Shown here in pieces: positions 1 through 64,000 of a DNA stretch of 64,000 bases. Each line of letters opens with the position of its first letter. The stretch's first letter is position 1. The stretch covers positions 1 to 64,000 of the forward strand of contig JANOEP010000046.1 in assembly GCA_031441465.1 (NCBI GenBank). The letters are read 5' to 3'. The notes beneath the pieces were generated by a model. The model was not told the origin of the DNA. It did no database searches and saw only the letters and a program-made list of their open reading frames with translations. Origin of the DNA: a bacterium. GTDB taxonomy: Bacteria > Krumholzibacteriota > Krumholzibacteriia > LZORAL124-64-63. The position numbers were made by a program, and so were the translations under genes.

Positions 1-29
1 TGGATGGATCGGAACAGTCCGTCGCTCAC
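1..29 (-). CDS. flgC: flagellar basal-body rod protein FlgC, 5' end only (runs off window)
   Basis: GTG start after GAGGGGAG RBS immediately downstream of flgB; reads MSDGLFRSI, FlgC-like N-terminus; flgBC synteny. Confidence 0.6.
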
Positions 30-46
30 GTCACTCTCCCCTCACG

Positions 47-460
47 CTAGCGGACGCGGCCGCCGATGGCTTCGCGCAGCTGCGTGTACCTCATGCTCAG
101 GATCCTGGTCGCCAGGCGGTACGACAGGTCGGTCGTCGCCAAGCGGGTCATCTCCCGGTCCACGTCCACGTCGTTGATGCCGTTGTCGTAGCCGTCATCC
201 TGCACGGCGACCTCACCCTCGGTGTCCGCGAGGCTGCGCTGGCCCAGGGGCAGGTGCGCTTCGTGAGTCCGGACACCGCCGAGGGAGCGCCCTTCGGCCT
301 TGCGCAGCAGGTCCTCGAAGCGGTACTCCTGGGCCCGGTAGCCCTGGGTCTCCACGTTGGCGATGTTCTCCGAGACCACCCGCTGGCGACGCGAATAGAC
401 GGTCAGCGCCTTCTTCAAGTCGCCGAGGTGGGCCCGGTCGAAAATCGTGGTTGCCATCAT
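47..460 (-). CDS. flgB: flagellar basal-body rod protein FlgB
   Basis: SENIANVETQGY rod N-terminal motif and NDVDVDREM C-terminal motif; GGAGG upstream. Confidence 0.92.
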   Translation of the reverse strand: MMATTIFDRAHLGDLKKALTVYSRRQRVVSENIANVETQGYRAQEYRFEDLLRKAEGRSLGGVRTHEAHLPLGQRSLADTEGEVAVQDDGYDNGINDVDVDREMTRLATTDLSYRLATRILSMRYTQLREAIGGRVR

Positions 461-550
461 GGTCGTCCCGCCCGCCTCCCGTGGATGAGGATCCCGGCCC
501 GGCCGGGTCCGCATCCCCTATCAAGTTCCGTTCCCCGCCGCCGGTCGGGG

Positions 551-949
551 CTAAAGCCCGCCACGGGCCATCTCGAGAAACAGCCGGTCGTTCTCCGCCT
601 CGGCCATGAGGATCTCCTCGATGAGCCCTCCGAGGTCCTGCAGCACCTGCTGCAGGTCGGCGGCCGAAGGGAAGCCCCCGCCGCGGCGGCGTCCCTGCCA
701 GGTGCGGCGCGGCGCGGCCAGGAGCCGCTCCAGACGCGCGACCTCGTCCAGACGGTCCCGCTTGGCGGACAGGACCCGGCGCACGGCGGCGAGGCTCTCG
801 CCGCGGCGGATCATCGCCGTCTGTTCGCGCGAGAGCTGGAGCACCTCGACGTAGAGTTCCCGCTCCCGGGCGTAGAGCTTCAGCAGCGCGGGCACGGGCG
901 ATTCCCGGACGGCCGTGCCGTCAGCGGGGGCTGTCGAGAGCGTTGTCAT
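551..949 (-). CDS. FlgN/FliT-like helical flagellar export chaperone
   Basis: 132-aa predicted all-helical protein (LYVEVLQLSREQ...IEEILMAEAEN) in flagellar operon. Confidence 0.55.
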   Translation of the reverse strand: MTTLSTAPADGTAVRESPVPALLKLYARERELYVEVLQLSREQTAMIRRGESLAAVRRVLSAKRDRLDEVARLERLLAAPRRTWQGRRRGGGFPSAADLQQVLQDLGGLIEEILMAEAENDRLFLEMARGGL

Positions 950-2000
950 GGCGAACGGCCTCCTTCCCCACGTCGCTGAGCTGTTCGGCGGTGCCGGCGA
1001 GCGCGACGGCCCGCAACTGCCACGCGGCGACAGGGGCCGCCCCGGCGCTGCGCCGATAGAGCGCCGCCGCCCCGCTGAAATCACCGTCGCGCAGGGCGAA
1101 ATTGGCGAGCTGGTAGCTGGCCCAGAGCGGCGCCTCGCCGGCCTGCTGAACGGCCAGCATGCCGTACAGGATCGCCGCGGCGCCGCCGCGGTCGGCCATG
1201 TACAGGCCGTCCGGCAGGGCGCGCGCCACCCAGACCCGCTGCCAACCCTCCAGCTGCGCGGTGTTCTGGGCGCCCGAGACCAGGCGCAGCAACAGTGGCA
1301 CGGTCTCGGCGCGCCGGCCGTCGGCCACCAGGCAGTAGGATTGCCAGAACAGCAGGTCGGGGGTGAGCCGGTCCGTCTGGCAGGACGCCAGGGCGATCAG
1401 TCGGCGCAGGTTCACGCGGTCGTTGCGGATCAGGTAGTGCCGGTAGGCGATGACGGCCGCACCCTCGTTGGCCGGCAGGTCCCCGGACGCCAGCAAGTCG
1501 CGGAATCTCTCGTCGGTGCGCAGGGAATCGCCCGCCAGCACGGCCGTGGCGAACATCTCGTGCGCGAGGGGGCCCGCGGGCAGCGCCAGGCCGGCGGCCT
1601 GCTGCGCGACGCCGTACCATTGCAGCGCCTGCGCGTACGCGCCGACGTCGCGGTACGCGCGCGCCGCCGCCAGGGCGGAGGCTTCCGTCTTGTAGCTCGC
1701 GGCGTCCCAGGCGTCGGTCATGGCGTGCTCTCGGACCTGCAGTTCACGGGACATCGCCACCAGTCGCTCGGGACGGCCCTGCGCCAGGGCTTCCTGCGGC
1801 GACAGGCCCAACGGGTACAGGCGGGACGGGACACTGTCCGCCACCGCCACCGCCAGATCCTGGACCCAACAGCCGTACCCGAGGATCGTGAGGGGGGTCA
1901 GGTCCTCGTCGGCCCGGACCGGCCCGGCCGGCAGCACGCACAGGAACGCGATCCACACGAGAGGACCGGCGATTCGGAAGGGAATTGGGCGGCGGCGCAT
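921..2000 (-). CDS. exported TPR-like repeat protein
   Basis: signal peptide (LVWIAFLCVLPAGPVRA) followed by helical TPR-like repeats (AYRDVGAYAQALQWY, YQLANFALRDGDFSGAAALYRR). Confidence 0.6.
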   Translation of the reverse strand: MRRRPIPFRIAGPLVWIAFLCVLPAGPVRADEDLTPLTILGYGCWVQDLAVAVADSVPSRLYPLGLSPQEALAQGRPERLVAMSRELQVREHAMTDAWDAASYKTEASALAAARAYRDVGAYAQALQWYGVAQQAAGLALPAGPLAHEMFATAVLAGDSLRTDERFRDLLASGDLPANEGAAVIAYRHYLIRNDRVNLRRLIALASCQTDRLTPDLLFWQSYCLVADGRRAETVPLLLRLVSGAQNTAQLEGWQRVWVARALPDGLYMADRGGAAAILYGMLAVQQAGEAPLWASYQLANFALRDGDFSGAAALYRRSAGAAPVAAWQLRAVALAGTAEQLSDVGKEAVRHDNALDSPR

Positions 2001-2046
2001 GATTTTCGTGCTCCTGGAAGGTGGTCCACGCCTTTCCGCTTCCGGT

Positions 2047-2062
2047 CGCAAGGGTCGTGCCT
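2047..2062 (-). promoter_or_regulatory. sigma54 (-24/-12) promoter for TPR gene/flgB operon
   Basis: AGGCACGACCCTTGCG on minus strand, GG-N10-GC, about 47 bp upstream of ATG at 2000. Confidence 0.75.
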
Positions 2063-2135
2063 TGCCGACGACCCGGCGTCTGCCGCTCGTACGACGCGGC
2101 GGTGCACGGGTGCGGCGGCGGGATGTCGGGGGGGG

Positions 2136-2177
2136 AAAGGAAAGGCGCGGCTTCAGGCGAGAACCCTGAACCGCGCC
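2136..2177 (-). terminator. probable intrinsic terminator after response regulator
   Basis: GGCGCGGTTCAGG...CCTGAAGCCGCGCC hairpin followed by TTTCCTTT on minus strand. Confidence 0.55.
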
Positions 2178-2200
2178 GAAAAACGGGGGGGGCAAATCGC

Positions 2201-3640
2201 TCAGGACTCGGCTTCGTCCACGAGATCGGCCTGCGGGTCGCCGTACTGCTTCAACTTCTCGCGCAACGTCTGGCGCGAGATGCCGAGGATCCGCGCCGCC
2301 TGCGACTTGTTGTTGCCGGTCTTGTCGAGCGTGTAGAGGATCTGGCGCTGCTCGACCTCCGACAGCGTGACCAGACCGGCGTCGGGCCCGTGGGTCGCCT
2401 CGGCGATGGTGCGCGGGTCGCGGCCGTCGGTGACGTGGGTGGGGAAATGGATCGCCCGCAGTTCCGCGGGCTCCTCCAGGATCATGATCCGCTTGAGCAC
2501 GTTGCGCATCTCGCGCACGTTGCCGGGCCACGGGTACCGCTGCAGCACGGCCACCAGCGCCGCGTCGGGCGGGGCCGTGCCGAGACCGAGGCTGGCGTTG
2601 AACTCGCGGATGAAGTGTCCCAGCAGCACCCCGATGTCGTCGGGACGTTCGCGCAGGGGCGGGATGTCGACCTCGACCACCTGCAGGCGGTAGTAGAGGT
2701 CGTTGCGGAATGCGCCCTCGCGGATGGCCGCCTCGAGGTCGCGGTTGGTGGCGGCCACCACGCGGGCGTGGACCTGCTGCTCGTCCTTGCCGCCCACGCG
2801 GCGGAAGGTCCGGTTCTCGATGACGCGCAGCAGGCGGCTCTGCAGCAGGAAGCCCATCTCCCCGATCTCGTCCAGGAAGATGGTGCCGTTGGCGGCGAGT
2901 TCGAACAGGCCCTCCTTGCGCGCCTTGGCGTCGGTGAAGGCGCCCTTCTCGTGGCCCATCAGCTCGCTCTCGAGCAGGGTCTCGGGCACGGCCGCGCAGT
3001 TGATCTCCATGAAGGGTTCGCGCGCGTTGTCGCTCGTCTCGTGGATGGCGCGGGCGACGATCTCCTTGCCGCTGCCCGATTCGCCGCGGATCAGGATCGA
3101 GGTGTCGTTGCCCGCGCGGCTCTGGCCGACCTTCTCCAGCAGGTCCGCGATGTGCCGCAGGCCGGGGCAGGCCCGGATCATGTCCATGTAGTAGGTGCTG
3201 CCTACGTGCGCCGCCGCGGCACGACGCGGGCGGGGCGCCGGCGAGTCGCCCGCCGGCACGACCGCGTCCTGGACGCGGGTCGCCTTGAGGGCCGCGGCGA
3301 CCTGCCGGCGCATGACGCTCAGCTTGAACGGCTTCTGGATGAAGTCGTAGGCGCCCAGGCGCATGCACTCCACGGCCGTGTCGACGTCGCCGTAGGCCGT
3401 CATCATCAGGACCGGCGTGGTGCGTCCGGTGTTGCGCAGCGCCTTCAGCAGTTCGATACCGGACACGTTGGGCATCTTGAGGTCGGTGACCACCAGGTCG
3501 AAGGCGCCGCCGTGCAGGCGCGCCAGGGCTTCCTCCCCCGTCTCGGCCGTCTCGGTCGCGAAACCGTCGGCGGCCAGAGCCTCGGCCACGGACATGCGGA
3601 TGGCGGCCTCGTCGTCCACGATCAGGATCTTGTGGCTCAT
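2201..3640 (-). CDS. sigma54-dependent response regulator (NtrC/FleR-like: receiver, AAA+, Fis HTH)
   Basis: receiver ILIVDDE...DLKMP, Walker A GESGSGKE, GAFTDA loop, Walker B FLDEIGE, HTH NKSQAARILGISRQTL. Confidence 0.95.
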   Translation of the reverse strand: MSHKILIVDDEAAIRMSVAEALAADGFATETAETGEEALARLHGGAFDLVVTDLKMPNVSGIELLKALRNTGRTTPVLMMTAYGDVDTAVECMRLGAYDFIQKPFKLSVMRRQVAAALKATRVQDAVVPAGDSPAPRPRRAAAAHVGSTYYMDMIRACPGLRHIADLLEKVGQSRAGNDTSILIRGESGSGKEIVARAIHETSDNAREPFMEINCAAVPETLLESELMGHEKGAFTDAKARKEGLFELAANGTIFLDEIGEMGFLLQSRLLRVIENRTFRRVGGKDEQQVHARVVAATNRDLEAAIREGAFRNDLYYRLQVVEVDIPPLRERPDDIGVLLGHFIREFNASLGLGTAPPDAALVAVLQRYPWPGNVREMRNVLKRIMILEEPAELRAIHFPTHVTDGRDPRTIAEATHGPDAGLVTLSEVEQRQILYTLDKTGNNKSQAARILGISRQTLREKLKQYGDPQADLVDEAES

Positions 3641-5907
3641 GTCGACTCCTGTTCTCGGGCGTGCGCGCCGGCGTCGGCCGGCAGGAGGATCTCGAACACG
3701 GTGGCGCCGCCCTCGCGGCGGGCGTGGATCGAGCCGCGATGGGCCGCGACGATCTTGCGGCAGAGCGAGAGGCCCAGACCGGTGCCGGCGCTCTTGGTCG
3801 TGAAGAAGGGGCGGAACAGCTGGTCGAGGTCCGCCGGCGCGAAGCCCGGACCGCGGTCGCGCACCGCCAGGCGGCAGGCCGGCGACAGCCGCGAGCCGCC
3901 GGTGTCCGGATCCGACAACTCGTGCGGCGCGACGCCGGAGAGTTCGACCACGATCTCGCTGCCGGCGGGCGCCGCATCCAGCGCGTTGAGCAGCAGGTTC
4001 AGGAGCACCTGGGTGATCTGCGCCCCGTCGGCCGCGAGCACGACCGGGACGTCGGGCAGGTCCGCCGCCAGGGCGACACCCACCTGGCGGGCGCGGGCGC
4101 CGGCCAGGTCCAGGCAGTCGCGGACGAGGGGCACCAGGTCCACGGCCGCCAGGTCGGGCTCGTAGGGCCGCACGTAGTTGAGCATGCGCGTGATGGTGGC
4201 GTTGATGCGGTCCACCTCGCCGGTGATCACGTCCAGGTAGCGGCGGCGGCGGTCGTCGACGTCGAGGCTGTCGGCCAGCAGTTCCGCCTGGGCGCTCAGT
4301 CCCATGAGCGGGTTGCGGATCTCGTGCGCCAGGGTCGCGGACATCTCGACCAGGCCCTGCAGGGAGTCGGCGCGGCGCGTCTCGGCCGCGAGGCGACGGG
4401 CCGGGCGCAGGTCCTCGAGCACGACCACCAGCCAGGTCTCGCCGGGTGTACGCCCGCGCATGGCGCTGGATTGGACCAGCACGGGCAGGGTCTCGTTGCC
4501 GGCACGGAGCAGCCGGCCTTCGCCGTGAAACGTTTCGCCGCCGTCGCCGGCCAGCCGGGACAGCACCGTCCCCTCCCCCGGATCCAGACGCAGGCGGGCG
4601 TCGAGGCAGAGTTCCGGCAGGTCGTCCAACTGGAAGGCGTCGCGACGGAAAAAGCTCGCGGCAGACCGCTCCCCGCCGGCGGCCCGGCCGCGCCCGATCC
4701 CATAATCAGGTTCCGCCACGATGCGCGCCGCCTCGGGCCGGCCGGTCAGGAATTCGCGGGCCGTGCGGTTGCAGTAGACCGTCACGCCGGTCTCGTCCAG
4801 GACCCAGATGCCGTTCTGGACCGACTCGAGCACGCGGGAGTTGAACGCGCCCAGTTCACGCATGCGGTCGAGGATCTGGGCCGACGCCACCTCCTCGGAC
4901 AGGATGACCTGCACCGTGCGCAGGAAAGCGGGCACCGCGCCGGCCTCCCGCTCGTCCGGGTCGTAGCCGAGGAGCAGCAGGTAGCCCAGCCGGCGTCGCA
5001 TGTGATCCAGGGGCAGGGCGGTGACCGTCGGACCGGCGCCGTCGGGATCGCCGGGACGCAGGACGAGGAGCGATTCCGCATCCCCATCCTCCTGTTCGCG
5101 CTCGAGGCGCGCCAGGACGCGTTCCCAGGCTGGGTCGTCCCAGCGGTAGGTCTGGCGCGGGGCGAAGGGCGCCTCCGGGCCGGGACGCAGCACCAGAGCG
5201 GCGCCGTCGGCGCCGATGAAGCCGGCCAAGGTCTTCAGGATGGATTCCAGCGTCCGGTCCCAGTTGCGCGCCGTGCTCAATTCGCGCCCGAAGCTGTAGA
5301 GCAACGAGAGCTGGTTCATGTGCCGGCTCAGGTCGCGGTTCGCCTGCTCGAGGCGTTCGTGGGAGTTCGCGAGATCGGCGCCGGCACGGGTCAGGTCGTC
5401 CTGGAGGCGTTTTTGGTGCTCCTTGAGACGACGGGTCGCCGCGAGTTGCTGGTCGGCGAGTTGTCCGGACTCGAGACGGCGCGCCCCGCGTTCCAGGACC
5501 CTGGCGAGCAGGCGTTGCCAGGCGTCGGGCGGCGCCTGCCGCGAGACGGCGTCGTGGAGACCGGCGCGGAAGCAGGCGGCGAGGGCATCGACACCGAGCA
5601 TGTCGTTGCCCGGCCCGTCGTGGACCAGGACCAGTTCGCAATCCGGCAGTTCCCGGCGCAGCGCGGCGACCACCTCGGGGTCGGCGGCCGCGGCCGGCGC
5701 GGTGGGCGCGAGCAGGATCAGGGCGGAGCGCCGCTTCCCAAGGGCCCGGCGCACGGCCTGCGGCGTCGGGGTGGGCGCAAAGACCGGGGTCGAGGGCAGA
5801 TCCGGGCCGTCCCAGACGGCGCGGCCGGCCACGATCAGCAGCAAGCCCCTGGGATCCGACGTGCCGTCGGTCGCGCTGCCGGTCTGGAAGGGAGGCGCGG
5901 ACGTCAT
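3637..5907 (-). CDS. cytoplasmic sensor histidine kinase (degenerate receiver, GAF-like, PAS, HisKA, HATPase)
   Basis: AHEIRNPL H-box, NLLLNALDA N-box, DRGPG, FFTTK, GTGLGL; no TM segment; 4-bp overlap with regulator. Confidence 0.9.
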   Translation of the reverse strand: MTSAPPFQTGSATDGTSDPRGLLLIVAGRAVWDGPDLPSTPVFAPTPTPQAVRRALGKRRSALILLAPTAPAAAADPEVVAALRRELPDCELVLVHDGPGNDMLGVDALAACFRAGLHDAVSRQAPPDAWQRLLARVLERGARRLESGQLADQQLAATRRLKEHQKRLQDDLTRAGADLANSHERLEQANRDLSRHMNQLSLLYSFGRELSTARNWDRTLESILKTLAGFIGADGAALVLRPGPEAPFAPRQTYRWDDPAWERVLARLEREQEDGDAESLLVLRPGDPDGAGPTVTALPLDHMRRRLGYLLLLGYDPDEREAGAVPAFLRTVQVILSEEVASAQILDRMRELGAFNSRVLESVQNGIWVLDETGVTVYCNRTAREFLTGRPEAARIVAEPDYGIGRGRAAGGERSAASFFRRDAFQLDDLPELCLDARLRLDPGEGTVLSRLAGDGGETFHGEGRLLRAGNETLPVLVQSSAMRGRTPGETWLVVVLEDLRPARRLAAETRRADSLQGLVEMSATLAHEIRNPLMGLSAQAELLADSLDVDDRRRRYLDVITGEVDRINATITRMLNYVRPYEPDLAAVDLVPLVRDCLDLAGARARQVGVALAADLPDVPVVLAADGAQITQVLLNLLLNALDAAPAGSEIVVELSGVAPHELSDPDTGGSRLSPACRLAVRDRGPGFAPADLDQLFRPFFTTKSAGTGLGLSLCRKIVAAHRGSIHARREGGATVFEILLPADAGAHAREQEST

Positions 5908-5965
5908 GCGACCTGGCCGATCGAGGAGGTCTCACACGGGCCGCGAACCGGCCGGGACCGGCTGC

Positions 5966-5994
5966 AGCGTAAGATTTCCGACCACTTGCGGCAA
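5966..5994 (-). promoter_or_regulatory. sigma70-type promoter for kinase/regulator operon
   Basis: TTGCCG-N17-TACGCT on minus strand upstream of kinase ATG. Confidence 0.5.
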
Positions 5995-6060
5995 GGAAAA
6001 ATCACAAGTGCCTGGCTCAGGCAGACCGGGGCGACGGTTCAACGAGGTCGGGCGAAGACG

Positions 6061-6429
6061 TCAGTCGAGGAGATGGGAGAGGTCCCGCAGCACCGGCGAG
6101 AGCTGTTCCGCCGTGCGCTGGCGGGCTTCCGCGGTCGTGTAGACCCCAGCCTCCAGCCGGCGCCGCACCTCGGCCACGCGGTCGGCCCGCACGTCGGGTT
6201 CGGCCTCGATCCGGGTCCGGCCGGCTTCGACCAGCGAGCGCATGTCGGTCACTTTGCGGGCCGAGGCGGAGATTTCCAGCTTCTCACCAGACAGGGGGCG
6301 GGCTTCGCCGGATTTGGCGGTTTCGAGCTTACGGGTCTCGGCGTCGGCTTCCCCGCGCTGCGTCTGCTGGAAGCGGGCCAGGACGCGCGGGTCCGAAATC
6401 AGCTGCCGTTCGATCTTGTTCGCGCCCAT
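6061..6429 (-). CDS. flgM: anti-sigma28 factor FlgM
   Basis: EKLEISASAR and PDVRADRVAEVRRRLEAGVY motifs typical of FlgM. Confidence 0.85.
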   Translation of the reverse strand: MGANKIERQLISDPRVLARFQQTQRGEADAETRKLETAKSGEARPLSGEKLEISASARKVTDMRSLVEAGRTRIEAEPDVRADRVAEVRRRLEAGVYTTAEARQRTAEQLSPVLRDLSHLLD

Positions 6430-6478
6430 CCGAACCCTCCCCGACTGGTTGGCGTTGTCCGCTCGACGTACCAGAGGT

Positions 6479-6516
6479 TAGCAAACCCGGGACCAGTTGG
6501 CGCGATTCCTTTGCCA
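6479..6516 (-). promoter_or_regulatory. two tandem sigma54-like promoters upstream of flgM
   Basis: TGGTCCCGGGTTTGCTA (6479-6495) and TGGCAAAGGAATCGCG (6501-6516), both GG-N10-GC. Confidence 0.55.
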
Positions 6517-6658
6517 AGGTGCGCCCTCTGCGGTCCAGATGCCTCTGACTTCGGCATGATGGTCATATTCTTTAACATCATATGAGAATCGTCGATCATT
6601 CCAGGCCGGGACTCGCACCCGCGATCCACCCATTTCGACGACAAGAAAAAATTCCCGC

Positions 6659-6686
6659 TCAAGTTCTCGATCAGCCCGCCCGATAT
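6659..6686 (+). promoter_or_regulatory. sigma28 (FliA) promoter of flagellin
   Basis: TCAAG-N15-CCCGATAT about 140 bp upstream of fliC. Confidence 0.65.
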
Positions 6687-6781
6687 CTGGGACGGGTTCG
6701 TCACCAAGGTCCCATCCAGCCGTCAGGGTGCCGGAGGAACTCCTGAGACGGCAAGATCTCCGGCCCCACAACGGGGCACCA

Positions 6782-6821
6782 TCAGGCAAGGACGTCTGAA
6801 CCACTGTCTTTCAAGGAGGAA
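6782..6821 (+). promoter_or_regulatory. CsrA-binding sites in flagellin leader
   Basis: hairpin TCAGGC-AAGGAC-GTCTGA with GGA loop plus TTCAAGGAGGAA overlapping the SD. Confidence 0.65.
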
Positions 6822-6828
6822 CCGGAAC

Positions 6829-7662
6829 ATGCGCATCAACACGAACACGGCCGCGATCAACGCCCAGCGCAACCTGTACAACACCGAGATGAAGCTGAAC
6901 AAGTCGCTCGAGCGCCTCAGCTCGGGCCTGCGCGTCAACCGCGCCGGCGACGACGCCGCCGGCCTGGCCATCAGCGAGAACCTGAAGTCGGACATCCGCG
7001 CCCTGGAGCAGTCCTCGCGCAACGCCGCCGACGGCATCTCGGTGATCCAGACCGCGGAAGGCGCCCTGGACGAGGTCAACGGCATCCTGATCCGCATGCG
7101 CGAGCTGTCCCAGCAGGCCGCCAACGAGACCCTGGGCGCCAGCGAGCGCGGCTACCTGAACACGGAATTCCAGGCCCTGTCGTCGGAAATCACCCGCATC
7201 TCCGACACGACCCAGTTCAACGGCACCTTCCTGTTGAACGCCTCGGTCACCGGCACGCTGGACATCCAGGTCGGCCTGGGCAACGGCGCGGCCGACCGCA
7301 TCGGCGTGACCCTCACGGGTGACCGCGACGCGACCGGACTGGGCATCAACGCGAGCGTGCTGACGGGCGCCGACAACACCACCGCGCTGGCCTCCATCGC
7401 GACGGTCGAAGCCGCGATCAGCACGATCAGCTCGGCCCGCGCCGATCTGGGCGCCGTCCAGAACCGGCTCGAGTCGACGATCCGCAGCATCGGCAACACG
7501 ATCGAGAACCTCTCGGCGGCGAATTCCCGCATCCGGGACGTGGACATCGCGGCGGAGACCTCGAACATGACCTCCGCCCAGATCCTGCAGCAGGCCGGCG
7601 TGGCCGTGCTGTCGCAGGCCAACATGACGCCCCAGACGGCGTTGATGCTGCTGCAGGGCTAA
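6829..7662 (+). CDS. fliC: flagellin (277 aa, D0/D1 only)
   Basis: MRINTN...ERLSSGLRVNRAGDDAAGLAIS and SRIRDVDIAAE...QQAGVAVLSQAN termini. Confidence 0.97.
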   Translation: MRINTNTAAINAQRNLYNTEMKLNKSLERLSSGLRVNRAGDDAAGLAISENLKSDIRALEQSSRNAADGISVIQTAEGALDEVNGILIRMRELSQQAANETLGASERGYLNTEFQALSSEITRISDTTQFNGTFLLNASVTGTLDIQVGLGNGAADRIGVTLTGDRDATGLGINASVLTGADNTTALASIATVEAAISTISSARADLGAVQNRLESTIRSIGNTIENLSAANSRIRDVDIAAETSNMTSAQILQQAGVAVLSQANMTPQTALMLLQG

Positions 7663-7728
7663 GCCTGCGGCAGGGGATCGCCGGCGGGGCTGCGGCCCCG
7701 CCGGCGGTGACGCACCAGGGAGGGCGAC

Positions 7729-9057
7729 ATGAGCACCATCTCCTTCGGCGGGCTCGCCTCGGGGCTGGACACCGGCAAGATCGTGGCGCAGCTGCTCTCG
7801 ATCCGCCGCCAGCCGATCGACCGCCTCGAATCCCAGAAGACCAAGTACAGCGCGGCCAAGATCGCCCTGCAGGGCGTGGAGTCGCGCGTGCGCGGTCTGA
7901 TGGAGGCGGCCGGAGACCTGGACAGCAACGACGAGTTCGCGTCGCTGTCCGCCACCTCGAGCAACGAGGCCCTGCTGACCGCCACCGCGGGGGCCCTCGC
8001 CAACCCCGGCGGCTACGACCTCGTGGTCACCGCCCGCGCCCAGGCGCAGAAGGAGCGTTCGCAGGGCTTCGACGCCACGAGTTCCAGCGTCGGGACCGGC
8101 ACGTTCTCCATCACCGTCGGCGGTCAGACCACCGACCTGCAGATCGCCGCCGGCTTCAGCGGCCTGGCGGACCTGGCCTCGGCCATCAACGACAGCGACG
8201 CCGGCGTGTCGGCCACCGTCCTGTTCGACGGCTCCGAGACCGGCGGCTACTACCTCTCGCTCACCGCGGAGGAGACCGGCACCGCGGCGGCCTTCACCAT
8301 CGACGCCAGCGGTCTGACCGGCGGCACCGTGCCCGTGTTCGGCAACGTGCAGCAGGCGCAGAACGCCGCCTTCACCATCGACGGGCTGCCCGTCGCCTCG
8401 CAGACCAACACCGTGACGTCCGCGATCCAGGGTGTGACCCTGAACCTGGCCGGCATGGACGCGGGGGCCACGGTGCACCTGGACATCGCCACCGACGGCG
8501 CGGCCATCGAGGCCAAGGTCCAGGCGTTCGTCGACGCCTACAACGACCTGTTCGGCTACATCGCGGAGCAGGGCGGCGAGGAAGGCGTCCTGCGCGGCGA
8601 CAGCTCCATCCGCTCGCTCGTGTCCAAGATCCGCACCGACATCACCTCGCGCCTGAGCGCGGGCCCGATCACGATGCTCTACCAGGTGGGGATCCGGCAG
8701 ACCGAGGGCGGGGACCTGTCCTTCGACACGTCGGCCTTCCAGCAGGAACTGGCCGGCGACTACGCCGCTGTGCGCGACCTCTTCATCAGCCGCGCCGGGC
8801 ACGACGGGACGGTGTCGAAGCTCGGGGATTCCCTCGACACGATGCTGGACTCGGTCGACGGCGTCTTCAAGCTGCGCAGCTCGGCCATCGATGACCGCAT
8901 GAAGTCGATCGACGACACGATCACCCGTTACGAGCGGAGCGTCGACAGCTACGAGAAGACACTCAACGCCCGGTTCACCGCCATGGAGACCCTGCTGTCG
9001 ACCCTGCAGGCCCAGAGCGGGTACCTGTCCGCCATCTCTACCAGCAGCAGCAACTGA
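7729..9057 (+). CDS. fliD: flagellar filament cap FliD
   Basis: ISFGGLASGLDT N-terminus; FVDAYN; RFTAMETLLSTLQAQ C-terminus. Confidence 0.95.
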   Translation: MSTISFGGLASGLDTGKIVAQLLSIRRQPIDRLESQKTKYSAAKIALQGVESRVRGLMEAAGDLDSNDEFASLSATSSNEALLTATAGALANPGGYDLVVTARAQAQKERSQGFDATSSSVGTGTFSITVGGQTTDLQIAAGFSGLADLASAINDSDAGVSATVLFDGSETGGYYLSLTAEETGTAAAFTIDASGLTGGTVPVFGNVQQAQNAAFTIDGLPVASQTNTVTSAIQGVTLNLAGMDAGATVHLDIATDGAAIEAKVQAFVDAYNDLFGYIAEQGGEEGVLRGDSSIRSLVSKIRTDITSRLSAGPITMLYQVGIRQTEGGDLSFDTSAFQQELAGDYAAVRDLFISRAGHDGTVSKLGDSLDTMLDSVDGVFKLRSSAIDDRMKSIDDTITRYERSVDSYEKTLNARFTAMETLLSTLQAQSGYLSAISTSSSN

Positions 9058-9072
9058 GAAAGGCCCAGGCCC

Positions 9073-9570
9073 ATGGTCCACCAGGGAATCCGCCAGTACC
9101 AGCAGACGACGATCTGCAGCCAGAGCCCCGAGCGGCTGATCGTCATGCTCTACGAAGGAGCCTTGCGCTTCCTGGAAAGCGCCCGGGCCGCCGCCCGGGA
9201 CGGCGACCTCCCGGCCATGGGACGGCACGTGGGCCGCGCCCAGCGGATCGTCTTGGAACTGCAGTGCAGCCTCGACCATAATGTCGGCGGCAAGTTGGCC
9301 GACGACCTGGACTCCCTCTACGGCTTCGTCCTGCAGGAACTGACCGCCCTGCGGCTCGACGCCGACGACCAGCACATCGCGGACGTCCGCCGGGTCCTGC
9401 TGCCGTTGCTGGCTGCGTGGCGGGAGGTCCCCCCCGGCTCGGCCGATACGGCCCGTCGTCCAGGGAACAGCAGCGCCGCCCGTTCGGGCATGGATTTTGC
9501 GAGTCAAGCCGCGTACCCGAGTTCCGAATCCACCGTTGTACAGCAAGCTGAACTTTGCCTGGCAGTGTGA
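9073..9570 (+). CDS. fliS: flagellin chaperone FliS
   Basis: SPERLIVMLYEGA, RAQRIVLEL, LDSLYGF motifs. Confidence 0.92.
   Translation: MVHQGIRQYQQTTICSQSPERLIVMLYEGALRFLESARAAARDGDLPAMGRHVGRAQRIVLELQCSLDHNVGGKLADDLDSLYGFVLQELTALRLDADDQHIADVRRVLLPLLAAWREVPPGSADTARRPGNSSAARSGMDFASQAAYPSSESTVVQQAELCLAV
9486..9501 (+). promoter_or_regulatory. possible internal sigma54 promoter in fliS 3' tail
   Basis: GGGCATGGATTTTGCG (GG-N10-GC) 70 bp upstream of ATG 9572. Confidence 0.4.
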
Positions 9571-9571
9571 G

Positions 9572-9898
9572 ATGGACGACAACATTCTCAAATTGCTGGA
9601 ACTATCCCAGGCCCTTCGGAACTGCCTGGACAAGGGCGACCTGAAGAAGTGCACCGGTTTGCTCGAGGAACGGGGGCGACTGCTGCACGAACTCGCCTCC
9701 CGCTTCGACCCGACGACCGGACGACCGCCGCCGCCGGAACTCCAGACGGCTCTGGTCGTGATCCGGGATCTCGATCAAGCTATGGAAGCCAAACTGGCCG
9801 CAGACCTCCAGACCACCGGCCAGGAACTGGTGCGCCTGGCCCCCAAACGGAAACGGGATGCCGAACCGGCATCCCGCTGTCTTGATCGCCAGGCCTGA
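9572..9898 (+). CDS. FliT-like chaperone
   Basis: 108-aa helical protein after fliD-fliS (LLEERGRLLHEL...IRDLDQAM). Confidence 0.6.
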   Translation: MDDNILKLLELSQALRNCLDKGDLKKCTGLLEERGRLLHELASRFDPTTGRPPPPELQTALVVIRDLDQAMEAKLAADLQTTGQELVRLAPKRKRDAEPASRCLDRQA

Positions 9899-9967
9899 CG
9901 CCCGGCGCCGCTGTTTCCCGAACCCCCGTCGCTCCCCGCCGACCGTTCCCCTCCCGGTCAGGGCACC

Positions 9968-10213
9968 CTAGACTTTCTTCGAACCGTTCGCACTCTCGCC
10001 GCCGGGAAAAGCGCCCGGATCCGGCGGCTGCGACTCGGCCGCCTTGAGCGTGATGTTCTTGATCTCTTCGTAGATCTCGTAGCGGTGCACGGGGATGCTG
10101 CGCGGTGCGTCGATCCCGACCTGGACCTGATCGCCGCGAATATCGACGATCATGATCGAGATGTCGTCCCCGATCATGATCTTCTCATTGCGTTTGCGAC
10201 TGAGGATGAGCAC
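9968..10213 (-). CDS. csrA: carbon storage regulator CsrA
   Basis: GTG start with [23 protein letters not shown]...[16 protein letters not shown]. Confidence 0.95.
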
Positions 10214-10281
10214 GTGACCTCCATGTCCCGCTCGTGCCGAGCACGGTCCAACGCCGTCCGCGCGACGACCAGGGTGCTTCC

Positions 10282-10824
10282 CTAGGTCGTCCCGACCAGG
10301 TCCTCGACCACGCTGGTGTTCCGGCTGCCGACAGCATACCCGCCGGACCGATCCTTGTCCACCGCCGTCGCGGACCAGGTCGCCGCTTCGGCGGACCGGG
10401 CCTCGCGGCAGGCGATCCCGAACCGAACCTGGTCGATGGGGTGGCGCAGGGTCCAACGCTCATCGACCAAGACCATCTGCAACCCGTTGCGATTCTTCGA
10501 GTTGACCATCAGGGGCGCCGACAGGTTTCCGGAAACGCTGCCGCCGCCTTCACCCACCGTCGCGATGACCATGACGACCAGGTCCTGGGGGTCGTCCACG
10601 CCGAGCCGCTCGAGGACCGACGGCCGGACTTCAAAGCCATAGTCGTCATGGAAGAAGCCAGGATCGGCCACCGGCACCCGGAAGGCCACCCGGTCCAGGG
10701 ACTGGAGCCATTTCATCGGCAGCGGGGGATCCATGTCAACCAGAATCCAGCGCTTCAGTTCGGGCAGCCCCACCAGACCATCGCGGAAGGTGAGGGTCAC
10801 GGCACGATCGTTCTGCATCTTCAT
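10282..10824 (-). CDS. fliW: flagellar assembly factor FliW
   Basis: [25 protein letters not shown] motifs; adjacent to csrA. Confidence 0.9.
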
Positions 10825-10849
10825 GGTCACTCCTTCGTCTCTCTCGCGC

Positions 10850-12400
10850 CTACAGGTAATCGAAAAGGCTCATCTGCATCAGTTGGCTCGAGACCATCAG
10901 GCTGGCCTGGTAGGTCGTTTCCGCCATCTTGAGTTGCGAGGACAGCCGGATCAGGTCCGCGTCGCGGACGTCCGACAGGTTGCGGCCCAGCGCGATGTCG
11001 TGCTCGGCGTTCAGGCCTTCCATCCAGTCGAGCATGGTTTCGCGCCCGCCCAGGGAGGTCTCGAGGCGCAGGAGGTGTTCCTCGAGGGCCTCCAACTCAC
11101 CCAGGCCGCGACGCATGCCGTCGAGGTCGCTCGCCTGCATGGCGGCTTGCAGTTCATCCAGGACGCCGAACAGGCGGTGCGGGTGCCCCTCCCCGATCAG
11201 GCCCAACGCCGCCGCGGTGCCGTCGGAGGGCAACGCGGAGATCGTGAAGGCCGTGCCCGACGCCGCGCTGATGTTCAGGGCCGCGCCGTCGAGTTCCAGC
11301 GTCAACGCGGGCAGGCCGGCGGCCGTCACGGCCGCCTCGAAGATGGTCCGGACGTCCCCGAGCGTCGTGGCGCCCGACAGGTTCACCGTCGCGGTCACGC
11401 CGTCGACTTCCACCTGCAGGGAGCCGAGGGGCAGCTGCCCGGCGAGCGAAGGCACGTCGGTCAGGGCGACCGACCAGTCCGGGGAGACGCGCACGTCGGT
11501 GCCGGTCACGATGCCGTCCGCAGCGCTGCCGACCAGTCCCAGGGACAACGCCGTGCCGCCGCCGGTGGGATCGCCGAAGGTCAGCGGTCCGCCCGCGGGG
11601 TCGGCGACCTGGAAGCCCGAGCCGTCGGGCGAGATCGCGGCGTTCAGGCCGGCCGCGTTCAGCAGCGCCAGCAGGTCGCCGACGGTGCCGGCGCCGGACA
11701 AGTCGAGCTGCATCTGCACGTCGTCGGCGCCGGTCCACTGGACGATGCCGGGCTCCCAGCCCTCGCCGTAGGCCAGGTCGTTCAGCGAGGTGCCGGAGGT
11801 GATCGTCGGCGCCAGATCCCCGATGCCCAGCAGCGCCGAGGCCGTGGTGCCGATCAGTTCGCTGCCCGGGATGTTGACCGGCATGTTGGTGTGCGGGCCG
11901 ATCTGGACCCCCATGACGCCGAGGTCCCCCTGGTAGACGACCTGCCCGCCCACGCGCACGAACGAGGCGATGTCGGTGCGGAAGCCCCCGAACAGGGAGT
12001 TGCCCTCGACGGACTGGTTCACGACCCCGAGCACCCGTTGCACGATGGAGGCGATCGCCACGGCCCCGATCCGGTTGGTTTCGGGCGAGGCCGCGCCGCT
12101 GACCTCCCGCTGGGCGAGTTCGCGCGCGTCGCGCAGCAGGTCGACCAGATCCAGCAGCGCGGTGTCGGTCTGCTGCACCATGGTGCGGGCGCGCTCGATG
12201 TTGCGCGCGTACTGGCCGTTCTCCTTCAGCAGCGACTCGTAGCGCTGGATCAGGCCGACGCCCTGCGGGTCGTCGGCGTAATCGTTGACGCGCCAGCTGC
12301 TGGACACCTGTTCCTGCAGCCGCGTCATGCTCAGCAGGTTGGCGTTGGTGTGCCTGAAGATCAGGCTCGCGACGTGGCTGTTGGTCACTCTCGAGATCAT
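10850..12400 (-). CDS. flgL: hook-associated protein 3 FlgL
   Basis: flagellin-like termini, ADDPQG, YQGD, YQASL...MSLFDYL. Confidence 0.9.
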   Translation of the reverse strand: MISRVTNSHVASLIFRHTNANLLSMTRLQEQVSSSWRVNDYADDPQGVGLIQRYESLLKENGQYARNIERARTMVQQTDTALLDLVDLLRDARELAQREVSGAASPETNRIGAVAIASIVQRVLGVVNQSVEGNSLFGGFRTDIASFVRVGGQVVYQGDLGVMGVQIGPHTNMPVNIPGSELIGTTASALLGIGDLAPTITSGTSLNDLAYGEGWEPGIVQWTGADDVQMQLDLSGAGTVGDLLALLNAAGLNAAISPDGSGFQVADPAGGPLTFGDPTGGGTALSLGLVGSAADGIVTGTDVRVSPDWSVALTDVPSLAGQLPLGSLQVEVDGVTATVNLSGATTLGDVRTIFEAAVTAAGLPALTLELDGAALNISAASGTAFTISALPSDGTAAALGLIGEGHPHRLFGVLDELQAAMQASDLDGMRRGLGELEALEEHLLRLETSLGGRETMLDWMEGLNAEHDIALGRNLSDVRDADLIRLSSQLKMAETTYQASLMVSSQLMQMSLFDYL

Positions 12401-12414
12401 GAGCGTCCTTCCGG

Positions 12415-13788
12415 TCAGACCATCGTCAGGATGGTGTCGAACATGTCCTGGACCATGGCGATGACCTTGGCGTTCGCTTCGTAGGCGTTCTGGAAGAGCG
12501 CCAGGTTGGCCGCTTCCTCGTCCAGGCTGACGCCCCGGATCGAATCCAGGCGCGTGCCCAGGGACTCCACGAGCTGAGCCTGCGAGGAGACCCGGTCGCC
12601 GCTGGCGGCGCTGCGGGAGGCGAGATCCAGGATCAGGGAGTTGAACATCTCCGGCAGGCTCTGGCCGTCCACCACCGACGCGCCGGACTGGCCCAGCGCG
12701 GCGATCGCCTGCGCGAGGTCGGTGTCGCCTTCCAGGCCGGAGCGGGACGCCGCCACCAGGGTCGGGTCGAGCCGCAGGGCCGGGTTCAGGGCGATGTTCG
12801 CGGCCGAATCGCCCGTGAAGAACAGCACGCCGCTGCCGCCGGGGGTCTGGCCCTGGGCGTGCAGCTCGTTCACCCGTGCGATCAGTTCGCCCGCCACCTT
12901 GTCGAGGCGCTCCCGCGCGTGCAGCACCTGCTCGTCGCGCGCCTCGATCAGGCCCCGCAGCGACCCCTCGCCCATCTCCACGTCGTAGCCGCCGGCGACG
13001 GTCGTCACCCGCGCCGAGCCGGCGCTGCTGCCGTCGCCGTCGTCCCGCGAGATGGTCAACGCCTGCACGTGCTCGCGCGTGACCACGGTGCGCCCCCCGA
13101 TCAGGACGTCGACCGTGCCGTCCTCGCGCTCGATCGCCTCGGACTGGGTCAACTGCGCGATCTCGTCCAGCACCAGGTTGCGCTGGTCGCGCAGGTCGTT
13201 GGCCGAGGTCGACGACGATTCGGTCATGACGATGAGCCGGTTCAGGTCGGCCACGTTGGACAGCAGCGCGTTGAGGCGGTCGACCCCGTTCTCGAGGCGC
13301 GTGTCGAGGTCGCGGGACAGCTCGTCGAGCGAGGCGCTCATGGTGCGGAAATCCGCCGCCAGCCGGTCGGCGGAGTCGGCCACGTGCTCCTGCAGCGTCA
13401 TGGTGACCGGCGGCGTGGCCAGGGCGCTCCAGGCGTTGAAGAAATCGCTCATGGCGGTGCCGAGGTGGTTGTTCTCAACCGAGCCGAAAATCGCCTCCAC
13501 GTCGCCGAGCGCCATGTCCACGGTATCGAACTGGGTCAACCGGGCGTCCTGCGCCCGCAGGCGGCCGGTCAGGAACTCGTCGGTCATGCGCCGCACGTCG
13601 AGCACCATCGTGCCCGTGCCCAGGACGCCGTAGGTCAGCGATTGGCCGCGCTGGGTCCCGGTGAGGGTCCGCTGGCGGCTGTAGCCGATCGTGTTCGCGT
13701 TGGCGATGTTGTGGCCGGTGGTCTGCAGGGACGTCCCGGCGGCGAACATGCCGCTCAACCCGATCCGCATGATGCTGTTGAGGCTCAT
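12415..13788 (-). CDS. flgK: hook-associated protein 1 FlgK
   Basis: GHNIANANTIGYSRQR, ANDLRDQR, GVSLDEEAANL..FQNAYEANAKVI. Confidence 0.95.
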   Translation of the reverse strand: MSLNSIMRIGLSGMFAAGTSLQTTGHNIANANTIGYSRQRTLTGTQRGQSLTYGVLGTGTMVLDVRRMTDEFLTGRLRAQDARLTQFDTVDMALGDVEAIFGSVENNHLGTAMSDFFNAWSALATPPVTMTLQEHVADSADRLAADFRTMSASLDELSRDLDTRLENGVDRLNALLSNVADLNRLIVMTESSSTSANDLRDQRNLVLDEIAQLTQSEAIEREDGTVDVLIGGRTVVTREHVQALTISRDDGDGSSAGSARVTTVAGGYDVEMGEGSLRGLIEARDEQVLHARERLDKVAGELIARVNELHAQGQTPGGSGVLFFTGDSAANIALNPALRLDPTLVAASRSGLEGDTDLAQAIAALGQSGASVVDGQSLPEMFNSLILDLASRSAASGDRVSSQAQLVESLGTRLDSIRGVSLDEEAANLALFQNAYEANAKVIAMVQDMFDTILTMV

Positions 13789-13797
13789 GTCACTCCC

Positions 13798-14328
13798 TCA
13801 TGCCTGACGTTCCAGGACGTTGGCCGCGCCGCCGGTCGGCCGGTGGCCGCGATCGTCGTAACAGGGGTCCTGCCCGGCAACGCCGCGCCGGAAGACGGCC
13901 GACTCCTCGGCGACCAGGTCCAGGCAGAAGCGCGCCAGCACCCCGTTGAGCGAGTTCTGCCGCACCAGTTCGGTCGCGGTCCGCTCCCAGTCACCCAGGA
14001 CACGCCTCAGCTCCTCCCCCGCCTGGCCGGCGGCGAGGCGGGACAGGCGGGTCATGCGCAGCTCGTCGCAGGGGATGCCCAGCCGACCGCCGACTTCCAG
14101 CAGGAACCGTTCCCGTCGCGAGCGGGCCTCGCGGGCCGCCGGCAGGTAACGCCCCCACTCCCTGGCGTTGAACTCCAGTCGGGGCACGTCCTGGCGGCGC
14201 ATGTAGCGGTTCTGCCGGACGGCCAGCCGCAGCAGGCGCCGGTACTCGCGGTCCTCGCTCGCGAGCAGGCCGGTCAGCCGCTCGCAATCGCCAGGAGCCG
14301 GACGGGTCGTGGCGTCGTGTTCGCTCAT
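13798..14328 (-). CDS. flgN: FlgN export chaperone
   Basis: helical protein between flgJ and flgK; QNSLNGVL and C-terminal YDDRG motif. Confidence 0.65.
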   Translation of the reverse strand: MSEHDATTRPAPGDCERLTGLLASEDREYRRLLRLAVRQNRYMRRQDVPRLEFNAREWGRYLPAAREARSRRERFLLEVGGRLGIPCDELRMTRLSRLAAGQAGEELRRVLGDWERTATELVRQNSLNGVLARFCLDLVAEESAVFRRGVAGQDPCYDDRGHRPTGGAANVLERQA

Positions 14329-15353
14329 GAGTCCTCCCGCACCGCCGACGCGTCGCCGGAGGCTCCGGTCAGTCGGCGGAACATGTCCGTGATGCGTGCG
14401 ACATACTGCTGCGTCTCGCGGAACCGGGGCACGCTGCGCCCGGCGCGGTCGACGTTGCCGGGGCCGGCGTTGTAGGCCGCCAGGGCCAGGGTCAGGTCAC
14501 CGTCGTAGCGGTCGCGCAGCCGGGCCAGGTAGCGGGCGCCGCCGCGGATGCCCGACGCCGGGTCGTGCGGGTCGCTCACGCCCAGCTCCCGGGCCGTCGC
14601 CGGCATCAGCTGCATGAGGCCGCGCGCACCCTTGGGCGACACGGCGCGGGCGTTGCCGCCGGACTCCTGCATGATCACCGCGAGGACCAGTTCGGGCTCG
14701 AGACCGGTCTCGCGCGCCGCCGCCTCGATCGCAGGGCCGTGGGTGCGGACGGTGTCGGCCGCCGCCTTGCCCAGGACCGCCGCACGCGCGCGCAGGCTGT
14801 CCGCGGTGTCGGCGACCGCCGGCGCCGTGCGTGGCGCGACCGCTCCGTAGGCCTGCAGCGCCTGCCGCGCCGTCGCGGTGGCCAGCAGGCGTTGGCGGAC
14901 CGGTGCGGGCGGCAACGCCGTCGCGGGCCTGTCGTCGCGCATGACCGGCGCGACCGCGGGCACGGCCGATGTCGCGGCGGGCGGGAACGCCGAAGGCGCG
15001 GCAGACGACCAGGCCCGCGGCGGCGCGGCCGTCCGCGTGTCGAGCGGGGCTTCCCCGCGGGCCGCCGCCAGGTAGCGGTCGGTGATCAGGTCGGCGATGC
15101 CCAGGCCCCCCTGGCCGCCGATCTGCTGCGACAGTTCCTCGTCCAGCAGCTGACGGTAGGTTTCGATCTCCCCGGAGTTGTCGATCAGGTCGCTCATCGG
15201 CACCGTGCTGCGCATCGACTTCAGCAAGGTCTGCACGAACAACCCCTCGAACTGCTTCGCGGCCTCACGCAGCCGGGCTTCCCGGCGCGCGGGCGCGTCG
15301 TTCGGGTTGGTGAGGGGGCGGGGCCCCGCGGTTGCCGTGTCGACGTTCATCAT
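14325..15353 (-). CDS. flgJ: FlgJ rod-binding domain fused to lytic transglycosylase (SLT)
   Basis: LREAAKQFEGLFVQTLLKSMR rod-binding motif; QESGG, GLMQLMPATA, AYNAGPG SLT motifs. Confidence 0.85.
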   Translation of the reverse strand: MMNVDTATAGPRPLTNPNDAPARREARLREAAKQFEGLFVQTLLKSMRSTVPMSDLIDNSGEIETYRQLLDEELSQQIGGQGGLGIADLITDRYLAAARGEAPLDTRTAAPPRAWSSAAPSAFPPAATSAVPAVAPVMRDDRPATALPPAPVRQRLLATATARQALQAYGAVAPRTAPAVADTADSLRARAAVLGKAAADTVRTHGPAIEAAARETGLEPELVLAVIMQESGGNARAVSPKGARGLMQLMPATARELGVSDPHDPASGIRGGARYLARLRDRYDGDLTLALAAYNAGPGNVDRAGRSVPRFRETQQYVARITDMFRRLTGASGDASAVREDS

Positions 15354-15357
15354 CCCC

Positions 15358-16476
15358 CTACATGACGACCAGTTCGGCCTGCAACGCGCCCGCCTGCCGC
15401 AACGCCTGCAGGATGGCGATGATGTCGCGGGGGCTGGCCCCGGCCTCGTTCAGCACGCCGACCACGTCCTGGACCGTCCCGGTCTGGGGCACGTACAGCA
15501 CCGCGGCCTCCTTCTCCTGGACGTCGGCCGTCACGTTGGGCGTGACGACGGTTTCGCCGCTCTCGTTGAAGGAGTTGGGCTGCGAGACGTCGTAGGTGGT
15601 CCGGATGACGACCTTGAGGTTGCCGTGAGCGACTGCGGCCTCCCGCAGCTGCACCCCCTGCCCCACGATGATCGTGCCGGTGCGCTCGTTGATCACGACA
15701 CGGGCGGCCTGGTCGCTCTCGGCCGGCAGTTCGCCCATGCGCGCGATGAAGTCCACGGGGCGTTCCAGGAAGCTCTCCGGGATCATCACCTCGATCCGCT
15801 GCGCGTCGAGGGCCCGCGCTGCGCCCGCACCGAAGACGCCGTTGATGGCGTCGGCCACGCGCTGGCAGGTCAGGAAGTCGGGGTTGTGGAGCAGCCAGGA
15901 CATGGCGCCGGCCTCGATGAAGGCGCCCGGCAGCCGGCGTTCCAGTTTGGCGCCGCCGGAGATCAGGCCCACGGTCGCGTGGTTCTTGCGGACCGAGTTG
16001 TTCGCCCCGCCGGAGACGTTGAAGCCGCCGATCGAGACCGGTCCCTGGGCCACGGCGTAGACCAGGCCGTCGGCGCCCTTCAGCGGGCTCATGATCAGCA
16101 TGCCGCCCTCGAGGCTGGAACAGTCGCCCAGCGAACTCACGGTGGCGTCGACGCGGCTGCCCGGCGCGGCGCCGGGATCCGCCTGGGCGGTGATCAGCAC
16201 CGCCGCGACGTTCTTCAGCTTGACCATCGCCGGGTCGACGGTGATGTCCAGGCGCTCCAGCAGCGAGGTCAGCGAGTTCACCGTGAAGGCGGCGCTCTGG
16301 CCGTCGCCGGTGCCGGTCAAACCCACGACCAGGCCGTACCCCAGCAGCGGTTCGCGGTCGGTGCCCGCGACCGTCGCCAGGTCCTTGATGCGCGAAGCCG
16401 CCGCCGGCGCCGCCGACAGCAAGCCGGCCGCCAGCAGCGCGAGGAGGGGAAGGTTCGGGATGCGTCGCAGGATCAT
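15358..16476 (-). CDS. flgI: P-ring protein FlgI
   Basis: signal peptide then RIKDL, GYGLVVGLTGTGD, ARVVINERTGTII, ILQALRQAGAL. Confidence 0.95.
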   Translation of the reverse strand: MILRRIPNLPLLALLAAGLLSAAPAAASRIKDLATVAGTDREPLLGYGLVVGLTGTGDGQSAAFTVNSLTSLLERLDITVDPAMVKLKNVAAVLITAQADPGAAPGSRVDATVSSLGDCSSLEGGMLIMSPLKGADGLVYAVAQGPVSIGGFNVSGGANNSVRKNHATVGLISGGAKLERRLPGAFIEAGAMSWLLHNPDFLTCQRVADAINGVFGAGAARALDAQRIEVMIPESFLERPVDFIARMGELPAESDQAARVVINERTGTIIVGQGVQLREAAVAHGNLKVVIRTTYDVSQPNSFNESGETVVTPNVTADVQEKEAAVLYVPQTGTVQDVVGVLNEAGASPRDIIAILQALRQAGALQAELVVM

Positions 16477-16484
16477 CGCCCCTC

Positions 16485-17075
16485 CTAGAAGAGCCAGTTG
16501 ACGAGTTTGGTGATCACGCCCGGTTCGCTGCTTGCGTTGACCGGCCCGGTCCCGTTGTAGGCGATCCGGGCGTCGGCGATGTACGTCGAGTAGATCGTGT
16601 TGTCGGGCTGGATGTCGCGCGCGCGGCAGCTGCCGCTGATCTCGATGAGCTGGCGCTCGCCGTTGATGTCGACCATGCGCGTGCCCGAGAGCATGTAGTC
16701 GCCGTTGTGCAGGACCTCCACGATGCGCACCGTGATCTCGGCCTGCAGGTTGCCGGTGCGCTGGGTCCGCCCGTCGCCGGTGAACTTGTTCTCGGTGTTC
16801 AGGCCCCAGTCGGTCAGCACGTCCAGGAAGCCCAGTCCCGGACCGCCCTTGACCTCCGATTTGTTGTTGGCGTCGGTCTTGGCGGTGGCGTTGGCCGAAG
16901 ACTCCTCGACGATTAGGATCGTGACGATGTCCCCCACGCGGCACGCCTTGGCGTTGCTGACCAGGGAGCGCCCCGACTCCAGGTCGATCAGCGGTCCGGA
17001 AGCCCGGGCCGTCGACGCGGCCAGCGCGCCGAGGGCCAGCGCCGCGATCAGGATGCGAAACCTTGTGCTCACCAT
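16485..17075 (-). CDS. flgH: L-ring protein FlgH
   Basis: VGDIVTILIVE, RARDIQPDNTIYSTYIADARIAY. Confidence 0.9.
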   Translation of the reverse strand: MVSTRFRILIAALALGALAASTARASGPLIDLESGRSLVSNAKACRVGDIVTILIVEESSANATAKTDANNKSEVKGGPGLGFLDVLTDWGLNTENKFTGDGRTQRTGNLQAEITVRIVEVLHNGDYMLSGTRMVDINGERQLIEISGSCRARDIQPDNTIYSTYIADARIAYNGTGPVNASSEPGVITKLVNWLF

Positions 17076-17083
17076 CTTGCCCC

Positions 17084-18031
17084 TCACCTGTTCCAGGCCA
17101 CCCGGCCCGGCCCCTCGACGCGGGCCCGGACCAACCGGCCGTCCAGTTCGTTGCGCACGGAGATCTGTTCGCCGCCGGCGCCGTCTTCCCGGGCGACGGC
17201 CATGGTCGTCACCGAGACGCCGCCGCGATCCAGCACGAGTTCCACCCTCTGCCCGGCCGTGATCAGCGGCGTGCGCCGCACCGCGGCCTGCCGCAGGATC
17301 GCGCCCGCCGCCACCGGCGAGGCGCACGTCATGCCGGCCGCCGCCGCCCGGCCGACCAGTTCGCCGCCGCGCAGCCCCGACAGGTCGCACCACTCCCAAG
17401 CCACCAGGTCGCCGTCCAGGGGCAGACCCGGCTGCAGGTCCGCGCGGGCGCGCGCGATCTCGCCGTGGAGGTGGCAGACCACCGTCGCGGTGAAGCGCGC
17501 CGCGCCGCGGCCGGCGTCGAGGCGCACGCGCACCAGGTTGCGCCCGGCCAGCAGGGGCCGCGGCTCGATCAGGGCCAGGCTCCAGGCGCCGTCCAGGGCC
17601 GGCGACGGCAGGTCGCCGGCGATCTCCAGCGTCGTCGGCGGGCCGTCGGGCGCCGCCGGAGGCAGCCAGGACACCAGCGCCTCCCGCAGCGCGGATTCGA
17701 TCCGCGAGGGATCCAGGCGCGTCGCCGCGAAGGTCACGACGCAGTGTGCGGGGCCGCGGCAGACGACGTCGGCCGCGAGCCGTTCGGTCACCAGCCGCCG
17801 CAGCACGGCGGCGCGATCCAGGGTCAGCGTCCCGCCCGGCGCGCCGTCGGCGGCGAGCACCAGGGCGGCCGCGTCGGCCGGCAGCGCGCCCAGCGCGACG
17901 TCGCCGAGCAGCACGACCCCGCCGTCCGCGGTCCAGACCTCCCGCAACTCCAGCACCCAGGCGCGCGCCGTCAGGGGCGCCGCCAGGGCGGCGAGCAGCA
18001 GCAGGAAGGGCACGGCACCGCGTCGCGTCAC
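17084..18031 (-). CDS. flgA: P-ring chaperone FlgA
   Basis: signal peptide; SAF-like region and C-terminal AREDGAGGEQISVRN. Confidence 0.8.
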   Translation of the reverse strand: MTRRGAVPFLLLLAALAAPLTARAWVLELREVWTADGGVVLLGDVALGALPADAAALVLAADGAPGGTLTLDRAAVLRRLVTERLAADVVCRGPAHCVVTFAATRLDPSRIESALREALVSWLPPAAPDGPPTTLEIAGDLPSPALDGAWSLALIEPRPLLAGRNLVRVRLDAGRGAARFTATVVCHLHGEIARARADLQPGLPLDGDLVAWEWCDLSGLRGGELVGRAAAAGMTCASPVAAGAILRQAAVRRTPLITAGQRVELVLDRGGVSVTTMAVAREDGAGGEQISVRNELDGRLVRARVEGPGRVAWNR

Positions 18032-18035
18032 GTCG

Positions 18036-18821
18036 CTACCTCTTGAGCTGGTTGACCGTCTGCATCATGTCGTCGGACATGGTAATCGTCTTGGCGTTGA
18101 GTTCGTAGGCGCGCTGCGCCGTGATCATCTTGACCAGTTCCTCGACCGTCTCGACGTTGCTCATCTCCAGGAAGCCCGAGGCGATCTCGCCCAACCCGTC
18201 CTGGCCGGCCTGGCTGATCAGCGGCTGCCCGCTGTTGGGGGACGGCAGCAGGACGTTGCCGCCGCGGTTGGTCAGGCCCGCCGGGTTGGCGAACTTCGCC
18301 AATTCGATCTGGGCCACGTCCTGGACCGTGGCGGAGTCGCCGGCCAGCAGCACCGAGACTGTGCCGTCGCGCGCGATGCTGACCTCCGTGGCGTCCAGGG
18401 GGATCTGGATGGGCGGATTGATCCGGTAGCCGGCCGCCGTGACGAGGTTGCGGTCGGCGTCCATCTTGAACGAGCCGTCGCGGGTGTAGCCCACCGACCC
18501 GTCGGGCAGGCTCACCTGGAAGAAGCCGTTGCCCTCGATCATCATGTCCAGGGGGTTCTCGGTCTGGGTGATCAGCCCCTGGGAATAGACACGCGTGGTG
18601 CCGACCAGCTTCACGCCGTGGCCGATCTCCACCCGCGTGGGGCTGGCGTCGCCGCTGCCGCGCCCGGTGGGCACGATCTGCTCGTAGAGCAGGTCCTGGA
18701 ACTCGGCGTGGCTCTTCTTGTAGCCGGCCGTGTTCACGTTCGCCAGGTTGTTGGAGATCGTGTCGATATTCGTCTGCTGGGCCTTCATGCCCGACGCGGC
18801 GCTCGTCATCGCTCGCAGCAT
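18036..18821 (-). CDS. flgG: distal rod protein FlgG
   Basis: SNNLANVNTAGYKK..EFQDLLY, YTRDGSF, LEMSNV..EELVKMITAQRAYE. Confidence 0.97.
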   Translation of the reverse strand: MLRAMTSAASGMKAQQTNIDTISNNLANVNTAGYKKSHAEFQDLLYEQIVPTGRGSGDASPTRVEIGHGVKLVGTTRVYSQGLITQTENPLDMMIEGNGFFQVSLPDGSVGYTRDGSFKMDADRNLVTAAGYRINPPIQIPLDATEVSIARDGTVSVLLAGDSATVQDVAQIELAKFANPAGLTNRGGNVLLPSPNSGQPLISQAGQDGLGEIASGFLEMSNVETVEELVKMITAQRAYELNAKTITMSDDMMQTVNQLKR

Positions 18822-18835
18822 GGTTCACTCCTCGG

Positions 18836-19654
18836 TTAGGCGGTGCGGCTCAGTTGGTTCACGGCTTTGTCCAGCGTGCGGTCGGCTTCCTGAAGAACCT
18901 TGGCGTCCATCTCGAAGGCGCGCTGGGCGGCAATCATCGCCACCATGGTGTCGATGGGATTGGCGTTGCTCTCCTCGAGCATGCCCTGCGCCAGGCGCAC
19001 CTTGTCGGCGGGCAACGGCTTCGCCGTCACGCCCGCCGGCGCCGCGAGCAGGGAGCCGCCCACGTGGTGCAGCAGGCCGGGGTCGTCGAAGGCGACCACG
19101 GCGAGGCGGCCGACTTCCACGCCGCCCGCCCGCACGCCGCCGTCGGCACTGATGGATAGTTCACCTTCGGGGATCTCCAGGGGCCCGCCGTCGCCCTGCA
19201 CCAGCGCGCCGTCGGGCAGCGACAGCCGCCGCTGCGCGTCGAGCATGAACGCGCCGTTGCGCGTGTAGTATTCCTTGCCGTCGCGGGTGACGCGGAACAG
19301 GCCCTCGTCCTGCAGCGCCACGTCGGTGGCGCGCCCCGTCTCGCGCAGGGTGCCCTGGCTCATGTCCACCGGGGCACGCATGTCCAGGACCAGGTCCCGG
19401 ATCGAACGGCTGCGACTCTCGGGCGCGGCCGGCATCGTGCCGTCCACCGCGGCGGTGGCGCCGTCCGGCTCCACCGCACCGCCACCCGATGCGGTGCCGC
19501 CGCCGCCCGCTTCCTGGCGCATCTGCTCCACGACCTGCGTCAGCACCTGCTTGAAGCCGGTCGCGTTCACGTTGGCCAGGTTGTTCGCCAGCACGTTCGT
19601 GCGCGTCAATTGGATGTTCATGGCGGTCTCGGCCGACCGCAGTCCTTTCAGCAC
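18836..19654 (-). CDS. flgF: rod protein FlgF
   Basis: GTG start; ANNLANVNATGFK, YTRNGAF, LEESNANPIDTMVAMIAAQRAFE. Confidence 0.88.
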   Translation of the reverse strand: MLKGLRSAETAMNIQLTRTNVLANNLANVNATGFKQVLTQVVEQMRQEAGGGGTASGGGAVEPDGATAAVDGTMPAAPESRSRSIRDLVLDMRAPVDMSQGTLRETGRATDVALQDEGLFRVTRDGKEYYTRNGAFMLDAQRRLSLPDGALVQGDGGPLEIPEGELSISADGGVRAGGVEVGRLAVVAFDDPGLLHHVGGSLLAAPAGVTAKPLPADKVRLAQGMLEESNANPIDTMVAMIAAQRAFEMDAKVLQEADRTLDKAVNQLSRTA

Positions 19655-19698
19655 GGCTCCTCCTGAGGGCCCGGGGACACGTTGCCTCCGTGACCGAC

Positions 19699-19714
19699 CG
19701 CAAGGGCCGTGCCA
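19699..19714 (-). promoter_or_regulatory. sigma54 promoter of the flgF operon
   Basis: perfect TGGCACGGCCCTTGCG on minus strand 45 bp upstream of flgF. Confidence 0.85.
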
Positions 19715-19862
19715 CGGTTTCCCGGCGCCCGGGGTCGGGAGATCGCGTTTCCGAGGGGGATCGATGGTCGAGGGATGGTCAGGGGCGGTCAGAAGCCGTC
19801 CGGCGTGGAAAGGCGCGATCCCCGGTGGGGACCGCGCCGCGAACATCGGAGCGTCGGCGAGT

Positions 19863-20249
19863 TCAGCCGACGGCCAGCAGCATGTTGATGTGCTGCTGGA
19901 GGTGCCGCAGGCCGGCCTCGTCGATCTGGGTGAAGAAGACCGCGACCTCGTAGGGAGCGGCGTCCGAGCCCACGGATTCCGGCAGCACGCGCACGACGAT
20001 GCCCTCGCAGTGGGCGGTGCCGGTCGCATCGGGACGCAGTGGATCCACGGGCAGGTCCAGGACCATGTTGAGCTTGGTCATCGGCTCGATGTAGTGGTCG
20101 GAACGGAAGTAGACCCCCGAGGAACTGATGTTCAGCGTCTCCATGCGCGCCGGCACGTGGCTGCCGTCGCCCCGCGGGATGCTGACCTCGAGGTTGAGCT
20201 TCGCGTCAACCCGCAGGCCCTTGCGACGGTTCTGCTGCGCGTCTGTCAT
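19863..20249 (-). CDS. single-domain PilZ (c-di-GMP receptor) protein
   Basis: RRKGLR (RxxxR) and NISSSG (D/NxSxxG) motifs. Confidence 0.85.
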   Translation of the reverse strand: MTDAQQNRRKGLRVDAKLNLEVSIPRGDGSHVPARMETLNISSSGVYFRSDHYIEPMTKLNMVLDLPVDPLRPDATGTAHCEGIVVRVLPESVGSDAAPYEVAVFFTQIDEAGLRHLQQHINMLLAVG

Positions 20250-20390
20250 GAGCGCTCTCCTTAGTTCCGGCTTCCTGGGGAAGCGTCCCCGGCCCGCAGC
20301 TGTCAGGGTGCTGCGTGCCGGGCCCGTTGCCAGTTCCGTACCAGAGCGAGGCCAAGCGAAACCGGCACTCCGAAAAGTGCCGGCCGCTGG

Positions 20391-20480
20391 CTACTTTTTC
20401 TTGTGCCGGTTCTTGCGCAGGCGCTTCTTGCGCTTATGGGTCGCAATCTTCTTGCGCTTGCGCTTCCGTCCGTTCGGCAT
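20391..20480 (-). CDS. small basic ribosomal protein bS22 (AURKAIP1/COX24 family), 29 aa
   Basis: MPNGRKRKRKKIATHKRKKRLRKNRHKKK; AAGGCGG RBS; below ORF-track cutoff. Confidence 0.85.
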   Translation of the reverse strand: MPNGRKRKRKKIATHKRKKRLRKNRHKKK

Positions 20481-20590
20481 GCTACCGCCTTTCCGCTACG
20501 AATGACAGCCGACGCTGCCCATGACAACAGGGTCGGACCGCCGCCGTGGCGGACCAGACCGATCCGAGGTCCCAAACCCGAGGGGCAGGG

Positions 20591-20619
20591 AATATAGCAG
20601 AGATTCCGCAGACAATCAA
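20591..20619 (-). promoter_or_regulatory. sigma70 promoter upstream of bS22
   Basis: TTGATT-N17-TATATT with TGn extended -10. Confidence 0.55.
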
Positions 20620-20634
20620 ATGTCAGCGCCAAGA

Positions 20635-20925
20635 TTATTCGTCTCCGGCCCCACCGTTGAGGCGCGACTTCAACTCGTTGGACGCTTTGAAGTAGGGCAC
20701 CTGCTTCGACGGCACGGCCACGGAATCGCCGGTGCGGGGGTTGCGCGCCTGGCGCGGCCGCCGGCTCTTGACCTTGAAGCTGCCGAAGCCCCGCAATTCG
20801 ACCTTGTCGCCACGGGTCAGGGCGCCACCGATGTTCTCGAGGATCAGGTTGACCACGATCCCCGTGTCCTTCTTGCTGACTCCGGTCCTTTGGGCGATCA
20901 GTTCCACCAGTTCGGCCTTGGTCAT
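20635..20925 (-). CDS. integration host factor beta / HU family DNA-binding protein
   Basis: MTKAELVE, VELRGFGSF, ARNPRTG, VPYFKASNELK. Confidence 0.93.
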   Translation of the reverse strand: MTKAELVELIAQRTGVSKKDTGIVVNLILENIGGALTRGDKVELRGFGSFKVKSRRPRQARNPRTGDSVAVPSKQVPYFKASNELKSRLNGGAGDE

Positions 20926-20966
20926 CGTCTCTCCCCTCGCACTCCCGGCTCCCCTGCGGCAACAAC

Positions 20967-20995
20967 TTGAGAATCAAGCCGTTAAGCAATACCAT
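20967..20995 (+). promoter_or_regulatory. sigma70-like promoter overlapped by IHF consensus site
   Basis: TTGAGA-N17-TACCAT; AATCAAGCCGTTA (20972-20984) matches WATCAANNNNTTR. Confidence 0.5.
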
Positions 20996-21065
20996 GGGGG
21001 GCGCGGGGCTGCCAAGGGAATTTCTCGGACGCCGCGCAGAATGTGCCTCGCTCATTCCATGGGGG

Positions 21066-21213
21066 GAAACGGATGCGGTGATGCCCGCTTGGCCGGGGGC
21101 GCTTGCCGGACACATCCTGTGTCCGGCATTGCTCGACTGCTGTTTCCCTGAGCCCTCCTGGCTCAGGGAAACGGCAGACGCCCCGGCCAAGCGGGCATCA
21201 CCGCATCCGTTTC
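21066..21213. repeat. 148-bp Y-shaped palindrome: 33-bp perfect inverted repeat enclosing 11-bp and 18-bp hairpins
   Basis: GAAACGGATGCGGTGATGCCCGCTTGGCCGGGG (21066-21098) is the exact reverse complement of 21181-21213; inner stems 21104-21128 and 21137-21177. Confidence 0.9.
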
Positions 21214-21576
21214 TCGGTAAGAGCCCCAACATGGGGGCATGGACTTTGGAGCGTGGGCTCGAGTGAGGGCGGGCTTGGCTGGTGGGCATACGTGTGTCCC
21301 GCACTTGCCGCGTGCTACCCGGACCCATGATCTACAACAACGGAGAGCGTAGTGGGTCGAGAAGCGATCGCCTGCAGCGCAGGACACTCGTGCCCGCCTA
21401 CCATCAAGAGGGATGCCTGACGATTGCTTATCGTTGCTTGTAGTTTGTAACTTACATTATTAGAATATATAACATTGATATCATCATGTGTAATGCGAAG
21501 AATAGAGAAGTGGCTGGTTCGTGCAATTCGACCGATTCCCCGACAGACTCGGGGCAGGATGCGCCTCGCCTCTCCC

Positions 21577-22956
21577 CTACGCGGTACCCGCGGACAGGGA
21601 CCGGAACAGGGCGTCATGCGCCGGAGTGAAGCGGCAACCGCGGCGTTGCATGACGATGGTGGCCACTTCGATCGCCCGTTCGACCTCGAACAGGCGGCGG
21701 CCGCGGCCGTCGCCCCAGGTGAAGTTCGCCAGGCAGGTGCGGGGGAAGCCGGCGCCGAAGACATTGCTGGCGAAACCGACCGTGGTGCCCGTGTTGAACG
21801 TCGTCCCGATCGCGCTCTTGGCGTGCTCGGCCATCATGAGGCCCACGAAGCGAGAGCCAGTCGCCACCGGTCCCAGCCCGTAGTTCACCTGGATCTCCCC
21901 GTAGTTGTTCTTCAAGTCGCTGCAGGTCGTGTCGGCGCCCAGATTGACCCAGCCGGCGATGACGGCGTGGCCGAGGAAGCCGGCGTGTTGCTTGTTCGAC
22001 AGGGCCAGGATCTGGGTTTCGGCGATCTCGCCGGCCACCCGGCAGGCGGCCCCGATGGCGGTTTCCCCATAGAGCGCGGCCCCCGCCTTGACGCGTGCGC
22101 CGGCGCCCAGGTACAGCGGCCCTTCGAGGTAGCAATGCGGCAGGACCGTGACGCCGCGGTCCAGGACCACCGGACCGTGCCGGGCGTCGATCACCACGGC
22201 CGGACCCACTTCGACGCCCTCGGCGGCCCAGACCCGCTCCGCCGCGACCAAGGAGACCCCTGGCGTGGCCGTGTAGGGCTGGAATCGGGATCCCACCCGC
22301 CAAACCGGCACCGATGACGAATCCGGCACGACGCCGAACGGCAGCCGCTGGAATTCCCGGCCGGCGGCGACGGTGGCGGCCGTGTCGTCGGCCAAGGCCC
22401 GGGCGAGATCGGGCACGAGGTCCCAGAGGTGCCGCCGGCCGGCATCCGGCCCACCGGTGGCGTCCAAAGGCGGCACCCAGGGATCGGCCGGGCGGGTGGC
22501 GGCCGTCCAGGCGCCGGCAGCGGCCTGAGCCGCTTCCCAGTCCCGCCAATCCGCCAACATGGTCTGAGCCATGGCCGGGTCGACGGAGGCCGCCAGCAGG
22601 CCGTCCTCGTCGCGCTGGGCGAAGGGAGCCGCCCGGTCGAGCATGTCGCGCAGCACCGCCCAATCCGCGCCAAGGCGGGCGTTCAGGAACAGCACCGAAG
22701 CGGACGTCGCCGCGGCGGCGCCCGTCGCCGCCACGCCACAAACCGCCCCCTCCGGCAAGGTGAGCGCCTGCAATGGCTCCAGCAGGGTCCTGGGCAGCAG
22801 GGCAAGCCGGTTTGCCTGGCGGGAACCGCCGCCGATCAGGGAAACCCGCTCACGCAGGTTGAACAGGCCGCAGGATATCTCGTAAACGGGCACGCTCCAA
22901 CCAACCGGCCGAAATCCTTGCAGGGTATGGTCCTCGAACAGGACGATCAGGCGCAT
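21577..22956 (-). CDS. GlmU-like putative sugar nucleotidyltransferase / hexapeptide-repeat acyltransferase
   Basis: PVYEISCGLFNLRER N-terminus; left-handed beta-helix repeats; SNKQHAGFLGHA, WVNLGADTTCSDLKNNYG. Confidence 0.8.
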   Translation of the reverse strand: MRLIVLFEDHTLQGFRPVGWSVPVYEISCGLFNLRERVSLIGGGSRQANRLALLPRTLLEPLQALTLPEGAVCGVAATGAAAATSASVLFLNARLGADWAVLRDMLDRAAPFAQRDEDGLLAASVDPAMAQTMLADWRDWEAAQAAAGAWTAATRPADPWVPPLDATGGPDAGRRHLWDLVPDLARALADDTAATVAAGREFQRLPFGVVPDSSSVPVWRVGSRFQPYTATPGVSLVAAERVWAAEGVEVGPAVVIDARHGPVVLDRGVTVLPHCYLEGPLYLGAGARVKAGAALYGETAIGAACRVAGEIAETQILALSNKQHAGFLGHAVIAGWVNLGADTTCSDLKNNYGEIQVNYGLGPVATGSRFVGLMMAEHAKSAIGTTFNTGTTVGFASNVFGAGFPRTCLANFTWGDGRGRRLFEVERAIEVATIVMQRRGCRFTPAHDALFRSLSAGTA

Positions 22957-23005
22957 CGTGAACTCCCTTTCGCGATCGGCGTCCTGTGAAGCCGGTCGGA
23001 AGCGA

Positions 23006-23320
23006 TTATTCCAGGGTGACGGTCAGGATCCAGGTCCCCCCGCCCGTGGGGAGACCGACCGTGGTCCGGGAGGACACGTCGGCCCTCAGCTCGGCGGCGA
23101 CCGGCATGATCGCCGAAGGCGTGTCCTGCTTCCAGGCGACGTTCAGGCATTGATCTTGCGGCGAGAAGAGCCGGAAGGCCGTCACGGTTCCGCCCACTTC
23201 GCTGCGGACGGTCACTGACGGCAGGACCTCCACCCTGGCGGCGAAAGGGAATTCGCCGGCCATGGCCGCGGTCGCGGCAGACAACAGGAAACAAGGCAGC
23301 AGGATGGGCCAGCGATTCAC
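23006..23320 (-). CDS. small secreted beta-rich protein, divergent from pilins
   Basis: GTG start, signal peptide (WPILLPCFLLSAATAAMA), C-terminal alternating strand WILTVTLE. Confidence 0.5.
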   Translation of the reverse strand: MNRWPILLPCFLLSAATAAMAGEFPFAARVEVLPSVTVRSEVGGTVTAFRLFSPQDQCLNVAWKQDTPSAIMPVAAELRADVSSRTTVGLPTGGGTWILTVTLE

Positions 23321-23423
23321 GAACGGGGCTCCCGGCGCGAGTGGGGTGTTCCCGGTGCGCGGCCCGTCGCCGCTTGCGATCCAGTCTGTCCCAAGCCGCG
23401 GTGAAATGCACTCGAAAAATCTG

Positions 23424-23450
23424 TCAAGCGGCGTCCGGCACGGCCGATGA
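23424..23450 (+). promoter_or_regulatory. sigma28-type promoter of major pilin
   Basis: TCAAG-N14-GCCGATGA about 90 bp upstream of ATG 23542. Confidence 0.7.
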
Positions 23451-23541
23451 CCATCAACGCGAGGCATCCGGAGTACGGCAGCAACCAACGTCGCAACAGT
23501 TTTCCGGGTACGGAGACCACACGTTTCAAGGAGAAGAAACC

Positions 23542-24039
23542 ATGCGGAAACTGACCTTCCTGTCCCTGGCGGCGCTGGTCGTCGCGTTCCCCGTCGGTCA
23601 GGCCCTCGCCCTGGATTCGCCCCAGGACGCGAAGGTCGACGTGTTCATCGCGCTGTCCGTCGTCGAGACGGTCGAGATGGACTTCGGCGCCGTCATCGAC
23701 GCCGACGGCACGATCACCCTGAACACCAACGACGTGATCGCCGCCGACCCGGCCGGCATCCACCAGGGCGGCACCGTGGCCAGCGGCGTCTACACGGTCA
23801 CCGGCCAGCCCAGCCAGGCCATCGACCTGGCGATCACCCCGGCCAACGCGAACGGCCTGTTGCTGGCGAACTTCACGACCGACGTGGGCGGCGGCACCTT
23901 CCCGCTGACGGGTGTCCTGATCAACGGCATCGGCAACCTGGCCGTGGGCCTCGGCGCCGACCTGACCGTCCAGAGCGGCGTGGCTGCCCCGGGCGCCAAC
24001 CAGCCGCTGAACTTCACGATCACGGTCACTTACAACTGA
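23542..24039 (+). CDS. major pilin-like subunit (DUF4402-like)
   Basis: AAGGAG RBS; signal peptide MRKLTFLSLAALVVAFPVGQALA; MDFGAV motif; C-terminal FTITVTYN strand with penultimate Tyr. Confidence 0.75.
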   Translation: MRKLTFLSLAALVVAFPVGQALALDSPQDAKVDVFIALSVVETVEMDFGAVIDADGTITLNTNDVIAADPAGIHQGGTVASGVYTVTGQPSQAIDLAITPANANGLLLANFTTDVGGGTFPLTGVLINGIGNLAVGLGADLTVQSGVAAPGANQPLNFTITVTYN

Positions 24040-24057
24040 CCGATCCCGATCGTCGTC

Positions 24058-24085
24058 AAGGGGAGGCTCACGGGCTTCCCCTTTC
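24058..24085 (+). terminator. intrinsic terminator after major pilin
   Basis: AAGGGGAGGCTC/GGGCTTCCCCTT stem followed by T-tract. Confidence 0.65.
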
Positions 24086-24100
24086 GCTTGCCCGGCGGGG

Positions 24101-24116
24101 TGGCACGCCCCTTGCG
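24101..24116 (+). promoter_or_regulatory. sigma54 promoter of second pilin
   Basis: perfect TGGCACGCCCCTTGCG 43 bp upstream of ATG 24159. Confidence 0.85.
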
Positions 24117-24158
24117 GTTCGGATCACGGTTTCCGGACTTCGGCAAAGGGCTATTCGT

Positions 24159-24644
24159 ATGCTTTGGCTGGTTTCGCAAGAACTTGGTCGACCACCCGGG
24201 CGCGGGTTCCTGCTGCCGGTCCTGGTGGTGATAGCGCTCGCCGCGCCGGCCGGCGGCGCCGAACTGGACATCGTCGAGACCGTCCAGATGGACTTCGGCG
24301 CGGTCCTGGACCAGAACGGGGCGCTGACCCTGGGCATCAACGACAACCTCGTCGCGGACCCCTCCGGCATCCAGGCCGGGGGCGTGATGCTGAGCGGCCG
24401 GTTCCTGATCACCGGAGACCCGTTTGCAGCATTCAGCCTCGACATCAACGGTTCCAGCCTCGACGGTCTGAGCCTCGACAATTTCAACACCAGCTCCGGG
24501 CACCCGCCGGTCCTGAACGCCGTCCTGAACGGCCTCGGGCAGCTCACGGTGCGCTTCGGCGCCGTCCTGACAGTCCAGTCGTCGCGAGCTGAACCCGGCC
24601 TCGACCACTTCCTCGCCTACACGGTCTCCGTCAACTACAACTGA
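24159..24644 (+). CDS. minor pilin-like subunit, paralog of 23542-24039
   Basis: IVETVQMDFGAVLDQNGALTL..VADPSGIQAGG aligns with VVETVEMDFGAVIDADGTITL..AADPAGIHQGG; ends YTVSVNYN. Confidence 0.75.
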   Translation: MLWLVSQELGRPPGRGFLLPVLVVIALAAPAGGAELDIVETVQMDFGAVLDQNGALTLGINDNLVADPSGIQAGGVMLSGRFLITGDPFAAFSLDINGSSLDGLSLDNFNTSSGHPPVLNAVLNGLGQLTVRFGAVLTVQSSRAEPGLDHFLAYTVSVNYN

Positions 24645-24676
24645 TCTCCCCACACGCCCCACCGCCCTCATGATCA

Positions 24677-24692
24677 TGGCACACCCATTGCG
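24677..24692 (+). promoter_or_regulatory. sigma54 promoter of chaperone-usher genes
   Basis: TGGCACACCCATTGCG (GG-N10-GC) 80 bp upstream of ATG 24772. Confidence 0.8.
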
Positions 24693-24771
24693 TTGCTCCC
24701 CTCGCGCGGGTCGCGCACGGCCTTCGGGCCGGGATGCCGGCCCCTGGAATTGATCGTCGGGAGGATGACTT

Positions 24772-25650
24772 ATGGTTTGGTCGCGATGGCGTCGTGCCGT
24801 GATGGCGGCATCCTGGATGTGTTTCGTCCTGGGTGGAATCGTTTTGGACAGCGCCGCCGGCGGCCTGTCGATCGCACCGACTCGGCTCATGTTCGACGGG
24901 CATTCGCGCGTGGCGACCGTCTACCTGAGCAACAAGGGCGACCAGCCCGCGACCTACCGCATCCTGCTCAAGGATAAAAGGATGCTGGAGTCGGGTCAGA
25001 TCGTCGACGCCGAGTCGCCGCTCCCCGGCGAACACCCCGCCGCCGACCTGGTCCGCTTCTCCCCTCGCGAGGTCGTCGTGCCGCCGCACGGCAGCCAGAC
25101 CGTCCGGGTCATGCTGCGCAACCCGAGCGAGGGGCCGCTGACGCGCGGCGAAGCGCGCACCCACCTGGTCTTCCAGTCGGTGCCCGCGGTGCCCACGGTC
25201 GAGGAACTGGCCGCCCGGCAGGACCGCCTCGTCGCCCAGGCGATCATCGAAACGAGCATCCCGGTGATCATCCGCCGCGACAACCCGACCGCCGTGATCG
25301 CCCTCGACGCCGCGCAGCTGGACAGCCTGCCGGACCGCGACGGCATGCCGGTGCTGCAGGTCGTCCTGGAGCGCACCGGCGAACGCTCGGTGTACGGCGA
25401 CCTGTCGGTCGATCTGGAAGCCGACGGCAAGACGACCCGCGTGGGCCTGATGGTGGGGCTCGCCGTCTACACGCCGACGCCGCGCCGCGTGATCCGCCTG
25501 CCGCTGACGCTGGCACAGAAAGACCTGCCCGCGAGCGGGCGGCTGGTCGTGCGCTACGCCGAGACGGAAATCGGGCACGGCGACCTGATGGCCGACACCT
25601 ACCTCGAATTCGTCAAGGAGCCCGACGAGGGGAGCGACGAGGCGCGATGA
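24772..25650 (+). CDS. periplasmic pilus assembly chaperone (PapD-like)
   Basis: signal peptide; LSIAPTRLMF, LSNKG, FSPREVVVPPHGSQTVRV, SIPVIIR, RTGERSVYG. Confidence 0.85.
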   Translation: MVWSRWRRAVMAASWMCFVLGGIVLDSAAGGLSIAPTRLMFDGHSRVATVYLSNKGDQPATYRILLKDKRMLESGQIVDAESPLPGEHPAADLVRFSPREVVVPPHGSQTVRVMLRNPSEGPLTRGEARTHLVFQSVPAVPTVEELAARQDRLVAQAIIETSIPVIIRRDNPTAVIALDAAQLDSLPDRDGMPVLQVVLERTGERSVYGDLSVDLEADGKTTRVGLMVGLAVYTPTPRRVIRLPLTLAQKDLPASGRLVVRYAETEIGHGDLMADTYLEFVKEPDEGSDEAR

Positions 25651-28343
25651 ACCCGCGGGTCCCCCGACGTCCGGCCCGGGTCCGCGCCCTTTGCGGCGCG
25701 GTCCTGTTGTGCCTGTCGGCGTCGCCGGCCGCGGCCCTGGACGACGCCCGCCTGGCGATCATGGAGATCCGTCTCGACGGCGGCGTGCTGTCCCCCGGCA
25801 CGCCCGCCTACCTGGACGACAACGGGAACGTCCTGCTGCCGCTGGGCGCGCTCGGCGACCTGCTCGAGTTCGCGATCGACGTGGACCCGGCCCGCGGTCG
25901 GGCCACGGGCTGGCTGATCGAGGAGTCCCGCACCTTCGCCTTGGACCTCGCCACCGGCGAGGTCGTCAGCGACGGCCAATCCCGGTCGCTGGCCGCGGGC
26001 GAAGCGGTGCGCGGCGACGACGACATCTACGTGGCGCCGGCGCGCCTCGCGGAATGGCTGCCCTGCGACATCGAGGTGCGCAGCGCGCAGCTCGTGGCGC
26101 TGATCACCTCGCGCGAAACGCTGCCGGTGCAGAAGCGGCGCCTGCGCGAGGCGGCGCGCAGCCAGCGGCTCGTGAGCAAGGTCGCCGCCCGCGCCGTGCA
26201 CCCGGTTCAGAAGGCCGAGTACCAGCTGTTCACCTGGCCGCTGCTGGACGCGAACGTCGAGTACCGCGGCCGCGGCGGCGACATGACGCCGGTGTTCTCC
26301 CTGCAGAGCGCCGGCGATCTGGCCCGGCTGGAGACCAGTTTCCTGGTCGCCCACATCGACCGCGAGCGCTTCCTGGGCGTGGTCCGGGCGCGCGCCGGAC
26401 GCAGCGACCTCGACGGCGAATTGCTGGCCCCCCTGCACGCGACGGAGTTCCAGTTCGGCGATCTCTACGCCCCGAGCACGCCCCTGGTGCTGCGCGGCAA
26501 GCTCGGGCGCGGCGCGTCGGTCGGCAACCTCCCGCTGCACCGTTCCGAATCCTTCGACGCCACGAACGTGCCCGGCGAGGCGCCGGTCGGCTGGGAAGTC
26601 GAACTCTACGTCGACGGCGTGCTGTGGGACTTCACGGCCGTGGACGAGGGCGGCCGCTACCTGTTCGAGAACGTGCCGGTGAATTTCGGGCGCACGCTGC
26701 TGCGGACGGTCGCCTACGGGCCCCAGGGACAGACCCGCGAACAGGTGCGCACCGTCACCGTGGGCGAGCGGATGATCGCGCCCGGCGACGTGCAGTACCG
26801 GTTGTTCGGCGTCCAGGACGACCGCTTCCTGATCACGGGCGAGGACCAGCTCGCCGATTCCCCGGGTCGCAGCCGCTGGACCAGCCACGCCGAGGCCGGC
26901 TTCGGCCTGACCAGCAACCTCAGCCTGACCGGCGCCTGGACGCGCTCGCCGCTCGCGGACGCCGACCATGATTATCGCAGCCTCATCGCCGACGCGGTCG
27001 TGCGCGGCGCCGCGGTGCGCGGCCTGGTGGTGGCCGACAACGCGGGCGGGTCCGCGCGCAGCCTGGCGTTCCAGAGCGGGCTGTTCGGGCGCACGCTGCA
27101 GGTCGAGCACACCGCCTTCAGCGACTTCACCAGCGACGCCAACACGCCTCAGCGCCGCCGCACGCGCGACAGCACTGTGCGCCTGGGCGGCGGCCTCCAT
27201 CTGGGAGCGCGCCCCTACTCCTACGACCTGCGCCTGCAGTCCACGGCCTTCGCCGAGCGCGGCATCGCGCGCCAGGACGGCGCGGTGCTGCGCCTAGCCA
27301 CCGGCTGGTCGCGGGCCACCTGGACCGGCAAACTCGACTACCGGCGCAGCGGCGCGCCGGACGACGACGCACGGACCAGCGACACGAGCCGCCTGCTCCA
27401 GGAACACCTGCTGAGCAGCTGGTGGGGGCCGCTGCTGCTGCGCGGCCAGGTCCGCTCGGGCATCACGCCGGACTTCTCCCTGGAGTCGGCCGGCGCCAGC
27501 GCCGGCTGGCAGGCCACGCGTTTCCTGCGTCTGGGCGGGCACGTGTCACGGGATCTCCAGGACCTCGGCACGACCGGCTACGGCGGCTCCCTGACGCTGC
27601 TGCTGGACGGCGCGCAGATCGCCCTGAGCGGGCACGGGGCCTCCGGTCAGGAGACGTTCTTCAGCCTCGGCGTCTCGACGTCCCTGACCAAGGTGCCCGA
27701 AACGATGCGCCTGCACGTGCAGCGCACGCGCCTGACCGGCGGCTACGGGGCCACGGCCCGCGTGTTCCTGGACCGCAACGCCAACGGGCTCTACGACGAC
27801 CGGGATGAACCGCTGCCCGACGTGCGCTTCGCCGGCGGCGGCGCCTTGCGCCAAGCCAGCACCGACCGCCTGGGACTGGCGTACCTGCCGGACTTGCCGG
27901 CCCACGACAACCGCGACATCACGCTGGACGTCGAGTCGCTCCAGGACCCCTACCTGATCCCCGCCCTGCAGGCCGTGCGGGCCGTCGGGCACCCCGGCGC
28001 GCACCTCGCGCTGGAGTTCCCGGTCACCTACTCGGGCGACATCGAGGGCACGGTCTTCGCGCAGACGCCGGCCGGACGCACGACGCTGCGCAACGTCGGG
28101 CTGGAGCTGCTGGATCTGAAGCAGCGGACGATCCAGACGACCGTCAGCGAATTCGACGGGTACTACCTCTTCCAGGGGATCCCGCCGGGATGGTACGAGG
28201 TGCACGTGGTCGAGTCTTCGCTCACCAGGCGAAACCTGCGCCCGACACCGCCGCTGGCCGCCGCGGTGCCGGTCGACGGGGGCGTGGTGGCGGGGAACGA
28301 TTTCGTGCTGAAGTTCGAGACGACGACGACGGTTAATCGCTGA
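25647..28343 (+). CDS. usher-like outer-membrane assembly protein
   Basis: 898 aa with signal peptide; WEVELYVDG..YGPQGQ plug-like segment, amphipathic beta strands, VFLDRNANG and SEFDGYYLFQGIPPGWY C-terminal domains; 4-bp overlap with chaperone. Confidence 0.75.
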   Translation: MNPRVPRRPARVRALCGAVLLCLSASPAAALDDARLAIMEIRLDGGVLSPGTPAYLDDNGNVLLPLGALGDLLEFAIDVDPARGRATGWLIEESRTFALDLATGEVVSDGQSRSLAAGEAVRGDDDIYVAPARLAEWLPCDIEVRSAQLVALITSRETLPVQKRRLREAARSQRLVSKVAARAVHPVQKAEYQLFTWPLLDANVEYRGRGGDMTPVFSLQSAGDLARLETSFLVAHIDRERFLGVVRARAGRSDLDGELLAPLHATEFQFGDLYAPSTPLVLRGKLGRGASVGNLPLHRSESFDATNVPGEAPVGWEVELYVDGVLWDFTAVDEGGRYLFENVPVNFGRTLLRTVAYGPQGQTREQVRTVTVGERMIAPGDVQYRLFGVQDDRFLITGEDQLADSPGRSRWTSHAEAGFGLTSNLSLTGAWTRSPLADADHDYRSLIADAVVRGAAVRGLVVADNAGGSARSLAFQSGLFGRTLQVEHTAFSDFTSDANTPQRRRTRDSTVRLGGGLHLGARPYSYDLRLQSTAFAERGIARQDGAVLRLATGWSRATWTGKLDYRRSGAPDDDARTSDTSRLLQEHLLSSWWGPLLLRGQVRSGITPDFSLESAGASAGWQATRFLRLGGHVSRDLQDLGTTGYGGSLTLLLDGAQIALSGHGASGQETFFSLGVSTSLTKVPETMRLHVQRTRLTGGYGATARVFLDRNANGLYDDRDEPLPDVRFAGGGALRQASTDRLGLAYLPDLPAHDNRDITLDVESLQDPYLIPALQAVRAVGHPGAHLALEFPVTYSGDIEGTVFAQTPAGRTTLRNVGLELLDLKQRTIQTTVSEFDGYYLFQGIPPGWYEVHVVESSLTRRNLRPTPPLAAAVPVDGGVVAGNDFVLKFETTTTVNR

Positions 28344-28445
28344 TGGTAAACTGAGGGATGTTCGAATATCCGGACGATGATCGAATTTCCCTCGAATCTT
28401 CGTCTGTCGAATTTGAGCGTATTGCAATTCAAGGTCACGGTTGGA

Positions 28446-29432
28446 TCATGGCAGCGTCACTCCAGCTCGCTTGGCGACCTCAAGTGCGAGGGTGCGGAAG
28501 TCCTGATAGCAGTCATTGACGGCCTTAGCATGCCCACCGATCGCACCATCTGCAGGTTTGAGCAAGAACATGGGCTTTCGTGCTTCCTGAGCCAGGGGCA
28601 TCAGACTGCGGTAGTGCTTCAAGGTGGACAAGCAGTGAGGATCTCGGTCAGTGGTAACACCTGCCTGGGGAGTCGTCTCTCCGAGCACTGCCTCCCGGTA
28701 GACGTGCGGAATCCGCGCCATCCACTTCTCGTATGCCTTTACCGGTCGATCGAGACGGACTGCGAGCTGCATCACGACGTAACCGAGCGGCTCCATTCGG
28801 CCCACCGGCAGGTCCACTCCTGGCGGTCGCACCTCGAGGCGCTGTCCCCAACCGTTGCGCCACTCGCGCAATCGGGGCCCGAGGTTCTGGAGCCCCTTGA
28901 GCGAGAACAAATCAGGAGCGAGGGGAATGGCCACGTAATCAGCGGCGATTAGGGCTGCGCGATTAATCGCACCAAGATTAGGTCCCACGTCGATCAGGAC
29001 GATGTCTGACTTGCGCTGTTGAGCCGCGCGCGAAAGAATTTCGTGGAATGACCCGATTACTCGAAAGGCCCGGGTTTTTCCCTCGAGGCAGTAAGGCCAC
29101 TGTTGGCTGAGTTCGTCTTCGAATCCAGACAACGCGAGATCCCCAGCCACAAGCCCGATGCCCACGATGTCCTCGACATGCGGCGCGGCAATCCCTCCCT
29201 CGCCTTCTAGAAGCGGGAGTAGAGGCCCAAGGATGGTCCTGCCCGGCATCCTGTTCGGCCAAAGAGATTCGAGGCCATCCTCATCCAAGAACATGGTCGT
29301 GAGATTAGCCTGTGGATCGAGATCCGCCGCGAGCACGCTGAGGCCGAGATCGGCATACATCCAGGCAAGGTGATAGACCAGTGAGGTTTTCCCGACGCCA
29401 CCCTTATTGTTGAAGAAGGCAATGGTCTTCAT
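28446..29432 (-). CDS. orphan ParA/MinD-family ATPase
   Basis: FFNNKGGVGKTS deviant Walker A, ADLDPQANLT, VLIDVGPNLGAINRAAL. Confidence 0.9.
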   Translation of the reverse strand: MKTIAFFNNKGGVGKTSLVYHLAWMYADLGLSVLAADLDPQANLTTMFLDEDGLESLWPNRMPGRTILGPLLPLLEGEGGIAAPHVEDIVGIGLVAGDLALSGFEDELSQQWPYCLEGKTRAFRVIGSFHEILSRAAQQRKSDIVLIDVGPNLGAINRAALIAADYVAIPLAPDLFSLKGLQNLGPRLREWRNGWGQRLEVRPPGVDLPVGRMEPLGYVVMQLAVRLDRPVKAYEKWMARIPHVYREAVLGETTPQAGVTTDRDPHCLSTLKHYRSLMPLAQEARKPMFLLKPADGAIGGHAKAVNDCYQDFRTLALEVAKRAGVTLP

Positions 29433-30637
29433 GGCGCTGCCCTCAACGTGACACCAACATACGACTGGTTGACTTCGAATTCGGGCGGCGGATTACCGTT
29501 TGCCTGCAACTCTCTGCGAGCCGTGGCAATGCCGACACCGAATCGCTGCACGAAGCCCAAGACGCGAAGCGCCTCAGCTAGGCTGGGGTTACGGTAGTCA
29601 CTGACTCCCGGCAGACCGAAATTCTCCATCGTCACGGCACCGAAGGGTCCGCCGGGACTCAAGATTTCGATGCGGTCATCATACCACGTCACACGTACCG
29701 GAGTATTCGTCGCCTCGTAGCTACGGTGCATAATCGCATTGCGCACTATCTGCTGGAGGGCGGGCATCGGGTAGAGGAAAGTGCGCCGCTCCCGATTCGT
29801 GCTAGTTAGGTCCACCGCGGTACGATTGTGCGCGCTGAGTTTTTCATCCGTGCGATGCAGCACCTCCGTCACGGAACCGTCGAGTACCTGCTCGTCCGTG
29901 ACGGGATCGGCCAGTTCGCGGCCTGCGATCCGCAGAAATTGCAAGTAAGCGCCGGGAATAAAGTCGCGAGTTCGATGGCTCAGCACCAAGATACCAAGCC
30001 CGGTGGGCGTGGGTTCGTCAGCGGCAATCACCATCTTGGTCGCTGCAAGGCGTTGCTCGTAGCTGCGCTCGTTGGCGGCGAGAACGTCTGAGGCAAACGC
30101 CGCGGGGAGATACTCGTCCTCGAATCTACGCCGATCCAGATCACCCACGGTCGCCTGGGAAACCGGTCGCACGTCAAAAGACCGATCCCCGTACCTTCTC
30201 TTCTCGGTCAAGATACGCTCGTCCTGCGCCGAGGCGAAGCCGCGACGCGGGCCGATGCGGATGTAGACGCGACCTTTGAATCGAACTGGTGGAGAATCTG
30301 CGGGCCAAACAGTCACGACGGCCATCTCCTGGGATCGCAGTGTGTGCTTCGTGACGGTAAGAGTGGGTGGAGGGACGATATTGCCATCTGTCTTCATGTC
30401 CGCAAGCTTTAGAAGCAACTCGTCGGTTATGGCAAGCCCCGATGGACTTCCGTCGTCACGTGCGCCGATGAAAATGACGCCGGGTCGACGGCGATCAGGC
30501 AAATCGTTGGCGAACGCACAAACGGCCTCGCGAGCCTTAGTCGGGGACTCACCCTTGAATGACTCCTTGCGTTCCGCAGAATCCGATTCCAAGTCGGAGA
30601 GCATTTCCATCAATTCTCGATCGCTGTAGGCGGTCAT
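29429..30637 (-). CDS. Schlafen/AlbA_2 domain plus HATPase_c_4-like domain protein
   Basis: ESDSAERKES, AVCAFAND..GVIFIGARDDG; NAIMHRSY, DDRIEILSPGG, YRNPSLAEAL, VQRFGVGI. Confidence 0.85.
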   Translation of the reverse strand: MTAYSDRELMEMLSDLESDSAERKESFKGESPTKAREAVCAFANDLPDRRRPGVIFIGARDDGSPSGLAITDELLLKLADMKTDGNIVPPPTLTVTKHTLRSQEMAVVTVWPADSPPVRFKGRVYIRIGPRRGFASAQDERILTEKRRYGDRSFDVRPVSQATVGDLDRRRFEDEYLPAAFASDVLAANERSYEQRLAATKMVIAADEPTPTGLGILVLSHRTRDFIPGAYLQFLRIAGRELADPVTDEQVLDGSVTEVLHRTDEKLSAHNRTAVDLTSTNRERRTFLYPMPALQQIVRNAIMHRSYEATNTPVRVTWYDDRIEILSPGGPFGAVTMENFGLPGVSDYRNPSLAEALRVLGFVQRFGVGIATARRELQANGNPPPEFEVNQSYVGVTLRAAP

Positions 30638-30951
30638 TCATCTCTCCCTGTAGGCAAGCGTGGACTGGTGTTCTTGTGAAAGTTCCTGAAATTTCTTCCG
30701 CTCGCCTGAGAAGCCCCGCGAATGGGAAATTCAAATCGGCTCCCTTGAAGACCGAGATCACGCCAATCCACACGATTGTGTGCTTCAGATAGTGAACCCG
30801 ACTGCTCTTGCTGTCCAGGAATTCGACGACTGTGAGGCTGAAGTCGTCTGACCTGTAGAAATCGGAAAGGAGCTAGATCCTTGCGGACATGCCGATTCTC
30901 ACTGGCGGTTTGAACATTATTCCAGTCCTGTGTGGAACCGAACCAGATTTC

Positions 30952-30987
30952 AATAAAACAAGGGCTCACCATACCGGTAAGCCCTTG
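30952..30987 (-). terminator. terminator downstream of tRNA-Ala
   Basis: CAAGGGCTTACC/GGTGAGCCCTTG stem then TTTTATT on minus strand. Confidence 0.7.
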
Positions 30988-31005
30988 AATATTCAATGCT
31001 TTAGG

Positions 31006-31081
<76 letters not shown>

Positions 31082-31093
31082 ACCCGACGGCAC

Positions 31094-31122
31094 AATATGA
31101 AGCCGGGGCCGGATCCTGTCAA
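31094..31122 (-). promoter_or_regulatory. sigma70 promoter of tRNA-Ala
   Basis: TTGACA-N17-CATATT. Confidence 0.7.
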
Positions 31123-31162
31123 ACCCCAAATGGTCCAAACCGCTGCCCGGTAAGCCTGTCCC

Positions 31163-31191
31163 TTGACGGGGGCGGCGTCGCTCCCTATCAT
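31163..31191 (+). promoter_or_regulatory. sigma70 promoter of tRNA-Leu
   Basis: TTGACG-N17-TATCAT. Confidence 0.75.
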
Positions 31192-31201
31192 CCGCCCTCG
31201 T

Positions 31202-31288
31202 GCCGGAGTGGCGGAATTGGTAGACGCGACGGACTCAAAATCCGTTGCCCTTCGGGGCGCGTGGGTTCAAGTCCCACCTCCGGCACCA
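31202..31288 (+). tRNA. tRNA-Leu(CAA)
   Basis: GCCGGAGTGGCGGAATTGGTAGACGC..ACGGA-CTCAAAA-TCCGT, long variable arm, GTTCAAGTCC, CCA end. Confidence 0.97.
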
Positions 31289-31385
31289 TCGTCTTCGAGG
31301 GCGGCCCCCGGCCGCCCTTCTGCATTTCCAGAGACCGCTGTGTCGACCCAGCCCGGCAGCCGAACTGCCACACCCCGGGCAGCGT

Positions 31386-33020
31386 CTACTTCTGCGACAT
31401 GAAGCCATACCGATAATCCCGCGGCGGGTCGAAGGTCTCCTTGATCGTCCGCGGCGTCGTCCAGCGGATCAGGTTCAGGTACGACCCCGCCTTGTCGTTG
31501 GTCCCCGAAGCGCGCGAACCTCCGAAGGGCTGCTGGCCGACGACCGCCCCGGTGGGCTTGTCGTTGATGTAGAAGTTGCCGGCGGTGCCCACCAGTTCCT
31601 GCTTCATCGTCTCGATCACGCCGCGGTCGCGGGCGAAGACCGCCCCGGTCAGGGCGTAGGTCGAGCCCTTGTCGCAGAGGCGCAGGGCCTTGAGCCAGTC
31701 CTTGTCCTGGTAGACGTGGACGGTCAGGACCGGCCCGAAGATCTCCTCGCGCATGGTCACGAAATCGGGGTCCTTGGCCTCGATGACGGTGGGCTCGATG
31801 AACCAGCCCTTGCTGTCGTCGCAGCCGCCGCCGGCGATGATGCGGGCCTGGCCGCGGGCCTTGCGGGCCTGGTCGATGTAGCCCTTGATGCTCTGGAAGG
31901 CGCCTTGGTCGATGACCGCGCCCATGAAGTTCGTGAAGTCGGCGGGGTCGCCCATCCTGATCGTGGCCACTTCGGCGAGCAGGTGGTCGCGCACCTGCGG
32001 CCACAGCGAGGCCGGGACGTAGGCGCGGCTGGCGGCGGAGCACTTCTGGCCCTGGTACTCGAAGGCGCCGCGCACCAGCGCGGTGACCAGCGCCACCGGG
32101 TCGGCCGAGGCATGGGCGAAGACGAAGTCCTTGCCGCCGGTCTCCCCCACGATGCGCGGGTAGCAGGCGTACTTGCGGATGTTGGCGCCGATGGTCCCCC
32201 ACATGTTCTGAAAGACCTCGGTGCTGCCGGTGAAGTGGACGCCGCCGAGGTCCGGGTGCTCGATGACCGGGTTGCCCACCTGGCCGCCGCTGCCGGGGAT
32301 CAGGTTGATGACGCCGTCGGGCAGTCCCGCCTCGCGCAGGATCTCCATGATGTACCAGGCCGAGTAGACGGCGCTCGAAGCCGGCTTCCACAGCACCGTG
32401 TTGCCCATCAGCGCCGGCGCCGTCGGCAGGTTGCCGGCGATGCTGGTGAAGTTGAACGGGGTCACGGCGAAAACGAAACCGTCCAGGGGCCGCTGCTCGA
32501 GCATGTTCCACATGCCGGGTCCGGATTCGGGCTGCTCGCTCATGATGTCGTGGGCGAAGGCGGGGTTGAAGCGCCAGAAATCGATCAGCTCGCAGGCGGA
32601 ATCGATCTCGGCCTGGTAGGCGGTCTTGCTCTGGCCGAGCATGGTCGCGGCGTTCAGGGTGCTGCGGCGGCGCCCGGCCAGCAGTTCGGCGGCCTTCAGG
32701 AAGACCGCGGCGCGCGCCTCCCAGGACAGCGCGGCCCAGTCCTTCTTGGCCTTACGCGCCGCCGTGGCGGCGGCCTGAACGTGCTTCGCGCCCGCCTTGT
32801 GGTAGACGCCCAGCAGGTGACGGTGGTCGTGGGGCATGCGGCACTCCGCGAGGTCGCCCGTGGCGACGTCCTTGCCGCCGATGACCAGCGGGATCTCGAT
32901 GCGGGCGCCGGCCAGCTCCTTGAGCTTCGCCTTCAGCGCGGCCTTCTCGGGCGATCCGGGCAGGTAGCTCAGGATGGGTTCGTTCATCGGCAGCGGCGGG
33001 ATGGGCAGCATCTGGGACAT
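31386..33020 (-). CDS. pruA: 1-pyrroline-5-carboxylate dehydrogenase
   Basis: NEPILSY, PFNFTSI, GETGGKDF, FEYQGQKCSAASR, GQQPFGGSRASGTNDKAG. Confidence 0.95.
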   Translation of the reverse strand: MSQMLPIPPLPMNEPILSYLPGSPEKAALKAKLKELAGARIEIPLVIGGKDVATGDLAECRMPHDHRHLLGVYHKAGAKHVQAAATAARKAKKDWAALSWEARAAVFLKAAELLAGRRRSTLNAATMLGQSKTAYQAEIDSACELIDFWRFNPAFAHDIMSEQPESGPGMWNMLEQRPLDGFVFAVTPFNFTSIAGNLPTAPALMGNTVLWKPASSAVYSAWYIMEILREAGLPDGVINLIPGSGGQVGNPVIEHPDLGGVHFTGSTEVFQNMWGTIGANIRKYACYPRIVGETGGKDFVFAHASADPVALVTALVRGAFEYQGQKCSAASRAYVPASLWPQVRDHLLAEVATIRMGDPADFTNFMGAVIDQGAFQSIKGYIDQARKARGQARIIAGGGCDDSKGWFIEPTVIEAKDPDFVTMREEIFGPVLTVHVYQDKDWLKALRLCDKGSTYALTGAVFARDRGVIETMKQELVGTAGNFYINDKPTGAVVGQQPFGGSRASGTNDKAGSYLNLIRWTTPRTIKETFDPPRDYRYGFMSQK

Positions 33021-33231
33021 GACGTTCCTCCGTGTCGTGCTGACGGATCGGGTCGCGGACGGACCGCGGCGCCTGGCGGTAAGCGCCTGCCAAACGATGG
33101 ACAACCGGCCCGCCGGCCGCAACCCCGGACTGTCGCCCGCCCGCATCCTGATCTCGCCAGCATCCCGCACTCGCCCTGCGCCGCCATCCCTGCTACATTG
33201 GTGGCCGCCTTCAACCTGTAGCGGGAGCGCC

Positions 33232-34251
33232 ATGCCGAACAAGAATCTCCTGAACGTCGAGAGCCACATCCTGGACATGCAGCGCCTGCACCCGAGCGCC
33301 AGCGGCGATTTCACCAGCCTGCTGGGGGACATCGCGTTTGCGGCCAAGGTCATCGCCCGCGAGGTGACCCGCGCCGGCCTGGTGGACATCCTGGGCAGCA
33401 CCGGCGCCAGCAACATCCAGGGCGAGACCGTCCAGAAACTGGACGACTACGCCAACGCCATCATGCTGAAGTTCGTGGGCCGCCGCGGCCAGGTCTGCCT
33501 GATGGCATCCGAGGAAATGCCTGACCCGGTCCGGATCGACTTCCGCGAGGGCAGCGGCAAGTACGTCGTGGTCTTCGACCCGCTCGACGGCAGCAGCAAC
33601 ATCGACGCAAACGTCTCGATCGGCACGATCTTCAGCATCTATCGCCGCCGCTCGCGCATCGCCGCGATCTGCGACGACGACCTGCTGCAGCCCGGACGCG
33701 AACTGGCGGCCGCCGGCTACGTGGTGTACGGATCGTCGACGATGTTCGTCCACACCACCGGCCACGGCGTCCACGGCTACACCCTGGACCCCGGGATCGG
33801 CGAGTTCCTGCTCAGCCACGAGAACATCAAGATCCCCTTCGCCGCGGGGATCTACTCGGTGAACGAGGGCAACGAACCGCTGTGGTCGCCCGCCGTGCGC
33901 GAAGTCGTGCGACAGCTGAAGTACGGCCGGCAGGAGAGCGGCGGCATGTCCGCGCGCTACATCGGCTCGCTCGTGGCCGACTTCCACCGCAACCTGCTCT
34001 ACGGCGGCGTCTTCCTCTACCCACCCACCGCCAAGGCCCCCCGGGGCAAGCTGCGCCTGCTCTACGAGGCGGCGCCGCTGGCCATGATCGCCGAAAACGC
34101 CGGCGGCTACGCGAGCGACGGCGCCGGGCCCATCCTCGACCTCGTGCCGCAGGGCGTACACCAGCGGACGCCCCTTTACCTGGGCAGCCGCGAGACCGTG
34201 CTGTGGATCGAAAAGATGCTGTCCGATCCGACGTTCGGCGCCGGCGGCTGA
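33232..34251 (+). CDS. fbp: fructose-1,6-bisphosphatase class 1
   Basis: QKLD, FDPLDGSSNIDANVSIGTIF, RYIGSLVADFHRNLL, GKLRLLYEA. Confidence 0.96.
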   Translation: MPNKNLLNVESHILDMQRLHPSASGDFTSLLGDIAFAAKVIAREVTRAGLVDILGSTGASNIQGETVQKLDDYANAIMLKFVGRRGQVCLMASEEMPDPVRIDFREGSGKYVVVFDPLDGSSNIDANVSIGTIFSIYRRRSRIAAICDDDLLQPGRELAAAGYVVYGSSTMFVHTTGHGVHGYTLDPGIGEFLLSHENIKIPFAAGIYSVNEGNEPLWSPAVREVVRQLKYGRQESGGMSARYIGSLVADFHRNLLYGGVFLYPPTAKAPRGKLRLLYEAAPLAMIAENAGGYASDGAGPILDLVPQGVHQRTPLYLGSRETVLWIEKMLSDPTFGAGG

Positions 34252-34273
34252 GGCGGGGAAGCGGGAAGTCCGA

Positions 34274-34594
34274 TCAGCGGTCCTTGGTCTGCAGCCCTTT
34301 GGTCTCGGTGACCAGCGCCAGGGCCATGGCCTTGCACCGCGGCCGGTGGACGGTGCCGGCGGGGATCAGCATGGCCTCCCCCTGCTTGACCGTGATCGTG
34401 GTGCGGTTCATCTCGATGTCGATCATGCCCTCGAGGATGTAGATGAATTCATCGGCCGAGTGGCTGTGGGCGATGTAGTCCCCGCTGTAGCGGACGATGA
34501 AGGCGTGGTAGGCGCCGTCCAGTTCCGCGACTTCCACGGGTCGGAACGGTTGGGCCAGATCGCGGGCGCGCTTCAGCACGGGAATCTTGGGCAC
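34274..34594 (-). CDS. cupin domain protein
   Basis: HSHSADEFIYILEG and IPAGTVHRP cupin motifs. Confidence 0.85.
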   Translation of the reverse strand: MPKIPVLKRARDLAQPFRPVEVAELDGAYHAFIVRYSGDYIAHSHSADEFIYILEGMIDIEMNRTTITVKQGEAMLIPAGTVHRPRCKAMALALVTETKGLQTKDR

Positions 34595-34632
34595 GAGCGC
34601 TCCTTTCCTCGACTCATCGTTCGGGCGACACT

Positions 34633-35427
34633 CTACTCGGCCAACAGGGACTCCGCCAGAACCGCCGCCTCGGAGCCGGGGAACTCGGTTTGCAGGCGGC
34701 CGAGCAGGTCGCGCGCTTCGGCGTCCCGACCGAGCGCGTGGGCCGCGGCGACCGCCTTGTGCAACCCGTCGGGCCGGCGGTCGGAATCGGGGTACCGGTC
34801 CAGCAAGATCTGCAAGCGGTCCAGGGCGGCCTGGTGGTCGCCGTCGGCGGCGGCCATGGCGGCCAGCCAGTACTCGGCATCGTCGGCCTGCTCGCTGCGC
34901 GGGTAACGGTTCAGGAAGTCCTCGAAACCCTGACGGGCCGCGGCGAACTCGCCCCTGCTGCGGTCCGACATGGCCGCGTTGAACAGGGCCCGGCCTTCTT
35001 CCGGCAGCGCGCCGAGATCGGCGCCGCCCGGAGGCGCCGGCTTGAACTCGCCGAGCGTGGGGATGCCCAAGCGTGTGGTCAACAGGTCCACGCGGGCCGA
35101 CAGGTTGCGCATGTATTCCTGATTGTCCGTCTGCTGGCTCGCGGCCTGATCCAGACGGGCCAGGATCTGGGAGAGATGGGCCTGGAGACGCGCATCGGTC
35201 TCCAGGCCCGATCCCTGGCCGCTGCGCAGCATCGCCAGCAGGGCCGTGACGTCGCGCCGCAGCGCGGTCTGCTCGTCGGTCAGCCGCTGGATCTCGGCCG
35301 AGTTGCCGTCGACGGCCGTCTCGAGCGACTCGAACTGCGGGGCGCATCCTGCCGCCAGAGCAGCCAAGTGTGCCCCGGCCAACCAGACGGCGATCCCACC
35401 CGTGCGGCGCAGTCGCATGGCGGTCAC
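34633..35427 (-). CDS. cpoB: Tol-Pal system protein CpoB/YbgF
   Basis: lipobox LAAGC, coiled coil, TPR (FLNRYPRSEQADDAEYWLA); follows pal. Confidence 0.85.
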   Translation of the reverse strand: MTAMRLRRTGGIAVWLAGAHLAALAAGCAPQFESLETAVDGNSAEIQRLTDEQTALRRDVTALLAMLRSGQGSGLETDARLQAHLSQILARLDQAASQQTDNQEYMRNLSARVDLLTTRLGIPTLGEFKPAPPGGADLGALPEEGRALFNAAMSDRSRGEFAAARQGFEDFLNRYPRSEQADDAEYWLAAMAAADGDHQAALDRLQILLDRYPDSDRRPDGLHKAVAAAHALGRDAEARDLLGRLQTEFPGSEAAVLAESLLAE

Positions 35428-35961
35428 CTACGGGCGCGCGAAGTGGGCGCGGCGGTTCTTGGACCAGGAGGCCTCGGTGCTGCCGGAGACGAAGGGACGC
35501 TCCTCGCCGTAGCTCGTCACGCGCAGCTGGCCGGCCTTCACGCCCAGGCTCGTCAGGTAGTTGCGCACGGCGTTCGCGCGCTTCTCGCCCAGGGCCAGGT
35601 TGTACTCGACCGTACCGCGTTCGTCGCAGTGGCCTTCGACGACGTACATGACGTCGCTGTGCTCCTTCATGATCTTCGCGTTCGCGGTCAGCGTGCTCAT
35701 GGTGGCGGCGCTGAGTGTGTACTCGTTGTAGGCGAAGTACACGTCCCCGATGCCGTATTCCTGCGGCGACATCGTCGCGTAGTTGGTGACGGCGGCGGGA
35801 GTCTCGGCGACCGGCGTCTCTTCGACGACCTCTTCGACGGGCGCCGGCGTGACGACCGTGGCGGTGTTGTCCACGACCGGAACGTTTTTCTTGCCGCCGC
35901 AACCGACGGTCACGAGCAGGGCGGCCAACAGCATGCCGATCAGCGCAAAGGTCCGCAACAT
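35428..35961 (-). CDS. pal: peptidoglycan-associated lipoprotein
   Basis: lipobox TVGC; EGHCDERGTVEYNLALGEKRA, SYGEERP, NRRA. Confidence 0.96.
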   Translation of the reverse strand: MLRTFALIGMLLAALLVTVGCGGKKNVPVVDNTATVVTPAPVEEVVEETPVAETPAAVTNYATMSPQEYGIGDVYFAYNEYTLSAATMSTLTANAKIMKEHSDVMYVVEGHCDERGTVEYNLALGEKRANAVRNYLTSLGVKAGQLRVTSYGEERPFVSGSTEASWSKNRRAHFARP

Positions 35962-36034
35962 GGCTATCTGACTCCTTTTCTGAAGAAACTCAACCTGCCG
36001 GATTCCATATTCCGGCCCAACATAACACGAATTG

Positions 36035-37309
36035 TCATTGTGACCAATCAGGAGTTGTATCGGGTTCCCCGCCCTTCGTCAACTGCCGGATCGATCCGTC
36101 CTCCACGTCCAGGACATAGAGCTTGAAGACCCCGGAACGGTCCGAGGCGAAGACCACGTGGCGGCCGTCCGGGGCCCAGCTGGGGTCCTCGCAGTTGCGC
36201 CACGACAGGTCGGTCAGCAAGCGGCGGTTCTCCCCACCCGCCTCGATGAGCATGAGTTGGGTGATGTCCTGCTCGCGGCAGGCGTAGACGATCCGGTCCC
36301 CGCGGGGCGACCAGTCGGCCGAGTCGTTGTACTTACCCTCGAAGGTCAGGCGCCGCCGTCCGGTGCCGTCGGCATCCATGATGTAGAGCTGGGGCGAGCC
36401 GGTCCGGTCGCTGGTGTACACGAGGTCGTGACCGCTCGGGGACCAACCCGGCGACACCTCGATGGACTCCGAAACGGTCAACCGCCGGATCACGCGACCG
36501 TCCAGCCCGAGCCGGTAGATGTCCGGCTGGCCGGCCTTCGACAGGGCCACCACCAGTTCCTGCCCTCCGGGGTGCCAGCACGGTCCCAGGTTCGAGCCGC
36601 TGGTCTCGCCGACCATGCGCACCGTCCCGGTCGCCGCCTCGAGCAGGTAGGTGCCCTGCTGGCCCTGCCGGAAGGACATGAACGCGATCTGCTTGTTGTC
36701 CGGGGACCAGGAGGGGAACAGGTTCAGGGTGCGGTTGGACGTCAGCCGCAGCAGGCCCTCGCCGTCGTAGTCGACGCACCAGATGTCCCGGCGATCCCCG
36801 CTGCCGCGCGCGAAGACGATGCGCGACAGGCTGATGCCCGGCAGGTCGGTCAGCATGAGAATGACCTGCTCCACGAAGTGGTGCGCCGTGGCCCGCAGCC
36901 GGTCGGGACCCGGCTGGTAACGCTTCGAGAGCAGCACCTGACTCCCGGGCTCCGACAGCAGCCGCAACGTGAGGGCCGGAGACGAGCCGCCGCCGGTCGG
37001 CAGGCCCGCCAGCACGCCGTCGATCCGATAGTGCCCCCGGGTCTTGCCGGTGACTTGGTCGCGCGTCAGCAGACTGAACAGCCCGCTGTGGTCCAGGTCC
37101 GCGCGCACGGCCGCCTCGACGGTGCCGGCCGCGACCTGGGCCTCGGCCCCGCCCGCCTGCACTTCCAGGGGCAGCACCAGGACATCGGCCAACTGGGAGG
37201 CCGTCCCCTCGGCGCGCATGATGTACTCGTCCTGAGCGACGGCAGGCGTCGCCGCCGCCAGGACCACGGCGATCGTCGCCGCCAGGTAACGCGTGAGGCT
37301 CAGGTGCAT
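36035..37309 (-). CDS. tolB: TolB beta-propeller protein
   Basis: ADLDHSGLF, repeated PxWSPDG (PD40) motifs, YTSDRTGSPQLY. Confidence 0.92.
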   Translation of the reverse strand: MHLSLTRYLAATIAVVLAAATPAVAQDEYIMRAEGTASQLADVLVLPLEVQAGGAEAQVAAGTVEAAVRADLDHSGLFSLLTRDQVTGKTRGHYRIDGVLAGLPTGGGSSPALTLRLLSEPGSQVLLSKRYQPGPDRLRATAHHFVEQVILMLTDLPGISLSRIVFARGSGDRRDIWCVDYDGEGLLRLTSNRTLNLFPSWSPDNKQIAFMSFRQGQQGTYLLEAATGTVRMVGETSGSNLGPCWHPGGQELVVALSKAGQPDIYRLGLDGRVIRRLTVSESIEVSPGWSPSGHDLVYTSDRTGSPQLYIMDADGTGRRRLTFEGKYNDSADWSPRGDRIVYACREQDITQLMLIEAGGENRRLLTDLSWRNCEDPSWAPDGRHVVFASDRSGVFKLYVLDVEDGSIRQLTKGGEPDTTPDWSQ

Positions 37310-37311
37310 GT

Positions 37312-38046
37312 TCAATTCTCCGCCGTCAGCGAGAAGATGTACGTGATGCCGAGGCCGCGGGCGGCCATGCCGGCGGGGATCGGCAGGAAGGTCCCGACCG
37401 ACTCCACGGCCCGCAGCGCTTCGCGGTCCATCAGGGGCACGCCCGAGGAGGCCGCCACCGTGGCGCGCGTGAGGCTGCCGTCCGGCTCCACCTGGAAGTG
37501 CACCGAGCAGACCACCGGGGCGCCGCTGCGGAAACCCAACCGCCGCGGCTGCCAGTTGCGGGCGATCCGCTGCTCGAGCAGGTCGAGGTAGTAGACGTAT
37601 TGCGGCGGGACGTTGATGTCCGTTCCGATCCGGGACGACGACCCGGCCAGCCCGGCGCGGGCCGCCCCGGCGGCGCCGGAGCCCGCCGCATCGCCCCCGG
37701 TCGTCGTGCTGCCTGTCGTCGTGCTGCCGGCGGCGGCGGTCCCGGCGGATTTGCGGTCGGCGGGGTCGGGCTTCGCCGACGTTTTCGCCGCGGGTTTCGC
37801 CGCCTGCTTCGGCACCGGCTTCTGCCCGGCCGCCTTCGGCAGGACCGCGGGTCGGGGCGGCTGCGTGGCTGCCGGCAGCGACTGCGCCCGCTGGCCCTGG
37901 GGACGCGAACCGGGCAGCTCGGCCAGGCGGACCGAGATGGCCCGCTGGCGGGGCAGCGGTTGCTGGGCGACGCGGGCGCCGAACAGCAGCAGCACCGTCA
38001 GGAACAGGGCGTGGACCAGGAGTGACGCCGGCAGCGCGCGGTTCAC
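37312..38046 (-). CDS. tolA: TolA/TonB C-terminal domain protein
   Basis: SLLVHA TM motif, Pro/Ala/Lys linker, SSGVPLMDREALRAV; position in tol-pal operon. Confidence 0.75.
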   Translation of the reverse strand: MNRALPASLLVHALFLTVLLLFGARVAQQPLPRQRAISVRLAELPGSRPQGQRAQSLPAATQPPRPAVLPKAAGQKPVPKQAAKPAAKTSAKPDPADRKSAGTAAAGSTTTGSTTTGGDAAGSGAAGAARAGLAGSSSRIGTDINVPPQYVYYLDLLEQRIARNWQPRRLGFRSGAPVVCSVHFQVEPDGSLTRATVAASSGVPLMDREALRAVESVGTFLPIPAGMAARGLGITYIFSLTAEN

Positions 38047-38459
38047 GGGCGCTCCCTCTCCCCGAGGTCCTGGTCCGCCACGAGGCTCAGGTTGGAGAAG
38101 CCTTCCTTTTCGATCGCGGCCATGACCTTCAGGACGAAACCGTAGGGCACGTCCTCGTCGGCGCGCAGGTAGACCGGCAGCGTCGCGCGGCGGTCTGCGA
38201 ACACGCTGAGGCGGGCGGCGAGATCGGACAGGACGATCTGGTCATCGTCGAAGTGGAGCGTGCGCTCGCGGGTCACGGTGACCACCGGACCCTCCTCGAC
38301 GACCACTTCACGCGTCTCGGCCTGCGGCAGGTTCACCTCGACGCCGCCCTGCATGAACGGCGCCGTGAGCATGAAGATGATCAGCAGGCACAGCACGACA
38401 TCCACCAGCGAGGTGATGTTGATCTCCGAAAAGCCGCGGTAGGCCGAGCGGCGTCTCAT
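38043..38459 (-). CDS. tolR: TolR/ExbD
   Basis: EINITSLVDVVLCLLIIFM, LRADEDVPYG. Confidence 0.9.
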   Translation of the reverse strand: MRRRSAYRGFSEINITSLVDVVLCLLIIFMLTAPFMQGGVEVNLPQAETREVVVEEGPVVTVTRERTLHFDDDQIVLSDLAARLSVFADRRATLPVYLRADEDVPYGFVLKVMAAIEKEGFSNLSLVADQDLGERERP

Positions 38460-39217
38460 AGGATCCGTTCCTTCTCGTGCATCTCGGGTCGTCGCGGCTG
38501 ACCGGCCCGCGCCTCCCCGGCCGACGGCGCCATGTCCTCCATGATGGAGCGCAGGCGCTCGAGTTCGTTGCCCACCAGGTCGATCTTGCGCACGAAGAGG
38601 TTGAAGGAGACCACGGCCGGGATGGCGGCCGCCAGACCCGCGGTGGTCGAGATCAGGGCCTCGGCGATGCCCGGCGCCACGACCGTGAGGTTGGCGCTGC
38701 GCAGCAGCGACATCTCCCAGAACGCCTGCATCAGACCCCAGACCGTGCCCAGCAGGCCCATGAAGGGCGCGACGGTGACGGTCGTCGAGAGGATGAGCAG
38801 GTAACGCTCCAGGTTCTCGGTCTCGGCGTAAGAGACGCGCTCGGCGGAACGGCGCACGGCCTGGCTCGTGGTCTGCGACGCCGTCTCGCGCCACAGGTTG
38901 GCCAGGGGCAGCTCGGGGTGGGCGCGGCACCAGGCTTCCATACCGTTGCGGCTCAGCCTCCCCTGCAGCCAGTCCTCGCACTGCACCCAGAATTCGCGGT
39001 GGCCGCGGCGCACGGCGGTGAGCAGGCGCCCGCGATCGAACATGACGGCCCAGCACAGGACCGACATCAGGACCAAGGCCACCACCACGAGGAGGCCCAG
39101 GAACGACAACTTGCGCAGGAGGTCGAGCATCTCGGCCGTCCCAAGGGACCCTAGGAAGAGGGACGCCGGGAAGAGGGACGCCAGGTTGAGGGACGCCTGG
39201 AAGGGGGCGATGGTCAT
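38456..39217 (-). CDS. tolQ: TolQ/ExbB
   Basis: APFMGLLGTVWG, VAPGIAEALISTTAGL..AIPAV. Confidence 0.92.
   Translation of the reverse strand: MTIAPFQASLNLASLFPASLFLGSLGTAEMLDLLRKLSFLGLLVVVALVLMSVLCWAVMFDRGRLLTAVRRGHREFWVQCEDWLQGRLSRNGMEAWCRAHPELPLANLWRETASQTTSQAVRRSAERVSYAETENLERYLLILSTTVTVAPFMGLLGTVWGLMQAFWEMSLLRSANLTVVAPGIAEALISTTAGLAAAIPAVVSFNLFVRKIDLVGNELERLRSIMEDMAPSAGEARAGQPRRPEMHEKERIL
39144..39203. repeat. four 15-bp tandem repeats at tolQ 5' end
   Basis: AGGGACCCTAGGAAG / AGGGACGCCGGGAAG / AGGGACGCCAGGTTG / AGGGACGCCTGGAAG. Confidence 0.8.
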
Positions 39218-39368
39218 GTCAGCTCCTTCTGCGGTGGGCCGGCGCCGCTCCGGACGCCGGGTGCCGGCCGGCGAAGGCGCCGGGCAGCCGCGCCCATTGT
39301 ACTACCCCGGCGCGGGCGTTCAAGGCCGGAGTCTGGGGAAACCCCCCGGACCGGCCCGGGGTTCCGGG

Positions 39369-40496
39369 TCAGCCCAGTACCCGGTCGTAGAGGTCGACGT
39401 AGCGCTTCAGGATGCAGGGCGTGCCGAAGCGGGAGACGGCCTCGCGCAGGCCGTCGTCGCGGATCTGGCGGTGCAGCACCGGATCCTGCAGGAGGCGGAC
39501 GCCGGTGGCGGCCATGCCGGCGATGTCGTCGGGGTCGCAGAGGAAACCCGTCTGGCCGTGGTCGATGAACTCCGAGGTGCCGCCGCGGTCGGTGGCGATG
39601 ACCGGAGCCCCGCAGGCCATCGCCTCCAACGCGACCAGCCCGAAGGACTCGTGGCGCGAGGGCAGCAGGCAGAGATCGGACAGGGCCAGGATCTCTTCGA
39701 GGTTCTCGACCTGGCCGAGGCAGCGCACCCGGTCGGCCACGCCGAGCTGGGCGGCGAGTTGTTCGCACAGCGTGCGCTCGGGTCCCTCCCCCACCAGCAG
39801 CAGCTGCGCTGGTACACGGCTCGTGATCTCCGCGAACACCCGCACCACGTGGGAAGCGTTCTTCACGGGCCGGAAGTTCGAGGCGTGGACCACGATCTTC
39901 TCGTCCGGTGTCGCGAACAACGCGCGCGGGCCGTCGGCGCGCGGCCGGAAGCGCTGCGGGTCCACGAAATTGGGGATCACTTCGACTTCGCGTCGCGGAG
40001 CGAAAACGCGGAGCGTCTCGTCGCGCAGCCAACCGCTGACGGCGGTCACGGCGTCGCTCTCGTCGATCAGGAAGCGCGTCATCTCGAAGTAGGACGGTTC
40101 CTGGCCCACGAGCGTGATGTCGGTGCCGTGCAGGGTCGTGATCATCTTCAGGCGCTCCGGGCCGATCATGGCCCGGGCCAGGTAGGCGCTGGCCGCGTGC
40201 GGGATGGCGTAGTGGACGTGCAGCAGGTCGAGGCCGTGGCGTCGGGCGACCTCGCTCATCTTGGTGGCGAGCGCCAGGGTGTAGGGCGTGTGCTGGAAGA
40301 CGGGGTAGGTGACCGCCTCGACCGGGTGGAAGAAGATGTTGGCTTCGTAGCGGCGAAGGCGCAGCGGCATCTCGCTGGTGATGAAGTGCACCTCGTAGCC
40401 GCGGCGGGCCAGGTTTAGTCCCAGCTCGCTGGCCACCACCCCGCTGCCGCCCTGCGTGGGGTAGCACGTGATCCCGATGACCGGCAGGCGGCTCAC
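39369..40496 (-). CDS. bshA: N-acetyl-alpha-D-glucosaminyl L-malate synthase
   Basis: IGITCYPTQGGSGVVASELG, HVHYAIPHA, TTLHGTDITLVG, SNFRPVK, ESFGLVALEAM. Confidence 0.95.
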   Translation of the reverse strand: MSRLPVIGITCYPTQGGSGVVASELGLNLARRGYEVHFITSEMPLRLRRYEANIFFHPVEAVTYPVFQHTPYTLALATKMSEVARRHGLDLLHVHYAIPHAASAYLARAMIGPERLKMITTLHGTDITLVGQEPSYFEMTRFLIDESDAVTAVSGWLRDETLRVFAPRREVEVIPNFVDPQRFRPRADGPRALFATPDEKIVVHASNFRPVKNASHVVRVFAEITSRVPAQLLLVGEGPERTLCEQLAAQLGVADRVRCLGQVENLEEILALSDLCLLPSRHESFGLVALEAMACGAPVIATDRGGTSEFIDHGQTGFLCDPDDIAGMAATGVRLLQDPVLHRQIRDDGLREAVSRFGTPCILKRYVDLYDRVLG

Positions 40497-41284
40497 ACCC
40501 AGCGCTCCGTCGGCAGATCGACCAGCAACGGCGCCTGCTCGGTGGCGAAGGCTTCGGCCAGCGGGACGCCCGCCTGGAAGCCCCAGGCGCGGGACCAGCG
40601 TTCCACCTGGTCCAGGAAGGCCGGCTCGTTGATGACGGTCGGCCGCGCGCCCTCGGCCCGCTCCAGCTGGGTCGCGTAGCAGCGCAGGGCCGCCAGCTTG
40701 TCCGGCCAGCTCGCCGTCACGTCCACATAGAGGTTCGGACGGTCGCCCGGCGCGCAGACGGTCAGGACCGTCTCGCAGATCCACAGCGGTGCGGGCGGCG
40801 GCACGACGGCGGTCGCGGGCCAGGCACGCAGCTCGGGCAGCGCCGCCGGCCAGGCCGCCAGCCGGGCCATGAAAGCCGCCTTGCGCACCAGGGCGGGGAT
40901 CGCCTGATGGTCGGGATGGCGCCGCGGGACCGGCGCCGCCAGCAGCCAGCGGGGGCGCAGGCTGCGGATGACGGCCGCGACCGCGGCCACCTGTTCGGGT
41001 CGCTCGGCCGAGATGAAGCCGTCCGGCAACGCGGCCTGCAACCGGCCGGCGATGCCCAGCGCCGCCGACGCCCGGGCCGCCTCCACCCAGCGTTCGTCGG
41101 GAGTGCCGTTGGAACCGAGTTCGCCGCGCGTCAGGTCGAGCAGCCAGATGCTGCGGCCTCGGGCGGCGAGCCCGGCCAGCGTGCCGCCGCAGGCGATCTC
41201 CGCATCGTCGGTGTGCGGGCTGACGCAGAGCAGGTCGACTCCCGCGGTCGCCACGGCGTCCGCTGTGCGCATGTCGTCGGTCAT
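40493..41284 (-). CDS. bshB1: bacillithiol biosynthesis deacetylase (PIG-L family)
   Basis: PHTDDAE, DLTRGELGSNGT, RHPDH. Confidence 0.88.
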   Translation of the reverse strand: MTDDMRTADAVATAGVDLLCVSPHTDDAEIACGGTLAGLAARGRSIWLLDLTRGELGSNGTPDERWVEAARASAALGIAGRLQAALPDGFISAERPEQVAAVAAVIRSLRPRWLLAAPVPRRHPDHQAIPALVRKAAFMARLAAWPAALPELRAWPATAVVPPPAPLWICETVLTVCAPGDRPNLYVDVTASWPDKLAALRCYATQLERAEGARPTVINEPAFLDQVERWSRAWGFQAGVPLAEAFATEQAPLLVDLPTERWV

Positions 41285-41293
41285 GTTCCCACC

Positions 41294-42907
41294 TCAGCTG
41301 CCTGCCAAAGGTCGCGGATCCACGCGGATCCACCAGTCGCGCCAATCTCCGTCGGCCCCACGGTCGAAGTGGGCTTCCGCCGCCTCGATCACGGCGGGTG
41401 CCAGGCCGTCGCCCCACAGCGCCGTGGCCCAGTGCAGGGCCAGCGCACGCTCCTGCCGGACGCCGTCCGGGGCGACCCACGACGGCGCCGCCGATGGCGG
41501 TGGCTGGTCGCCGGCCGCACGCCGCACTCGCAGCGTCGCGCGCACCTCGTCGCGCCAGACGCGGGTCGAACGGGCGGCGAGCGCCTGCGCCCGCTGGTCC
41601 GGCAGGCCGGCGAGGTCCACCAGCGCGCGGGCCAGGGTCGCGGCGATCGCGGCCGCGGCGGCGTCGCCGGCCTTGTCGTCCACCAAGGGCGCAGCGGCGG
41701 CGGCATCGCGGCGGGGATCGTCGCTGAGCCGGGCGAACAGCCGCGGCAGCAACGCCGGTTGGTCCAGCCCCAGCGCCGCGTGCAGGGGTCGCAGCTGCTC
41801 CAGATAGGCGAGTTCCCCCGGGCCCGCCACGATGCCGGCCGGTCGGAAGAACCAATCCTGGACCAGGGTCCGCAGCAACACGCCGGGACGCAGATCCTGC
41901 GGCGAGGCGAGCAGGGCTACGGGATCGACCACCCGTTCACGGCCGTCACCCCGGCGCACGTGGAAGGGCGCGGCCAGCGAAGCGCCGCTAATCTGGGCAT
42001 GGTAGCCCAGCGCCGTCAGTTCCGCACCGCGCACCGCCGCGAGTTCCGCCAGCTCGGCGCGGCGCGCGATCAGGTCCGCGGTGAAGGGTGCGGCGGCGCG
42101 GTACAGGCCGCCGTCGTCTCCCGAAACCGTCAGCAGGCCGTGGCCGGCGAACACGCACAGCAGGGCCCGCCTCTGCAACCGTCCCCAGGTCCAGCCCTCA
42201 TGCCGGGCGCGGGTCCAGAGTGCGGACAGTTCGGCGCCGAGACGATCAGCGTCGAGTCTTCCGGCGCCGGGACTCCCGTCCGCGACCCCGCCCCCGGTAG
42301 GCCCACCTGCGGTGAGGCGTTCCGCGAGCCAGCCGGCTTCCGGGGCCGCCCAGACGTCCGCCGGCGCCGCGCCGATCACGAGGTCGTCGGGACCCGGGGG
42401 CGGCGGCGCCCCGAGCAGCGCGCGCCGGCGCGGGTCGTACAGGCGGGGAGCGAAGGCTTCGCGCCGGTCGTCGTCGTCGTCGCCGCACCAGAACAGCGGG
42501 ATCGTCGGATGGCCGGCGGCGGTGCGCGCCCGGGCGGCGGCGATGCAGGCGGCGACCTTGTAGAGCGTCAGCAAGGGCCCGCCCAGGAACCCGGGCTGCT
42601 GGCCCGTGACCACGACCTCCGCTTCTCCTGCCGCCAGGGCGGCCACGGCCGACGCCGCGGCGATGCGCGCCGGGTCGTCCGGCAGGTCCGCCGACAATTC
42701 CGCCAGCCAGGCCTCGCGCCAAGCGGGGTGGAGCCACGCCGGGGCCGTGCCGACGGCCGCAGCCCCGAGGTAGCGGCGCCACTCGACCGACGCGCCGGCG
42801 AAGGGACCGTCGCCCCGCAGCCAAGCGCGCACGAGCAGGCTGAGGTCCGGCAGGTCGGCGAGCGCGAGACCGGGTTCGCTCCGGAACGGCAGCGTCGTCA
42901 CGTTCAC
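41294..42907 (-). CDS. bshC: bacillithiol biosynthesis cysteine-adding enzyme
   Basis: VVTGQQPGFLGGPLLTLYK, FW..DDDD, PGVLLRTLVQD, GPGELAY, QERAL. Confidence 0.85.
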   Translation of the reverse strand: MNVTTLPFRSEPGLALADLPDLSLLVRAWLRGDGPFAGASVEWRRYLGAAAVGTAPAWLHPAWREAWLAELSADLPDDPARIAAASAVAALAAGEAEVVVTGQQPGFLGGPLLTLYKVAACIAAARARTAAGHPTIPLFWCGDDDDDRREAFAPRLYDPRRRALLGAPPPPGPDDLVIGAAPADVWAAPEAGWLAERLTAGGPTGGGVADGSPGAGRLDADRLGAELSALWTRARHEGWTWGRLQRRALLCVFAGHGLLTVSGDDGGLYRAAAPFTADLIARRAELAELAAVRGAELTALGYHAQISGASLAAPFHVRRGDGRERVVDPVALLASPQDLRPGVLLRTLVQDWFFRPAGIVAGPGELAYLEQLRPLHAALGLDQPALLPRLFARLSDDPRRDAAAAAPLVDDKAGDAAAAAIAATLARALVDLAGLPDQRAQALAARSTRVWRDEVRATLRVRRAAGDQPPPSAAPSWVAPDGVRQERALALHWATALWGDGLAPAVIEAAEAHFDRGADGDWRDWWIRVDPRPLAGS

Positions 42908-43683
42908 ACTCCCCGCTCGTAGATCAGCAGCCAGCGTTCGGCCGCCGCGGCGTCGAACCCCCGGCCGTCGTACCCGCCGAACGACGCGACGCGGACGAGC
43001 CCCGCCTCGCGGCACAGTTCGTCGAGTTCCTCGGGCGCGAACAGGGCGACCGACTCGGTGTAGTCCAGACCCTGCGGCGGCACGCCCTCCGTCGCCGAGC
43101 GGTCGCCGCCGCCGTACGGCCGGATGCGCACGTCCTTCAGCACGTGCCGCCCGCCGGGGCCGAGCCGCCGCTGCTCGCGGACCAGGCACGCGCCGAGGCG
43201 CCGTTCCCGCACGGCGTCGCCCGCGGCCAGCTCCCGGCGCACGTCGTGGGCGTTGAGGTGGTCGAGGCACCAACGGCCGCCGGGAGCGAGCACGCGGGCG
43301 ATCTCCCGCAGCAGCGGCGCGTGGTCGTCGAGATCCCCGAAGTAGCCGAAGGAGGTGAACAGCGAGAGCACGGCCCGGCATCTCCCGTCGCGCAGCGGCA
43401 GGCAACGCATGTCGGCGCGCACCGGCGGCAGCGCGACGGCACCGGACACGCGGGCGGCCTCGGCGAGCAGATCGGGCGACAGGTCGAGCGCCAGGCCCCA
43501 GGCGCCTTGGGCCGCCAGCGACGACAGGTGGCGGCCGGCGCCGCAACCCAGATCGACGACCGGCCCGTCCCACGGCGGCAGCCAGGGCGCGATCGTCGCG
43601 ATGCAGGCGGCGGCTTCGTGCCCGTCCCGGTGGGCGTAGAGATGCCGGTAGTGGGCGCCGAAGGCGGTGCGGTACCAGTTCAT
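42904..43683 (-). CDS. class I SAM-dependent methyltransferase (candidate bacillithiol N-methyltransferase)
   Basis: DLGCGAGRH, DLSPDLL, ADMR, LFTSFGYF; 4-bp overlap with bshC. Confidence 0.85.
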   Translation of the reverse strand: MNWYRTAFGAHYRHLYAHRDGHEAAACIATIAPWLPPWDGPVVDLGCGAGRHLSSLAAQGAWGLALDLSPDLLAEAARVSGAVALPPVRADMRCLPLRDGRCRAVLSLFTSFGYFGDLDDHAPLLREIARVLAPGGRWCLDHLNAHDVRRELAAGDAVRERRLGACLVREQRRLGPGGRHVLKDVRIRPYGGGDRSATEGVPPQGLDYTESVALFAPEELDELCREAGLVRVASFGGYDGRGFDAAAAERWLLIYERGV

Positions 43684-45338
43684 GACCCGGCCGCCGGCGG
43701 CGGCTCGCTCGCGGCCAGGGGCCGACCGCGGCCGACGAGGGTCTCGCGCGGCGCGTGCGGGTCCTTGTCCGGATGGTCCAGCGTCTTGTGCAAACCGCGG
43801 CTCTCGCGGCGCTCGCGGGCGCAGAGGATGATCAGCTCGGCGACCAGGGCGATGTTGCGCAGTTCGACGAGGTCGGGGTTCGCCAGTGACCGGGCGTAGA
43901 TGCCCTCGACGGTGGCGCGGATGGCGCGCACGCGGTCCAGCGCGATGTCCAGCCGGCTGCGCGAGCGCACGATGCCCACGTAGTCCCACATGACGCGGCG
44001 CACCGAGTTCCAGTCGTGCTCGAGGACCACGGCTTCGGGGCCGCTCGACATCGCCGAGGGGAAGCTGTCCTGGAAGGGCAGGCCCGCGGGCGGGACGCCC
44101 GCCGCGGCGCTGTCGGCGACGGCGGCGCCGGCCGCCGTTTCCGCGAAGAACACCGCTTCGAGCAGGGAGTTGCTGGCCAGGCGGTTCGCTCCGTGGACGC
44201 CGGTCCAGGCCACCTCGCCGATCGCGTAGAGGCCCGGCAGGCTGCTGCGGCCGTGGCCGTCCACCTTGACCCCGCCGCACATGTAGTGGGCGGCCGGCAC
44301 GACCGGGACCGGTTCGCCCGCCATGTCGATGCCGTAGGTGGCGCAGGTGGCCGAGAGGTTCGGGAACCGCTGCTCGACGAACGCGCGCCCGAGGTGCCGC
44401 AGGTCCAGGTACACGCAGGAATCGCCGGTGCGCTTCATCTCCTGGTCGATGGCCCGTGCGACGATGTCCCGCGGCGCGAGTTCCCGGCGCGGGTCGTAGC
44501 GCTCCATGAAGCGTTCCCCGTGGCCGTTGATCAGGTGCGCCCCCTCCCCGCGCACCGCTTCGGAGATCAGGAAGCTTTTGGCCCGCGGGTGGTAGAGGCA
44601 GGTCGGGTGGAACTGGACGAATTCCAGGTTGGCCAGCAGGGCGCCGGCCCGGTAGGCCATGGCCAGCCCGTCGCCGGTGGCGATGTCCGGGTTCGACGTG
44701 TAGGCGTAGACCTTGCCGCAGCCGCCCGTGGCGAGGATCGTGGCCGGGGCCAGGTAGACGCGCCGCCGCAGCGTGTCGCGGTCCAGGACCCAGCAACCGA
44801 CGACCCGACGGGAATCGCCCTCGCGACGCAGGTCGGACTCGCGGATCAGGTCCAGCCCGAGGTGATCCTCGTCCATGGCGATGTGCGGGTGGCGGCGGCA
44901 GGCCTCGAGCAGGCGGCGCTCCAGCTCCCTGCCCGTGAGGTCGGCGGCGTGCAGGATGCGGTGGTGCGAATGGCCGCCCTCGCGCGTGAGCGCGTAGGGG
45001 GCGTCCGCCTGCTCGCCGTCGCGCGTGAAGCGCACGCCGTGGGCCAGGAGCCGCTCGATGAGGCGCGGCGCGGCCCCGACCATGGCCCGCACGACCGCCT
45101 CGTCGCAGAGCCCGTCTCCGGCGATCAGCGTGTCGCGCACGTGGGATTCGAAATCGTCCAGCGGCGAGAGCACCGCGGCGATGCCGCCCTGCGCGTAGTT
45201 CGTGTTGCTCTCCGAGGAATCCTTCTTGGTCACGATGCGCACGTCGCCGTGCTCGGCGGCCAGGAGCGCGAACTGCAGGCCGGCGATGCCGGTGCCCGCC
45301 ACGAGGAAACGGCTGGTCACGGGTTCGGCCGGGTGCAT
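43680..45338 (-). CDS. nadB: L-aspartate oxidase
   Basis: SNTNYAQGGIA, EGGHSHHRILH, QFHPT, AAHYMCGG, GVHGANRLASNSLLE. Confidence 0.95.
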   Translation of the reverse strand: MHPAEPVTSRFLVAGTGIAGLQFALLAAEHGDVRIVTKKDSSESNTNYAQGGIAAVLSPLDDFESHVRDTLIAGDGLCDEAVVRAMVGAAPRLIERLLAHGVRFTRDGEQADAPYALTREGGHSHHRILHAADLTGRELERRLLEACRRHPHIAMDEDHLGLDLIRESDLRREGDSRRVVGCWVLDRDTLRRRVYLAPATILATGGCGKVYAYTSNPDIATGDGLAMAYRAGALLANLEFVQFHPTCLYHPRAKSFLISEAVRGEGAHLINGHGERFMERYDPRRELAPRDIVARAIDQEMKRTGDSCVYLDLRHLGRAFVEQRFPNLSATCATYGIDMAGEPVPVVPAAHYMCGGVKVDGHGRSSLPGLYAIGEVAWTGVHGANRLASNSLLEAVFFAETAAGAAVADSAAAGVPPAGLPFQDSFPSAMSSGPEAVVLEHDWNSVRRVMWDYVGIVRSRSRLDIALDRVRAIRATVEGIYARSLANPDLVELRNIALVAELIILCARERRESRGLHKTLDHPDKDPHAPRETLVGRGRPLAASEPPPAAGS

Positions 45339-45339
45339 C

Positions 45340-46425
45340 TCAGCCCTCCAGGAGACGCAGGACGACGCGCTCGACGGCGTCGGGACCCTGCCAGGTGAGT
45401 TCCAGACCGACGGTGAACAACGGCGGCGCCCCGGACGGCCACACGTCCGACAATTTAACACGATCCTTGGCCGTGGTCAGCCAGCAGGCGGCGCCGCGCC
45501 GCGATCCCTCGGCCAGCAGGCGCGCGACCCGGCGGCGGTCGTAAGCGGCGTGGTCGGCACAGCGCACCGCCAGCACCGGCGGCGCGCCGCAGAGGCGCCC
45601 GCAAGCCCGTTCGAAGCGCTCGGGACGCGCGATGCCCGACACCACGGCGTAGGGCGCGCCCCGGTCGGGCGCCTTCCCGTCGGACCAGACCTCGCGGCGC
45701 GCGAAGGCCAGCACGACGACGCCCGCCGGCCCGCGCAGCTGCTCGTCCACGCCGTCGCGCGCTTCCACGAGCCAGAGGCGCGCGCGCGTGGCGCCCGCGA
45801 CGCTCTCGCGCCCCGGTCCCCAAGGTAGGCGACGCGCCGGCGAGGGGACGACCAGACCCGCAACCCGCTCCCAACGGTCCAGGACCAGCACGTCGAGGTG
45901 CCGCGGCAGACCGGCGGTCTGGTGCGCGTCTTCGAGCAGCACGAGGTCGCAGGCGGGATCGTCGCGCAGCAGGAAGTCGAGACCCTCCCGGCGGCGGCGC
46001 GACTGGATGATGGTCACTGCGGGCAGCGCGGCTGCCAGCAGCCTCGCTTCGTCGCCGCAGTTCGGGTCGCCTGGTTCCACGCGCAGGGGGCCCGCGGCGC
46101 GCCCCCCGTGGCCGCGGGTCAGTACGGCCACGCGCAGACCCGCGCCGCCCAGTCGCCGCACGAGATCCAGCACCACCGGGGTCTTGCCGGTGCCACCGGC
46201 GACGAGGTTGCCCACCGAGACCAGTCGGGGTCGCGCCGGCGGTTCGCCGCGCGAGGACAGACGACGGTGCAGTTCGTGGTCACCGCACGCGTCGGTCCAG
46301 GGCTCGATCCGGCCGGCGAGCCACGGCAAGCGGGGCTCCCAGCGCCGCCAGGCATCCTCGACGCGGGCGCGCACCCCGCCGCGCAGGTCCAGCATGTCGA
46401 CGTCGTGCCGCTCCCCGCCCGTCAC
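45340..46425 (-). CDS. lpxK: tetraacyldisaccharide 4'-kinase
   Basis: SVGNLVAGGTGKTP, GDEARLLA, EDAHQ, SGIARPERF, TTAKDRVKL. Confidence 0.88.
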   Translation of the reverse strand: MTGGERHDVDMLDLRGGVRARVEDAWRRWEPRLPWLAGRIEPWTDACGDHELHRRLSSRGEPPARPRLVSVGNLVAGGTGKTPVVLDLVRRLGGAGLRVAVLTRGHGGRAAGPLRVEPGDPNCGDEARLLAAALPAVTIIQSRRRREGLDFLLRDDPACDLVLLEDAHQTAGLPRHLDVLVLDRWERVAGLVVPSPARRLPWGPGRESVAGATRARLWLVEARDGVDEQLRGPAGVVVLAFARREVWSDGKAPDRGAPYAVVSGIARPERFERACGRLCGAPPVLAVRCADHAAYDRRRVARLLAEGSRRGAACWLTTAKDRVKLSDVWPSGAPPLFTVGLELTWQGPDAVERVVLRLLEG

Positions 46426-47042
46426 GCGCCGCCCCTCTCGCCGGTCAGCCACGACCCCAGCGCGGCGGTCGCCGCCGCGCAGGCCGCGGCGTCCGCCTCG
46501 CGGGGGACCGACACGTCCGCACCCTCCTCGATCGCCACCGACGCCCAGGGCAGCGGGACGATCGTCCGATCCCAGGTTCGCAGGGACAGGTGCCGCCCGG
46601 GCCGAGCACGCAGTGGCACGACCGGCGCGCCGGACAGGCGGGCCAGCAGGACCGCGCCCTCGCGGACGGTGCCGAAGGGCCCGCGCGGTCCGTCCACGGC
46701 GAGGCCGACGGCGCCGCCGCCGCGCAGGACTTCCAGCAGGGAGCGCAGGGCGTCGGCGCCGTCCTTGCCGGTCGAGCCCCGCACGAAGCCGAAGCCGTCG
46801 GGTCCGAGCGTGCGGATTAGGATGTCGCCGTCGCGGCTCTGGCTGACCAGCAGCGCAACCCGCGCCGGCAGCACGTGCAGGGCGGCGGGGATCAGGTCGC
46901 GGTGGAGGCTGGCGAAGATGACCGCGCCGCGGCGCGCCGTCCCGGCGGCGGGGTCGCGGCGCACGGTGGTCGCCAGCAGGCGCCAGGCGGGCCTCGCCAG
47001 AGCGAGCTTCAGCGCCTGCACCCGGCCCAAGCCGGCGTTCAT
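46422..47042 (-). CDS. DUF374 / lysophospholipid acyltransferase-family protein
   Basis: LVSQSRDG, VRGST, AVDGPRGP, WDRTIVPLPW. Confidence 0.8.
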   Translation of the reverse strand: MNAGLGRVQALKLALARPAWRLLATTVRRDPAAGTARRGAVIFASLHRDLIPAALHVLPARVALLVSQSRDGDILIRTLGPDGFGFVRGSTGKDGADALRSLLEVLRGGGAVGLAVDGPRGPFGTVREGAVLLARLSGAPVVPLRARPGRHLSLRTWDRTIVPLPWASVAIEEGADVSVPREADAAACAAATAALGSWLTGERGGA

Positions 47043-48223
47043 CGTCCGACTCCGGTCCGCTCGCGCCAGAGGGACACGACCGCGTCGGCGGCGCGGTCCC
47101 AGAATCCGGCGCCGCCGAGGCGCGCGCGCAGTTCGTCCACGCCGGCGGCGAAGTGTGCCCTTCGCGCGTCGGAAGCGAGCCAATCGCGCAGGTCGGCGGC
47201 CAGGGCGTCGGGCCGCGCCGCGTCCTGGACGAACTCGCGCACCAAGGGGCTTTCGCGGGGACGCTCCAGCACCAGGTTGGCCAGCCCGATCCAATCCAGG
47301 CGCACCAGCCGGCGAGCCAGGGCGTAAGTCAGCGGCGAGGTGCGGTAGACCAGGGCGTGCGGCACGCCGGCCAGAGCGACCTCGAGCGAGGCCGTCCCGC
47401 TACAGACCAGCGCCAGATCGAGGTCGCGGGTCAGGGAGGCGAGCGGCTCCTCGCTGACGCGCAGGCCCGCCCCGGGATCGTCCGGCACGGGCGCCCCGGG
47501 TGCGCGGCTGACGACACCCTGGAAGACGCGGCTCGGCGAGCCCGCCTGCAGCTGGACGAAGGCCTCGCGCAGCACCGGCAGCAAGGCGCGCACCTCCTGG
47601 GCGCGGCTGCCCGGCAGCAGGCCGACCGTCAACGGCGCCGCGGGATCGCGCCGGCGTTCTTCGCGCCGCCGCAACGCGCGGTCGACCTCCGGCTGGGGGT
47701 GGTCCTCGACCAGGGGATGGCCGAGGGACACGGCGGGGATGCCGCGATCGCGGAAATAGCGCTCCTCGAAGGGCAGCACGACCCCGAGGCGATCCACCGC
47801 GCGGCGCACGCCGCCGGCGCGCCAGGCGCCCCAGGCCCAAAGCTGCGGGGCGATCAGGTAGAACACGGGCACTCCGGCGGTGCGGGCGTGACGGGCCAGA
47901 CCGAGGTTGAAGCCGGGATAGTCGACGGGCAGGAAGAGGTCCACGTCGCCGCCCGACAGCAGCGCGCGCAGCCGACGGCGGGCGGCCAGCAACGGCCGCA
48001 GCGCCGCGAACACCTCGGCCAGCCCCATCACCGACAACCCGTCGGACGGCTGCACGATGTCGGCGCCGGCCGCGCGCAGCGCCTCACCGCCCAGAGCCGA
48101 GAAGCGCGCGGCGGGCAGGCGCTCGCGCAGGGCCGTCAGCAACGCCGCGCCGTAGCGGTCGCCGCTCGCCTCGCCGCAGGACAGCAGGATGTGGGGAGAC
48201 GTGGAGGCCGGGCGGGTCGTCAC
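47039..48223 (-). CDS. lpxB: lipid-A-disaccharide synthase
   Basis: GEASGD, VDYPGFN, PQLWAW, LLPGSRAQE, SGTASLE. Confidence 0.93.
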   Translation of the reverse strand: MTTRPASTSPHILLSCGEASGDRYGAALLTALRERLPAARFSALGGEALRAAGADIVQPSDGLSVMGLAEVFAALRPLLAARRRLRALLSGGDVDLFLPVDYPGFNLGLARHARTAGVPVFYLIAPQLWAWGAWRAGGVRRAVDRLGVVLPFEERYFRDRGIPAVSLGHPLVEDHPQPEVDRALRRREERRRDPAAPLTVGLLPGSRAQEVRALLPVLREAFVQLQAGSPSRVFQGVVSRAPGAPVPDDPGAGLRVSEEPLASLTRDLDLALVCSGTASLEVALAGVPHALVYRTSPLTYALARRLVRLDWIGLANLVLERPRESPLVREFVQDAARPDALAADLRDWLASDARRAHFAAGVDELRARLGGAGFWDRAADAVVSLWRERTGVGR

Positions 48224-48285
48224 CGGTTTCCCCCGGGATCCGACGGCGGCCGCGGAGCCGCCGTCTCCGGTTGCGCGGGCCGCCG

Positions 48286-49107
48286 TCAGCGGACGATGCC
48301 GCGCTCGGAACGGCGGATGAAGGCCATCAATTCCTCGATGTAGGGATCGAGGGCGCAGTCCAGGGCGATCCGCTCGAGCGCCTGGCTCACGTTCAGGCCG
48401 CTGCGGAACAGCAGGCGGTAGGCGGTCTTGAGGTTCATCAACGTCGCCTCGTCGAAGCCGCGGCGCTTCAGGCCGACGCTGTTGAGGCCGTGGACCTCCA
48501 CCGGATTGCCCGCGACCCGGATGTAGGGGGCCACGTCCTGGGCCATGCGGCTGCCGCCGCCGATGAAGGCGTGCTCGCCGATGCGCACGAACTGGTGGAC
48601 GGGCGTCATGCCGCCGACGATCGCCCAGCGGCCGATCTCCACGTGCCCGGCCAGGTTCACCGCGTTGGCCAGGATGCAGTGGTCCTGGATCAGGCAGTTG
48701 TGGGCCACGTGCACGTAGGCCATCAGCATGTTGCCGTCGCCGATGCGGGTCTTCTCGTTCTCGCCGGTCGCCAGGTGGACGGTGACGAACTCGCGGATGA
48801 CGTTGTTGTCGCCGATCTCGATGTGGCTGAGTTCGCCGCGGTACTTGAGGTCCTGCGGCTCGGTGCCGATGACCGCGCCGTGGAACACGCGGTTGCCGCG
48901 ACCGAGCGTGGTGTGGCCGTCGACCAGGACCGAGGAGCCGATCTCGCACTCGGGTCCGATCTCGACGTGGGGACCGATGATGGCGAACGGGCCCACCTTG
49001 ACGCCGTGCCCGAGGCGCGCGTCGGGATGGACCACCGCGGTCGGGTGGATCTCGGGCGGACGGACCGGCCTGATCTCGCCCGCGCGCTTGATGATCGGAG
49101 TCGCCAC
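48286..49107 (-). CDS. lpxA: UDP-N-acetylglucosamine O-acyltransferase
   Basis: IHPTAVV, PQDLKY, HVAHNC, HQFVRIG, GLNSVGLKRRGF. Confidence 0.95.
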   Translation of the reverse strand: MATPIIKRAGEIRPVRPPEIHPTAVVHPDARLGHGVKVGPFAIIGPHVEIGPECEIGSSVLVDGHTTLGRGNRVFHGAVIGTEPQDLKYRGELSHIEIGDNNVIREFVTVHLATGENEKTRIGDGNMLMAYVHVAHNCLIQDHCILANAVNLAGHVEIGRWAIVGGMTPVHQFVRIGEHAFIGGGSRMAQDVAPYIRVAGNPVEVHGLNSVGLKRRGFDEATLMNLKTAYRLLFRSGLNVSQALERIALDCALDPYIEELMAFIRRSERGIVR

Positions 49108-49129
49108 GATGAACCCTCCCCGGGACCGT

Positions 49130-50443
49130 TCAGCGGTCCACGATCGTCGACATGAGGTCGGCCTCGGCCACCAGTTCGCCGTCCACGTAGGCGCATCCCC
49201 GCATCTTGCAGAGGGGGCCCCGCAACTTCACGAGTTCCAGTTCGAACCGGATCTGGTCGCCGGGTGTGACCGGCCGGCGGAATCTTGCACCGTCGATGCC
49301 GCTGAAGTAAACAAGTTTCGTCTCCGGATGGTCGACGCTGCTCATCAGCAGCACGCCGCCGACCTGGGCCATCGCCTCGGTGATCAGGACCGCCGGCATG
49401 ATCGGATGACCCGGGAAGTGGCCCACGAAGAACGGCTCGTTGATCGTCACGTTCTTGAGACCCACGACGCGCTTGCCGATCTCCAGCTCCAGGATCCGGT
49501 CCACCAGCAGCAGCGGGTAGCGGTGCGGCATCACCTTCATGATCGAGGCGATGTCCCAGTAGGCGGGCGCGCGCGGCGGGTAGATCCGCGTGCCGCGACG
49601 CTCGCGTTCCGCGAGCAGGGACGCCAGCCGGATGTTGGCGTCGTGGCCGGAGCGCCGCGCCGTCACGTGGCCCTGCAGGGGCACGCCGACGAGCGCCAGA
49701 TCGCCGATCAGGTCCAGGATCTTGTGGCGGACGAACTCGTCCGGGAACCGCAGCGGCGAGTCGTTGAGCAGCTGCCCGTCAGCCACGACCATCGCGTTCT
49801 CCAGCGTGCCGCCCTTGCCCAGCCCCATGGCCTTGAGCTTCTCGACGTCGCGTTGCAGCGCGAAGGTGCGGCAGGGGGCGATCTCGTGCCGGTAGACGTC
49901 CGGCGTGATCAGGAAGGAGGCGACCTGCACCCCGATCAGGGGGTCGTCGTAGTCGATGTGGAAGGTGATGCGCAGCCCGTCGTCCGGGACGGCCTCCAGC
50001 GACACGTCCCCGTCGCGGAAGCTGACGGGCACCTCGACCCGGTGGAAGGCCGCCGGCAGACCCTGGTCCACGATCACGGCCTGGTCGATCATGGCCACGA
50101 AATCGAGCGTGCTGCCGGCGCGGGGCTCCGGGGGCTCGGGCCCGTCCAGCTCGACGTAGCAGTTGGTGACGCCCATGCCGCTCAGGGCGGACAGGACGTG
50201 CTCCACGGTCAGGATCCGGGCGCCGTCGCGTTCGAGCGTGGTGTTGCGCACGCCGTGGTGGCCCACCGGCACGCACTCGGAGCGGGCCGGGATCTCCACC
50301 TGGCCGTGCGGACCAGGCACGCGGAACACCAGGCCGGTGTTGGGCGGCGCCGGACAGAAGGCGACCGTGGCCTCGGAGCCGGAATGCAGCCCCCGTCCGG
50401 TCATCGCCACGCGGCGGCCCAGCGTCTTCTGCAGGATCAGCAC
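49130..50443 (-). CDS. lpxC/fabZ: bifunctional LpxC/FabZ
   Basis: [28 protein letters not shown] (LpxC); [20 protein letters not shown] (FabZ). Confidence 0.94.
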
Positions 50444-50444
50444 G

Positions 50445-51479
50445 TCAGTCCTTCTCCCCTTCGTGCCGGCGGCCCAGCGCGGCCTCGACCTTCGCCAGGC
50501 GCTGGAACAGCTCGGGCAATCGGTGCGTGAGGGCCACGACCTTGAATCCCTTGCGGAACTCGATCGCCGGGTAGCCGAAGATCGACTGGCCGGCGGGAAC
50601 GTCGCGGGTGATCCCGCTCTTGGCCGCCACCTTGACCCCGTCGCCCAGGGCGAGGTGGTCGGCCATGCCGACCTGCCCGCCGAGCGTCACCCCGTCGCCC
50701 AGGCGGCAGCTGCCCGAGATCCCGCTCTGGGCCGAGATCGCGCAGTGGCTGCCCAGGGACACGTTGTGGGCGATCTGGACCAGGTTGTCCAGCTTGGTCC
50801 CTTCGCCGATACTGGTCACGCCGGTGGTGGCGCGGTCGATGCACGTGTTGGCGCCGACTTCCACCCGCGAGCCGAGCATCACGATCCCGATCTGCGGGAT
50901 CTTGACGAGGCCCGCCCGACCCGGATGGTAGCCGAAACCGTCGCTGCCGACCACGGCTCCGCCGTGCAGGATCACCTCGTCGCCCAGGACGCAGCGCTCG
51001 CGCACCTGCGCCGCCGCGTGCAGCAGGCAGCGCTCGCCCAGGACCGCGTCGGCCTCGACCACCACGTGGGGTCCCAGCCGGCAGCCCGCGCCGATCCTGG
51101 CGCCCGGACCCACCACGCAGTAGGGCCCCAGGGCGACATCCGGGGCCAGCTCGGCCGTCGGGTCCACCACGGCGGTCGGATGCCGCCCGTCCGGGAACAC
51201 GCGCGCCAGGGGCGGCGCGAACAGCGCCAGCAACTGGCTGAAGGCGGCCCGGGGATCGGCGGCCCGCAGCACCGGCAACGGGCAAGGCACGCCGGGACGC
51301 GCCACGACGGCGGCGGCCCGGGTGCCGGCGAGGCCGGCCTCGCGCTTGCGGTCGACCGCGAAGGTGAGGTCACCGGGACCGGCGTCCTCGAAACCCGCCA
51401 CGCCCCGGATCTCCGGATCGGCCGCACCTTCCCAGGGAAGGCCCAGTCGTTGCGCCAGTTCGCTCAGTCGGTAACCCAT
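50445..51479 (-). CDS. lpxD: UDP-3-O-acylglucosamine N-acyltransferase
   Basis: [31 protein letters not shown]. Confidence 0.95.
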
Positions 51480-51610
51480 GCGGCCGGATCCCCGATCACG
51501 AAACGACCCCGCTCCATCCGGGTTGCGAACGAAGGGGGGCGCGTCGCTCGTTGAAAAAGACGATCAAAATGTCGTGCTGCAGGCCCGCCGTGTCAACTGA
51601 AAACACGTCA

Positions 51611-52147
51611 TCATTTTTCCGTGCCGCTGACCAGGGCCGTCAGGACTTCATCCGTCAGATCGACATCCGCGTCGATGTACAGCGTGGTCAGGGAAGCGGC
51701 ATCCACGATGATCCCGTACCCCTGTTCCTTGCCGATGCGCTCGGCGATGAGCTTCACCTGGTCGATGATGGGCTGGATCTTGGCCTTGTATTCGCCCTCG
51801 GCGCGGCCCTCGAGGCCCTGCCGGAACTGGTAGTAGTCCGCTTTCTGGCTCTCGAATTCCTGCATCTTCGCGCGCAGGGCGTCCTCCCCCAGCAGCATGC
51901 GCTGGCTTTCGATCTGCTCGGCGGCGCGCTGCAGGTCCTTTTCGCGGTCGCTGATGTCCTGCTCCAGGCCCTGCAGGAACTTCTGGTACTGGGCCTGCGC
52001 GTCGCGGGCCACGCCGTACTCCTGGACGATGCGCTCGGAGTCGACCACCGCCAGGGGCTTGGCCTCCTTGGCGGCGGCGCCGAGGGGCGCCAGCAGGCAG
52101 AACAGGCACAGCGCGACGGCGGTGCGGAAAATCAGGATGCGGCTCAT
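51611..52147 (-). CDS. skp: periplasmic chaperone Skp/OmpH
   Basis: signal peptide, AVVDSERI, coiled coil, DLTDEVL; between bamA and lpxD. Confidence 0.88.
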   Translation of the reverse strand: MSRILIFRTAVALCLFCLLAPLGAAAKEAKPLAVVDSERIVQEYGVARDAQAQYQKFLQGLEQDISDREKDLQRAAEQIESQRMLLGEDALRAKMQEFESQKADYYQFRQGLEGRAEGEYKAKIQPIIDQVKLIAERIGKEQGYGIIVDAASLTTLYIDADVDLTDEVLTALVSGTEK

Positions 52148-52184
52148 GGTACCTCCGGCGCCGAGGGGCGCGTTGTCCGGCGTC

Positions 52185-54488
52185 CTAGAAGAAGGTGCCG
52201 AAGTTGAAGTGCGGCTCCCAGCCGGCCCCGCCGGCGCGGTCGAACCCGTAACCGTAGTCGAAGCCGATCGTGCCCATCATGGGCACCTCCACGCGCACGC
52301 CGAAGCCGGCGCCCTTGCGGAGATTCGTGAAGTCGGCCTCGGTGAAGCTGTTCCAGGTATCGCCCTGGTCGACGAAACCTAGCAGTTGGACGGCCTTCGT
52401 CAAGGGATAGAGGATTTCGGCGTTCATGATCGTGTAGAAACGCCCGCCGATGAAGCCGGGATTGCCGCGGGGCACGACCTCCAGATCGCGGTACCCGCGC
52501 AACGGGTAGATCCGGTTACCCCCGAGGCGGAACTTCTCGTAGTCCGGCACGCCGTCCGCCGTGCCCAGGCCCACGATCAGGCCCAGCGAGGTGCGCAGGT
52601 TCAGGGCGAAGCCCCCGGGCAGTTTCTGGAAGTAGGACTGCTTGAGTTCGTGCTTGTGGTAGTCGATCTCGCCCCCGAGCAGGCCGCCGGACACCTCGGC
52701 GCTGTAGGTGGTCTTCGAGCCCTGCGTCGGGAAGAAGGGATTGTCGGTGGAATTGCGCGACAGGCTCAGGGTGATGGCGCTCTTGGTGCGGGGCCAGTCG
52801 ACCTCGTCGAGGCGCTCGTAGGGGATGTCGTCGGCGCCGATCTGGTCCTCGAGCACGTCGAGGTAGTTGACGTAGGCCGAACTGAAGTTCGACAGGCGCG
52901 TCTCGGACAGCTCGTAGCGCAGGCCGACCCGCGAATAGCGGGTGCCGGGGATGCGGCGGCCGAGGCGCAGGGCGAGACCCTTGACGCGGCTCTCGTAGAA
53001 GTCGTCGAAGTTGTACTGGTAGCGGTCGAAGAGGTCGGCGCCGACCAGCGTCGGCGTGCCGCGGAACCAGGGCTCGGTGAAGTTCAGATCGACGTAGCGC
53101 TGCCGCGAGCCGAACTGCCAGGCCACGCCCAGGTTCTGCCCCTTGCCGCGGAAGTTGGTCTCCTGGACCTGGATGAAGCCGGTCGCCGAGGTCTGCGCGC
53201 TGTAGGCCATGCCGAAGGAGAACTGGCCGGTCTGCTTCTCCTTGACCTTCATCACCAGGTCGATGTCGCCCTCGGTGTCCGCGGGCGCGAAGTCGACCTG
53301 CACGTCCTCGAAGAATCCCAGCTGGAAGATGTCCCGCTGCGAGAGGCCGACCAGGGAGTTGCTGAACACGTCGCCGGGGAAGACCTGCATCTCGCGCAGG
53401 ACCACCGCGTCGTGCGTCTTGAGGTTGTCGACGACCTGGACGTTGCGCACGTGCGCCGGGGATCCTTCCTGGAAGCGGAACGTGAGGCCGACCACCTGCT
53501 CGCGGATGTGCCGCTCCGGCTCGATCGTGATGTAGATGTAGCCGGAATCCCAGTACAGCGCGTGCAGGGCCTGCAGCGTCTCCTGGTATTCGCCTTCGCG
53601 GAAGGTCTGCCCCTTCTCCAGCGTGATCAGGCGCGCCACGGCGATGTCGTCGTAGACGACGTTCCCCTCCCAGTTCACGTCGCCGACGCTGTAGAGCGGG
53701 CCCTCGGCGACCCGCAGGGTCAGGTCGACCTTCTCGCGGTCCTCCACGAACGCCAGCTCGTCGGCTTCGACCGTCGCGTCGAGGTAGCCGTGGTCCTGAT
53801 ACCAGGCGACGATCCGCGCCTTGTCCTCCTCGAACTGCTGCTTCTTGAAGGTCGAACTCTTCAGGAACCCGCCCGTGGACTGCTTCATCTGCTTGCGCAG
53901 CTGCTCGTCGGAGAAGACCGCGTTGCCCTCGAACTCGATGCGTCGCGCCTTGATCTTGCCGCCCTCGTCGATCGTCACCACGACCGTCTCGAGGTTGCCG
54001 GCGTCCACCGTCGAGGAATCGAGGTGGGCGGACATGCTGTAGTAGCCCTTCTCCTGGTAGATGACGCGCAGCGGCTCGAGTTCGCGGGTCAGGACCGCGG
54101 GGTTGGCGAACTGGCCCACGGCCGGTGGGTAGGCCGTGCGCAGGTCCTCCTCCTTGACCTTGTCGTTGCCGCGGAAGACCACCTGCCGGATGCGGGGGAA
54201 CTCCTGGAGGTTGATCGTGAGCCGCACGCCGGCAGGGTCGTCCTGGCGGTAGACCCGCACGTCGGAGAACTTGCCGGTGGCGAAGAGGTTGCGGATGGCC
54301 GCGGCCACCAGATCGGCCGAGTATTCGCGCCCCTCCTCCAGTTCCGACCACGACGCCACCTGGCGCGCGCCGACGGTCCGGGCGCCGACCACGTCGATGG
54401 CGGTGATCGGTGAGGCTGCGGCCGCACCCGCCAGGCAGGCGGCGGCGATCGCCAGGGCGGCCGCGCGCAGGGTCCAGTGGAGATTCAT
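52185..54488 (-). CDS. bamA: outer membrane protein assembly factor BamA
   Basis: POTRA repeats, ETNFRGKGQ, FTEPW, LRGY, C-terminal FNFGTFF. Confidence 0.95.
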   Translation of the reverse strand: MNLHWTLRAAALAIAAACLAGAAAASPITAIDVVGARTVGARQVASWSELEEGREYSADLVAAAIRNLFATGKFSDVRVYRQDDPAGVRLTINLQEFPRIRQVVFRGNDKVKEEDLRTAYPPAVGQFANPAVLTRELEPLRVIYQEKGYYSMSAHLDSSTVDAGNLETVVVTIDEGGKIKARRIEFEGNAVFSDEQLRKQMKQSTGGFLKSSTFKKQQFEEDKARIVAWYQDHGYLDATVEADELAFVEDREKVDLTLRVAEGPLYSVGDVNWEGNVVYDDIAVARLITLEKGQTFREGEYQETLQALHALYWDSGYIYITIEPERHIREQVVGLTFRFQEGSPAHVRNVQVVDNLKTHDAVVLREMQVFPGDVFSNSLVGLSQRDIFQLGFFEDVQVDFAPADTEGDIDLVMKVKEKQTGQFSFGMAYSAQTSATGFIQVQETNFRGKGQNLGVAWQFGSRQRYVDLNFTEPWFRGTPTLVGADLFDRYQYNFDDFYESRVKGLALRLGRRIPGTRYSRVGLRYELSETRLSNFSSAYVNYLDVLEDQIGADDIPYERLDEVDWPRTKSAITLSLSRNSTDNPFFPTQGSKTTYSAEVSGGLLGGEIDYHKHELKQSYFQKLPGGFALNLRTSLGLIVGLGTADGVPDYEKFRLGGNRIYPLRGYRDLEVVPRGNPGFIGGRFYTIMNAEILYPLTKAVQLLGFVDQGDTWNSFTEADFTNLRKGAGFGVRVEVPMMGTIGFDYGYGFDRAGGAGWEPHFNFGTFF

Positions 54489-54695
54489 CCCGTCTTTCCG
54501 GTTCGAGGTCCGGGGCAGCCGTGGAAAACCGGGGCATGGTAGCAGAGGGTGCGCTCCCCGGCAACAGCGCAGCGCGCCGCCGGCGGTTCAACATGCGGCC
54601 GCCTGCGGGGTTCCACCGAATGTGGACACCGGCGCCCCCGAACGCAAGAGCGGGAAGCCGTCGGCTCCCCGCCCTGGGTCCCGTTGCGGTTCGGG

Positions 54696-57176
<2,481 letters not shown>

Positions 57177-57330
57177 GCTCTCGCGCCTCCGTTCGCCGTA
57201 CTGGCCGCCAAGCGGCGGGGGACCGTCCGGTCACCGCGCTCAATATACAGCAGGCCGCCCGCCGGGACCACCGGCGGGGGTGCTCCCGGACGTTATCGGT
57301 CGGCGCCGGAGGGGCTTGAGCCTGCGATGG

Positions 57331-58023
57331 TCAACCGAGACCGGCGGGGGCCGCCGCCAGTCGCCCGTCGCGCAGTTCGAGGATGCGGTCGGCGCGGGCG
57401 GCCAGGGTCAGGTCGTGGGTCACCACGATCAGGGAGCAGCCTTCGTCGCGGCCCAGGGACAGCAGCAGGTCGGCCAGTTCGCGGCCCTTCTGCAGGTCGA
57501 GGTTGCCGAAGGGTTCGTCGGCGAGCACGAGCCGCGGCGCGTTCATGTAGGCGCGGGCCACGGCGACGCGCTGCTGTTCGCCGCCGGACAGCTCGCCCGG
57601 GAGGTGCTCGGCGCGGTCGGCCAGGCCCATCCGCTCCAGCAGCGCCAGCGCCCGCTCTTGCGCCGCCGGGCCGGCCGCGCCGCGCAGCCGCGCCGGCATC
57701 AAGACATTTTCCAGGGCGGAGAAGTCGGGCAGCAGGAAATGGAACTGGAAGACGAACCCGACGTGGCCGCGGCGCCAGTCGGCCCAACCGTCGGGATTCA
57801 GACCGGTCAGCGGTTCCCCGTCGTAGAGGACTTCGCCGGCGGTCGGGGCGTCCAGGCCGCTGACCAGGTTCAGGAAGGTGCTCTTGCCGGCGCCGCTCGG
57901 GCCGATGATGGCGACGTTCTCCCCGGGAGCCAGCGCGAATTCGCAGCCCTGCAGGACGGTCACGATCCCCCCGGTGCGGGGGAAACTCTTGTCCAGCCGG
58001 CGGGCTTCGAGGATGGGTGCCAC
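57331..58023 (-). CDS. lolD: lipoprotein-releasing ABC transporter ATPase
   Basis: [31 protein letters not shown]; adjacent to permease. Confidence 0.85.
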
Positions 58024-58033
58024 CGTCGCCTCT

Positions 58034-59284
58034 CTAGGTGTAGCGGATGATGTCCATGGGCCGCAGGCGGGCGGCCTCGCCGCTGGGCAGCAGCGTCGCC
58101 AGCAGGGTGATCACCAGCGCGGCCGCGGCCACGCCCAGGAAATCGCCCGTCTGGGCCACGACCGGCACGTGGTCCATGAAGTAGACGTCGCCGGGAATGC
58201 GGATCCCGATCCGGTCGAGGTACACGGTGCCCAGCCAGCCCAGCAGCGTCCCGAGCGCCGTGCCCCAGAAACCCACGTAGCAGCCCTCGATCAGGAAGAT
58301 CGTCTGGATCTGGCGGCGCCGGGCGCCCATGGACAGCAGGATGCCGATCTCGCGCCGCCGCTCGCCCACCATCATGGTCAGGATGCCGACGATGTTGAAG
58401 GCCGCGACCAGGATGACCAGTCCCAGCAGCAGGAACATCATGACCTTCTCGTAACGGACCCAGTCGAACAGGTTGCGGTTCAGGGCGATCCAGTCGTTGG
58501 CGGCGTAGTCGAAGGGGCCCAGCTCCCGGCGGATCGCCTCGCCGAGTTCGGGCGCCGCCATCATGTCGCTGGCGCGCACGCCGACCGCCGTCGCGCCGCC
58601 GGGCGCGTAGCCGAAAAACTCCTGCGCGGCCGCCAGCGGCATGTAGACGAAGCGGGCGTCGAAGTCGTAGAGGCCGGTGTCCAGGAAGCCGGCGACCACG
58701 AAGCGCCGGCTCTCGGAGGTGAGGTTCTGCAGGTCGAGCTCGCCGCGGGGCGCGGTGATCACCAGGGTATCGCCGAGGCCCGCGTAGAGCGAGGCGGCCA
58801 GCTCGGCGCCCACGACCACCGCCGGCATGCCGGTGCCGCCGCGCAGGGCCCGCAGGCTGCCCTCGGGCGGCAGCAGGTGCCGCGACAGGGGGGTCACCGT
58901 CTCCTGCAGGTCGGGCTCGACGCCCCAGACCACGGCGGCGCGGTGCTGGGCCGGCACGCCCCGCCGTCCGAAGCTGGCGACCACCTCCTGGCGGACGAAG
59001 GGGGCCACGCCCTCCACGCCGGGCACGGCGCCGATGCGGTCCATGATCGCGCCCACGTCCTGCATGCCCTCGGGCCGGGTCGAGACGATCGTCACCATGG
59101 GCATGTTGTCGACGAAGGTGCGGCGCAGCTCGACGTGCAGCCCGTTCATGATCGCCAGCGTCAGGTCCAGGACCATGACGCCGATCGTGATGCCGGCGAT
59201 GGCCGTCACCGTGACCCGGTTCACGAACCGGGAACGGCGACGGCTGCGCAGGTGGCGGCGGGCGATGTAGGCGGCGAAGCGCAT
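58034..59284 (-). CDS. lipoprotein-releasing ABC transporter permease LolC/E
   Basis: IARRHLRSRR, IMNG, VAAFNIV..LTMMV.ERRREIGIL, PSGEAARLRP. Confidence 0.88.
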   Translation of the reverse strand: MRFAAYIARRHLRSRRRSRFVNRVTVTAIAGITIGVMVLDLTLAIMNGLHVELRRTFVDNMPMVTIVSTRPEGMQDVGAIMDRIGAVPGVEGVAPFVRQEVVASFGRRGVPAQHRAAVVWGVEPDLQETVTPLSRHLLPPEGSLRALRGGTGMPAVVVGAELAASLYAGLGDTLVITAPRGELDLQNLTSESRRFVVAGFLDTGLYDFDARFVYMPLAAAQEFFGYAPGGATAVGVRASDMMAAPELGEAIRRELGPFDYAANDWIALNRNLFDWVRYEKVMMFLLLGLVILVAAFNIVGILTMMVGERRREIGILLSMGARRRQIQTIFLIEGCYVGFWGTALGTLLGWLGTVYLDRIGIRIPGDVYFMDHVPVVAQTGDFLGVAAAALVITLLATLLPSGEAARLRPMDIIRYT

Positions 59285-59291
59285 GTCCCGC

Positions 59292-60767
59292 TCATTCCTC
59301 CGGGCGCATGGCCGGAAACAGCAACACGTCGCGGATCGCGTGGCAGTCCGTGAACAGCATCACCAGACGGTCGAGGCCGACGCCCAGGCCGCCGGTCGGC
59401 GGCATGCCGATCTCCAGGGCCTCCAGGTAGTCCTCGTCCATGACCTGGGCCTCGTCGTCCCCCTTGGCCCGCAGGTCCATCTGGTCGGCGAAGCGGCGGC
59501 GCTGCTCGCGCGGGTCGTTCAGCTCGGAGAACGAGTTGCAGATCTCGAAACCGGCCGCGAAGCCCTCGAAGCGCTCGACCAGGGCCGGGTCGTCGCGGTG
59601 CCCCTTGGCCAGCGGCGACAGCTCCTTGGGGTGGTCCATCACGAACGTCGGCTGGATCAGGGTCGGCTCGACCAGCTCGCCGAACAGGGCGTCGAGGATC
59701 TTGTCGGCGCCCATCTCGGGCCGCACCGGCACGCCGAGCCGCTCGGCGTGCGCTCGGACCTCCTCGCGGCCGAGGCCGCGGAAGTCGACGCCGGTCTGTT
59801 GCTGCAGGCCGTCCAGGAAGCGCAGGCGCCGGAAGCCGCCGGAGAAGTCCAGCTCGTGGTCGCCGTACGCGACGCGGCCGTCCCGGCCGAACTTGTCGGC
59901 CAGCTGCCGCAGGAGCGCCTCGAACAGGTCCATCATGTCGTGGTAGTCCCAGTAGGCCGCGTAGCACTCCATCATCGTGAACTCGGGGTTGTGGGTGCGG
60001 TCCATCCCCTCGTTGCGGAAGTCCTTGCAGAACTCGAAGACGCGCTCGAGGCCGCCCACGATCAGGCGCTTGAGGTACAGCTCGTCGGCGATGCGCAGGT
60101 AGAGGCGCTGGTCGAGCGCGTTGTGGTGCGTCGAGAAGGGGCGCGCCGTGGCGCCGCCGTACAGCGGCTGCAGGACCGGCGTCTCGACCTCCAGGAAGTC
60201 CCGGTCGATCAGGAAGCGCCGCACGTGGTCCAGCAGCGCCGAGCGGCGGCGGAAGCGGTCGCGGGACTCCGGGTTCATGATCAGGTCGAGGTGGCGCTTG
60301 CGGCTGCGCAGCTCCAGGCTCATGTCGTGGAACTTCTCGGGCAGGGGCCGCAGGGACTTGGCCAGCAGCTCCCAGGCGGCGACGTGCACCGTCAGCTCGC
60401 CGGTGTGCGTCCGAAAGAGCTTCCCGGAAACGCCGATCAGGTCGCCGAGGTCCAGCAGCTTCTTGAAGGCCTCGTAGTCCTCTTCGCCGAGGTCGTCGCG
60501 GCGGGCGTAGATCTGGATGCGGCCCTCGCCGTCCTGCAGGGGCAGGAAGATCGTCTTGCCGGCGCTGCGCTTGGCCATGATGCGCCCGGCGATGCGGACG
60601 GTGGCGCCGGAGGCCACGAGCTCGGCCTCGGCGGCGGCCAGGGCGGCGCTGGTGTGCGTGCGGTCGTAGCGGTACGGGTAGGGATCCCCGCGCGCGGCGA
60701 GGGCCTCCAGCTTGCGCAGTCGCTCCTCGACCAGGCGGTGCAGGGGCTGCGGCTCGTTCTCGGACAC
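59292..60767 (-). CDS. lysS: lysine--tRNA ligase (class II)
   Basis: LRPLPEKFH, YGGATARPF, FRNEGMDRTHNPEF, GMPPTGGLGVGLDRL. Confidence 0.97.
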   Translation of the reverse strand: MSENEPQPLHRLVEERLRKLEALAARGDPYPYRYDRTHTSAALAAAEAELVASGATVRIAGRIMAKRSAGKTIFLPLQDGEGRIQIYARRDDLGEEDYEAFKKLLDLGDLIGVSGKLFRTHTGELTVHVAAWELLAKSLRPLPEKFHDMSLELRSRKRHLDLIMNPESRDRFRRRSALLDHVRRFLIDRDFLEVETPVLQPLYGGATARPFSTHHNALDQRLYLRIADELYLKRLIVGGLERVFEFCKDFRNEGMDRTHNPEFTMMECYAAYWDYHDMMDLFEALLRQLADKFGRDGRVAYGDHELDFSGGFRRLRFLDGLQQQTGVDFRGLGREEVRAHAERLGVPVRPEMGADKILDALFGELVEPTLIQPTFVMDHPKELSPLAKGHRDDPALVERFEGFAAGFEICNSFSELNDPREQRRRFADQMDLRAKGDDEAQVMDEDYLEALEIGMPPTGGLGVGLDRLVMLFTDCHAIRDVLLFPAMRPEE

Positions 60768-60784
60768 GGGGCCTCCTCGGCCGC

Positions 60785-61889
60785 TCAGCGGGCGGCGCGG
60801 CTGGTCTGACGCAGGTACGCGTCGATGAAGGGCTCGAGATCCCCGTCCAGGACACCGACGGCGTTGCCCGTCTCCTGCTCGGTGCGGTGGTCCTTGACCT
60901 TGGTGTAGGGCTGCAGCACGTAGGAGCGGATCTGGCTGCCCCAGGCGATCTCCATCTTCTCGTCCTCGATGGCCGCCCGCTTCTGCCGCTCCTCCTCCAG
61001 CTTCCGCATGTAGAGCTTCGCCCGCAGCATCGTCATGGCGCTCTCGCGGTTGCGCAGCTGGGACCGCTCGCTCTGGCACTGGACCACCAGGCCGGTCGGC
61101 AGGTGGGTCATGCGCACGGCGCTGTCGGTCTTATTGACGTGCTGGCCGCCCGCCCCGCTGGCGCGGAAGGTGTCGATCCGCAGGTCCTGCTCGTTGATCT
61201 CCACCTCGACCTCATCCTCGATGAGCGGAAACACGAACACCGAGGCGAACGAGGTGTGGCGCCGGCTCTGCGCGTCGAAGGGCGAGATGCGCACCAGGCG
61301 GTGCACGCCGGACTCGCTCTTGAGGTAGCCGTAGGCGAACTCGGACTTGATCTCCAGGATGGCGCTCTTGACGCCGGCCTCTTCGCCCGCCTGAAGGTCC
61401 AGGACCTCGAAGGAGAGCTTGTTGCGCTCGAGGTAGCGGCGGTACATGCGCAGCAGCATCTCGGCCCAGTCCTGGCTCTCGGTGCCGCCGGCGCCGGGGT
61501 GGATCTCCAGCAGGGCGCCGCGCGCATCGTCGGGCCCGCTGAGCAGGAACTGCGATTCCAGCCGATCCAGCTGCCGGACCAGTTCGGCGACGCCGTCGCG
61601 GACCTCGCCGGCCGCGCTCTCGTCGTTCTCCTGCTGGGCCAGTTCGGCCAGCACCGCGAGATCGGCGACGGCCGACTCGGCCGCCGCGACCGGCTCCAGC
61701 CAGCTCTTGAGCACGCGCAGGCGGCGGGTCACCTGCTCGGCGGCCGCCCGGTCCTGCCAGAAACCCGGCTCGGATTGCCGTGCCTGCAAGACCCCGAATT
61801 CCGACTGCAGTTGCGGGAGGTCAAAGCCCCTCCTTCAAGCGCGCGAGCCGGTCCTGCTGGGCGCGGAGTTCGTCGAACTGCTCCTTCAT
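60785..61889 (-). CDS. prfB: peptide chain release factor 2 with programmed +1 frameshift
   Basis: ORF0 MKEQFDELRAQQDRLARLKEGL then AGGAGGGG-CTT-TGA-C (61820-61834); +1 frame continues DLPQLQ.. into SPF and GGQ motifs. Confidence 0.95.
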
Positions 61890-62569
61890 GGCCCCTCCTG
61901 GGGTGGTGCTTCCGGGTGCCGCAGCGCCGGCGCGCGTGCGGCGACCAGCGCGCGCACCGCGCTGCGCAGGTCGTCGGGATCGCCCTCGTTCCGCAAGACG
62001 ACGTCGGCGTGGGCGAAGGCGTCCAGCAGGGAACGCTGGGCCTCGGCGCGGACGCGGGCCGCCGCGGCGTCGAACCGGCCCGAGGCGGCCAGGCGGCTCA
62101 CCCTGAGTTCCGGGGCGGCGTCGACCGCCACCACCAGATCCACCGGTCCGAACGGCGGAAGCAGAAAGTACACGGCGGCCTCCACGACCGCAAGACCCGG
62201 CTCCAGGGCCGCCGCCTCGAACTCCCGCAGGCGCGCGTCGAGACGCGCCGCGAGGCCGGGGTGCGTCAGGGCGTTCAGCCGCGCCAGCGCGACCGGATCG
62301 GCGAAGACGAGCGCGGCGACCGCGGCGCGGTCCACCTCGCCCCCGCGCAGCACCCCGGGACCTAGGGCGGCCGCGACGGCCGCCGGCATCCCCGGCTCGC
62401 GCAGCAGGGCCCGGCCCTCGGCGTCGGCGTCGACGACCCGCGCGCCCAGGGCGGCCAGTTCGGACACGGCCAGGGATTTCCCCGCGCCGATGGGCCCGGT
62501 CACCACCCAGCGCAGCAGGCGGCGTGCGGCCGGCGGCGGCAGTTCATCCATGGGCGGCAGCTCAACCAT
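61886..62569 (-). CDS. coaE: dephospho-CoA kinase
   Basis: TGPIGAGKS, VDAD, DRAAVAALVF, LNALTHP. Confidence 0.88.
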   Translation of the reverse strand: MVELPPMDELPPPAARRLLRWVVTGPIGAGKSLAVSELAALGARVVDADAEGRALLREPGMPAAVAAALGPGVLRGGEVDRAAVAALVFADPVALARLNALTHPGLAARLDARLREFEAAALEPGLAVVEAAVYFLLPPFGPVDLVVAVDAAPELRVSRLAASGRFDAAAARVRAEAQRSLLDAFAHADVVLRNEGDPDDLRSAVRALVAARAPALRHPEAPPQEGP

Positions 62570-64000
62570 GGGCGGCCGCCCAGTCGGCGCCCTCGTGCAC
62601 GTCCACGACCAGCGGCACCGCGAGGTCGGCGACCTGTTCCATGGCCGTGCGCACCAGCGTGGTCACGACCGCGAGTTCGTCGCGCGGGACCTCCAGCAGC
62701 AGCTCGTCGTGGACCTGCAGCAGCAGCAGCGCGCGGGAGCCGCTCTGCTGCAGCTCGCGGTCGACGCGCAGCATCGCCTGCTTGATAAGGTCGGCGGCGG
62801 CGCCTTGGATCGGGGTGTTGACCGCCATGCGCTCGGCGAGGCTGCGCCGTCGCGGGTCGTCGGACGCGATGTCCGGCAGCGGGCGCCGCCGGCCCGACAT
62901 GGTCGTGACGCCGCCGTCGCGGCGGGCGGCGGACTTCGTCGCTTCGATGTAGTCGCGCACCCCCGGGTACGTCCGGAAGTAGGCGTCGATGAAGGCAGCC
63001 GCTTCGCGCACGCTCACCGTGATCCGGCGGGCCAGGGCGCGGGCGCCCATCCCGTAGATCACGCCGAAATTGATGGCCTTGGCGCGCGAACGCATCAGCG
63101 GCGTCACCTCGGCCACGGGGATCGCGTTGATCAGGGCCGCCGTGCGGCGGTGCACGTCGCCGGCGGCGTGGAAGGTGGTGATCAGCTCCGCGTCGCCGCT
63201 GAGGTGCGCCAGCAGGCGCAGTTCGATCTGCGAATAGTCGGCCGAGAGGAAGACCGCGCCGGGATCGCGCGGCACGAAGGCGCGGCGGATCAGCCGGCCG
63301 TTCTCCGAGCGCACGGGGATGTTCTGCAGGTTCGGGTCCGAGGAGGACAGGCGCCCCGTCGCGGCCACCGCCTGGTTGAACGAGGTGTGGACCAGGCCGC
63401 TGTCCGGGTTCACCAGCTGGACGAGCGCCTCGACGTAAGTTCCCAGCAGTTTCGCCAGTTGCCGGTGTTCCAGCACCAGGGCGGGCAGCGGGTGTTCCGC
63501 CGCGAGATCCTCGAGCACCGAGACGTCGGTGCTCCAGCCCGAGGATGTCTTCTTGGAGGGCTTCAGCTTCAGGCGCCCGAACAGGACCTCGGCCAGCTGC
63601 TTCGGGGACTGCACGTTGAACGGGCCGCCGGCCTGCTCGTGGATGCGCACCTCGAGGGCGGCGAGTTCCTCGCGGAAGCGGTCGCCGACCGCCGCCAGCA
63701 TCGCCGTGTCGACGCGGATGCCGCGGCGCTCCATCCGGTAGAGGATCTCCGAGAGCGGCATCTCCAGATCGCGGAACAGCCGCTGCAATCCCGGCGCCGC
63801 CACGAGTTCCGCGGCGAAGCGCACACGCAGGCGCAGGGTCAGGTCGGCGTCCTCCGCCGCGTAGGCGCAGAGGCGTGCGAGCGGCACGCCGAGGATGTCG
63901 CGGACGCGGTCGCCCTCGCCGAACAGGGCCGCGTACGGGATCGGCGTTGTGCCGAGGCAATCCTCGGACAACGCGTCGAGGCCGAAGCTCAGGCGCGACG
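62562..64000 (-). CDS. polA: DNA polymerase I, 3' part (starts beyond window)
   Basis: TGRLSSSDPNLQNIP, DYSQIELR, AKAINFGVIYG, NTPIQG, LQVHDEL. Confidence 0.96.
   Translation of the reverse strand, partial: SRLSFGLDALSEDCLGTTPIPYAALFGEGDRVRDILGVPLARLCAYAAEDADLTLRLRVRFAAELVAAPGLQRLFRDLEMPLSEILYRMERRGIRVDTAMLAAVGDRFREELAALEVRIHEQAGGPFNVQSPKQLAEVLFGRLKLKPSKKTSSGWSTDVSVLEDLAAEHPLPALVLEHRQLAKLLGTYVEALVQLVNPDSGLVHTSFNQAVAATGRLSSSDPNLQNIPVRSENGRLIRRAFVPRDPGAVFLSADYSQIELRLLAHLSGDAELITTFHAAGDVHRRTAALINAIPVAEVTPLMRSRAKAINFGVIYGMGARALARRITVSVREAAAFIDAYFRTYPGVRDYIEATKSAARRDGGVTTMSGRRRPLPDIASDDPRRRSLAERMAVNTPIQGAAADLIKQAMLRVDRELQQSGSRALLLLQVHDELLLEVPRDELAVVTTLVRTAMEQVADLAVPLVVDVHEGADWAAAHG

Follow-up and report, generated by a model that had tools for sequence, protein, structure and literature searches.

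A DUF4402-type chaperone-usher pilus locus with sigma-28- and sigma-54-type promoters next to flagellar genes

A flagellar supercluster of about 50 kb, in the 3.49 Mb genome (G000) of an uncultured Krumholzibacteriota/Latescibacterota-type bacterium, has at its outer end a pilus locus (positions 23006-28343 of the window, the whole 64,000-nt stretch of DNA analyzed here) that raises the question of whether a chaperone-usher pilus can be placed under the sigma factors of the flagellum. The classical type 1 (Fim) and P (Pap) pili of Escherichia coli are regulated by phase-variable sigma-70 promoters, and fimbrial operons of this kind typically repress motility (PapX, MrpJ). The explanation that best accounts for the findings below, to which we assign a probability of roughly 0.6, is that the pilus is tied to FliA (sigma-28) through the promoter of its presumed major pilin gene, pilA, without the activator of its sigma-54 promoters necessarily being a flagellar one.

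Gene content of the pilus locus

The locus is a genuine chaperone-usher system with DUF4402-type subunits, a widespread, uncharacterized type of pilus, and was recognized as such in the original prediction; it is so classified because it combines a PapD_N chaperone, DUF4402 pilins and an usher with a FimD/PapC-like model. The pilus would be specified by five genes, namely a divergent small subunit, pilA, pilB, the chaperone and the usher.

The pilA gene (23542..24039, plus strand; the ATG at 23542 corrects an earlier 23543) encodes a 165-aa protein that scores 22.9 bits against PF14352, slightly below the cut-off of 25.2, and is 90% identical inside the genus and 57-79% identical across other genera; its structural model (pLDDT 80.5) retrieves chaperone-usher pilins as the top fold matches (E 1e-3 to 0.1). 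Only its promoter and terminator mark it as the presumed major subunit. The second DUF4402 pilin, PilB (161 aa; 24159..24644, plus strand, with an alternative start at 24225), is 43-47% identical to PilA and exceeds the PF14352 cut-off (25.8 bits). The pilus subunits are small and beta-rich, with Fim/Ecp-type pilins as the best fold matches. Divergent from pilA, a gene on the minus strand (23006..23320) encodes a small secreted pilin-like protein of 104 aa, without a match in Pfam or NCBIfam, that combines an N-terminal F.F..(R/K)V.V.P..(S/T)V motif with a C-terminal pilin-like strand; the intact reading frame and signal peptide are found in 10/10 loci examined, and the protein is a candidate third pilus subunit.

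The periplasmic PapD-like chaperone (292 aa; 24772..25650, plus strand) matches PF00345 (PapD_N) with 30.2 bits, the cut-off being 23, and its stop overlaps by 4 nt the gene for an 898-aa protein (25647..28343, plus strand). In the latter, Pfam did not find the usher domain PF00577, only SdrD_B and CarboxypepD_reg at residues 799-857. The AlphaFold2 model of this protein (pLDDT 83.8), a check proposed along with the prediction, is however that of an outer-membrane usher with a FimD/PapC-like fold over the full length: in a Foldseek search of the PDB, each of the best 15 matches is either FimD or PapC (E 3.6e-28 to 3.7e-15). No part of the pilus was matched by NCBIfam, and the pilins, the chaperone and the usher barrel have no sequence relatives in the PDB.

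The locus thus shares with Fim and Pap the PapD-like periplasmic chaperone, the outer-membrane usher, small beta-rich subunits and a stem-loop after the major-subunit gene, but differs in the usher being missed by PF00577, in the DUF4402 subunits and in its sigma-28 and sigma-54 promoters. Archaic (sigma-class) chaperone-usher pili are widespread in environmental bacteria; Csu of Acinetobacter baumannii and CupE of Pseudomonas aeruginosa likewise combine several small paralogous subunits with a chaperone and an usher, but the present locus gives no match to SCPU (PF05229) at E up to 0.01, and for Csu and CupE, control is exerted by two-component systems on ordinary promoters.

The sigma-28 promoter and the terminator of pilA

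A sigma-28 (FliA)-type promoter, TCAAG-N14-GCCGATGA (23424..23450, plus strand), with an A-tract before the box, ends 91 nt ahead of the pilA ATG. Within the window, the pattern with up to two mismatches occurs 4 times against 1.66 expected, which is not above chance, and only the exact match is informative. In the complete genome, a looser pattern has 18 matches, 15 of them intergenic, and the latter precede cheA, an MCP gene, fliC, flgM, and GGDEF and HDOD genes; the exact sequence found at pilA is also present ahead of cheA and a GGDEF gene. With a position weight matrix (PWM) trained on 6 motility sites, pilA excluded, the pilA site reaches 22.3 out of a possible 22.5 and shares ranks 4-12 in the genome. 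The promoter had been predicted to be like that of fliC: the box is located where expected, but the likeness is approximate, given that the fliC promoter (6659..6686, plus strand), identified by PWM and pattern, is TCAAG-N15-CCCGATAT, and the pilA box is nearer to those of cheA and the GGDEF gene.

The box before pilA is conserved as T(C/A)AAG-N14/15-(G/A)(C/T)CGA(T/A)(G/A/T)(A/C) in g1 (6 genomes), g10, g12, g13, g14, L080, L082 and the distant locus L087, the background of the relaxed motif in G000 being 0.00084 per 150 nt. Equivalent sigma-28 boxes precede fliC in g10, g12, g13 and g14, and the -10 variants of the fliC promoters match those of the pilA boxes in the same genomes.

On its 3′ side, pilA is followed by an intrinsic terminator-like element (24059..24090, plus strand), which in ViennaRNA folds forms a 10-bp G+C-rich hairpin succeeded by a U-run and is kept through sequence changes in 10/10 orthologous loci, bearing out the prediction that pilA has its own terminator; a simple terminator scan did not call this hairpin. 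The combination of sigma-28 promoter and conserved terminator is a well-supported new link to the flagellum. In the leader between promoter and start codon (23451..23541, plus strand), a conserved stem is accompanied by two GGA motifs, of which one falls within the Shine-Dalgarno region. The fliC leaders of the respective genomes have a similar two-site CsrA arrangement, so that CsrA might bind here as well.

The sigma-54 promoters of pilB and the chaperone-usher pair

Sigma-54 -24/-12 boxes are found on the plus strand between pilA and pilB (TGGCACGCCCCTTGC, 24101..24115) and between pilB and the chaperone gene (TGGCACACCCATTGC, 24677..24691), so that all three promoter boxes are in place as predicted. 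The pattern TGGCAC-N5-TTGC, expected 0.16 times in the window, is found there 3 times, a count reached in 0/100 shuffles; genome-wide there are 13 sites, 13/13 intergenic, each with a called gene starting 45-143 nt downstream in the same orientation. A PWM built from 14 other sites places the pilB box (24.1 bits) at rank 4 and the chaperone box (20.1 bits) at rank 15 among all genome positions, and the pilus boxes are accordingly among the best sites for both sigma factors in the genome. The pilB box is present in 9/11 loci with both pilins (degenerate in L046, absent in L053) and the chaperone box in 11/11 loci having the pilB-chaperone spacer; the paralogous locus L054/L111 has the box GGGCACAGCGGTTGC. 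In orthologous loci, all three promoter boxes are kept in at least 6 genus-level lineages while the flanking DNA diverges; loss of the boxes from such loci, named along with the prediction as an outcome that would refute it, was thus looked for and not observed. Across 72 related loci, the region upstream of the usher has 40 sigma-54 boxes in coding orientation and 4 in the opposite one.

It might be argued that the motifs are chance matches or relics, and that transcription starts from unrecognized housekeeping promoters; a simple scan, which lacks the kinds of promoter found in this bacterial group, detected no sigma-70-type site. However, the sites are rare across the genome and correctly placed, they persist among diverging flanks, and they show a strand bias of 40 to 4, all of which renders this explanation highly improbable.

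The boxes were further claimed to be near-identical to flagellar ones, such as TGGCACGGCCCTTGC before the flgF operon (19700..19714, minus strand), which is conserved in the genus, g13 and g14, and AGGCACGACCCTTGC (about 2048-2062, minus strand). The shared sigma-54 consensus stands, but the implied flagellar activator does not follow: box similarity is uninformative in this respect because it is sigma-54, and not the activator, that recognizes the core promoter.

Flagellar regulators and linkage

The genome encodes RpoN, a single FliA above the family cut-off (273 vs 189.6 bits), FlgM, an FlrBC-like pair, CsrA and FliW, and a FleQ-like activator gene adjoins fliA; sigma-54 boxes precede flgF, fliP and the flgB-side operon. 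The same set of regulators defines the four-tier polar flagellar hierarchy of Vibrio and Pseudomonas (FlrA/FleQ; FlrBC/FleSR with sigma-54; FliA/FlgM), the general scheme of which is outlined in PMC7064773 and PMC11187230. The pilus would use both promoter classes of this hierarchy, with parts under sigma-54 and the bulk subunit under sigma-28, but the target is a non-flagellar fiber with another export route.

In its fullest form, the flagellar interpretation would make the pilus an extra branch of this hierarchy, with the FleQ-like and/or FlrC-like activator driving pilB and the chaperone-usher pair and FliA driving pilA, so that the machinery is made first and the bulk subunit after FlgM export; we consider this joint claim possible but rather unlikely. 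In its favor, loci of this type (type 1) have no activator gene within 6 kb, and the closest ones encode the flagellar FlrC-like protein (2201-3640) and, beside fliA, the FleQ-like protein; the position beside flagellar genes, conserved in four genera, points the same way. Moreover, of the sigma-54 sites in the genome, 5 of the strongest 15 or so fall in the flagellar-pilus supercluster. In two genomes of the genus, the pilB and flgF boxes agree over 20 nt, and the chaperone and fliP boxes show a difference at 1/19 positions. Yet there are at least 16 sigma-54 activators in the genome, and the element CTGACCGCC, which lies 75 nt upstream of the flgF box and 74 nt upstream of the fliP box, is absent at this offset from both pilus sigma-54 promoters. 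No upstream activator site was found for either of these promoters, and no synonymous-site constraint was seen at the position where one would be expected.

The linkage itself is conserved. The order flgF-PilZ-HU-glmU-like-pilus is kept in 7 loci, and the usher gene is 39-42 kb from fliP in G001, G004, G017, G018 and G019, as well as, by contig joining, in G000; this distance, and with it the position beside flagellar genes, is the same in four genera. FliP is encoded in 11/11 genomes with a strong usher match, but such co-occurrence weighs little because 22/24 other genomes of the family have FliP anyway. The locus L087 shows the same sigma-28/sigma-54/sigma-54 layout, with no flagellar gene found within 6 kb, and linkage is therefore not required for the layout.

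Related DUF4402 clusters and the origin of sigma-54 control

In a second group of DUF4402 clusters (type 2), sigma-54 boxes precede the first pilin gene and the chaperone gene, and tblastn searches with FlgF, FlgG, FliC, PilZ and HU yielded nothing within about 6 kb. In Thermoanaerobaculia, four DUF4402 loci (L117, L121, L126 and L134) have an activator gene of their own beside the usher gene, unlike the present locus, where none is adjacent; compared with clusters that have their own sigma-54 activators, the locus is further distinguished by sigma-28 on the major pilin gene and by its position within a flagellar supercluster. Because the type-2 clusters use sigma-54 and the Thermoanaerobaculia relatives possess a dedicated activator, sigma-54 control appears to have been inherited with the pilus family in these bacteria rather than copied from the flagellum, which argues against the extra branch of the hierarchy. 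Of the proposal that the pilus copies flagellar logic, the sigma-28 part, with its conserved and top-ranked pilA site, is thus supported, but not the sigma-54 pair, in view of the type-2 clusters and the absence of CTGACCGCC.

The strict order of expression also is called into question, by a distal sigma-54-like box, AGGCATTGATCTTGC (23145..23159, plus strand), located 383 nt upstream of the pilA ATG and embedded antisense within the small 104-aa gene. It stands out from poorly conserved surroundings as an island of 17 nt that is almost identical across four genus-level lineages and, read in the sense of the small gene, imposes the rarely used codons CAA (6.3% of Gln) and GAT (12.5% of Asp); it is missing from g12, g14 and L080, and in G000 itself it is weak (AGGCAT, PWM below 11 bits). 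If active, this putative box would allow pilin to be made before FliA release and may add a FliA-independent route to the pilin. Hence, of the predicted sequence of machinery first and bulk pilin after FlgM export, the sigma-28 promoter of pilA supports the second element, but the conserved distal box speaks against a rigid succession.

In a further reading, the boxes are real but respond mainly to a non-flagellar signal: a separate activator would act on all three sigma-54 boxes, sigma-28 would provide a minor or conditional boost, and the pili would not be tied to flagellated cells. Such an arrangement is consistent with the commoner layout of the related type-2 loci, in which sigma-54 serves the first pilin, with the retention of the distal island in four lineages against codon preference, and with the dedicated activators adjoining related clusters in other phyla. 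It seems improbable, given that the exact-consensus sigma-28 box is better conserved (at least 7 lineages vs 4 for the distal box), that the distal box is weak in G000 and that the terminator sets pilA apart as a unit of its own.

Proposed regulation and comparison with other systems

From the gene identities, motifs, genome-wide ranks, conservation and linkage, we infer that the boxes are used, when the genes would be expressed and that the fiber would be assembled. In the preferred reading, with FliA acting through the pilA promoter, two alternative sigma factors would direct transcription of the locus in separate units. The pilA gene would form a monocistronic unit that starts at a FliA promoter, an exact match to the late-flagellar and chemotaxis consensus of the genome, and ends at its own terminator; because of these two signals, pilin output would rise once FliA is freed from FlgM, i.e., in cells with a completed hook-basal body. 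Transcription of pilB and of the chaperone-usher pair would each start from a sigma-54 promoter and would therefore need RpoN and an ATP-dependent activator. The fiber would require two inputs, the activator signal and FliA, and would be produced on flagellated cells, not in place of the flagellum; fiber and flagellum are thus probably made together, not alternately.

Non-flagellar genes with sigma-28 promoters that are co-expressed with late flagellar genes have a precedent in the Feds (flagellar co-expressed determinants) of Campylobacter jejuni. Like the Feds and other non-flagellar members of FliA regulons, pilA is a non-flagellar gene with a sigma-28 promoter; the Feds, however, are single secreted or colonization proteins, whereas here a multi-gene pilus is split between two sigma factors. 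At the swarmer pole of Caulobacter, a single program gives the motile cell both a flagellum and Tad pili, with late induction of the pilin gene; those pili, however, are of type IVc and answer to CtrA and the cell cycle instead of flagellar sigma factors.

Genomic Setting of the Pilus Locus

In the draft genome under study (G000; 3.49 Mb, 69.6% G+C), the window spans the initial 64 kb of contig C46, and flagellar genes occupy its positions 47-20249. The products include FlgB, a FlrC-like sigma-54 activator (2201-3640) with its kinase, FlgM (6061-6429; PF04316), FliC, FliD and FliS, CsrA (9968-10213), FliW (10282-10824), FlgL, FlgK, FlgN, FlgJ, FlgI, FlgH, FlgA, FlgG and FlgF, and a PilZ protein. 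Contig C31 carries flgC-fliE-fliFGHIJ-fliK-flgE-fliLMN-fliPQR-flhBA-flhF-fliA together with a gene for a FleQ-like activator and joins C46 at the flgB end. This places the pilus genes at a distance of about 39 kb from fliP, on the margin of a single flagellar supercluster. An HU gene followed by an alternative glmU-type gene (TIGR03991, 312.9 bits) separates the flagellar genes from the pilus locus, which consists of a small divergent gene (23006-23320, minus strand), the pilin gene pilA (23542-24039), a second pilin gene, pilB (24159-24644), a chaperone gene (24772-25650) and the gene for an 898-aa usher protein (25647-28343).

The gene order flgF-PilZ-HU-glmU-pilus is retained in seven loci, and the distance from fliP to the usher gene is 39-42 kb in five further genomes from four genera. 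Strong matches to the usher were found in 11 of 41 related genomes, comprising six of the seven genomes of the genus (G000 and five of the six others searched) and representatives of five other genera. The usher orthologue of one related genome (L055, G004:C2:499743-502420) is matched in four consecutive pieces in different frames, which reflects a frameshift in the gene or a mistake in the assembly.

The stretch of about 650 nt between the HU and glmU-like genes (20926-21576) contains no convincing gene and no Rfam family at threshold; the overlapping open reading frames 20303-21328 and 21315-21764 were rejected as genes given the lack of family matches and their Arg/Pro/Ala-rich, off-frame composition. 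Across 19000-31500, two tRNAs were the only Rfam matches above threshold (31009-31081, minus strand, and 31202-31285, plus strand). Between these tRNA genes and the usher gene lie genes for a ParA-like ATPase (28446-29432, minus strand) and for a protein with Schlafen/AlbA_2 and HATPase_c_4 domains (29429-30637, minus strand), both with lower GC3 than their surroundings; the region 28446-31285 looks like a small element inserted at a tRNA site.

A Chaperone-Usher System of the DUF4402 Type

The original prediction described the locus as a DUF4402-like chaperone-usher pilus, and this assignment is supported by the protein analysis. The chaperone matches PapD_N (PF00345) over residues 31-168 with 30.2 bits (cut-off 23), and PilB passes the gathering cut-off of DUF4402 (PF14352; 25.8 bits vs. 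25.2). PilA, which is 43-47% identical to PilB, scores 22.9 bits against the same profile, slightly below the cut-off, in an alignment that spans the full profile. The 898-aa protein gave no match to the Usher family (PF00577) at E-values up to 0.01, and none of the five pilus proteins is matched by an NCBIfam model. In searches of PDB sequences, the usher profile recovered the C-terminal SdrD-like domain alone, and the pilin profile and the chaperone retrieved no pilus relatives.

The usher was recognized at the level of predicted structure. An AlphaFold2 model built from 25 aligned relatives (pLDDT 83.8) retrieved FimD/PapC chains as all of its 15 best Foldseek matches (E-values from 3.6e-28 to 3.7e-15), and the alignments to full-length FimD/PapC chains comprise approximately 740-940 columns. 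The modeled protein has the architecture of an usher, with an N-terminal domain, a large beta-barrel and C-terminal Ig-like domains. The 37 database relatives of this protein, if named at all, are annotated as 'carboxypeptidase-like regulatory domain protein', and more than 626 usher relatives are spread over many phyla. The usher fold combined with the PapD_N match settles the type of the system, and we conclude that the locus encodes a chaperone-usher system of the DUF4402 type, the assembly of the fibre itself being predicted.

The model of PilA (pLDDT 80.5, with residues 1-26 below 50) had no Foldseek match below an E-value of 0.001; chaperone-usher pilins head the list of weak matches, the best being the fimbrial protein BPSL1626, EcpA and FimG (1e-3 to 0.04). 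In each of the 10 loci examined, the small divergent gene has an uninterrupted reading frame; its product is a secreted protein whose terminal strands resemble those of pilins. The locus differs from the archaic sigma-class pili in that SCPU subunits were not detected: PilA, PilB and the small divergent protein show no match to SCPU (PF05229) at E-values up to 0.01.

Promoters of the Pilus Genes

All three promoter boxes proposed in the original prediction are present, namely a sigma-28 box upstream of pilA (23424-23450, plus strand) and sigma-54 boxes upstream of pilB (24101-24115, plus strand) and of the chaperone gene (24677-24691, plus strand). In both sigma-54 boxes, the GG and GC elements are 10 nt apart within the motif TGGCAC-N5-TTGC. 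This motif occurs at 13 sites in the genome; each is intergenic, with a gene starting 45-143 nt downstream in the same orientation, and flgF and fliP are among these genes. In the window, three occurrences were observed against 0.16 expected. When scored with a position weight matrix derived from 14 sites other than the pilus boxes, the two boxes rank 4th and 15th among all positions of the genome, and scores fall after rank 15. The genome encodes a single copy of rpoN. The original prediction had proposed conservation in orthologous loci as a check on the boxes: a sigma-54 box is present in 11 of 11 spacers between pilB and the chaperone gene and in nine of 11 spacers between pilA and pilB, whereas the spacer sequence around the boxes is not conserved. 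The sigma-54 boxes are very probably in use.

The box upstream of pilA (TCAAG-N14-GCCGATGA, 91 nt before the ATG) fits the bipartite pattern TAAA(G)-N14/15-GCCGATAA and is an exact copy of the genome's own sigma-28 consensus, TCAAG-N14-GCCGATGA, which is found before cheA, an MCP gene, genes for GGDEF, HDOD and CheY-like proteins, fliC and flgM. It ties for the top ranks with a sigma-28 matrix built without the pilA site. A single gene product exceeds the TIGR02479 cut-off for FliA (273.2 bits vs. 189.6). A second FliA-like sigma factor reading the TCAAG box was considered and rejected: the next-best candidate contains region 1.2 and looks like a member of group 2/3. A sigma-28-type box with an upstream A-tract is found 85-100 nt before pilA in the genus (g1), in four other genus-level lineages (g10, g12, g13 and g14) and in the orthologous loci L080 and L082, and its -10 variants (GTCGAAAA and GTCGATTA) parallel those before fliC in the same genomes. 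A hairpin with a U-run follows pilA in 10 of 10 orthologous loci; a simple terminator and promoter scan missed this terminator and called no sigma-70 site. It is highly probable that the sigma-28 box is in use.

An additional conserved element, a 17-nt island of the form AGGCA(C/T)(T/C)GATCTTGCG (23145-23159), is shared by four lineages and lies antisense inside the small divergent gene, where it imposes three consecutive rare codons on the coding strand. The island fits a sigma-54 box directed at pilA. If it is active, pilA would have tandem promoters and gating by FlgM would not be strict. Elsewhere in the genome, a weaker sigma-54-like box (AAGGCACGGTTCCTGCA, 13.3 bits) is located 75 nt before fliA (C31:19695), which fits sigma-54-dependent expression of fliA. 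In Vibrio-type hierarchies, fliA is sigma-54-dependent.

Sigma-54 Boxes in the Wider Pilus Family

Sigma-54 boxes extend beyond the loci linked to flagellar genes. In 72 related loci, 40 such boxes are found upstream of the usher gene on the coding strand, compared with four on the opposite strand; the boxes are concentrated ahead of the chaperone gene and of a pilin gene. The box-bearing loci are of the Krumholzibacteriota type or belong to Gemmatimonadales and a few other groups; the Proteobacteria loci all lack them. Related DUF4402 clusters of a second type ('type-2'), one of them a paralogue in genome G015, have sigma-54 boxes on the first pilin gene and on the chaperone gene, and tblastn searches detected no flagellar gene within 6 kb of them. 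In four loci from Thermoanaerobaculia, an activator gene adjoins the usher gene. Given the boxes in these type-2 clusters and the activators adjacent to ushers, sigma-54 control looks ancestral to this pilus family and not special to the flagellum-linked loci, and the sigma-28 promoter appears to be an added feature.

A distant cluster with the same three-promoter layout was observed in a locus labelled as Krumholzibacteriota (L087, approximately 3450-8560; usher 32% identical), with TAAAG-N14-TCCGATTA before the first pilin gene, TGGCATATCATTTGC before the second and TGGCACACCAATTGC before the chaperone gene; flagellar genes were not detected within 6 kb of it.

Candidate Activators

The genome encodes at least 16 sigma-54 activators, none of them within 6 kb of the locus. 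The sequence CTGACCGCC is found 75 and 74 nt upstream of the sigma-54 boxes of flgF (window 19790-19830, minus strand) and fliP (G000 C31, approximately 13010-13020), respectively, and may be the sequence to which a flagellar activator binds. The flgF copy belongs to a set of three CTGACC-like direct repeats with 10-bp spacing that is conserved within the genus; the degenerate pattern CTGACC[GA]CC occurs at a genome-wide rate of 0.094 per kb. CTGACCGCC is absent within 220 nt of either pilus sigma-54 promoter, which is a weak test since the element is conserved in the genus only.

A search of five sigma-54 promoter regions for shared k-mers yielded CCTGACCG(T/C)CC, present in the flgF, fliP, pilB and chaperone regions. 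It was rejected as evidence for an activator site: in the pilus regions it falls within the codons of the LTVQS motif, which is homologous in the two pilins, and it disappears where orthologues read LEVQS. Synonymous sites of pilA (12 sequences) and pilB (eight sequences) show no island of conservation at the 3' ends, and co-variation of the fliP and chaperone boxes across genera amounts to a general TTGCG(T/A)TG tendency and nothing more. Comparison of the Thermoanaerobaculia activators with those of G000 was uninformative, with the best matches at 40-43% identity and several paralogues equally good; the activator of one of these Thermoanaerobaculia loci (L121) has a 62% match to a split gene on contig C39. 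That the flagellar activators drive the pilus sigma-54 boxes appears less likely than not. The proposal that the pilus is wired by flagellar logic is well supported for the sigma-28 box on pilA and is weakened for the rest of the locus: sigma-54 control is not specific to the flagellum and CTGACCGCC is missing from the pilus promoters.

Leader RNAs and CsrA

The fliC leaders (window 6690-6828; L153, L154 and L155) contain a conserved hairpin, UCAGGCAAGGACGUCUGA, that presents a GGA motif, and a GGA-containing Shine-Dalgarno region. Together with csrA and fliW, this is the known layout of the flagellin partner switch, and the combination of the GGA hairpin, the Shine-Dalgarno GGA and the nearby csrA and fliW genes makes a FliW-CsrA-flagellin switch likely in this phylum. 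The pilA leaders contain two GGA motifs, which lie in hairpin loops in g12 and g14; from these motifs, we infer that CsrA might control the pilA leader.

A Proposed Regulatory Model and Its Implications

Under the proposed mechanism, RpoN and some activator would drive expression of the chaperone-usher pair and of PilB, and FliA, on release from FlgM, would drive the bulk pilin gene, a strong unit bounded by a terminator. With the bulk pilin driven by FliA, the fibre would appear on flagellated cells. A more extensive reading adds the pilus to the flagellar programme as a true fourth branch. In this scheme, a FleQ-like activator would turn on the chaperone-usher pair along with fliP-type genes, a FlrBC-like system would turn on the initiating minor pilin along with flgF-type genes, release of FliA after hook completion would turn on the bulk pilin, and the FliW-CsrA switch that gauges flagellin export would also gate translation of the pilin via its two GGA sites. 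To this joint reading, all four steps included, we assign a probability of about 0.2. Fimbriae and flagella are textbook antagonists: a cell swims or sticks. If the joint reading is correct, an adhesive fibre is built in step with the flagellum, the reverse of the usual antagonism between motility and adhesion, and such coupling would amount to a conserved design principle of a little-known phylum.

What is new here is the regulatory variant; the parts are of known kinds. The observation of the boxes and the locus stands and its interpretation stands in part: pilA has a promoter of the type that is otherwise reserved for late flagellar and chemotaxis genes, the remainder of the locus has sigma-54 promoters, and several genera of this uncultured phylum retain the arrangement. 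Provided that these boxes are used, the fibre is a feature of motile cells and could serve, for example, in scanning surfaces, in tethering or in attaching as a run ends. The locus provides the first regulatory context for a large unstudied family of DUF4402 pili whose usher is missed by current annotation, and illustrates a route by which a sigma-54-controlled pilus could be drawn into the flagellar regulon by gaining one sigma-28 promoter. A literature search on 'DUF4402' found no paper, and among the titles and abstract openings searched, none described sigma-28 or sigma-54 control of a chaperone-usher pilus. A review-type analysis (PMC3162934) ties sigma-54 generally to 'flagella and/or pili', with fimbriae and ushers unmentioned in the available part of its text.

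Other Predicted FliA Targets

A possible further FliA-type site in the window (57293-57319, minus strand; TCAAG-N14-ACCGATAA) lies 143 nt before a gene for an 826-aa protein with a weak AAA+ match (54696-57176, minus strand). The predicted FliA regulon also includes a 2047-aa FG-GAP/ASPIC protein with a FlgD_ig C-terminus, a 317-aa secreted repeat protein and several small proteins lacking assigned functions, the corresponding regions in G000 being C16:181262-187535, C37:17702-18747, C25:17740-18373 and C25:31526-32145. Judging from this predicted regulon, FliA may control several surface proteins in this organism.
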